Assembly (NCBI GenBank): GCA_017617435.1
Contig: JAFZWF010000008.1
Coordinates: 6,258 to 70,257, forward strand
Source: Bacilli bacterium
Lineage (GTDB): Bacteria; Bacillota_I; Bacilli_A; RF39; UBA660
DNA: 64,000 bases
Direction of reading: 5' to 3'
The notes beneath the pieces are model-generated. The model ran no database searches. It saw only the letters and a list, made by a program, of their open reading frames with translations, and was not told the origin of the DNA. Position numbers and translations under genes: made by a program. Below, piece after piece: positions 1-64,000 of this stretch; within the stretch, counting starts at the first letter, position 1, and each line of letters opens with the position of its first letter.

Positions 1-37
1 ATTTAACGATTTCATGTTTATCACCAGAAATATTATA

Positions 38-718
38 TCACAAATTTTCACTTTGCTCATTAATACCTGATGTTAAAAATGCTGATACTCTTCCATATAC
101 CATTTGTGAAGATAGTAAAAAACGATATTCTTTATTAACTACTCTTTTTAAAGTTGGTTTAATAATATTTTGATCTACTGATACCTTTAAATATATTGTT
201 GTTAAAACATTGTTTAAACCATAGTTACGACAATCAAATTCAATGTTAAAATTGAATGAATTTATTAAGTCATATGACATTATAATATTTGGTCCAAGAT
301 TATATAAAAATGGGTTATCAGAAATTATACCCATAGGCACAAGAAGATATGTTTTATTTTTTGTAACGATTTTTTTATAATATTTAGATAAATATTTACT
401 ATATAAAATATCGCTAATGTTTTCTTTAAAATCAGCTATGTAACCTTTTAAGTATTTATTTATATTTTCATTATTGAAAGAAACTCCAACTATTTCTTGA
501 TTATTATTATAATTAAAGAAGTACATATCTTGATAATTAATATTATCAAGTTTTAAGATAAAATTATTTAATTCATTTTTTATAATTAATTTATTATTAG
601 AAATAATAAATTCATCTAGTCTTTTCATGTATTTTTTTCCGATACTGTAAATAAAGATATATATGAAAATAGTAATAATTATAAGGAATAAAATAATTTT
701 ATATCTTCTTTTTATCAT
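38..718 (-). CDS. yunB: Sporulation protein YunB-like, N-terminally membrane-anchored
   Basis: 226-aa ORF with one N-terminal TM helix (IILFLIIITIFIYIFIY). Extracytoplasmic domain matches the YunB family in size and pattern. Lies among sporulation genes. Confidence 0.55.
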   Translation of the reverse strand: MIKRRYKIILFLIIITIFIYIFIYSIGKKYMKRLDEFIISNNKLIIKNELNNFILKLDNINYQDMYFFNYNNNQEIVGVSFNNENINKYLKGYIADFKENISDILYSKYLSKYYKKIVTKNKTYLLVPMGIISDNPFLYNLGPNIIMSYDLINSFNFNIEFDCRNYGLNNVLTTIYLKVSVDQNIIKPTLKRVVNKEYRFLLSSQMVYGRVSAFLTSGINEQSENL

Positions 719-755
719 ATTTTATTATATGAAAAAAATGATATAAATATTTATA

Positions 756-1595
756 TCATTTTTTAAAAAAATTAATTCCTAAGAAATTATTAAGTAAGAA
801 GAAAATACCAAGTATTAAAGCAACAATAATAATAACAGTAACGATAATCAAAGCTATTTTATGTCCTTTAACTTCTTTCTTTAAGTCTTCAAAGTCATCA
901 AAATCATTTTGAGTAAATGCAGTTGTTGTAGTGTAAAATGATTTATCTAAAGTTTCATCATCTTCTTCAACAGCACTATTTAAAGTATTAGTAATTTCTT
1001 CCTGCATTCCCTCAAGGACAACCGTGTTATCGTCACCTTTTAAGTCTGGGAATAAATCAAGAGGATCTTCAGATTTTTGTTTATTTTCCAACTCTTTTTG
1101 AGTTATTGTATTGATAAGTTCTAGTAACTCAGCATTATCAACTTTTTCATCTTCTTTTTCTAGAGTTTCTTTTTTATTATTTGATAAATTTAAGTCTTTT
1201 AAAATGTCATACTGCGTATCTCTTAGTTTTTTATAGCGATTTTTTTCATATTCAACATTTTCTTCCTCTTTTGCTTTTTCTAATATAAGATTAATGTCAT
1301 ACTCTTTAGTTTCGATTTGTTCAATTTCTTCTGTTTTCTCTTCTTCAGGTATTGTTATTGATTTTCTTTTTGGGGCTTCATTATATCTCGTTTCTAATAT
1401 TCTTTTAATATGTTCAATATCTATATTTGTTCCGTTATCTGAAAGTACAGTAGCATTTGTTTTAACGGTAAAATTATCAATATCTTCAGAAGATATTTTT
1501 TTATACAAATCTTCATTTTTTTGATATCTATAACCAATGTCTTCGTGAGCATCAGTATATTTTTCCATTCTTGTTTGCATATCAACTGTCCCCAA
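756..1595 (-). CDS. Hypothetical acidic protein with C-terminal TM anchor
   Basis: 279-aa ORF, Glu/Asp/Lys-rich. Single C-terminal TM helix (IALIIVTVIIIVALILGIFFLL). No recognisable catalytic motif. Confidence 0.6.
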   Translation of the reverse strand: MGTVDMQTRMEKYTDAHEDIGYRYQKNEDLYKKISSEDIDNFTVKTNATVLSDNGTNIDIEHIKRILETRYNEAPKRKSITIPEEEKTEEIEQIETKEYDINLILEKAKEEENVEYEKNRYKKLRDTQYDILKDLNLSNNKKETLEKEDEKVDNAELLELINTITQKELENKQKSEDPLDLFPDLKGDDNTVVLEGMQEEITNTLNSAVEEDDETLDKSFYTTTTAFTQNDFDDFEDLKKEVKGHKIALIIVTVIIIVALILGIFFLLNNFLGINFFKK

Positions 1596-1691
1596 TCTAA
1601 TAAAATAATAACATATAATTAGTATTTTTTAAATATTAATAATTGATTTTAATATTGTTTTTTTTTATAATTAAAGAGGTGATTAAAAATT

Positions 1692-1955
1692 ATGGAAAAA
1701 ATTAAAGTTGACGAAGAAAAATGCATTGGTTGTGGTGCATGCCTTGCAATTGATAGCGAACATTTTGATATTAATGATAATGGATTATCTCATGTAATTA
1801 ATAATGAAAATCTAAATTCTTCTGCTTTACAAAGTGCTATTGAATCTTGTCCAACAGGTGCTATTAGTAAAGGTGAATGTTGTGATTGCTGTGATGATTG
1901 TACTAGTGATGAAACTTGCAATTGTGGTTGTGAAGACTGCGAGTGTGGAAAATAA
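1692..1955 (+). CDS. Single-cluster 4Fe-4S ferredoxin with Cys/acidic C-terminal tail
   Basis: CIGCGAC...CP motif typical of small ferredoxins. GGAGG-like RBS (agaggtga) upstream. C-terminal 27 residues carry about 10 Cys (GECCDCCDDCTSDETCNCGCEDCECGK). Confidence 0.85.
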   Translation: MEKIKVDEEKCIGCGACLAIDSEHFDINDNGLSHVINNENLNSSALQSAIESCPTGAISKGECCDCCDDCTSDETCNCGCEDCECGK

Positions 1956-1985
1956 AAAATATTCCTAAAAGGAATATTTTTTTTA
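1955..1985. terminator. Bidirectional rho-independent terminator between ferredoxin and rluB
   Basis: Hairpin aatattcc-taaa(a)-ggaatatt, flanked by an A-run and a T-run. Confidence 0.75.
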
Positions 1986-2693
1986 TAAACTATATAACTT
2001 TTTTACTTCTTTAATTGTAAGATTGCGATACTCGCCAGATTTTAAATTGTTTACATTTAAAAATGCATAATTTGTTCTAGTAAGTTTTATAACATCATGA
2101 TGTAAACTTGCAAAGATATTACGTACTATATGATTTCTTCCTTCAACTATCGTAATTTCGACCATACAAGTATTTTTTTCTATATCTTTTGATTTAATCT
2201 TAAAATTACTTGTATCAACTTTTCTATTATCAATTACTATACCTTTTTTCAATTTTATAATATCTTCATTTGTTAATATACCTTCTAGTTTAGCAAGGTA
2301 TGTTTTTTTTACGTTATTTTTAGGATGCATAAGATAGTTTGCTAAACTACCATCATTAGTTAGTATTAATAAACCTGTTGTGTCGTAATCAAGTCTTCCA
2401 ACAGGATAGATACGCAAGTTTGTATCTATTAAATCAACAACTGTTTTTCTACCCTTTTCATCTTTACTTGAACATATAACTTCGCGAGGTTTATTTAATA
2501 AATAATATACTTTTTTTTCTTCTTTATTTAACTCAACATCATCAATTGTGATAATATCACTAGTACTTACCTTTGTTCCAAGCTCAGTTATTAGCTTTCC
2601 ATTAACTTTAACTCTTGACTCTAAAATAAGTTTCTCAGCATTTCTTCTTGATGTATAACCACTATTTGCTATTACTTTTTGTAAACGCTCCAT
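1983..2693 (-). CDS. rluB: 16S/23S rRNA pseudouridine synthase, RsuA/RluB family
   Basis: N-terminal S4 domain (RLQKVIANSGYTSRRNAEKLI...V.VNG). Catalytic core motif GRLDYDTTGLLILTNDG. Confidence 0.9.
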   Translation of the reverse strand: MERLQKVIANSGYTSRRNAEKLILESRVKVNGKLITELGTKVSTSDIITIDDVELNKEEKKVYYLLNKPREVICSSKDEKGRKTVVDLIDTNLRIYPVGRLDYDTTGLLILTNDGSLANYLMHPKNNVKKTYLAKLEGILTNEDIIKLKKGIVIDNRKVDTSNFKIKSKDIEKNTCMVEITIVEGRNHIVRNIFASLHHDVIKLTRTNYAFLNVNNLKSGEYRNLTIKEVKKLYSL

Positions 2694-2726
2694 ATATAAC
2701 CACCAAAAAAATTATATCATAATTAT

Positions 2727-3230
2727 TTATAAAAAGAAAAAATAAGCAAGAAAAAAGCCTAGTAATATACCGATTAAATCTACTATTAAACCTATTTTAA
2801 GTGTATTTTTTATATTTTTAATACCAATACTCCCATAATATAGTGCAATTACATAAATAGTTGTTTCTGTAGATCCTTGAATAAGTGATCCGAGTAGACC
2901 ATTAAAGGAATCAGGACTATACTTAGAAAAAACATCTGATAATATTCCAAGGGTGGCACTACCAGAAACTGGTCTTAATATCATCATTGATAATACTTCA
3001 GGTGATATTAATCTAATATTTTTTATAATATTAAACATAAAATTACTTTTTAAAAATATTTCAATAGCAAATACCATTGTAATAATTGTTGGCGTTATAT
3101 CAATTATTACATTAAAGCCTTCTTTACAACCATTTAAAAATGACTCATATACATTTACCTTATGAATAAGCCCATAAACAATTATTACTAAAGCTATAAT
3201 TGGAAGAATATAATTACTTATATTATTCAT
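2727..3230 (-). CDS. spmB: Spore maturation protein B
   Basis: Polytopic membrane protein directly after spmA. Likely start is the internal ATG forming an ATGA overlap with the spmA stop (3227-3230). Matches the dacB-spmA-spmB order of Bacillus. Confidence 0.8.
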   Translation of the reverse strand: MNNISNYILPIIALVIIVYGLIHKVNVYESFLNGCKEGFNVIIDITPTIITMVFAIEIFLKSNFMFNIIKNIRLISPEVLSMMILRPVSGSATLGILSDVFSKYSPDSFNGLLGSLIQGSTETTIYVIALYYGSIGIKNIKNTLKIGLIVDLIGILLGFFLAYFFFL

Positions 3231-3802
3231 GATTTGTTTCTCCATAAATAATTTATTAAAATACCAAATAAACATGATAAGAATGTAATAATAATTGATG
3301 GAATTAATATTATAAATGGATTAGTACTAGCATATGATATTCTAAGTGTTATAACCATAGATGGAATTATAGTTACGCCTGCTGTATTTATAACTAAAAA
3401 GGTTTGCATTTCATATGATGCTTCTTTCTTATTTGGATTTAATTTTTGAAGTTCCTTCATTGCTTTTAAACCAAATGGTGTTGCAACACTTCCTAAACCC
3501 AGCATATTTGCAGCTATATTTGAGGATATATAATCTAGTGCTTTACTATCTTTTTTAATAGATGGAAAAAGTTTTTTTAATAAAGGATTCAATAAAGCGG
3601 AAAACTTATTTAATAAATTACTTTCCTCAGCTATTTTCATTAAGCCAGACCATAAAATTATTCCTGGAAGAATTTTTATAAGAAGATCAAATCCTGAATT
3701 AATTGATGTAATTAAATCATTATTTATGTTAGATACATTTCCAGTAATAAAATAAAAAATAGTTCCAATAAAAATAAGAAAAGTCCAAATTAATGATATC
3801 AT
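3227..3802 (-). CDS. spmA: Spore maturation protein A
   Basis: 191-aa nucleoside-recognition-type membrane protein. Coupled start/stop junction with dacB (both ORFs share position 3802). Conserved operon context. Confidence 0.8.
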   Translation of the reverse strand: MISLIWTFLIFIGTIFYFITGNVSNINNDLITSINSGFDLLIKILPGIILWSGLMKIAEESNLLNKFSALLNPLLKKLFPSIKKDSKALDYISSNIAANMLGLGSVATPFGLKAMKELQKLNPNKKEASYEMQTFLVINTAGVTIIPSMVITLRISYASTNPFIILIPSIIITFLSCLFGILINYLWRNKS

Positions 3803-4833
3803 TATATATATGCTTTCTTTTTACATTTTAAATATAGTGGGATTTCATAAATGCCCTTATTTTTTTTATATAATTTTATACTACCAATTATTATATTATT
3901 TTTTGGTTTAATATTTGAATTAATAATATATTCAAGATATAAATCATTAAACTGTGATTTTTTTATTAATAAACTATAATTATCTTTAATATAAAAATCA
4001 CAACCTCTACTTTTAAAATAACTATCAGAAATATTAATGTTTGATTTGTTTAGAACTGTTACCTTTTCATATTCATTAAAAATATTTTTATATTTATTAA
4101 CATGATAACTAAAATCATCACTCATGTTAAGCGTTACAATTATAATATTAATATTATTATTAGATGCTGTAGTAATAAGTGTTCTTTTAGCTTTTTTTGT
4201 ATAACCTGTTTTTCCTCCAGTAACACTCTTATACATCGTTAATGCTTTGTTTTTGTTATACCAAATATGTGTATTAATGTTAGTTTTGCATTTATATTTT
4301 TTAGTTTTAAATATTTTCTTAAAAGTTTTATTTTTCATTGCTTTAGACGTTAATATGGCCATGTCGTATGCTGTTGAAATATTTCCCTGTTCATTATCAT
4401 CTAGTCCGGTTGGATTATAAAATGTCGTATTCATCATATTTATTTTCTTTGCTTCTTTGTTCATCATTCTAACAAAGTTTTCAACGCTTCCACCAACATA
4501 ACCAGCAAGAACAACAGCAGCATCATTACCACTTCTTAGCATCATACCATATAGTAAATCTTCTACAGTTAACGTTTCACCTTTTTTTAAGTATATACTA
4601 CTTCCATGGGTTGTTAGTATTTCATCACCCACAGTTACAACCTCATCAAGATTTACACTTTTTATTACGATATATGCTGTCATTACCTTTGTAATTGATG
4701 CAATTAGTCTTTTTTCGTGCATGTTATTTTCTTCTATAACATCATGCGTGTCTTGATCCATAATAACATATGAAGCTTTTATATTAGGCATAAATATTAA
4801 TAATGTAAAAATAAGAATAATTATTTTTTTCAT
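3802..4833 (-). CDS. dacB: D-alanyl-D-alanine carboxypeptidase (S11, sporulation DacB/PBP5*-like)
   Basis: Signal peptide. SxxK (ASITK), SxN (RSGND) and KTG (GKTGYT) penicillin-binding motifs. Followed by spmA-spmB. Confidence 0.9.
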   Translation of the reverse strand: MKKIIILIFTLLIFMPNIKASYVIMDQDTHDVIEENNMHEKRLIASITKVMTAYIVIKSVNLDEVVTVGDEILTTHGSSIYLKKGETLTVEDLLYGMMLRSGNDAAVVLAGYVGGSVENFVRMMNKEAKKINMMNTTFYNPTGLDDNEQGNISTAYDMAILTSKAMKNKTFKKIFKTKKYKCKTNINTHIWYNKNKALTMYKSVTGGKTGYTKKAKRTLITTASNNNINIIIVTLNMSDDFSYHVNKYKNIFNEYEKVTVLNKSNINISDSYFKSRGCDFYIKDNYSLLIKKSQFNDLYLEYIINSNIKPKNNIIIGSIKLYKKNKGIYEIPLYLKCKKKAYI

Positions 4834-4867
4834 ATTTTAAATATATGAATATAAAAAAAATATATGT

Positions 4868-5407
4868 TTAATTTTCTTCTTTGTAAATACCATGAATCTT
4901 TTCAAGATCAGAATCTGTCGGTTGCTCTAAATGCCATTTTCCGTTTCTAAATTCTAAATAAAAAATGATTTCATAATCAACACTCTTTGTTGTTTTTTTC
5001 ATTAAGTTAAGTTTATAAGACAAGTATTTTTCGTTATCAAAAATATTTTCTTCATTATAGAATTCTTTTAAATTTTCGCTTAAATAATCTAAGGATTCTT
5101 CTTCTGCTTTATTTAAATCAATTACATTTATATTAACCTTAATTAAGGCTTTATCCCCGTCATATTCTTCAGATATAACGTCATACTTTAGTGATTTATA
5201 TTCCCTATATAAAATATCTTTATATAATTTTTTTTGCTCAACTGTGTAATCAACATTTGAGTTAATTATATACTCTACTTCTTCTTTAACATTAGAATTT
5301 AAGTTTTTAAAATCATTTAAATAGTTATATACTTCATTTCTTGCTGAAGTATTATTATTACAACTGCAAAGTAAAATAGCTATAATTATAATGAAGATTT
5401 TTTTCAT
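4868..5407 (-). CDS. Putative lipoprotein
   Basis: Signal peptide with lipobox-like LLCSC. 179 aa, hydrophilic mature part. Confidence 0.6.
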   Translation of the reverse strand: MKKIFIIIIAILLCSCNNNTSARNEVYNYLNDFKNLNSNVKEEVEYIINSNVDYTVEQKKLYKDILYREYKSLKYDVISEEYDGDKALIKVNINVIDLNKAEEESLDYLSENLKEFYNEENIFDNEKYLSYKLNLMKKTTKSVDYEIIFYLEFRNGKWHLEQPTDSDLEKIHGIYKEEN

Positions 5408-5435
5408 ATTTCACCTTTTAGGTATTATATGTAAT

Positions 5436-5642
5436 TTATTTATTTTTATGATAAATATATTTAAAATAAAATATAAGATATATTATGTAAAAAAGGTAAT
5501 ATATAAAATTAATTTTAATAGAATAATATATTTTTAAAAAAATACTTTCCTTAAAACTTAAAAAGTTAAAATTTATAATAAACAAAAAGATAATAAATGA
5601 TGTAAATATAAGACCAATGAATTTATATAATAATTTAAGCAT
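5436..5642 (-). CDS. Small hydrophobic protein (uncertain)
   Basis: 68-aa ORF in extremely AT-rich DNA with two predicted TM segments. No RBS checked. Confidence 0.3.
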   Translation of the reverse strand: MLKLLYKFIGLIFTSFIIFLFIINFNFLSFKESIFLKIYYSIKINFIYYLFYIIYLIFYFKYIYHKNK

Positions 5643-5683
5643 AATTCCTCCTTAAATAATTATATTTAATTAGGTGATATAAA

Positions 5684-6313
5684 TTGCTATTTTATTTTTT
5701 ATATACTCTTATATTTAATAATTTACTATATTTAATAAATGTAAAAGAAATATATTTATTAGTAATAAATTTATTTGATAATGTTAATAATAATTATTTC
5801 TTTTTAGGAATATTTATTGGTATATTTTTTAAATTAATTTATTTTTCAATAAAGAAATTTAAAGATAAAAGAACATATAAATATGCTCTTTTATCTTTAC
5901 TTGATATATTTAAAATACTATTTATTTCATATAATATCTATTTAATTATTTTAGGTTTAGTAATTAGTCTAATTTTAAAATATTTTTTAAAGAATAATTA
6001 TATTAGTAGTAATTTAATTAAATTATTATTAATAATTATTTACATATTTACACCAATTTTGATTATTTTTATTTTAAACTCTATTTATAATAAAAATGAT
6101 TTAAGTGAAGTTTTGCTTTCTTTCGAAGTTTTAGTTTTCATCATTTTGTTTAAACCATTTGAACTAATAAATGTAAGCATTAAAACAATGATTGGTTTTA
6201 TAATTATATTTTTGTTTACTTTTAATACTTTAAAAAAAAGTATTAAAAAAAGAAATATTATTTTAATATTTCTTTTAATAATTACTTTAATTTATTACTC
6301 GGTAATATCCTGA
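5684..6313 (+). CDS. Polytopic membrane protein, unknown function
   Basis: 209-aa ORF with about 6 hydrophobic segments. An open frame this long is unlikely by chance in such AT-rich DNA. Its 3' end overlaps the convergent rmuC. Confidence 0.5.
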   Translation: MLFYFLYTLIFNNLLYLINVKEIYLLVINLFDNVNNNYFFLGIFIGIFFKLIYFSIKKFKDKRTYKYALLSLLDIFKILFISYNIYLIILGLVISLILKYFLKNNYISSNLIKLLLIIIYIFTPILIIFILNSIYNKNDLSEVLLSFEVLVFIILFKPFELINVSIKTMIGFIIIFLFTFNTLKKSIKKRNIILIFLLIITLIYYSVIS

Positions 6314-7422
6314 TCTAAGTAATCAATTGATAAAGAATCATCCTCTTCATCAATATATGAATTTTTTAAAGATGATACATCAGCTTTACTGATAGAATCA
6401 AATCTTTTTGAGATTTTTTCACTAGTTGTATGAAGTTCTTTAACACTTTTATTAACTGTATCAATGTTTCTTGATAGTTTATCCCATCTTTCTTTATATC
6501 TAGAAAAATCAATACTTAAACGATTTAATTCATCGTGAATAACTTTAGCATATTTATCTCTTTCCATATTTTTAAGAATCATTGATATAACGGATAAAGT
6601 ACTCATTAGAGTTGTTGGTGATGTAATCCATACTTTTTTGTTATAAGCATCTTTAAGTAAGTCTTGGTGATATGCATTTACTTCTGCAAATATTGCTTCA
6701 GCTGGTAAGAACATGATAGCTTCACTAGCTGTTTCACCAGGTAAGATATACTTTGTTGCAATTGCATCAATATGCTTTTTAAAATCAATTTTAAATTGTT
6801 TTTCTGCAACTTTTCTTTCTTCGGCACTTAATCCCTTGTTAGTCATTCTTTCATAGTTTTCAAGTGGGAATTTACTATCAATACAGATAGTACCAAGTGG
6901 TGCTGGTGCATAAAGAATTGCATCTGCGATAAATCCATTAGATAACTTGTGCTGCATTTCATAAATGCCATCATTATGTTCACCAAATATATTAGATAAT
7001 ATATATTGTAAGTTTACTTCACCAAATGTACCACGTGTTTTTTTATCAGTTAACACACTTTGTAGTGATACTATTTCTGTTGAAAGAGAATCAATTTTTT
7101 TCTGTGCTTCATCAATTTTTGTAAGTCTTTCAATTACACTACTAAAAGTCTTATTTGTCTTTTCAAAGTTTTGATCTAATCTTTCGTTTACTTGATCATT
7201 TATTCGATTTAATTTTCTTTCTATTCTTTCGTTAAGTTTATCAAAATCATCTCTTAGTTCACGATAAAAATCATTATTAAAATCTGCTATATCTTTAGTA
7301 ATATTCGTTTCAAGACGACCCATTCTTTCAGTTACATCACTTGCTCCATTATTTCGAAGTAAAACTACTAATAATAGAAGAATAACTAAACCCAATAAAC
7401 CTATAATTACATATAAAAGCAT
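6295..7422 (-). CDS. rmuC: DNA recombination protein RmuC
   Basis: N-terminal TM helix, long coiled-coil, and conserved RmuC C-terminal domain (FGEVNL..IL, VIMFLPAEAIFAEV-type segment). Confidence 0.85.
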   Translation of the reverse strand: MLLYVIIGLLGLVILLLLVVLLRNNGASDVTERMGRLETNITKDIADFNNDFYRELRDDFDKLNERIERKLNRINDQVNERLDQNFEKTNKTFSSVIERLTKIDEAQKKIDSLSTEIVSLQSVLTDKKTRGTFGEVNLQYILSNIFGEHNDGIYEMQHKLSNGFIADAILYAPAPLGTICIDSKFPLENYERMTNKGLSAEERKVAEKQFKIDFKKHIDAIATKYILPGETASEAIMFLPAEAIFAEVNAYHQDLLKDAYNKKVWITSPTTLMSTLSVISMILKNMERDKYAKVIHDELNRLSIDFSRYKERWDKLSRNIDTVNKSVKELHTTSEKISKRFDSISKADVSSLKNSYIDEEDDSLSIDYLDQDITE

Positions 7423-7433
7423 TAAAACTTCAC

Positions 7434-8015
7434 CTACTCTAAATTATATTTTTTACTAATTAATTTACTTATTAAAAAACCACCTAAAAGCATTAAACCT
7501 ACAACGATTAAATATGTTGGATGCTTTAAACATTTAATTAAACTAAAACCAAAGAATCCCCAGAAAATAGTTATAAATATTTTAGCAATAATTTCTGCTG
7601 TCATATATTTTTTTAAAGGCATGTCTGATACAGCTGCAAGTAAATTTATCATAAATGCAGGTGTAAATGGCATTGATATAATTGTTGTTAAAGTTTCTAT
7701 TTTTATATTTTTATATCTTTTTACTAAACTATTAAGTTTTTGTCTATCTTTATAAAATTTGTGTGCTTTCTTACTTAATAATTTATTAAATACAATATAA
7801 AATAGTAAACAACCAAGTACTGAACATATATATGAAATTATGAATCCAAGTACATATCCAAAAATAAGTAAATTAAAAGTAACAAAAATGAACATAGGTA
7901 AAAATGGTAGTATTGGTTCAATAATTATTAAAAGGCAACAAAGAATGCCACCCCAAATGCCAGCTGACTCTAATAAATTATTTAAAATTGTATTTAAATT
8001 ATTAATCCATGCCAT
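7434..8015 (-). CDS. TVP38/TMEM64 (DedA-related) family membrane protein
   Basis: 193 aa, multi-TM. Segments such as MPFTPAFMINLLAAVS are typical of the SNARE-associated/TVP38 family. Confidence 0.7.
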   Translation of the reverse strand: MAWINNLNTILNNLLESAGIWGGILCCLLIIIEPILPFLPMFIFVTFNLLIFGYVLGFIISYICSVLGCLLFYIVFNKLLSKKAHKFYKDRQKLNSLVKRYKNIKIETLTTIISMPFTPAFMINLLAAVSDMPLKKYMTAEIIAKIFITIFWGFFGFSLIKCLKHPTYLIVVGLMLLGGFLISKLISKKYNLE

Positions 8016-8078
8016 AATAAAATCACATATATATTATATAACATTTTTAAAGTAAAATAATATATTTTTTACTTTATT

Positions 8079-8333
8079 TTACTTTATAACATTAGTTACA
8101 TCATAACCATAAACAGTTAATATATTAGTAGCTTTTTTACTTTTAATACCACCTGAACATATTAAAAAATATTTATTATTTTTATTTAAATATTTTTGAT
8201 GATTAAAAATAAGTTCATTATATGGAATATTAATACTATTTGGAACTTTATTATTTAAAGCTTCATATTTTGCTCTTATATCAATTAATATGCCCATATA
8301 TGGTTTATAATTATCTAATTTAATCGTGTTCAA
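8079..8333 (-). CDS. Rhodanese-like single-domain protein
   Basis: 84 aa with an active-site loop ICSGGIKS of the CxGGxxS type. Confidence 0.7.
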   Translation of the reverse strand: MNTIKLDNYKPYMGILIDIRAKYEALNNKVPNSINIPYNELIFNHQKYLNKNNKYFLICSGGIKSKKATNILTVYGYDVTNVIK

Positions 8334-8392
8334 AATAAATCACCTATTTACTATATATGAATATATAAGTGTAGGTGATTATTACATATAAC

Positions 8393-8424
8393 TAAAAAAG
8401 TGAACACTTTTAAGTGTTCACTTA
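8393..8424 (-). terminator. Rho-independent terminator after the 192-aa gene
   Basis: Near-perfect palindrome aagtgaacactt/aagtgttcactt, followed on the minus strand by a T-run. Confidence 0.75.
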
Positions 8425-9003
8425 TTAACTTCTTGCTTGAGACTCCATTGCGTCTTGGTGATTTTGAATCATTGCATCCATATATTTAATTAAAAAATAA
8501 TTATTTAAATCTGTATATCTCATATTTTTCTTGTCTTTAATACCATTTTCATATTCTGTAGAGTCAACTGTAGTATTGTCAATATAACCAGTAAATTCTC
8601 TACCTCTTACAGCAATAATATTTCTTTTTTGAATACCTCTTCCTTCTTCTTTTGAAAAAGATATTTGTTGATACTGTATTACATTAACATCTTTACGATC
8701 AATAAATATTAAACCTATACGATATGAATCTTGTTCTTCTTCTCCATTATTTACATCTTCAAATTTTTGTGTTTCTTCATTTAGCATTTTTTTAGGTATT
8801 TCACTTTTTCTTTTAGCATATACAGGTATATTAATTGATCCATCACTTGAAACGTTTGATGCACCATATGTTATATCACAATTTTCATCTTGTGTTGTTT
8901 GTTTAATAAAACAATCAACTACATGAGATCCATCAAAATGTTCTGGAGTTAGTGTTTTGTAATATTTTTGTAAATAACCTAATATTTTAGCTTCGCTATC
9001 CAT
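8425..9003 (-). CDS. Hypothetical cytoplasmic protein
   Basis: 192-aa ORF bracketed by its own terminator and by the T4SS terminator. No recognisable motifs. Confidence 0.6.
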   Translation of the reverse strand: MDSEAKILGYLQKYYKTLTPEHFDGSHVVDCFIKQTTQDENCDITYGASNVSSDGSINIPVYAKRKSEIPKKMLNEETQKFEDVNNGEEEQDSYRIGLIFIDRKDVNVIQYQQISFSKEEGRGIQKRNIIAVRGREFTGYIDNTTVDSTEYENGIKDKKNMRYTDLNNYFLIKYMDAMIQNHQDAMESQARS

Positions 9004-9096
9004 ATTATCACTTCCTATATATAATATAAATTATAAACACTATGTACGTAAAGAATTATTGCTTTATAGTGTAAAATATATGTTAATTGCTTTTTC

Positions 9097-9133
9097 ATAA
9101 AAAAACTAAAACAATAAATTTGTTTTAGTTTTT
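9097..9133 (-). terminator. Strong rho-independent terminator closing the T4SS gene block
   Basis: Hairpin aactaaaaca...tgttttagtt directly after the coupling-protein stop codon. A-run and T-run on both sides. Confidence 0.8.
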
Positions 9134-11609
9134 AATCTGCAAAGAAATCATCGAAGAATTCATCATCAGATATTAAATTGTCATCAACGATAATACTATC
9201 AGAATCAACATTAATTTTAGGTTTATCACTGTTTGGAATATCTGATGCATCTAAAGTATCAACAACTTCATGTTTAGTTACTTCTGGTTTTATTGGTTCT
9301 GGTTTATTAATGTCAAAATCTAAAGTATCAATATTATTTAAATCAGTAATTGTTTCAACTTTTTCAGGTTTGTTAACAGCATCTGTTTTAGTTTCATTAA
9401 TGTTTTGATTAACATTAATAAATCTATCATCATTTGATTTGTTAATTTCTGGTTTTGTGATTGGTTCGTATACTCCAAGAGGACTATCTAAAACTTCGTC
9501 ATCATCAAGAAGTAAGAAATCATCATCCATATTATCAATATCATTTTTATCAAGTTGTTTATTTTCAACTTTAGGTGATGATTTACTATCATCTGATACT
9601 GTTTCTTCTACTTTATTAGTAGTATCTTCATCAAGAAGTAATGCTTGATTTTCTTTTTCAAGTTTCTCTTTTTCACGTTTTTCTTCTTCATCAAGTTCAG
9701 CTAAGCGTTTATCAATATCCTTCATCATTGCATCAATATCAATTGGTTTACCTGCGCCAAACGGATTAGAACTTGCTGATGGATTACGAGGAGCAAATGG
9801 ATTTGACCCAAATGGACTTCCACCAAATGGTCCACCAAATGGACTTGACATAAATGGATTTCCAGATGGCATTCCGTCTTCTCCATTTTCTTCCATTTGT
9901 TTTTGTTTATAATCCATTACAAACTTTTTAACATCGAAAAGTTCAACAGTATTTCTTGGCCTTACAGGATATTCTGTTTGAGGATATACTTTACCCCAGT
10001 TCATTTGGAAATCTGGAACTAATTTAGTTTTAAATGGATTACCTCTTTGTCTTATTAAAAGCATTTCAAATTGTTTCATTTTTTGTAGATCGGTTACAGA
10101 AATTAAAGGTCTTGTAGCACTTTTATCTTTTTCTTTTGCCTTAACTTCACCACAAAGTTTACTAATTTCTTCAAGAGCTGATAACTCAGTACTCATTAAG
10201 TAAACTAAATTACCACAGTTACCTTTAATTGTATCTCCAACTTCTTTAGTGTATACACTAGTAAGCTGCGAAAAGTTTTGAATAATAAAGGTAAATCTTA
10301 TTCTTCTTGAACGAGCAGCTGAAACCATTGAATCAACATCTTTTAGTGGTGGCATGTTTGCAAACTCATCTAAAATAAAGTTAGTACGATAGTTAAGTTT
10401 TCCACCATTTTCTTGAGCAACGTCGATTAATGTTTCATAACACTGTTTAATAAATATTGTTAAAAGTCCATGATATGTTTTCTTTTCATCATGTATTGTC
10501 ATGAATACTGCAGTTTTTTCACGGCCGATGCTTTTCATATCAAAATCACTTTGCGAAAGCATTTCGTTTAAACTATCACGTGATGAAAAAATTCTTATTT
10601 TTTGTCTAAAGGTTGATAGAATTGAACCTTTAGTATCAGTTGGTGCATTAATTGTATTACTTGCTAAAATATATGCATTTGAATCTTCACCTTTTGAAGT
10701 AAAGTAATCTTGTAAATATGTTTTAGGTCCAAATCTTTCTTCACCTAAAGCAGACATATAGTTAACAGATGATATATTAACTTCTTTAGGTTTAGCGTCC
10801 ATAAATAAACCAAGTGTTAAACCAGAAAAATAGTCAGCTGCTGAATCTTCCCAGAATGGTTCAGCTTTACTATTTGGATCTTTTAAAATATTCATTGCAA
10901 CGTCATCTAGAAGTTCTAGGGCTTTATCTTTATTACCAGCATGGTAATAATTATATGGCATTTCTAGAGGGTTCCAACAGTTTCCATGTTCTGGTTCACG
11001 GAAGTTAAGTAAAACAATGTTATAACCTTTTTCTTTTAACAAGGCAGCTGTTTGTTTATAAATTTCACCTTTTGGATCGGTGATAATCATTGATTCACCA
11101 TTTCTTGCTAAAAGTCTAACCATTGGTTTAACAATGGTTTCAGTTTTACCTGAACCAGTTGAACCAATAATTAAGTTATGGGTTTCACCATTATCAACGT
11201 AAATTTCTTTTCCGTTATTAATTAAAGTTATACCTGCTGCACTTATTTCGTTTGCTTTAGGATCAACTTTTTCTACACCTTTATCATTAATTATTTCTTT
11301 TTTAGTTCCCCACTGAGCATAACCATCAGATTCTTTTTTCTTAAAGTTGATTACTTTATCACCTTTTTTATCTTTACTAAAGATATAAGATGATACACTA
11401 GTAAATACTAATACTTCACCAGCAATAAAAAGACCAATAGTTACAGGTAAATATGGAGGAATAAAAGCTTTAAATGGTAATAAACCATAAAAAGACCCAT
11501 CACGTGAAAGTGATGAAAAATTTAAAACGGCTACACAACATAAATATAAAAGTAAAATTGAATAGCATATAAATATAATAAAGTCTTTTTTCTCTATTTT
11601 AAACTTCAA
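9132..11609 (-). CDS. Type IV coupling protein, VirD4/TraG/PcfC family, with long disordered C-terminal tail
   Basis: Two N-terminal TM helices. Walker A IIGSTGSGKTE, Walker B-type FILDEFANMPPL, and the RSRRIRFTFIIQNFSQL segment typical of the VirD4/TraG family. The last ~270 aa are low-complexity (PFG/NPF repeats, then acidic). Confidence 0.9.
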   Translation of the reverse strand: MKFKIEKKDFIIFICYSILLLYLCCVAVLNFSSLSRDGSFYGLLPFKAFIPPYLPVTIGLFIAGEVLVFTSVSSYIFSKDKKGDKVINFKKKESDGYAQWGTKKEIINDKGVEKVDPKANEISAAGITLINNGKEIYVDNGETHNLIIGSTGSGKTETIVKPMVRLLARNGESMIITDPKGEIYKQTAALLKEKGYNIVLLNFREPEHGNCWNPLEMPYNYYHAGNKDKALELLDDVAMNILKDPNSKAEPFWEDSAADYFSGLTLGLFMDAKPKEVNISSVNYMSALGEERFGPKTYLQDYFTSKGEDSNAYILASNTINAPTDTKGSILSTFRQKIRIFSSRDSLNEMLSQSDFDMKSIGREKTAVFMTIHDEKKTYHGLLTIFIKQCYETLIDVAQENGGKLNYRTNFILDEFANMPPLKDVDSMVSAARSRRIRFTFIIQNFSQLTSVYTKEVGDTIKGNCGNLVYLMSTELSALEEISKLCGEVKAKEKDKSATRPLISVTDLQKMKQFEMLLIRQRGNPFKTKLVPDFQMNWGKVYPQTEYPVRPRNTVELFDVKKFVMDYKQKQMEENGEDGMPSGNPFMSSPFGGPFGGSPFGSNPFAPRNPSASSNPFGAGKPIDIDAMMKDIDKRLAELDEEEKREKEKLEKENQALLLDEDTTNKVEETVSDDSKSSPKVENKQLDKNDIDNMDDDFLLLDDDEVLDSPLGVYEPITKPEINKSNDDRFINVNQNINETKTDAVNKPEKVETITDLNNIDTLDFDINKPEPIKPEVTKHEVVDTLDASDIPNSDKPKINVDSDSIIVDDNLISDDEFFDDFFAD

Positions 11610-11638
11610 TTTAAATTCCTCCGTTTATATTTTATTTA

Positions 11639-12361
11639 TTACATATTATTAATTTTATTCCTAAAAAATATTATACCAAATAGTACTATAAAAAACAAAC
11701 CTGATAATATTGCAATTAAGATATAATTTGTCTTTATTTTATTTTCACTTTTGCTAGTATTATTTTGTTTATTGTCATCTTGAGCACTTTTCTTAGAAGG
11801 TGCACCTTTTTTGTAATCAGGATTTTCTATTTCTATATTTATTGCTCTGTCTTGACCTTTTTTTATAGTCCAAGTATAAACACCATCTTTAACGCTATCA
11901 GCATTATGATTATGAACTTCCTTTGATGTTTTAATATTTATAGTTATTTTTGACAATGAAGGATATTCATCAAAGCATTTAAAATCTGCTAAAGTGTTTA
12001 TTCGTAAATACTTTCCTTCTATGTATCTAAATGATGGAAAACATTTATAGCCAGCGCGAGTATCAAAAAAGTTATCTTTAAATTTGTAATTATACGTAAT
12101 TAAACCATTATCACTTAACAAAGAATCATAATAATCAATATATGTTGGGTAACCTTCATCAGGATCTAAACTATCACTTAGATGGGCAGTATAAAACTCA
12201 TTTTTTTCAAAAGAAGATTTGTATGTATTTGCTTCATCATCATTTTCGGGAATTAATTTAATTGTTTCGTTAAAATCATCGTCAACATCTAAATTGTAGA
12301 CAACTTCACAACCACACAACATAATAACAGAAACAATTAAGATAAATATTTTATATTTCAT
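11639..12361 (-). CDS. Lipoprotein with additional C-terminal TM anchor (sits at the pCF10 PrgL/VirB8 position)
   Basis: Lipobox MLCGC and a C-terminal TM helix (ILIAILSGLFFIVLFGIIFF). The VirB8 analogy is positional only; no sequence support. Confidence 0.6.
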   Translation of the reverse strand: MKYKIFILIVSVIMLCGCEVVYNLDVDDDFNETIKLIPENDDEANTYKSSFEKNEFYTAHLSDSLDPDEGYPTYIDYYDSLLSDNGLITYNYKFKDNFFDTRAGYKCFPSFRYIEGKYLRINTLADFKCFDEYPSLSKITINIKTSKEVHNHNADSVKDGVYTWTIKKGQDRAINIEIENPDYKKGAPSKKSAQDDNKQNNTSKSENKIKTNYILIAILSGLFFIVLFGIIFFRNKINNM

Positions 12362-12364
12362 ATA

Positions 12365-14512
12365 TTACCCTTCCCATTTTATTAATCCATCATTAAATAC
12401 TTGGTCAAAGTTGCTATACTTTGGTGCATTTTCATAATAATAATCTAAATGTGCAACTTTAAACTTACTTAAATATTCAGAATTATCTTTTATAGATAGT
12501 CTATTAGCCATCAAACCTTCAGATTCATCAATTATAGTATAAATTTCATTTTCAATATCAACATCGACAATTAATGCTACATGGTGGTGCAATTTCATTT
12601 TTCCATTTTTATCTGGATAATTACCATATTTTACAAGCAAGTCTCCAGGCTGCGCAGGTTGAGAAAAATCATTATAGCTTGTAAGAGTAATGTGATTATT
12701 AGATGCATTTTCTATATATTCTTTTGAGGACATTCGAGGCACATTCAAGCCTCCATTATGAAGTGCCCAGTTTGCTGATCCTGAACAATCTAATCCTAGA
12801 TAATAGAACCAATCACCATTTTCATTTTGTGTAGGTGAACCTAATTCTACACCATAATAAGGATTAATTCCATAAAAATTGTCAGTATCCTTTGCTATTA
12901 ATTTTCCGGATTTATCATAAAAAGTATCATGTCCACCTCTATACATGTATGTAACTTTTTTGTTATATTGAGCTAAAGCGTTAATTTGGAATTTCGCAGC
13001 ATTTACTACAGCTTTTCTTGTACCAACTCCAGATTGTTTTATTTGATCTAATAGCTGTTTATTTATGTCTTCTATAGAAGATCCGTTTTCTTTTAATGTT
13101 ACTGCTAAAGCTGTTTTTTCTTGTTTTTCAAAATTTACTCTATTTTTAATTGCATCATCTATATTTAATGTAATTATTCTTTCTGGACATTGATTTGGGC
13201 TTTCTGTAGAAGAAATTGTATCAGGTCCAAGATCGAAAATTCTTTTTCTTATTGATAATATTGTTTTAGTTTGATATAGAGAATATGCTCGTTGATCTAA
13301 GTTTGATTCTTCATACCAATACATTCTGTAATTTTCAGGAGGCATATTTCTTAATGTGCGAATAACACCAGTATTGCCTTCACAAGAGCTTTTGATTACT
13401 TCAGCACGATCTGACCTTCCTAATTTAACCAGTTGTTCTTCTACTACTCTTGAGTAACAACAAGCACCTAATCCTTCATCAGAACATACTACATCTTTAT
13501 CTGTATAATATGCAACATCATCATTCACCCATTCATCGTTTAACCAAGCATATATGCCAAACACATAAGAATAGTTAGTGCTTCCTACGGTATTTCTTAC
13601 AATCCATTTAAAAAATGAATTATTTAAATTATCATTATAAACTCCGTCCATTACAGTTGAAAATCCAGCACATTTAACTAGTTCTTCTCCATTTCCGCAT
13701 CCCATACCATAAAAATTGTTTTTGTACTCAAGACTTGGAATGCATCCAGGGACATAACCTTCAGCTTCAGCTCTTAAAAATATTATTTCGGGGTTAAGAT
13801 TTAATCCTGTTGCTACATCATATATTTCACCAGCTTTATCTGCAAGTTTACTATATGCTTTACGAACTTGTTGTGTAGTACATACTTTGTTTCCAGAAGG
13901 TTGATAAGCATTAACTTTTTCAATAAATTCGCTTCTTGTGTATGGAGTTTGTTTACCAAGAATCATATCTTCGGCAGTCCCTGAGTTTTGAGTTACACAC
14001 TTATAAGTTGTATTAGGAGCAGATCGATTAATAAATCCAGTTGATTCATCTGCATATACTGTTACACTAACCGAAGAAGATATAACAACAAAAATAATTG
14101 CAATTAATAAAAATGATAATATGCCTATACCAACAAAAATTATTTTTGATTTTAGTGTGGGATTAAATAATCCATTTCCAGACATTTTAAATATGTTGGG
14201 AAGACGACCATTATTGTTTGATTCATTGGAAGAATTGACATTTAATGGGTTTGGATTGTTATCTAAGCCTTGTTGATCTGTTTCATTTATAGGTCTGCCA
14301 TAATTATTCATCCAATTAATCATGCCACCACCATATGAATTATGTCTATATGATTTACGAGAATATTGATTTTTCTTATTTAAGCTTGCATTTGAATTGT
14401 TTTTATTAAGGTTATTTTGATAACTATTGAATTGTGAATCATTACTATTTTTGTTGAATGTTTTTTGAGTGTTTAAATTGGAATTATTATTTTGTTTCAA
14501 ATGATTCACCAC
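12365..14512 (-). CDS. T4SS-associated cell-wall hydrolase: C-terminal NlpC/P60 endopeptidase, possible GH73/lysozyme-like middle domain
   Basis: NlpC/P60 signature LGLDCSGSANWAL...PGDLL...HHVALIV. Middle segment AEAEG...NNFYGMG resembles glucosaminidase/muramidase motifs. Asn-rich N-terminus followed by one TM helix. The real start may be the TTG about 12 nt downstream of the tracked GTG. Confidence 0.85.
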   Translation of the reverse strand: MVNHLKQNNNSNLNTQKTFNKNSNDSQFNSYQNNLNKNNSNASLNKKNQYSRKSYRHNSYGGGMINWMNNYGRPINETDQQGLDNNPNPLNVNSSNESNNNGRLPNIFKMSGNGLFNPTLKSKIIFVGIGILSFLLIAIIFVVISSSVSVTVYADESTGFINRSAPNTTYKCVTQNSGTAEDMILGKQTPYTRSEFIEKVNAYQPSGNKVCTTQQVRKAYSKLADKAGEIYDVATGLNLNPEIIFLRAEAEGYVPGCIPSLEYKNNFYGMGCGNGEELVKCAGFSTVMDGVYNDNLNNSFFKWIVRNTVGSTNYSYVFGIYAWLNDEWVNDDVAYYTDKDVVCSDEGLGACCYSRVVEEQLVKLGRSDRAEVIKSSCEGNTGVIRTLRNMPPENYRMYWYEESNLDQRAYSLYQTKTILSIRKRIFDLGPDTISSTESPNQCPERIITLNIDDAIKNRVNFEKQEKTALAVTLKENGSSIEDINKQLLDQIKQSGVGTRKAVVNAAKFQINALAQYNKKVTYMYRGGHDTFYDKSGKLIAKDTDNFYGINPYYGVELGSPTQNENGDWFYYLGLDCSGSANWALHNGGLNVPRMSSKEYIENASNNHITLTSYNDFSQPAQPGDLLVKYGNYPDKNGKMKLHHHVALIVDVDIENEIYTIIDESEGLMANRLSIKDNSEYLSKFKVAHLDYYYENAPKYSNFDQVFNDGLIKWEG

Positions 14513-14573
14513 CTTTATGATATTTTATAACAAAATAATTATAACATATCTTGATAAAATATGATATTCAAAT

Positions 14574-14600
14574 AAAGAAAAAAGCACTTTTTATAGTGCT
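14574..14600 (-). terminator. Rho-independent terminator or attenuator after VirB4
   Basis: Hairpin agcact-ttttat-agtgct overlapping the stop codon, followed by a T-run on the minus strand. A TGnTATAAT-like extended -10 lies downstream, before the hydrolase gene. Confidence 0.6.
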
Positions 14601-16384
14601 TAAAATCCTCCACCTGATCCAAATGAATCAAGTTCTTCTTGAGTTGCAACAACAGATATTCTCATACGTCTTGAACCACAAACGAATAATCCTTCACCTT
14701 GGTTGTAAAACTTAATACCTTCTTTTTCACTTTCATTTAAATCTATTAATTGAGCTAAATCATCAACAGCTTGTTTCTTTAGACCCATTACTAAATAATA
14801 TGAAGCGTTATCAAAGATTGCTTTACCATGCATTATCATGTTTGGTGCAGCAAAGTCTGTTGGTTGTTGCGTAATAATTATTGTACCAGTGTTATACTTA
14901 CGACTACGTCTTTGAATTTGTGCTAAGAATTCAGCACCAAGTTCATTATGACTTGAAAGTAAAACATGAGCTTCATCAACATAAAGAATTGTGTTTACAT
15001 CTTTATCAAGGCATAAGCCCCATGCATATTTCAAAATGTTGAAGAATAATGCATTTTTAATATTTTCATCACTATTCATTATTTCTCTTATATTAAATAC
15101 AATATAATCTGATTGAATATCTAGAGAAGTATGACCAGTGAAATAATATCTTAATTCTTTAACTAATGGTCTAATCTTAAGCTCAAGTCTTTCCATAATA
15201 TCTTTTTCTTGAGTATGATCAGTCATAGATAAAAGTCTACCTTTGATAGTTGCATATACATCATCAAATGTTGGATAATCATTTGATGTAAATTGTGTAA
15301 AATCACTATCAAAATCTATTTTATATCTTTTATATGTATCTTGAACTACTTCACTAAACATTGTAAGAACATCTTCTTCAATAGATGGTGAATAGTATTT
15401 CATAAATGCTTTTAACTCCTGAAGTGTACGAGTTAAAATTGTATAACCTAAACCTTGTTGAATTTCTTCTTCATCAGCATCAAGAACAATTTCAAGTGGA
15501 TTGATCATTCCGAAATCTCCACCTTTACCTAAACTGATAAAGTCTCCACCAAAGTTTTTAGTCATTTCTTCTTGCTCACCTTCTGGGTCAATACATACAA
15601 CTTTGCAGTTATTTCTTAGATGAGTTCTAAGAAGTAGTTTTGCAGCAGTTGATTTACCTGAACCAGATGTACCAAGTAAAATCATGTTAGCATTATTTCT
15701 ATTATGTTCTTTTTTAATTTGATATAAGAATTGGTTAAATAGTACAATACCACCTGAAAAATCTATACCAAATAAACATGAATCTCCTGGATCTTTAATG
15801 CTATCAAATATAAATGGATACATTGCAGCAATTGTTGGAGATGGAATTGGAGTTCCAATTCTATTTTCAATATCTTGTTTAGGGAATATTGGAACAATTG
15901 ATTTTAATGCTTTTTCTTGTTCAAACATTAAAGATACTGCACGCATACCCATTGCATCAAGATATCCACGAACTTGCATTTTTTTAAGTTCTAGATCTTC
16001 TTTATTATCTCCAGTTATCATTAAATGTAATTGGAAATCATATATTTTTGATTGCGTTGCAGCAAGCATAGATACAAATGATTGTAGAGACTCTATATCA
16101 AGACGATATTTTTCTTGCATTGTGTTATCTCTTTCATGTTGATATCTTTCTTTTAAATCTGCAATTTCTTTATTAATCATTTTTTGCATTGATGAAAATG
16201 CGATTGGAATATGTTTTACAACAGCTTTAACTCCTGATATAGAAGTTATACCTGCAAGATAACCTACACCTATTTGTTTTGGATATGTAACAACAGTCAT
16301 GATAGTACAATATTTTCCACTAATCATAAAATCTGTTGGATTAAATTGCATACCTTTAGGTGCTACTTCAGCTTTTAATAACAT
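14600..16384 (-). CDS. VirB4/PrgJ/TcpF-family T4SS ATPase, C-terminal (ATPase) part
   Basis: Walker A LLGTSGSGKST and Walker B ILYVDEAH. Length and segment order match residues about 190-end of single-chain Firmicute VirB4 proteins. Confidence 0.9.
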   Translation of the reverse strand: MLLKAEVAPKGMQFNPTDFMISGKYCTIMTVVTYPKQIGVGYLAGITSISGVKAVVKHIPIAFSSMQKMINKEIADLKERYQHERDNTMQEKYRLDIESLQSFVSMLAATQSKIYDFQLHLMITGDNKEDLELKKMQVRGYLDAMGMRAVSLMFEQEKALKSIVPIFPKQDIENRIGTPIPSPTIAAMYPFIFDSIKDPGDSCLFGIDFSGGIVLFNQFLYQIKKEHNRNNANMILLGTSGSGKSTAAKLLLRTHLRNNCKVVCIDPEGEQEEMTKNFGGDFISLGKGGDFGMINPLEIVLDADEEEIQQGLGYTILTRTLQELKAFMKYYSPSIEEDVLTMFSEVVQDTYKRYKIDFDSDFTQFTSNDYPTFDDVYATIKGRLLSMTDHTQEKDIMERLELKIRPLVKELRYYFTGHTSLDIQSDYIVFNIREIMNSDENIKNALFFNILKYAWGLCLDKDVNTILYVDEAHVLLSSHNELGAEFLAQIQRRSRKYNTGTIIITQQPTDFAAPNMIMHGKAIFDNASYYLVMGLKKQAVDDLAQLIDLNESEKEGIKFYNQGEGLFVCGSRRMRISVVATQEELDSFGSGGGF

Positions 16385-16953
16385 TATGCACTCACCGTCC
16401 CTAATGTAGTTTTATTTCCCCCATTAAAGAAATTATCAAGAAGCATTCTTAAATCATCATTTGATGTTTGAGAAGCACTTAAACCACATGATGCAAATCC
16501 AGATATTAGTGCATGTAATCTTTTTTGTACAATTTCACTTTTCTTTTCTTTAAATAAAATGAAATATTCTGTATCAACAACATTATATTCAGCTGACATA
16601 AAATCATTTGCTTTATTTATGTCTTGCATTATTAATTTTCTTGAAAAGCTATCATGAGTGTTATTGTATTGTATTTGAAGATTTGCAAGATATACATTAA
16701 TATCAACAGGTCTATCTGCAATAATTAACCAGAATTCGTAATCTAGTGAATTATAAAAATTTCTTAGATCATATATAATTCTTTGTTGTTCAGTTTTTTC
16801 AAGCATAAAAATGTTTTTTGGTAAAACTTTAACGCCTGTTACGAAATATCCATCATCTGTTGATATCATACCATTCATTATTTTTTTAACTGGTAACCAA
16901 TCTTCAGAATACTGAGATGTAGCAACTTTACTTTTCATCTTCATTAGTAACAC
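16384..16953 (-). CDS. VirB4/PrgJ-family N-terminal domain encoded as a separate ORF
   Basis: 189 aa. The DWLPVKKIMNGMI...GYFVTGVKVLPKNIF pattern matches Firmicute VirB4 N-termini. Its stop overlaps the next start as TAATG at 16382-16386. Confidence 0.75.
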   Translation of the reverse strand: MLLMKMKSKVATSQYSEDWLPVKKIMNGMISTDDGYFVTGVKVLPKNIFMLEKTEQQRIIYDLRNFYNSLDYEFWLIIADRPVDINVYLANLQIQYNNTHDSFSRKLIMQDINKANDFMSAEYNVVDTEYFILFKEKKSEIVQKRLHALISGFASCGLSASQTSNDDLRMLLDNFFNGGNKTTLGTVSA

Positions 16954-17245
16954 ACCAACCTTTCCAATAATATCTTCTTCTAGAAGTTATAAAATTAAAT
17001 ATATTAGCTATTAATTGCATTATATTATGATAATAAGGAACCGGTAAAACAAGGAATGTAGATATTAAACCAGGGGTAACAATTAATAATAATACTTTAA
17101 AACTAGATGTATGAATAATTGCTAAAGCAATCATTGATATAACAATTCCTGTTGCAAACACTGCTAAATCTATTGGTGTAAAGAAACCAAGTATTAAACT
17201 AGATTTTTTTGAGTTTGCAGGAATTAAATAACCATTATCGTCCAC
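16928..17245 (-). CDS. PrgI/VirB3-like small T4SS membrane protein
   Basis: 105 aa with two TM helices and a basic C-terminus (RRRYYWKGW). Sits immediately upstream of VirB4, as prgI-prgJ or orf17-orf16 do. Confidence 0.6.
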   Translation of the reverse strand: MDDNGYLIPANSKKSSLILGFFTPIDLAVFATGIVISMIALAIIHTSSFKVLLLIVTPGLISTFLVLPVPYYHNIMQLIANIFNFITSRRRYYWKGWCVTNEDEK

Positions 17246-17264
17246 TTTTTATTCCCTCCTTGTT

Positions 17265-26032: not shown

Positions 26033-26323
26033 CTACCCCTTATATGGACAAACTACTTCTGTACCAGTTTTATCACTACTACTTGAGTAGTAAGTACATC
26101 TAACTTTAGTACAAACTTTAGTATCACCATAATCTTTAAATTCTACGCAAGTGTTTTTAAGCTCTGATTTTGTTGTTTTACAAATTGCTTTTGAACACTG
26201 TGTATTACGATCTAAATTTCTTTTAAGCATAGGCCAAAAAACTGTAAAGAAAAAAGTCGATAGGATTCCTACCGCTATTACAACAAATACAGTTGCGTTT
26301 AGTTCACCAGTCGCCTCTCTCAT
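26033..26323 (-). CDS. Short prepilin-like protein (candidate major pilin 2), 6 Cys
   Basis: MREATGELNATVFVVIAVGILSTFFF: short charged leader, Gly, hydrophobic helix. 96 aa. Confidence 0.65.
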   Translation of the reverse strand: MREATGELNATVFVVIAVGILSTFFFTVFWPMLKRNLDRNTQCSKAICKTTKSELKNTCVEFKDYGDTKVCTKVRCTYYSSSSDKTGTEVVCPYKG

Positions 26324-26351
26324 TTTTTATTAGCCCCTTTTAATTTATTAA

Positions 26352-26600
26352 TTAATTACATGATTTAGATGATGTTTTACCATCTTTAGTCATAGTACAT
26401 GTTCCATTAGAACAACTTATACTATAGTCATCAGTTTCATCTGTATAAGTTTCTCCTCCGTTACTACTTTGGCAAGCATTATTAAGAGCAACACTTGATT
26501 TTATACCAGGTAAAATAAATACAGTAAAAATTAATCCTACAGCAGCAATAGCAACAACAGCTATAACTGTCATATTTAATTCTCCAGTAGCTTCTTTCAT
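26352..26600 (-). CDS. Short prepilin-like protein (candidate major pilin 1), 4 Cys
   Basis: MKEATGELNMTVIAVVAIAAVGLIF. 82 aa. First gene after a consensus promoter, with an AAGGAGG RBS. Confidence 0.65.
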   Translation of the reverse strand: MKEATGELNMTVIAVVAIAAVGLIFTVFILPGIKSSVALNNACQSSNGGETYTDETDDYSISCSNGTCTMTKDGKTSSKSCN

Positions 26601-26642
26601 ATAATAAAATTCCTCCTTAAATACATTTATTATTCTAAAAAT

Positions 26643-26671
26643 ATTATAACTATTTTATTTATAAATATCAA
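26643..26671 (-). promoter_or_regulatory. Consensus SigA-type promoter for the pilin cassette
   Basis: Minus strand reads TTGATA (26666-26671), 17-nt spacer, TATAAT (26643-26648). Confidence 0.8.
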
Positions 26672-26699
26672 TATAATTAAATTTTATATTTAAAATAAT

Positions 26700-26735
26700 G
26701 TAAAGAAAAATAGTTCAAGATTAATCTTGAACTAT
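26700..26735 (-). terminator. Rho-independent terminator after the TadC-like gene
   Basis: Hairpin agttcaaga-ttaa-tcttgaact directly after the stop codon, then ATTTTTCTTT on the minus strand. Confidence 0.8.
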
Positions 26736-27524
26736 TTATATTCTCATCATTTGAATAACCGCTAGAATTAAAAGCCCCATTACACCAATACCTGTTACAA
26801 CAAGCATGTGCATTGTTTTACTTTCCATTTTTTCAAGTCTATTTTTATATTTTGTATCTCTTGCTTTTTGTTGTAGTGATGAAATAGATCTAGAAAAAGC
26901 TAGTAGTTGTTCTTGTTTTCTTTCTTGTCTTCCAAGTGAAAGACGATAAAGTAGTCTCATCATACGCATTGAGTCACGTACGGGATAAGTTTTTGCAAAA
27001 TTCATATATGGATTAATGGTATCATTACCTGCATTAATTTCATTTACAAGTTCTTGCAATCCTTCTTTAAATATATCAGGTGCATCGTTCATTGATTTAC
27101 CGATTGCAACTGGAACAGTATAGTGCTGAATTAATATTTCTAAACCTTTTAAGTAATGTGGTAACATTTCATCAATATCATTTAAATGTTTTTTATAGTG
27201 ACTTTTAACACTAAAATATTGAAGTTTAAACATTACTACACCTAATATAATAGCTGAAATAATTTTAATATAATTTAAACTTCCAATAAATAAACATAAA
27301 ACTAAACCTGTAACAAGAGCACCATCTCTTAGTCTTCGGTTAAATAAGGCATTAGAGTTTACGCTATCACCATATTTAGCTTTACAATAAAAGTCCCAAT
27401 CACTTTCTTTTATTTTTCTAAATAATAATTCATTATCTTCGAAAAATGTTCTTGAACTTACAGTACCATTTTTAAACATCACGAAAAGAACAATAACACC
27501 TAAAATTAATATTTCGATATACAT
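26736..27524 (-). CDS. TadC-like type II/IV secretion platform protein (T2SSF-like)
   Basis: 262 aa. N-terminal TM, paired central TMs, a ~120-aa cytoplasmic helical domain and a C-terminal TM. Start is coupled to the upstream paralogue; the two ORFs share position 27524. Confidence 0.65.
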   Translation of the reverse strand: MYIEILILGVIVLFVMFKNGTVSSRTFFEDNELLFRKIKESDWDFYCKAKYGDSVNSNALFNRRLRDGALVTGLVLCLFIGSLNYIKIISAIILGVVMFKLQYFSVKSHYKKHLNDIDEMLPHYLKGLEILIQHYTVPVAIGKSMNDAPDIFKEGLQELVNEINAGNDTINPYMNFAKTYPVRDSMRMMRLLYRLSLGRQERKQEQLLAFSRSISSLQQKARDTKYKNRLEKMESKTMHMLVVTGIGVMGLLILAVIQMMRI

Positions 27525-28417
27525 TATTCCACCCCCACATCGCCATTATAGTATTTTTCACCATTAAGTAAAAACATACTATTAATTATAATTATTGAGT
27601 GAAGAATTATTTTTACGTACCATATTTCAATTAATGCAATATAGTTTTCTGGATTAAGTAAAAACTGCATAACCATAACAAGAAGAAATAATATTAAACC
27701 AAATGTTATAAATCTTCGATGGAAGTTTTTACGATCCATTTGGTCTCGGTATACACCTTCAACTAAGGCATCGATATCCATTGCCATATTTTCAAGAGCT
27801 TCACCTGAATCTCTTGCACCTTCTTTAGTTATTTGTAAAAATAATTGATGCATATTTTTAACCATATAATAATCATATTTTTGATTAAAATAATTTATTG
27901 AATCATCAATAGATCCGTTTTGGTAACTCATATCAATCATAACTTTAACATCAGATAAAACGGGATCTTCTAAGATTCCTGAATCTCTAACTCCTTCAAG
28001 AGCTTTTACGAATGACTGAGTTGTATTAAATTCCATTATTACGTTTGTTGTATATACTTGAATTTGTTCAAAAACATATTCACTATATATACGATTACAT
28101 CTTAAATATGCAAGATATGGAATAAATAATATAGCAATAGTTGCATAGAATATAGCCCATAAAATACTATAAAAGTACATATATGCTATACCACCAGCAA
28201 AACCCGCAAAGATTACTACTTGACCAGCATATTGCTTAGCTGTATATTCTTGACCTAATTCCTTTGCTTTTTCTCTTACCATTTTAAAACTATACGGAGC
28301 ATATTTATTATAGATATTTGCAACATTAGCTGCAAAAAACTTATAAACATTTTCACCAGTATTCTTACGGTAAGATATAATAAAGACTACGAGTACAAGT
28401 AAAATTACTAACTCCAT
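27524..28417 (-). CDS. TadB-like type II/IV secretion platform protein (T2SSF-like)
   Basis: 297 aa with the same topology as its neighbour. Directly downstream of the CpaF-type ATPase, as in tadA-tadB-tadC. Confidence 0.65.
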   Translation of the reverse strand: MELVILLVLVVFIISYRKNTGENVYKFFAANVANIYNKYAPYSFKMVREKAKELGQEYTAKQYAGQVVIFAGFAGGIAYMYFYSILWAIFYATIAILFIPYLAYLRCNRIYSEYVFEQIQVYTTNVIMEFNTTQSFVKALEGVRDSGILEDPVLSDVKVMIDMSYQNGSIDDSINYFNQKYDYYMVKNMHQLFLQITKEGARDSGEALENMAMDIDALVEGVYRDQMDRKNFHRRFITFGLILFLLVMVMQFLLNPENYIALIEIWYVKIILHSIIIINSMFLLNGEKYYNGDVGVE

Positions 28418-28458
28418 AAGTTTTATCTTTCCCTTCTTATTATTATATTACTTTATTA

Positions 28459-29751
28459 TTATAACTCTTCTATATCTTGATAAGTAAGATTAGATGCTAA
28501 ATTATTTACACTATTTACAGGATTATTTAAATTATTAATCGCCCTATTTAGTGTTGCACTATTAACTGGTGCTGAAGGAGCAACATTAACATTATTATTA
28601 ATTGGTGCTTCAGCACTTTTGTTTATTTCATTATTATTATTTTCAGTTTTAATGCTAGATGCATCAAAAACCTCATCATTTTGATTTTTTTCAACAAATA
28701 AATTATCTTTAATCATAATTCCTTGAGCTCCAAGGATTTGTCTTAAGAATTTTGTTGGATTGTTATATGTCATTGTTCCATCAAGATTCTTTCTAAAAAT
28801 AATATTTGTTTTAGCTTCGTTATTATCATCAACATAAAATTCTGAAACCTCAACTATTTCACGTTGGAATCTTTGAAGTTCTGCACTCATATAACCTTTT
28901 ACGTGAATACCAATTTGAACATATCTATGAATTGATTTTAAGAACTGATCAATATCTAGATTTGATTCAAGAAGTGAGTACATACGCATTGGAATATTTG
29001 CTGCTCTATCAGAGTGGATTGTTGATAAAATGCAGTGACCTGATGAAATAGAGTTTCTTACACTCATAACAGCTTCAGCAGAACGAACCTCTGATAGTAA
29101 AATCCATCTTGGGTTTTGTCTCATACATGTAACAAGTACATCAGCATAATCTGCAATGTTATTTGTTTTCATGGCAACAATACTTCGGTGTGGAAATATT
29201 CTATCTAAATGTAGTTCTAGAGTATCTTCTATTGTTATTAGTTTTTCGTTTTCAGCAGTATGTGATGCTAAATACTTAACTAGCTCTGTTTTACCTGAAC
29301 CAGTTTCACCACTTACAATAATATTACAGTGACCTTTAACACATGTAATTAAAAATTCTAGTAAATTTTCTGTTACATATTTTTCACTTAATAATTTTTC
29401 TTTATTAAGTCTTATTTTTGCAGGTGTTTTTCTTATTGTAAGTGCTATACCATTAGTAGCTATAGATTCATGAATGAAGTTAAGACGAAGTTCTGCAGAT
29501 TCAGCATCAAGAAAAGGGTGAGCCATATTAAATGACTTACCCATTACATTTGAACACTGGAAAGCAAGCTTTTCAATTAAAGCATTGTTTATCTCAGGTC
29601 TCTCAACGCGAAAAACCCCTTTATCAAGGGTTTTTAAATAGATCTGACCTTGGTTATTATACTCAATGTCAGTTACATTATCATCTTGTAAAAATTCTTT
29701 TATAGGTCCAAAATCAATTTGGGAAAATATAGCATCATTCATGCTAGCCAC
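28459..29751 (-). CDS. CpaF/TadA-type (VirB11-superfamily) secretion ATPase
   Basis: Walker A SGETGSGKTE, Asp/Glu boxes, ILLSEVRSAEA (Walker B region) and His box GHCILSTIHS. Asn-rich ~70-aa C-terminal extension. Confidence 0.9.
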   Translation of the reverse strand: MASMNDAIFSQIDFGPIKEFLQDDNVTDIEYNNQGQIYLKTLDKGVFRVERPEINNALIEKLAFQCSNVMGKSFNMAHPFLDAESAELRLNFIHESIATNGIALTIRKTPAKIRLNKEKLLSEKYVTENLLEFLITCVKGHCNIIVSGETGSGKTELVKYLASHTAENEKLITIEDTLELHLDRIFPHRSIVAMKTNNIADYADVLVTCMRQNPRWILLSEVRSAEAVMSVRNSISSGHCILSTIHSDRAANIPMRMYSLLESNLDIDQFLKSIHRYVQIGIHVKGYMSAELQRFQREIVEVSEFYVDDNNEAKTNIIFRKNLDGTMTYNNPTKFLRQILGAQGIMIKDNLFVEKNQNDEVFDASSIKTENNNNEINKSAEAPINNNVNVAPSAPVNSATLNRAINNLNNPVNSVNNLASNLTYQDIEEL

Positions 29752-29788
29752 CTCTTATTTTTATTCTTTTTATTCTAATATTTTTATG

Positions 29789-30568
29789 TTAATAACTGTT
29801 TGGAACAACAGCTGATTTAGATTTAATTAAAGTTCTAAAATATTCATTACTAATTTCTGTTTGACCAGGATTTGCAGTATATGAGTAGTTTCTTGGAACA
29901 GGGATTATTTTAAATCCAATTAACTGTGCATCATAAAGTAGTTCATACATATCATTTGGAACAGCAAAAAGTAGTACATCTGTAGTTCCTGATTTAGTTG
30001 TTCCATCAAATACATGACGACCTGATGAATCTTTAGCATCTAGAACTTGAATTGATGATATAAATTTACCATAAATAGGTTTTCCACTATCATCATTACC
30101 TTGTAAATATAAATCAATATAATTACCAGGGTACATTGAGTTACCATATGTTAAAGTATTATTAACATTTAAATTAAATACAGTATAACCATCAGGGATA
30201 TCAGCAAATGCTGAATCTGGCATATCTGCAGCTTCTTTTACAATATCTGTATAAAAGACACCGTTAACTGGAACAGATGCTCCAACAGCAATTCTTTTAC
30301 CGATTAATTGTGAAGAATTTCTAATCAAATTAGGTGTTTTTTTAACAAAATCAGAAGATACATTAACATACTTGATATCATCAGATGTTATTTCTTGAGT
30401 TGATCCGATTTCATTTTTAGCAACAGGGATGCTTATCGGTGTTATAGCTTGTTTAACTCGATAATTATAACCGAAGTATAAAACTATAACACCAACAATA
30501 ACACCTAAAATTGTAACAGTATTTTTATTCGATAAGAATTTTTTAATTGTGTTTCCTAAATTACCCAT
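29789..30568 (-). CDS. CpaB/RcpC-like pilus assembly protein (TM + SAF-like domain)
   Basis: N-terminal TM helix, then IPVAKNEIGSTQEITSDDI, a SAF-like beta segment. 259 aa. Position upstream of cpaF matches Firmicute Tad loci. Confidence 0.6.
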   Translation of the reverse strand: MGNLGNTIKKFLSNKNTVTILGVIVGVIVLYFGYNYRVKQAITPISIPVAKNEIGSTQEITSDDIKYVNVSSDFVKKTPNLIRNSSQLIGKRIAVGASVPVNGVFYTDIVKEAADMPDSAFADIPDGYTVFNLNVNNTLTYGNSMYPGNYIDLYLQGNDDSGKPIYGKFISSIQVLDAKDSSGRHVFDGTTKSGTTDVLLFAVPNDMYELLYDAQLIGFKIIPVPRNYSYTANPGQTEISNEYFRTLIKSKSAVVPNSY

Positions 30569-30592
30569 TTTTATTCTCCTTTACAATTCTTG

Positions 30593-31015
30593 TTAGTCTT
30601 CCGTTAGTCCTGTTGGGTTCAACTCCAAGACAGCATCAATTTTATTAACGATATCAAATGTTGATGAATCACCCATAATACTAAACGTATTAGATTTTGA
30701 TGCAACCTTAACAGTTACCTTAGGAGGAGCTTCGTAAATACCATAGAAAGAAATAGTATAAGAAGAACTTAAGTTAGCTGATGCAGCAAATCTACGTAAG
30801 AAACTTTCAATAAATTTTTCTTTTACGATTCTGACTTCACCATATTGACGATAGTAGCCATAATCTACAGCATCAAGCATTGATGCTTCGGTAATTTCTT
30901 TTACCAAATAATAGTCTTGTGTATTTGTTGATGTAATGTTTTGTATAAGTAGCATTACGATAACAACAAATATACCAAGAAGAATTAACCAATAACCCCA
31001 ATATGATTCTTTCAT
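30593..31015 (-). CDS. Prepilin-like or pilus-assembly small membrane protein
   Basis: MKESYWGYWLILLGIFVVIVMLLI shares the M-K/R-E-S leader theme with the four downstream pilin-like genes. 140 aa. Confidence 0.5.
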   Translation of the reverse strand: MKESYWGYWLILLGIFVVIVMLLIQNITSTNTQDYYLVKEITEASMLDAVDYGYYRQYGEVRIVKEKFIESFLRRFAASANLSSSYTISFYGIYEAPPKVTVKVASKSNTFSIMGDSSTFDIVNKIDAVLELNPTGLTED

Positions 31016-31029
31016 CTACTATTTCCTTT

Positions 31030-34000
31030 CTATTTGTAAGCTGGTCCTTGAGGAGCAGATTTAGTTACTCCTTCTTTTGGAAGAGCTCCAACAATTACAC
31101 AAGTATGTTCACCATTCTTACAGTAATCACTTTCGAAGAATGACATTACTTTATCACGTCCATCTAAGCTTGTATGAACTTTTCCGTCTTTTGCAAGTTC
31201 AGTGATTAATTCACTTTCACAAACTTGATAGTCATATTTCTTAGCGTTTTCAATATCTTCTTTTGTATATCTATCTGGATATTTCTTAGCAAGTTCTTCT
31301 ATTTTCTTAGAATAGTTTTCACATTTCATTCCAGAGTTATCACTGAACTGTCCACCCTTACTTCTTATTGTAGAAATAACTGAAGGTGTAAATTCAAATG
31401 AATATTCAGGTTCTTTAGTGATTTCATCACCAAGACCTTCTACTTCTTCAATAAATGCTTCAGCCTTTTGACTTACACTTGGATCTAAGTTAACACCAGG
31501 TGTAACACCATCAGGATTTACATCAGTATTATCGAAGTTACGAACTGTGAATAATAATCCATGAACTGCATCATATGCACATCCATAATCAGAACATACT
31601 AGTGGACAGTTATCACCATCACACTTATAATCTTCGAATTCACAGAAGATACCACGAGATGGATCTTCAACACATTTAACACGACAGTTTGGACAGTTAA
31701 CTACGTACTTACACATGTAATTTCCTTGGAAATCACTCTTTAAGCCATCAATTAATGTTTTACCATCTTTAGTAATTATTCTTCCAGCTTCACCAGTTGT
31801 TAGGTTTTCACCTAAAGCATCGAAGTTGAATGTATAATTATAAATTCCCATACCAGTTTTAAGTTCAACAGGTACAGCAGTTGCATATGGAACTTTTTCT
31901 TCTCCATATTTATTTCTTAAATCATTAAATAATTTAGATTGAAGAACAGTATATTTATCTGTTAATCCATCGCTTCCAACTTTAACTACACCAGTTGAAT
32001 ATTCAGTATAGAATACTGATTCAGGTACTAAATCTAATTTTTTGTTTATTACCTTTTTAGAATAATTAACTTCATTTGGAACAGGTACACTAGTTGGAAC
32101 ATAAGTACCATTATCTCCTAATTTATATGAAGCCATCATTTTATCTAAGTTTTTCTTTTGAGATTGTTCATCTTCAAGAGTAACTTCTTTCCATCCAGTG
32201 CTACAGTTATAGTTATCATCTACATTACCACTACATCTTGATGTTGTAGTTGTAAGTTCTCTTGTATCTTTTTCTGGATTAGTTGGATCCTCAGCTGGAA
32301 CAAGTTTTAACTTGTTACCAGGTAATGCTTTAATATATTCTTCTTCATCATATGTGAATGAAATTTCTGGATCAGCATTATAATCTGAATACCAATCACC
32401 ACCACATGCATTGATGTTATTAATGATTGTATTTAAATCTTTAACAGCTGTTTTAAATGCAGGTGTTGAAGTTAATCCAGCATTATATAATTCAGTAGCA
32501 GTTTTGTATGCTGCATCATAATCTGTATTAAATTTATTATAATCAATATTATCTGTATAACATGATTTAGTAGATTCAACTCTCATACCAAGAGTGAAGT
32601 ATTGACCATTAATTGTGTAACGAGCTCTTGGAATATTAAATGAATAATCTTCTTTACAGTATACCTTACAGTAAGGGTTACCTGTATTTTGTTCAAAATT
32701 ATATGGAACATATTTGTCATTTACATTTTGAGCATCATGTTTTTTAAGTTCGTAAGCTCTGTTACCTACGATACATAAGTTAATGTTATCAGATTCAGTA
32801 ACAGTTCCTTCTTTAACTTCTTTACTTAATTCTACTTCTTGATCAGTTGCTAGAGCTTCTAAACATGAATTTCCGATATCTGATTTAGCACCACATACAC
32901 AGCTATTACTATATATAGAGCACCAATCTTTACCATCTTTTAAACATGCTTGTTTAGCAGCATCTGTAGTAGCTTTTGCCATACATTCTTGTTGAACTGA
33001 ACATTGATCATAAACATTGAAGTGTCTTTCTGTTGGATAACAACATTCACTCATCCATTGTCTATAAGCATTTGTATCATTTTTGTCTGGCATTGTTTCA
33101 GGAGTACATACATTACCACAAGCTAAGTGTTCATCTTCAAGAAGAACTACTCTATTTGGATCTGTAATTTCAGATTCAAATTTAGCTTTACCAATAGTAC
33201 CCATGTATTCACGAGTATTCCATTTGTTATTTGCTTTAATTTGAGCAAGTCTTGAATCACAAGTTAGTGGTTCACAAGTAATTTCTCCATCAATTAATTT
33301 AGCAGCAGGGTTTTGTTCGTTTATAGTTATTTCACCATTAAACTTAGCAATACCAGCTTCTGTTGCATATTCTTTATATGTACCATTTTCTTTAATTTGT
33401 CTTAATCTAGTACTACATACTGGTTTTTCACAAATTATTGTTCTATCTGGACTTTCATTAACTTTCTTAGCTTCAGCTAGATTGTTATCAATCTTTAAGT
33501 TAAGAAGTTTTGTAATTCCACTCCATCCTTCAGTAGTTTGAAGTTGAACTAATTTACTTAATTCAGTTGTAAATGGTTCACCAATATGATCTTCACATAC
33601 AGTAGGTTGATAACAGTATAGTGTAGAACCAGAACATACTGCAGGTCCGTCAGGAATATTAACAGGAAGAGATGCTTTTACTTTTTCACAAGCTTCCTTA
33701 GAGTTATATTCACCCTCAACTTCACTACATGCTGTACATACGATTAAGTTATCACTACCTTTTCTTATCTTCTTAGCTTCATCAGTATTAATTAAGTTAA
33801 GTTTTGAAACTAACTCTTTCCAGTTCTTAGCTTGAACTAATTGATCAATTTCATTTGTATAAGTTTCAGTTGTGTGATCAGTACAGTAAGTTTTTGTGTT
33901 GTTAATATCACACTTAACATTACCATTATTATTTTCAATCTTAACAACTTCTTCAATTTTACCGATATTATATTTAACCATGAAGTTGTTACATGTTAAA

Positions 34001-51312: not shown

Positions 51313-51706
51313 TTTTCTTTTTCCAACCTTTCTTAACTAAATGTCTTCCATATATTTCATATACAGAGTATATGAGAGCAAAAAGGAGGACGAAACCTAT
51401 TAGTAATTGCCACATTAAATGAAGTTTAATATTACATATTACTGTTGAAACAAATGAGATGATAAAACCATTTAAAAGTGCACACCAAAGAGCAACTGGT
51501 TTATATAAAACTTTCGATTTATCAAGTTTAAATTTTCCAATCAAATAGCTTATTTCCATGATATCATCTTTATTTTTCTTTTTTGTTCCTTTTAATTTTC
51601 TTTTCATAACAAAAACGTAATCAACAATAAATATGATGATCATTAAAAGTAAGAAAAACAAAACATTAATTAAAATTGTTTTTATCATTTTAATTCCTTC
51701 TTTCAA
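51305..51706 (-). CDS. Small membrane protein co-transcribed with leuS
   Basis: 133 aa, 3 TM helices with a Lys-rich loop. Lies between the Leu T-box leader and leuS. Its stop overlaps the leuS start by 8 nt. Confidence 0.6.
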
Positions 51707-51899
51707 TAAAAAAAGATGCTACCAAAGGACGATATATATAATCGTGGTACCACCTTATTTAATACTCTAGTTATTTTATAAGGGTAATAAACCCATCACA
51801 TCCAAAAGCAAGTTCATAAACATCTTTTGTTAACTTCCACCAAACGTTAACTCTCTATAAAAAAGATTAAATTCATTACTACTCTTTTTTCAACTGCTT
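51707..51899 (-). promoter_or_regulatory. T-box leader (Leu, CUU specifier)
   Basis: On the minus strand: AGTA, AGAGAG (AG bay), distal loop TTGGTGGAA, specifier GAA-CUU-G (CTT at 51810-51812), T-box AAGGTGGTACCACG (51743-51756), then a terminator with T7. Confidence 0.85.
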
Positions 51900-51905
51900 A
51901 ATGGT

Positions 51906-51934
51906 ATTATATTAAAAAATTGTTCATTTATCAA
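51906..51934 (-). promoter_or_regulatory. Consensus SigA-type promoter for the Leu T-box operon
   Basis: TTGATA (51929-51934), 17-nt spacer, TATAAT (51906-51911) on the minus strand. Confidence 0.75.
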
Positions 51935-51940
51935 GTAATA

Positions 51941-51975
51941 TATAAAAGGTTCTTTGTAAACACAAAGAACCTCTA
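51941..51975 (-). terminator. Rho-independent terminator after the GH31 gene
   Basis: Hairpin aggttctttgt...acaaagaacct, followed by TTTTATAT on the minus strand. Confidence 0.75.
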
Positions 51976-51980
51976 ATCAC

Positions 51981-54377
51981 TTAAATTTGTGAAATATAAT
52001 CTAAAAGATTTAAGAACATACGAACGAACTTTGGTGCAAGTTTTTCTTTCTTAAGTTTTCTAATCATTATACGTTTTTTTCTAATTGATAAATCTTTACT
52101 AAATATGATTGCAGCAATTCTTTCTTTTAAAGATGTTTCAATCATTAAGTCACTAATGATGGAATTAATATCTTCATTAATGATACGAACGGCATCTATT
52201 TCAATGTCTTTTCCTTTACAGTTAACAGTAATTTGTTTTGTTGTTGGTGCATCTTTTAAATGAACTATAAAGTCTGTGTCATCTTGATAAGTATCATATT
52301 CAAACTCAGCCTTATCACTACCAACATATACCTCAACATCATCAGCTGTTCTTGTATTTCTAAATCTAATTAAATAATCTCTTGTTGATGGAAGTATACC
52401 ATTTTTACCTTCAGAAGGTCTAATTATAACAGTGTAGTTGTTTTGCATGTAGTTATAATCTATTGAAGTTACTGTGTAATAACCTTTTTCATAAAGTTTA
52501 GTAACACCATCATCTTCATACATATTATATGTATTACTTTCTCCAGGGAATATATGTATTTCCATCTTTGATGGAATATTAGATACATTAATATTTTTAT
52601 CAAAGAAAGCAAGAGGAATTATTGATCCAGCTTTAGCAAAGACTGGATAATCTTCATCTTTATAAAAAGCAATATATCTTTTATTACCTGGAAACTTCTT
52701 TCCAGTTTTAAAATCGTACCATGTTCCTTTAGGTAAGTACATTCTTTCTACTACCCTGTTCATGATTTCATCTTTTTTATGAGTTATTGGTGAAACAAAT
52801 AACTCAGAACCAAAAAAGTACTCATTTTTATAAAGTGGTTCATCATATATTTCAGGATACGTATAATATAGTGGCTGAATAAGTGGCATACCAGTACTTG
52901 AATATTTATATCCTTCAGCATAAATATATGGAATTAATCTTTGTCTTAAAGAACAATAATCTTTAACAACATTAAATGTTTTAACATCCCAGAGCCATGG
53001 TTCTCTTTTATAATATGGACCTCTTTTAGCAGCAAATCTAAAGATTGGTGAATAACAAGAAAACTGTACATATCTCATATAAAGTTCGCTATCTTCTATA
53101 CCTTCTTTAAATCCACCTACATCATGACTCCACCAAGATAGGCCTATATTACTTGCACTTGAGTTAAATGAAGGTAGATAATTTAGTGTATCCCAACTAA
53201 CTATAGTTTCTCCAGAATAATGAACTGGATATCTATGTGCAGCTTTCATAGTATTTCGAGATAATATTAAAGGTCTATTATTTGTTTTATAAAATAAATT
53301 AGAATAATGATAATAATTTAATGCTTTTAGAGTTGTTAGATCTTTTTTATAATCAATCCAAAAGAAATCAACACCATCATGAACTAATTTATAAATAAGT
53401 TTTGTAAAATATTCAGTTAGAATATTTTTATCAAAAACATTAAATGGAATTACTTTATCAGTTTCACTTTCGATATTTAAATCTTTTTTAATTTCTTTAT
53501 ACATAAATTCATGAGGATAAATTCCTTCATATGGATCTATTGATACACCTATTCTTACACCACGCTCATGAAGATAATTAGTAAAGTCAAATGGATCTGG
53601 AAATAATCCTGGATTAAATGTATAACCTGTGTGGTATTTATCTAAGTTACGTGCATCTTTAATGTGCCAAAAATCTGTAAGCAAAACAACAGATAGTGGT
53701 ATTTTATATTTATTAAATGCTTGAATAATTTTCTTAACATCACTATCTGTATAGATTTTTTCACGGTTCCACCATATTCCAAGTGCATATCTTGGAATAA
53801 GTGCTGGTTTACCTGTTAATTGAAAATAGTCTTTTAAACATAAGCCGAAATCTCTTCTATACATAAATAAATATATATCAGTATGAGAATTAGGATTTTT
53901 AACAAGGAAATTATTTTCATCAAATATTAATGAACCAGTATCATCAATTGATGCAAAACCATCAGTTGAATATAAACCTCTAGTTAATTTAGTATTTGTT
54001 CCATTTGCATCAAGTGATATTGCACTACCGCCAAAGTTTCTAGCTTCAGGATGGTTATAATACCAATACTTATCGGTATTAACTAAAGTTACTTTAAGGT
54101 TTGAATCTGGAGCAAATTTAGCACCTTGAAAAGGAGCTTCTTTTTTATATGTTAAAACAAAATAACTTGTAGATATTTGTAAAAACTGTCCATCTTGTTG
54201 AACTTTAAATTGTGGCATTTGAAAATTACGGTCATTTACTAATTCCGTTTTTTCATCTAAAAATATTCCATTTGGATTATATTCTAAACGAATTAATCTT
54301 TCAGAAAGAATTGTGATGCGATACTTTTGGCCTTTAAATATAGCGTTAGCATTACTTAAAGAAACATTATTTGCCAT
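51981..54377 (-). CDS. Glycoside hydrolase family 31 (alpha-glucosidase/alpha-xylosidase-like)
   Basis: 798 aa. Motifs DFFWIDYKKD (nucleophile region) and LSWWSHDVGGF (acid/base region). Confidence 0.85.
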   Translation of the reverse strand: MANNVSLSNANAIFKGQKYRITILSERLIRLEYNPNGIFLDEKTELVNDRNFQMPQFKVQQDGQFLQISTSYFVLTYKKEAPFQGAKFAPDSNLKVTLVNTDKYWYYNHPEARNFGGSAISLDANGTNTKLTRGLYSTDGFASIDDTGSLIFDENNFLVKNPNSHTDIYLFMYRRDFGLCLKDYFQLTGKPALIPRYALGIWWNREKIYTDSDVKKIIQAFNKYKIPLSVVLLTDFWHIKDARNLDKYHTGYTFNPGLFPDPFDFTNYLHERGVRIGVSIDPYEGIYPHEFMYKEIKKDLNIESETDKVIPFNVFDKNILTEYFTKLIYKLVHDGVDFFWIDYKKDLTTLKALNYYHYSNLFYKTNNRPLILSRNTMKAAHRYPVHYSGETIVSWDTLNYLPSFNSSASNIGLSWWSHDVGGFKEGIEDSELYMRYVQFSCYSPIFRFAAKRGPYYKREPWLWDVKTFNVVKDYCSLRQRLIPYIYAEGYKYSSTGMPLIQPLYYTYPEIYDEPLYKNEYFFGSELFVSPITHKKDEIMNRVVERMYLPKGTWYDFKTGKKFPGNKRYIAFYKDEDYPVFAKAGSIIPLAFFDKNINVSNIPSKMEIHIFPGESNTYNMYEDDGVTKLYEKGYYTVTSIDYNYMQNNYTVIIRPSEGKNGILPSTRDYLIRFRNTRTADDVEVYVGSDKAEFEYDTYQDDTDFIVHLKDAPTTKQITVNCKGKDIEIDAVRIINEDINSIISDLMIETSLKERIAAIIFSKDLSIRKKRIMIRKLKKEKLAPKFVRMFLNLLDYISQI

Positions 54378-54472
54378 ACCATATCAACACCCTTCTACAT
54401 TAATTTATTTTAACATATATTATTTAACAAAACAATTATTTATTGGTATAATCAACTTTGAGGTAGTGGCTT

Positions 54473-55399
54473 ATGTTTTTATATACACTTGATAACAAAA
54501 GATATCATACATTTAATTATTTTTTAAAAACAAAGTTTAATTCTAAAGTATTTAAAGTGGCTCTGGATGCTGGTTTTTCATGTCCTAATAAAGTAACTGG
54601 TGGTTGTATTTTTTGTGCTGATGGTAGTAAATCAAACATAACAGATAACAAAAAAAGTATAGAAGAACAATTTACAGAAGTAAAAAATATAATGCATAAA
54701 AAATGGCCTGATGGTAAGTATATACCTTATCTTCAAGCAAATACAAATACTCTTGATACCGTGGATAAATTAAAAGAAATTTATGAGCCTTTAATTAATC
54801 AAGAAAATGTTGTTGGTTTTGCAATTGCAACAAGACCTGATGCAATTTCTGATGAAGTCTTAGATTATTTATCTGACATAAACAAAAGAACATTTTTAAT
54901 GATAGAATTAGGGCTTCAATCAAGTTATGATGAAACACTTCGTTTTATTAATAGAGGTCACGATCGTAAATGTTTTGAAGATATGGTAAAAAAACTTAAA
55001 AATAGAGGCATATTTGTTGTTGCTCATATAATAAACGGTCTTCCAAATGAAACTAAAGATATGATGGTTGAAACAGCTAAATATTTAAATAGCATCAATA
55101 TTGATGCTATTAAAATACATATGCTTCATGTAGTTAAAAATACAAAACTTGCTGATATATATCAAAAGACACCTTTTAAAATATTAACTAAAGATGAATA
55201 TATAGATATAGTTTGTGAACAACTTGCTCTATTAAAACCAGAAATTGTCATAGAAAGAATTACTGGTGACCCTATTATAGAAAACTTAATAGCTCCAACA
55301 TGGCTTTTAAAGAAATTTGTTCTTCTAAATGATATTGATAAAGAAATGAAGAAAAGAAATTATTATCAAGGTATTAAATGCAGCGATCAAAATAAATAG
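54473..55399 (+). CDS. TIGR01212-family radical SAM protein (YtqA/YhcC-like)
   Basis: KVALDAGFSCPNKVTGGCIFC cluster motif and the family-typical length (308 aa). Confidence 0.85.
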   Translation: MFLYTLDNKRYHTFNYFLKTKFNSKVFKVALDAGFSCPNKVTGGCIFCADGSKSNITDNKKSIEEQFTEVKNIMHKKWPDGKYIPYLQANTNTLDTVDKLKEIYEPLINQENVVGFAIATRPDAISDEVLDYLSDINKRTFLMIELGLQSSYDETLRFINRGHDRKCFEDMVKKLKNRGIFVVAHIINGLPNETKDMMVETAKYLNSINIDAIKIHMLHVVKNTKLADIYQKTPFKILTKDEYIDIVCEQLALLKPEIVIERITGDPIIENLIAPTWLLKKFVLLNDIDKEMKKRNYYQGIKCSDQNK

Positions 55400-55736
55400 T
55401 ATTTATTTTGACTCCTTTTAATGATAACTTTATTTTAAGTTCATCATTAATTATTTTATCTAATACATTTTTTGTATGTCTATTTTTTAAAGAAAAAATA
55501 TTATTATCCAAGTTATATGTACAAATTTTATTTGTACATATTTTTTTTATATCCTTTATCTTTTCACCTTTAAAATAACTATCCATATTATTAGTAGATA
55601 GTTTATTATATTCTTTTACAAATGAACAAGTATTTACTTTTGCACTAGATTTATTATTCTGCATAAATATAATTAAAATTAAAATTAAAAAAAATATTAA
55701 TGATTTTTTCATATACATCATTAATATTTTCGACAA
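55374..55736 (-). CDS. Small secreted protein, unknown function
   Basis: Signal peptide. 120 aa. Confidence 0.5.
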   Translation of the reverse strand: MSKILMMYMKKSLIFFLILILIIFMQNNKSSAKVNTCSFVKEYNKLSTNNMDSYFKGEKIKDIKKICTNKICTYNLDNNIFSLKNRHTKNVLDKIINDELKIKLSLKGVKINTIYFDRCI

Positions 55737-55758
55737 TTTTCAACATTTTATTCTTATT

Positions 55759-56562
55759 TTAGTATCTATCTTTGTTATACATCTGAATTAAAAAGCACTC
55801 ACTACCTTCTGTATTTCCATTAATGCAAAAATGCTTGTACCCACAGTTTGTTAATATTTCTTCATTTTTTTCAATGTAAAATAAAACGTTTTTTATTAAA
55901 TCATCCCATATAAAATCTGGAATAGGTTTATAAACTATAGGAATATAGTTTATAAATTCTTCTTTTTTTAAACCAAGTGATAACAAATACTCAATTCTTT
56001 TTAATCTGGATTTTTGATAATCATTTTGATCTATCATAAAAATGTTATAACTATGAAAATTGCTAATATTTAAATCTCTTAAATTGAACCATGGGATAAC
56101 ATATCTTTCATGTACACAAATACCCTTTGATATTTCCCTTCCATCAAAACCTTTACCTACTGCTTCAATACATATATCGCTATACATATTAACACTTACA
56201 GATATACCAGCATGCCTCATATATCTTTTAGTTGGTTCACCTTTTAAATCAAAAAATAATATTACTGAGTGTTTGCTAATTTTTTTAATCTTTTTAAAAA
56301 GTTCTAAAAAGTTTGTTTTTCCTCCGTCACTTTCAATTCCACTAATTAAAGTATATGGTTTTATTGTGTCTAAACGATAGCTATCAAATGAATCTAAATA
56401 ATCTTTATTATTTAAATAATCTTCTTCATCAAAAACTATTGCTAAATCTTCCAAAGGTGATGAGTTTGAAAAGAACTGCCAAAAATCAAGCATGTCAGAT
56501 GCTCGATAATAGTTTTTCATTTTAGGGATATCTGCTTCATTTTTAATTGTTAACATAAGCAT
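55759..56562 (-). CDS. Hypothetical protein
   Basis: 267-aa ORF. No recognisable motifs. Confidence 0.6.
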   Translation of the reverse strand: MLMLTIKNEADIPKMKNYYRASDMLDFWQFFSNSSPLEDLAIVFDEEDYLNNKDYLDSFDSYRLDTIKPYTLISGIESDGGKTNFLELFKKIKKISKHSVILFFDLKGEPTKRYMRHAGISVSVNMYSDICIEAVGKGFDGREISKGICVHERYVIPWFNLRDLNISNFHSYNIFMIDQNDYQKSRLKRIEYLLSLGLKKEEFINYIPIVYKPIPDFIWDDLIKNVLFYIEKNEEILTNCGYKHFCINGNTEGSECFLIQMYNKDRY

Positions 56563-56575
56563 TTTCCTTTATATA

Positions 56576-57136
56576 TTATTGTTTTTGATTTAATTCAAAT
56601 TCAAGTTCCTGCTTAAGTTTTCTCATAAAATCTAAGAATTCTTGATGATGTTCATTTAAAAACTGAATTAATTTTTTGCAAACCACTTTAGCCATTTTAT
56701 ATTCTTTTTCCGAAATTAATTTTTCGTTATATGCTCTCATAAGTTCAACATCATCCATTTGGTAAATGTGACCTTTACTAGGAACTACAACATCTAAAAA
56801 TAAATCTTCATAAGAAGGATTAGTAATATCATCAAAATGATTTTCTTTAGTTACATCAATATATATTTCAACTAAATTATTATTTTCATCATACATTGCT
56901 TTAATCCAATAATTACTATCAAATGGTGCTACTTGAATCCATGTGTAATTACTATCAACTATAACTTCATCTTTAAAATTATAATGAACTTCTACTTTTT
57001 CCTTTACATCAAGCCATTTAATTATTCCAACAACACCTTTTAAAGCATCTGTTTCAACAACTTTTGAATGAAACTTCTTTATCGAAGTATCATCCAAAAA
57101 ACCTGTTATTTTCATATCTTGTTTTTTTATTTTCAT
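56576..57136 (-). CDS. DUF402-domain protein (nucleoside tri/diphosphatase-like)
   Basis: WIKAMYDENNNLVEIYIDVT...YEDLFLDVVV...DDVEL pattern typical of DUF402/Ntdp proteins. Confidence 0.65.
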   Translation of the reverse strand: MKIKKQDMKITGFLDDTSIKKFHSKVVETDALKGVVGIIKWLDVKEKVEVHYNFKDEVIVDSNYTWIQVAPFDSNYWIKAMYDENNNLVEIYIDVTKENHFDDITNPSYEDLFLDVVVPSKGHIYQMDDVELMRAYNEKLISEKEYKMAKVVCKKLIQFLNEHHQEFLDFMRKLKQELEFELNQKQ

Positions 57137-57231
57137 ATATAATCATCTAAATTTTATTATATCTTAATTAGATATAAAAAAACACTCTAAACCATTTTTA
57201 GTTGTCCAATTTTACAATGGTTTAGAGTGTT

Positions 57232-57756
57232 TTAACTAATTTTTTTATCAAAATAATTAACAGTTTTTTTAAAGTATTTACTAACTATATTAAATATCAA
57301 GAAATAACCTTCAAAGAAACTTAACATATAAAGTTTATAAATATATGCATACGCAATAATTAATATTTTTTCTAGATACATAGTAAATTTATTATCTAAA
57401 ACTTTAATATAAGGTCTTATCCACATATTACTTAACAAAACTAAATATGGAATATTATTTATAAATGTATAATCTTCAGTATATAAATATAAATAGATCG
57501 CAAGTATTGTTACTAAAAGTTTAAACAGAATACTTTTAGATACATTAAATATTTGCATAATAATATTTGATGCATAAATCATATAAAATAATGTTCCAAC
57601 ATATCCACCAACAAGATAAAACGCAACACTATAACAAATATATTTTATTATTTTTTGATAGTATGCTGATCTTCGCGTTTGAAACAAATGAAAGAAGAAT
57701 CTTGCTTGATGACTTAAAATAATTAAAATATTTGCATATACAAGTTTACTATACAT
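57232..57756 (-). CDS. Polytopic membrane protein, unknown function
   Basis: 174 aa with about 5 hydrophobic segments. Confidence 0.5.
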   Translation of the reverse strand: MYSKLVYANILIILSHQARFFFHLFQTRRSAYYQKIIKYICYSVAFYLVGGYVGTLFYMIYASNIIMQIFNVSKSILFKLLVTILAIYLYLYTEDYTFINNIPYLVLLSNMWIRPYIKVLDNKFTMYLEKILIIAYAYIYKLYMLSFFEGYFLIFNIVSKYFKKTVNYFDKKIS

Positions 57757-57764
57757 ATTATCAC

Positions 57765-58502
57765 CTAATTATTAAAATGATTGGCATGAATGATTCTTTT
57801 TAAAGTTTTAATTTTATCAACATCACTATTTCGTGATGATAATCTTTCTTTATAACTTATTTTTTGTTGTTCATAAATGCTATAAGCATCATTAACAACG
57901 TTATATATAAAATTAGAACTACCACAAATATATTCTTCATCATCAGTATCATTTTTACTAATAATATAACATTTACATAATTCTATTAGTTTAGTTATTT
58001 CTATATTGAATTTTGTATCCTTAGATAATTCCATAATAGCAAGAGTTATAAAATTATCATATCTTGCTAGGTCTTCATATCTTGGATCTTTTTTTAATTT
58101 TTCTAAATTTTTATAATCAAGTTGAGATTTTAAATATATAGCTTGGATATCAGCATCCGTTTTTGATGCACTTTCAAAAACATCTAAAAGGATTAATATT
58201 TGATCTTTTACTTTAGAATAACTATCTCTTAACTTGATAAAATTAAATAGGAAATTTGAAAATTCATTATCCCCTTTTATATCAAAATGACGATTATAAT
58301 CTATATTACATTCAGTAAAAATATTATATGCAATATAAGCTTTTATATATATTAAGAGTAAATCTCTATGTTTAATATAAAAATCTTTATCTTTAAGACT
58401 TTCAGGGTTGCTTAAATAACTTGCAATATGTTTATATATTGCACCATAATTTATAGAATCAATAATATATTTTGGTAAAATATAATCTTCCATAAATACC
58501 AC
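57765..58502 (-). CDS. Hypothetical protein
   Basis: 245-aa ORF, helical composition. No motifs. Confidence 0.55.
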   Translation of the reverse strand: MVFMEDYILPKYIIDSINYGAIYKHIASYLSNPESLKDKDFYIKHRDLLLIYIKAYIAYNIFTECNIDYNRHFDIKGDNEFSNFLFNFIKLRDSYSKVKDQILILLDVFESASKTDADIQAIYLKSQLDYKNLEKLKKDPRYEDLARYDNFITLAIMELSKDTKFNIEITKLIELCKCYIISKNDTDDEEYICGSSNFIYNVVNDAYSIYEQQKISYKERLSSRNSDVDKIKTLKRIIHANHFNN

Positions 58503-58572
58503 CCTGTTTATATATTATAAATTATTTCAAACAAAAATTAAATAAAAATAATGCTTATCTAAGCGATAAGCA

Positions 58573-59025
58573 TTATTTCTTTCTAGTTTTTTTGTTACTT
58601 ACAAAAACTTCTTCATATAAATTATATATTCTATCAACTGACTCTTGAGCTCTTTCGTACTGAGTTTTATAACTTGATACATTAGATTTTTTACTAAATG
58701 TATTAACTTGACTAAATAAATTATAAAGAGTGGTAATAGCGTTATCTACCTTACGGCAGAAAACATCATCGTCAGTTTTATCTTCAAAGAAATATTTATA
58801 AACATTTGGTTTATTATCCTTTAAAGCAGCCATATATTCTTTATAAAGTTCAGATTTTATACCGTGAAGAATGTAAGTTGAATCTAACTTGTTTTCTTCT
58901 TTAAAATTAGTCTTATTGTAATACTTTTCTATTCTATTAAGAATTAACTCTTCTCTTTTTTCAATATTCTCAATAGCATAACTTTTTCCTATAAAAACAT
59001 TATTTAAATTACTTAAAATCCCCAT
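58573..59025 (-). CDS. Hypothetical protein
   Basis: 150-aa ORF. No motifs. Confidence 0.55.
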   Translation of the reverse strand: MGILSNLNNVFIGKSYAIENIEKREELILNRIEKYYNKTNFKEENKLDSTYILHGIKSELYKEYMAALKDNKPNVYKYFFEDKTDDDVFCRKVDNAITTLYNLFSQVNTFSKKSNVSSYKTQYERAQESVDRIYNLYEEVFVSNKKTRKK

Positions 59026-59127
59026 CGTAAGTTTTTCAGTAGTTTACAACTACCGTCCTTTCTTACAATTAATTATATACACTTTTTATGTATTTTTTCA
59101 AGTATTTAAAAGAAAAATTGATGATTG

Positions 59128-59550
59128 TTAATCATCAATTTCAATATATTTCTTTTCAGGAATTTCTTTCTTATCATCCTTTTTATGAATATCTAACGAT
59201 AAAATACCGTTTTTAAATGAAGCTTTAATATCTTCTGCTTCGTATTCTTCTCCAACATAGAATGTACGAGAACATTCACCAGAATATCTTTCACGTCTGA
59301 TATAAGAACCATCTTTCTTTTCTTCATTTGATTCTTCTTTTTTAGCTGTTACTGTTAGATAACCATCTTCAACAGATATTTTAAGATCTTTTTTATCAAA
59401 ACCAGGTAGATCAATATTTACCTCATAAGCATTATCTTTTTCAATAATATCAGTTTTCATGTTTTTAACTACTGGTTTTGTTGAAAAGAATGGATCTCCG
59501 AAAAAGTCATCCCATAAATCAAAATCATTTCTTCTTGGCATTAACATCAT
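59128..59550 (-). CDS. Hsp20/alpha-crystallin small heat-shock protein
   Basis: Alpha-crystallin domain (DIIEKDNAYEVNIDLPGFDKKDLKISVEDGYLTVTA...FKNGILSLDI). The likely start is downstream of the tracked one, judged by AAGGAAG RBS spacing. Confidence 0.9.
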   Translation of the reverse strand: MMLMPRRNDFDLWDDFFGDPFFSTKPVVKNMKTDIIEKDNAYEVNIDLPGFDKKDLKISVEDGYLTVTAKKEESNEEKKDGSYIRRERYSGECSRTFYVGEEYEAEDIKASFKNGILSLDIHKKDDKKEIPEKKYIEIDD

Positions 59551-59690
59551 AATTATCATCTTCCTTTCATTTAATATATAATGTATAAATACCGTAAGAT
59601 TATGCATTTTTTTGATCTTACAGGTTCATTATATAACAAAAAATTAGCACTGTCAAGTGTCGAGTGCTAATTATTTTACAGTTTACATTT

Positions 59691-60572
59691 TTAGTCAATT
59701 TCTATTAGTTCATAATCTGTAGAGCCAATGCCTAAAGCTTCTGCAGCTTCTATTGTGTGTTCGCCATTTCTTGATTCAACTCTTTCTAAAAAGTGTTCTT
59801 TGCATGGATCATCAGAGTTTTTAACGATATCGATACATGCTTTATCAATAGCAACAGGATCTAGAGATATTAAAATACCTTTATCTTTTATACATGGATC
59901 CTCTGCTTGTGCACAGCAGTCACAATCAACAGACATATTTGCCATAACATTTATAAATATCATGTTACCTTTAAAATAATTAACAACAGATGAAGCAGCA
60001 TCAGCCATCGATTCTAAGAATAAATCCTGCTCTGGAATATTATCCCATAAGATGTTTTGATCATATACCTTACCTGCTGAATGGATAACACATTTTCCTT
60101 TCGTTGATGCACATCCAATAGATAATTGTTTTAATGCACCACCATATCCTCCCATTGGGTGACCTTTAAAATGAGAAAGAACTATCATTGAACTATAATT
60201 AACTATATTTTTTCCTAAATAATTTTCTTTAATAACTTTTCCATTTGGTATTTCAATTTTTAAATCTGGACCTTCAGCATCTAGTAAGTCAACATTAAAA
60301 TATTTATTCCAACCATGTTTTTCAATAGTTTTTAAATGTTTTTCAGTTGTATTTCTTTCTCCAGGATAGGCTGTGTTGCATTCTACTACTGTTGCACTTA
60401 AATGTTTTATAATTGGTGCCCAAAATTCAGGTTTCAAGTAATTTTGGTTTCCTTCTTCACCCGAATGTACTTTAGCTGCAATTTTTCCTGGTAGATCTTT
60501 ACCAAGTGTGTTATAAAGTTTTAATACATTATCAGGTGTAACGTTTTTTACATAATAAACTTTAGATTTCAT
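59691..60572 (-). CDS. DUF362-domain protein
   Basis: 293 aa. The N-terminal KVYYVK...AKVHSGEEGN and Cys cluster CDCCAQ fit the DUF362 family pattern. Confidence 0.6.
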   Translation of the reverse strand: MKSKVYYVKNVTPDNVLKLYNTLGKDLPGKIAAKVHSGEEGNQNYLKPEFWAPIIKHLSATVVECNTAYPGERNTTEKHLKTIEKHGWNKYFNVDLLDAEGPDLKIEIPNGKVIKENYLGKNIVNYSSMIVLSHFKGHPMGGYGGALKQLSIGCASTKGKCVIHSAGKVYDQNILWDNIPEQDLFLESMADAASSVVNYFKGNMIFINVMANMSVDCDCCAQAEDPCIKDKGILISLDPVAIDKACIDIVKNSDDPCKEHFLERVESRNGEHTIEAAEALGIGSTDYELIEID

Positions 60573-61455
60573 TATTTCTCCTTATTTCAAATACATCTTT
60601 ATTATCTTTAAAAAAGTCATAATATACTTTTACGTTTTTTAGTTCATTCCACTTTTTTACTTTAACAGGATTTTCATCAAGATCATAAATTTTGGCACCG
60701 TATAAAGAAAGTAAAAATGGAGAATGCGTTGATATTATAAACTGGCATTTATAAAATCTTACTGACTCTTCTATAAATTGTTTTAATTTTAATTGATTTT
60801 CTGCAGATAAACTATTTTCGGGTTCATCCAATATGTATAGTGCGTTTTCTTTTATTTCTGTTTGCCAGAAATTTAAAGCAGTTTCACCATTTGATTGCTC
60901 TTGAATATTATTATTTACTAAATTATGTCTTATAAACTGAGATTTACTCATTCTTTTTGTTTCTACTTTTCTTTTTAAATTGTTATATTCTTGGAACCTA
61001 CTTGTTTCTTCACTACCATATGCATCCTCCAAATATCCGTGAGCTAAATCTGCTTTTCTACGATTAACTCCAGTATTGATAGCTCTTACATCAAGTAAAT
61101 AGTCAAAAACATCATCTGATGAAATTAATTTAATTTCATCACATAGATATTTTCTTTCAAATTTACATTCACAGGAATCTGCATACTTTTTAAATAACAT
61201 TCCTTTATATGACTTATTATTTCTATTAGCATTTATTTTTTCTGAAACAATATTTAACAGTGTTGTTTTTCCAGAACCATTACCGCCGTAGAATATGGTA
61301 ATATCATCAAAATCAATCGTTCTAAATTCTTTGTAAGAGAATAAACCATATGGGTAATAATTGCCGTTATAGATTTGCATCTCATTAATTAAACTATTAT
61401 GTTCGTCTAGCTCATCTAATAGTTTAAATGATTCAAGATAAACCATATTAATCAC
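60562..61455 (-). CDS. Stand-alone ABC/AAA-type ATPase of unknown function
   Basis: Walker A GGNGSGKTTLLN, signature-like SNGE, Walker B LYILDEPENSLS, H-loop STHSP. Confidence 0.8.
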   Translation of the reverse strand: MINMVYLESFKLLDELDEHNSLINEMQIYNGNYYPYGLFSYKEFRTIDFDDITIFYGGNGSGKTTLLNIVSEKINANRNNKSYKGMLFKKYADSCECKFERKYLCDEIKLISSDDVFDYLLDVRAINTGVNRRKADLAHGYLEDAYGSEETSRFQEYNNLKRKVETKRMSKSQFIRHNLVNNNIQEQSNGETALNFWQTEIKENALYILDEPENSLSAENQLKLKQFIEESVRFYKCQFIISTHSPFLLSLYGAKIYDLDENPVKVKKWNELKNVKVYYDFFKDNKDVFEIRRNNEI

Positions 61456-61500
61456 CGCTTTTAAACATTATATCAAAAAATAACACAAGATAAACTTGTG

Positions 61501-61752
61501 TTATTCACTTTTTTTACATAATTTATTATATACTTTCTTTATATCAGCTACTTTAATATTTTCTACTTTGTAGAAATTATTATCTACCATAATATTAAAT
61601 GTTCTTTCTTGAGAAGATAGAGTTTCATCAAGTCCATACTTAATAACACTTCTAACACACTTGTTTGAACTTTCAATTGTTCCATGAACATATACTTCAA
61701 CATTACTTTTAAGAAGAGATAAATAATTAGTTATTAGTTCTTGATCATTCAT
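61501..61752 (-). CDS. Spore coat protein, CotF-like domain
   Basis: 83 aa. ELITNYLSLLKSNVEVYVHGTIESSN...R matches the Coat F helical pattern. Confidence 0.6.
   Translation of the reverse strand: MNDQELITNYLSLLKSNVEVYVHGTIESSNKCVRSVIKYGLDETLSSQERTFNIMVDNNFYKVENIKVADIKKVYNKLCKKSE

Positions 61753-64000: not shown

Follow-up and report, generated by a model that had tools for sequence, protein, structure and literature searches.

A giant cysteine-rich exported protein at a Tad-type pilus locus of a Bacilli bacterium: a probable fibrillar adhesin with a candidate thioester head

We lean towards reading the giant protein described here as a Sec-exported fibrillar adhesin, with a thioester-type head, a Cys-capped stalk and a C-terminal domain that holds it on a Tad-type pilus or on the pilus base. 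The adhesin reading as such is well supported, and the docking of the protein at the pilus tip is something we infer. An adhesin had already been suggested by the initial annotation, made from the DNA letters, and the idea has gained from the Cys/Gln signature of thioester domains (TEDs) and the order of the motifs, from the fast divergence of head and stalk, from the variable length of the stalk and from the synteny with Tad genes. The analogues named at that time, PrgB and PilV, were less fortunate, and closer ones are TIEpLS20 and the tip adhesins of the PilC/PilY1 type.

The gene is located in a stretch of 64,000 nucleotides, here called the window, and its product can be divided as follows.

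31030..36948, (-) strand: gene for the 1972-aa secreted Cys-rich protein, with an ATG start (NCBI MBO4600796.1, 'hypothetical protein', from the MAG 'Bacilli bacterium')
36868..36948, (-) strand: Sec signal peptide, residues 1-27, with predicted cleavage between VFA and F at an AxA-type site and no lipobox; 3 Cys
35584..36867, (-) strand: N-terminal domain, residues 28-455, apparently a divergent class-II-like thioester domain as judged from motifs, profile comparison and a homologue model; 4 Cys (0.9%)
33106..35583, (-) strand: stalk, residues 456-1281, with an initial cap at 456-460 and then 14 modules with Cys caps, arranged as A B A B A B A C C A B' A D D; 44 Cys (5.3%)
31033..33105, (-) strand: conserved Cys-rich C-terminal domain, residues 1282-1972; 29 Cys (4.2%), with about 20 nearly invariant Cys columns in the family

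The same protein, identical, is present on 12 metagenome contigs, and the record of the organism, an uncultured gut bacterium, comes from metagenomes only. The 1972-aa secreted reading frame with about 80 Cys that was first noticed is confirmed, with exactly 80 Cys or 4.06%. The repeat region given earlier as nt 33109-35586 does correspond to residues ~455-1280, and the two further Cys clusters were found again, with 10 Cys between residues 1301 and 1400 and 9 between 1701 and 1800. Motif scans and hydrophobicity agree with the earlier description of a signal peptide without LPXTG, C-terminal transmembrane segment or lipobox: the signal peptide MMKNIKKVLCCLILLITMFATCNKVFA, followed by F, is kept in homologues with the pattern ..[KN]VFA before F, no LPx[TSA][GAN] sorting motif occurs anywhere in the protein, which ends in ...QGPAYK, and there is no hydrophobic segment beyond the signal peptide, at the C-terminus or elsewhere. 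A lipoprotein was rejected, as the lipobox regular expression had no match and the Cys in the signal peptide is not retained in the relatives P0003 and P0004. Nor does the protein have the N-terminus of a type IV pilin or pseudopilin (a class III signal with the hydrophobic helix retained), but an ordinary Sec signal. No Pfam or NCBIfam domain was detected in it, sequence searches of the PDB gave no match with the protein or with an 82-sequence profile of its family, and tblastn against plasmids found nothing.

The N-terminal part, residues 28-455, looks from its sequence like a divergent class-II-like thioester head, in which three positions stand out.

36676..36690, (-) strand: YCLDP motif with Cys88, the candidate thioester Cys, fitting the TED motif [YFL]-C-hydrophobic-hydrophilic; Cys in 136/136 relatives
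36526..36528, (-) strand: codon of Arg141 in the helix motif K-S-L-A-I-R; Arg in 135/136 relatives, in register with TED T-Q-x-x-h-W, with Arg for Trp
35665..35679, (-) strand: YQRFI motif with Gln425, the candidate thioester Gln, fitting TED h-Q-hydrophilic-h-h; Gln in 135/136 relatives, aligned with YQRL of TIEpLS20

All three residues occur together in 135 of the 136 full-length relatives, and the family profiles, [YF]-C-[LIMV]-[DN]-[PA] at the Cys and Q-[RNK]-[FMY]-[ILV] at the Gln, agree with the TED motifs given in the literature, [YFL]C-phi-zeta and phi-Q-zeta-phi-phi (PMC6194298). The family does not retain the third TED motif, TQxxhW, of the helix beside the bond; it has [TK]-x-x-A-h-R, with an invariant Arg for the Trp and without a conserved Gln. 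Formation of the thioester bond does not require this motif (PMC6194298). The Pfam TED model PF08341 does not match the giant protein, and its gathering score of 22 is passed by two of 42 scanned relatives, P0095 with 23.5 bits and P0031 with 22.2 bits, the match beginning in both at the invariant Cys of the family. Of the 136 relatives, 109 have an odd number of Cys in the mature protein (binomial p = 7e-13), which fits a single conserved unpaired Cys. In the AF2 model of a homologue that has no stalk, P0003 (pLDDT 78.9), a beta-barrel with the strands leading to the Cys is followed by a helical bundle, a beta-sandwich and a strand that returns beside the Gln, an order that fits class II. Foldseek with the whole 1097-aa P0003 model against the PDB returned no TED structure among the 50 matches listed and no match of any kind at E <= 1e-3, the weak matches being Ig-like pilins and adhesins with CfaE as the best listed (E = 1.3e-3), and against BFVD it returned one match of low quality.

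The nearest known protein to this head is TIEpLS20, the product of gene 34 of the Bacillus subtilis plasmid pLS20, a class II TED adhesin that is needed for conjugation in liquid to be efficient (PMC8092201). Both are large multi-domain proteins encoded within a conjugation-type cluster, and both have a Sec signal and then an N-domain with YC[IL]DP and YQR[LF] in the same order. Relatives of TIEpLS20 are annotated with PF20610 and PF26764. Alignment by hhalign of the N-domain (79 sequences) with the TIEpLS20 family (6 sequences) shows a marginal similarity (P = 1.2e-4, probability only 55%, 217 columns), in which the elements pair collinearly, YCLDP opposite YCIDP, the helical parts and then the beta-sandwiches opposite one another, and YQRF opposite YQRL. 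The giant protein differs in the Arg that replaces the Trp of the third motif and in its Cys-to-Gln spacing, which is 337 aa in comparison to 188 aa in TIEpLS20 and to 171-204 aa in solved class II TEDs (PMC6194298), and this longer spacing is explained by extra helices in its head. These two differences speak against a TED. The class II TEDs BaTIE, SaTIE and EfmTIE86 have, like the giant protein, one Cys and one Gln as sole universal residues (PMC6194298; PMC4450167), with the Gln after an inserted beta-sandwich, which is predicted in the case of the giant protein, and the head placed N-terminally on a long stalked surface protein.

Cys88 could instead be a catalytic nucleophile, of a cysteine peptidase, a transglutaminase or an amidase, and the protein a secreted enzyme or toxin on which the pilus locus relies, for instance for wall remodelling, but this we find improbable. 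The invariant Cys and Arg and the odd Cys count would suit such an enzyme, as would the NlpC/P60 domain that is inserted in one relative, P0105, and no peptidoglycan hydrolase was recognised in the T4SS cluster. [quoted passage not shown] The only Pfam family matched by more than one relative is that of the TED HMM, not of a peptidase HMM, and a stalk that varies in length suits a function of reach and not an enzyme. In the adhesin that we prefer, Cys88 and Gln425 of the distal head would form an internal thioester, which a nucleophile on the surface of the target would attack, giving a covalent attachment.

When the stalk is cut after each cap, 14 modules result, which measure 44-75 aa and carry 2 or 4 Cys each. 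The caps have the form h-x-C-x(2-8)-C, hydrophobic-x being present before every one of them, and their spacing is 58.6 +/- 7.7 aa (CV 0.13). There are four subfamilies of modules, A (m1, 3, 5, 7, 10, 12), B (m2, 4, 6 and in addition m11), C (m8, 9) and D (m13, 14), and within them pairwise Smith-Waterman comparisons give z-scores of 5-17.5 against shuffles. The repeated units of which the initial annotation had counted at least 13 are real; caps are found in all of them, but the L-N-L...E-A-K-K helix that it had ascribed to each is a property of type A only. A short spacing between Cys, taken by itself, was rejected as a non-random feature (17 observed, 18.3 +/- 2.5 in shuffles), and the non-random signal in the stalk is module homology and periodicity. 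In the DNA coding for the stalk there are no tandem repeats, so that a recent duplication of modules at the DNA level was rejected and the modules are old. Two segments of the stalk deserve their own entries.

34660..35007, (-) strand: modules m4+m5, residues 648-763, a B-A pair modelled with pLDDT 88.6 and pTM 0.78
34249..34698, (-) strand: hypervariable patch, residues 751-900 (m6-m7), with 42 of the 62 differences from the 96%-identical variant P0005

In the model of the pair, the B module is beta-alpha-beta-beta, and the A module has four short helices and a beta-hairpin that bears the cap. Foldseek of this di-module against the PDB gave matches at chance level alone, and a profile of the stalk modules found nothing at E <= 1e-3 in a collection of 5.8 billion proteins, a database for whose size the modules are too short. 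Compared with known domain families, the modules have no counterpart in Pfam and none among the folds of the PDB. Related stalk modules were found in P0001, P0002, P0006 and P0010, and across the family the linker measures between about 10 and 877 aa (median 55), the 877 aa of the giant protein being the longest seen. In most relatives the stalk is short or missing, and since the modules are absent from most family members they are most likely a spacer and not a binding unit. We picture the stalk as a stiff spacer whose length can evolve, and each module would have one or two disulfides within it, the C-x(2-8)-C cap included. The stalk of TIEpLS20 consists in contrast of CnaB-type domains, and TIE stalks in general are cross-linked by isopeptide (CnaA/CnaB) or ester bonds; the giant protein has no Cna domain in Pfam, and has alpha/beta modules in which disulfides are presumed.

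It is very doubtful that the Cys, or some of their clusters, bind metal or stay reduced, in which case the caps would not be structural staples. The organism is probably an anaerobe, short gaps between Cys are, as said, no commoner than in shuffles, and CxxC-like spacings occur in the cluster at 1746-1790, whose equivalent region in P0003 is modelled poorly, with pLDDT <50 at 920-941. However, the number of Cys is even in 14 of 14 modules, those of type A carry the two Cys of the cap alone, which are too few for a metal site, and the protein is exported from a locus whose other exported proteins are also rich in Cys, while the cytoplasmic ones are not. The high Cys content that had attracted attention at the outset is shared by the whole family (median 3.6%) and by these other exported proteins, and is not confined to the modules. 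A 2010 study by Daniels et al. in J Biol Chem is said to have reported that Firmicutes keep Cys out of their exported proteins. No thiol-disulfide oxidoreductase was seen in the scanned part of the window.

The C-terminal domain is new and has no match in Pfam or the PDB. It ends with a short motif that is found throughout the family.

31033..31047, (-) strand: C-terminal pentapeptide GPAYK, family consensus GP[SA][WY][KR], exactly terminal in about 95% of the members

In the P0003 monomer model this tail is a coil with modest pLDDT. TIE proteins are anchored by sortase through LPXTG, and in the giant protein, which has neither this motif nor a C-terminal hydrophobic segment, the C-terminal domain of 690 aa, rich in Cys and with its GPAYK end without counterpart in TIEpLS20, would stand in for the sortase signal of the classical TIE adhesins by docking to the pilus apparatus encoded beside it. 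What is encoded there is listed below.

36945..37670, (-) strand: upstream, 241-aa protein with a signal peptide, a C-terminal transmembrane anchor and a basic tail, its stop overlapping the start of the giant gene (ATGA)
30593..31015, (-) strand: DUF5411 protein, 140 aa, with a pilin-like N-terminus (MKESYWG and a hydrophobic stretch), always directly downstream of the giant gene
26736..30568, (-) strand: Tad-type machinery overall, as specified in the next four lines
29789-30568, (-) strand: CpaB-like
28459-29751, (-) strand: CpaF/TadA ATPase
27524-28417, (-) strand: TadB-like
26736-27524, (-) strand: TadC-like
26352-26600 and 26033-26323, (-) strand: two small Cys-containing pilins
25502-26017 and 24955-25485, (-) strand: two TadE-like pseudopilins
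23944-24939, (-) strand: conserved 331-aa cytoplasmic protein
22957-23795, (-) strand: two paralogous VirB2-type T4SS pilins
20040-22848, (-) strand: Cys-rich exported membrane proteins
17265-20021, (-) strand: conjugal transfer protein of the MMCAP2_0566 family
14600-17245, (-) strand: VirB3-like, TrsD-like and VirB4
9132-11609, (-) strand: VirD4 coupling protein

The order of the 241-aa gene with signal peptide and transmembrane anchor, the giant gene, DUF5411, CpaB, CpaF, TadB and TadC is the same in 9 of the 9 loci with enough flank. The giant gene had earlier been placed at the head of a pilus/T4SS locus; its synteny with Tad genes is strict, and it is the second gene of the operon, after the 241-aa gene. 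The most probable way of docking would be that the extreme C-terminus, ...GP[AS][WY][KR], inserts into a pilin-like partner (DUF5411 or TadE-like) in the manner of PilC/PilY1, where a minor pilin is complemented by the strand at the very C-terminus, which is functionally critical (PMC12918778). The PilC/PilY1 proteins of type IVa pili and CpaL/TadG of Tad pili share with the giant protein a Sec signal peptide, an N-terminal adhesin part that is diverse and in some cases very long, a conserved C-terminal domain, several disulfides (presumed ones in the giant protein) and minor-pilin-like gene neighbours (PMC12918778). Unlike PilC/PilY1, it belongs to a monoderm host, and no pilin-like domain was detected in it; a beta-propeller of the PilC/PilY1 type was not found by Pfam or PDB sequence search, and no PilY1 was among the 50 Foldseek matches listed.

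The same adhesin might also sit off the pilus, a possibility that we place on the unlikely side. The 241-aa type-I membrane protein, or else the T4SS, would then keep it at the cell surface, where it would act as a mating-pair or aggregation adhesin like PrgB or TIEpLS20, and the neighbour would be its anchor or a surface-exclusion partner, as in PrgA/PrgB. The overlap of the two genes, the membrane anchor of the 241-aa product and the adjoining T4SS genes speak for this, and so does the fact that this syntenic neighbour diverges as fast as the giant protein, with 27-30% identity between loci against 48-78% for the machinery. Nevertheless, the genes directly downstream are pilus genes, the N-terminus of DUF5411 is pilin-like, and a conserved pentapeptide strictly at the end is a feature more usual in proteins that insert a strand into the fold of a partner than in those tethered to a membrane (PMC12918778). 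A role in the contact of donor and recipient, as proposed for PrgB of pCF10 and PilV of the R64 thin pilus, would be shared with the giant protein, but PrgB is anchored by LPXTG and has a polymer-adhesin domain, neither of which is present here, and PilV is itself a pilin with a tip encoded by a shufflon, which the giant protein is not.

The Tad genes adjoin the T4SS genes on the same strand, the T4SS being Mollicutes-ICE-like, and the most likely task of the adhesin on its pilus would be to contact the recipient or target cell for this adjacent T4SS. A VirB4 pseudogene was considered and rejected, as the three collinear ORFs resemble a natural split into VirB3-like, TrsD-like and ATPase proteins. 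An origin of the window from a plasmid or phage was likewise rejected, since it is flanked by chromosomal housekeeping and sporulation genes. Tad pili serve colonisation in bifidobacteria, and colonisation of the host or its mucus by the Tad pilus, unrelated to DNA transfer and with the T4SS as a coincidental neighbour or a separate module, would be another purpose, although an unlikely one in our judgement. In its favour, pathogens have TEDs that attach covalently to host proteins (PMC4450167), the organism is on record from metagenomes alone, and no relaxase or integrase was recognised among the scanned ORFs of the window, with its housekeeping and sporulation flanks. Against it are the contiguity of the Tad and T4SS genes, which are linked again in two related loci (L007, with VirD4, and L008, with T4SS pilins), and the existence of a TED adhesin with a role in conjugation (PMC8092201). 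Between colonisation and contact for the T4SS, the target is what differs, and the mechanism is the same.

The giant protein belongs to a large unannotated family, which in public metagenomes comprises at least 579 clusters when grouped at 50% identity and whose members are named 'hypothetical protein' or left unnamed. Across loci it is 22-28% identical, while the pilus machinery keeps the 48-78% given above; its N-domain and stalk diverge much faster than this machinery, and within the protein the N-domain is less conserved than the C-terminal domain (19.5% and 29.0% mean identity, respectively). Head, repetitive stalk of variable copy number, anchor and fast evolution are features of fibrillar adhesins (PMC9210967), from which this protein departs in that its stalk modules match nothing in Pfam or the PDB and its anchor domain is new.

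As a more specific version, which we offer tentatively, the protein would be a thioester warhead on a disulfide-stapled and tunable stalk, sitting at the tip of a monoderm Tad-type (type IVc-like) pilus with its GP[SA]W[KR] end in a DUF5411 or TadE-like pilin, and the pilus would be the device for mating-pair formation of the Mollicutes-ICE-like T4SS. If this is true, a thioester adhesin would be seen on a type IV filament for the first time, and TEDs would have a way of presentation independent of sortase, in a lineage where the exported proteins of the locus depend unusually on disulfides. The Cys-rich exported proteins of this Firmicutes-like lineage also raise the question of the route of oxidative folding. 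DUF5411 receives a candidate role as a pilin-like adaptor, the stalk modules and the C-terminal domain are fresh targets for structural work, and the modules might possibly be used as small disulfide-locked spacers in protein engineering. A family without annotation gains a mechanism that can be tested, covalent adhesion through an internal thioester and without sortase, and it links three things that were not connected before: TED adhesins, the Tad-type pili of low-GC Bacilli-like gut bacteria, and conjugation machinery of the Mollicutes type.

The giant protein (31030-36948, minus strand, 1972 aa) consists of three parts and belongs to a large family without annotation. It is called in identical form on 12 metagenome contigs from several samples and is deposited as MBO4600796.1, a 'hypothetical protein' of a MAG named 'Bacilli bacterium', and is thus no assembly artefact; the source organism is uncultured. 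The initial annotation described a secreted protein with about 80 cysteines and without a recognisable anchor, and this holds. There are 80 Cys (4.06% of 1972 aa): the signal peptide contains 3, residues 28-455 contain 4, residues 456-1281 contain 44 and residues 1282-1972 contain 29. The signal peptide is of Sec type (...NKVFA, followed by F) and is kept in the homologues, and the giant has no LPXTG-like motif, no lipobox match and no second hydrophobic segment beyond the signal peptide. A search against Pfam and NCBIfam gave no domain, and sequence search gave no relative with a solved structure. Only three homologues came up when 5.8 billion proteins were searched with a word index; in the alignment with these the N-domain (residues ~28-450) and the C-domain (~1282-1972) are conserved, and the region between them is very variable in length and wholly absent in the relative P0003. 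A profile made from both conserved domains was then run in an exhaustive search of 1.84 billion cluster representatives, which gave 579 proteins at E <= 1e-3, 241 of them at E <= 1e-30. The best 150 relatives have a median length of 1128 aa and a median Cys content of 3.6%, and about 95% of them end exactly in GP[SA][WY][KR]. The linker from the N-domain Gln to the CC motif of the C-domain has a median of 55 aa in the family and exceeds 300 aa in three relatives only, the 877 aa of the giant being the longest, so the Cys-capped stalk is a derived expansion in a small clade and not the family core. In another relative, P0105 (1514 aa), an NlpC/P60 peptidoglycan-hydrolase domain (residues ~725-825, E = 3.8e-6) is inserted between head and C-domain, a hint that this site can take up a functional cargo directed against cell walls.

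The N-domain looks like a divergent thioester domain (TED). Cys88, Arg141 and Gln425 (numbering of the giant) occur together in 135 of 136 full-length relatives, the Cys in the profile [YF]-C-[LIMV]-[DN]-[PA] and the Gln in Q-[RNK]-[FMY]-[ILV]. Cys and Gln are the sole universally conserved residues of TEDs, and both family profiles fit the published bond-forming motifs, [YFL]C-phi-zeta and phi-Q-zeta-phi-phi (PMC6194298). The third TED motif, TQxxhW, is not kept; in the same register stands [TK]-x-x-A-h-R, with the Arg invariant. Pfam TED (PF08341) was the sole family to match more than one of 42 scanned relatives, passing its gathering score of 22 bits in P0095 (23.5 bits) and P0031 (22.2 bits), and both matches start at the invariant Cys, which is Cys68 in the former and Cys71 in the latter. 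The giant itself did not match this model. When a 79-sequence N-domain profile was compared by hhalign with the pLS20 conjugation adhesin TIEpLS20 (L016:2823-5147) and five of its relatives, the result was P = 1.2e-4 at a probability of 55%; a permissive alignment was collinear over 217 columns and paired YCLDP/YCIDP, the next helices, the beta-sandwich and YQRF/YQRL. The structure of the N- and C-domains was read from an AlphaFold2 model of a homologue 32-39% identical to the giant, the stalk-less P0003 (pLDDT 78.9, 82-sequence alignment). Strands ending at the Cys are there followed by a helical bundle with the Arg, a beta-sandwich and a strand beside the Gln, the same order as is given for class II TEDs (PMC6194298). 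The number of mature Cys is odd in 109 of the 136 relatives (p = 7e-13), as would be expected if one conserved Cys stays outside the disulfides. The Cys-Gln spacing is however 337 aa in the giant against 171-204 in solved class II TEDs, and the 50 Foldseek matches listed for the whole 1097-aa P0003 model included no TED entry and consisted of weak matches to Ig-like pilins and adhesins (CfaE, EbpB, BcpA, CNA; best E = 1.3e-3). For these two reasons, and because the giant has no Pfam match, we use the label 'TED-like': the two defining residues are present and the fold is putative.

An invariant Cys88 could also be catalytic, which would make the protein a catalytic-Cys enzyme, but this is less likely, since the residue that is invariant along with it is a Gln in TED context and there is no invariant His or Asp. 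With a TED-like head, an internal Cys88-Gln425 thioester would attack a nucleophile on the target, probably a recipient cell or a host surface, and thereby fix the filament or cell covalently. Such attachment has precedents in SfbI and Cpa (PMC4450167), and for TIEpLS20 there is a genetic requirement for it (PMC8092201).

When the central region is cut after every h-x-C-x(2-8)-C cap, 14 modules of 44-75 aa result, all with 2 or 4 Cys. The proposal of at least 13 Cys-capped modules was thus right, but the L-N-L...E-A-K-K motif ascribed to them in general belongs to one subfamily. By their Smith-Waterman scores, set against composition-preserving shuffles, the modules fall into four subfamilies.

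Subfamilies of the stalk modules
A: m1, 3, 5, 7, 10 and 12; z 5-12; carries L-N-L...E-A-K-K
B: m2, 4 and 6, with m11 as a short B-like orphan; z 6-12; four Cys
C: m8 and 9; z 17.5
D: m13 and 14; z 10.9

Their order is A B A B A B A C C A B' A D D, with a cap period of 58.6 +/- 7.7 aa and hydrophobic-x before every cap. Short Cys-Cys gaps are not in excess (17 against 18.3 +/- 2.5 in shuffles), so the non-random signal of the stalk lies in module homology and periodicity and not in spacing per se. The array has no tandem repeat at the DNA level and must therefore be old. An HMM of type A, built from modules of the giant only, matches a module in the relative P0001 (E = 2e-8) and also in P0002, and related B, D and 'E' modules were seen in P0001, P0002, P0006 and P0010, including a threefold B-D-E super-repeat. 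The B-A pair m4+m5, modelled by AlphaFold2 from an alignment of 20 paralogous and orthologous modules, came out with confidence (pLDDT 88.6, pTM 0.78) as a beta-alpha-beta-beta B module and an A module of four short helices and a cap-bearing hairpin; Foldseek found nothing similar to the pair in the PDB. As type-A modules contain the two cap Cys only, a cap disulfide would be the simplest pairing, and a stalk of disulfide-locked modules would provide reach, with module number as an evolvable parameter. The giant and its 96%-identical variant P0005 have 62 differences, 42 of which fall in residues 751-900 (m6-m7; 34249-34698, minus strand). This is a local mosaic patch, which suggests that the stalk has undergone recombination or diversifying selection there.

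The C-domain is better conserved than the N-domain (mean identity 29.0% against 19.5%) and has about 20 nearly invariant Cys; no fold was recognisable by sequence search or Foldseek. Nine Cys, all nearly invariant in the family, lie within the 45 residues 1746-1790 (31129-31260, minus strand; CKYVVNCPNCRVKCVEDPSRGIFCEFEDYKCDGDNCPLVCSDYGC). The equivalent stretch of the homologue model has pLDDT <50, and the Cys may form either a knotted disulfide cluster or a metal site.

The gene order 241-aa neighbour, giant, DUF5411, CpaB-like, CpaF/TadA ATPase, TadB, TadC is common to the window, the three close homologues and five distant genome loci.

36945-37670, minus strand: 241-aa neighbour with signal peptide and C-terminal TM anchor, its stop overlapping the start of the giant
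37827-38486, plus strand: Rce1-like CPBP intramembrane protease, divergent, upstream of the 241-aa gene here and in the close relatives L001, L003 and L010
24955-26600 and 30593-31015, minus strand: two small Cys-containing pilins and two TadE-like proteins, downstream of the Tad genes, and DUF5411

Rates differ strongly within this synteny: across the distant loci the Tad machinery is 48-78% identical, the giant 22-28% and alignable in the C-domain only, and the 241-aa neighbour 27-30% where detectable. One of the loci compared, L005 (CAZYXO010000006.1), is labelled 'uncultured Muribaculaceae' and has Tad proteins 53-78% identical to those of the window, but its G+C content of 26% is far too low for Muribaculaceae and the contig is probably mis-binned. 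DUF5411 (MKESYWGYW...) has the N-terminus M-[KR]-E-[AS]-x-G plus hydrophobic helix in common with the pilins and TadE-like proteins and may therefore be pilin-like; it has been noted earlier within a predicted pilus/T2SS-like operon of gut Clostridia (PMC9523054). Among the genes of the locus no prepilin peptidase could be recognised. By consensus matching only, a promoter-like site that has an extended -10 directly precedes the 241-aa gene, and there is no minus-strand terminator-like site from there down to 29800.

Beyond the pilins, the cluster goes on to encode two T4SS pilins of VirB2 type, exported membrane proteins rich in Cys, a protein of the MMCAP2_0566 family, VirB3-like, TrsD-like and VirB4 proteins of Mycoplasma-ICE type, and VirD4.

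22957-23795, minus strand: tandem VirB2-type 'T4SS_pilin' paralogues (PF18895, weak matches), with almost identical membrane-helix halves and different Cys-rich C-terminal tails
14600-17245, minus strand: three ORFs covering the VirB4 model NF045975 (894 positions) collinearly
12365-14512: ORF of 715 aa, no family

VirB2-like pilins are said to be unusual in monoderm T4SS (PMC12102498). The three VirB4 ORFs cover positions 2-96 (105 aa, VirB3-like with two TM helices), 94-277 (189 aa, also a weak TrsD match) and 298-891 (594 aa), and their junctions overlap by 26 nt and 1 nt. The arrangement seems to be a natural split and not a frameshift. The flanks (1-9003 and 37827-64000) are housekeeping and sporulation genes (YunB, RmuC, CotZ, SpoVE/FtsW, TyrRS, LeuRS, GH31), and the ORFs that were scanned included neither a recognisable relaxase nor a recognisable integrase; the T4SS may be chromosomal and co-opted, or its relaxase may be unrecognisable, for instance the 715-aa ORF. 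Cys enrichment is locus-wide in exported parts (20040-26600, minus strand).

Cys content of proteins of the locus
Two pilins: 4.9 and 6.2%
T4SS pilin paralogues: 3.4 and 5.1%
514-aa exported protein: 3.9%
415-aa exported protein: 2.4%
CpaB-like and DUF5411, also exported: 0%
Cytoplasmic ATPases and 331-aa protein (9132-11609, 14600-16384, 23944-24939, 28459-29751): 0.3-1.2%

No thiol-disulfide oxidoreductase was seen in the scanned part of the window.

We propose that the conserved C-domain and the invariant terminal peptide would dock the giant to the apparatus of Tad type, for which PilC/PilY1 is the best precedent. PilC/PilY1 likewise has a Sec signal, a variable N-terminal adhesin, a conserved C-domain and disulfides; its extreme C-terminal beta-strand is buried in a minor pilin, and in Tad pili CpaL/TadG supplies the strand (PMC12918778). 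In our monomer model the last ~14 residues are coil, at modest confidence. The main rival explanation keeps the adhesin but has it anchored via the 241-aa membrane protein, whose gene overlaps that of the giant. The giant is not a PilY1 homologue, as no propeller was detected, nor a sortase-anchored TIE protein, as LPXTG and Cna or ester domains are missing, and it is no pilin either. It would act in the manner of TIE or fibrillar adhesins and is inferred to resemble PilY1 in this as well. Its stalk modules and C-domain match nothing described, and the protein would combine a head of TED type with a new chassis and a new genomic setting.
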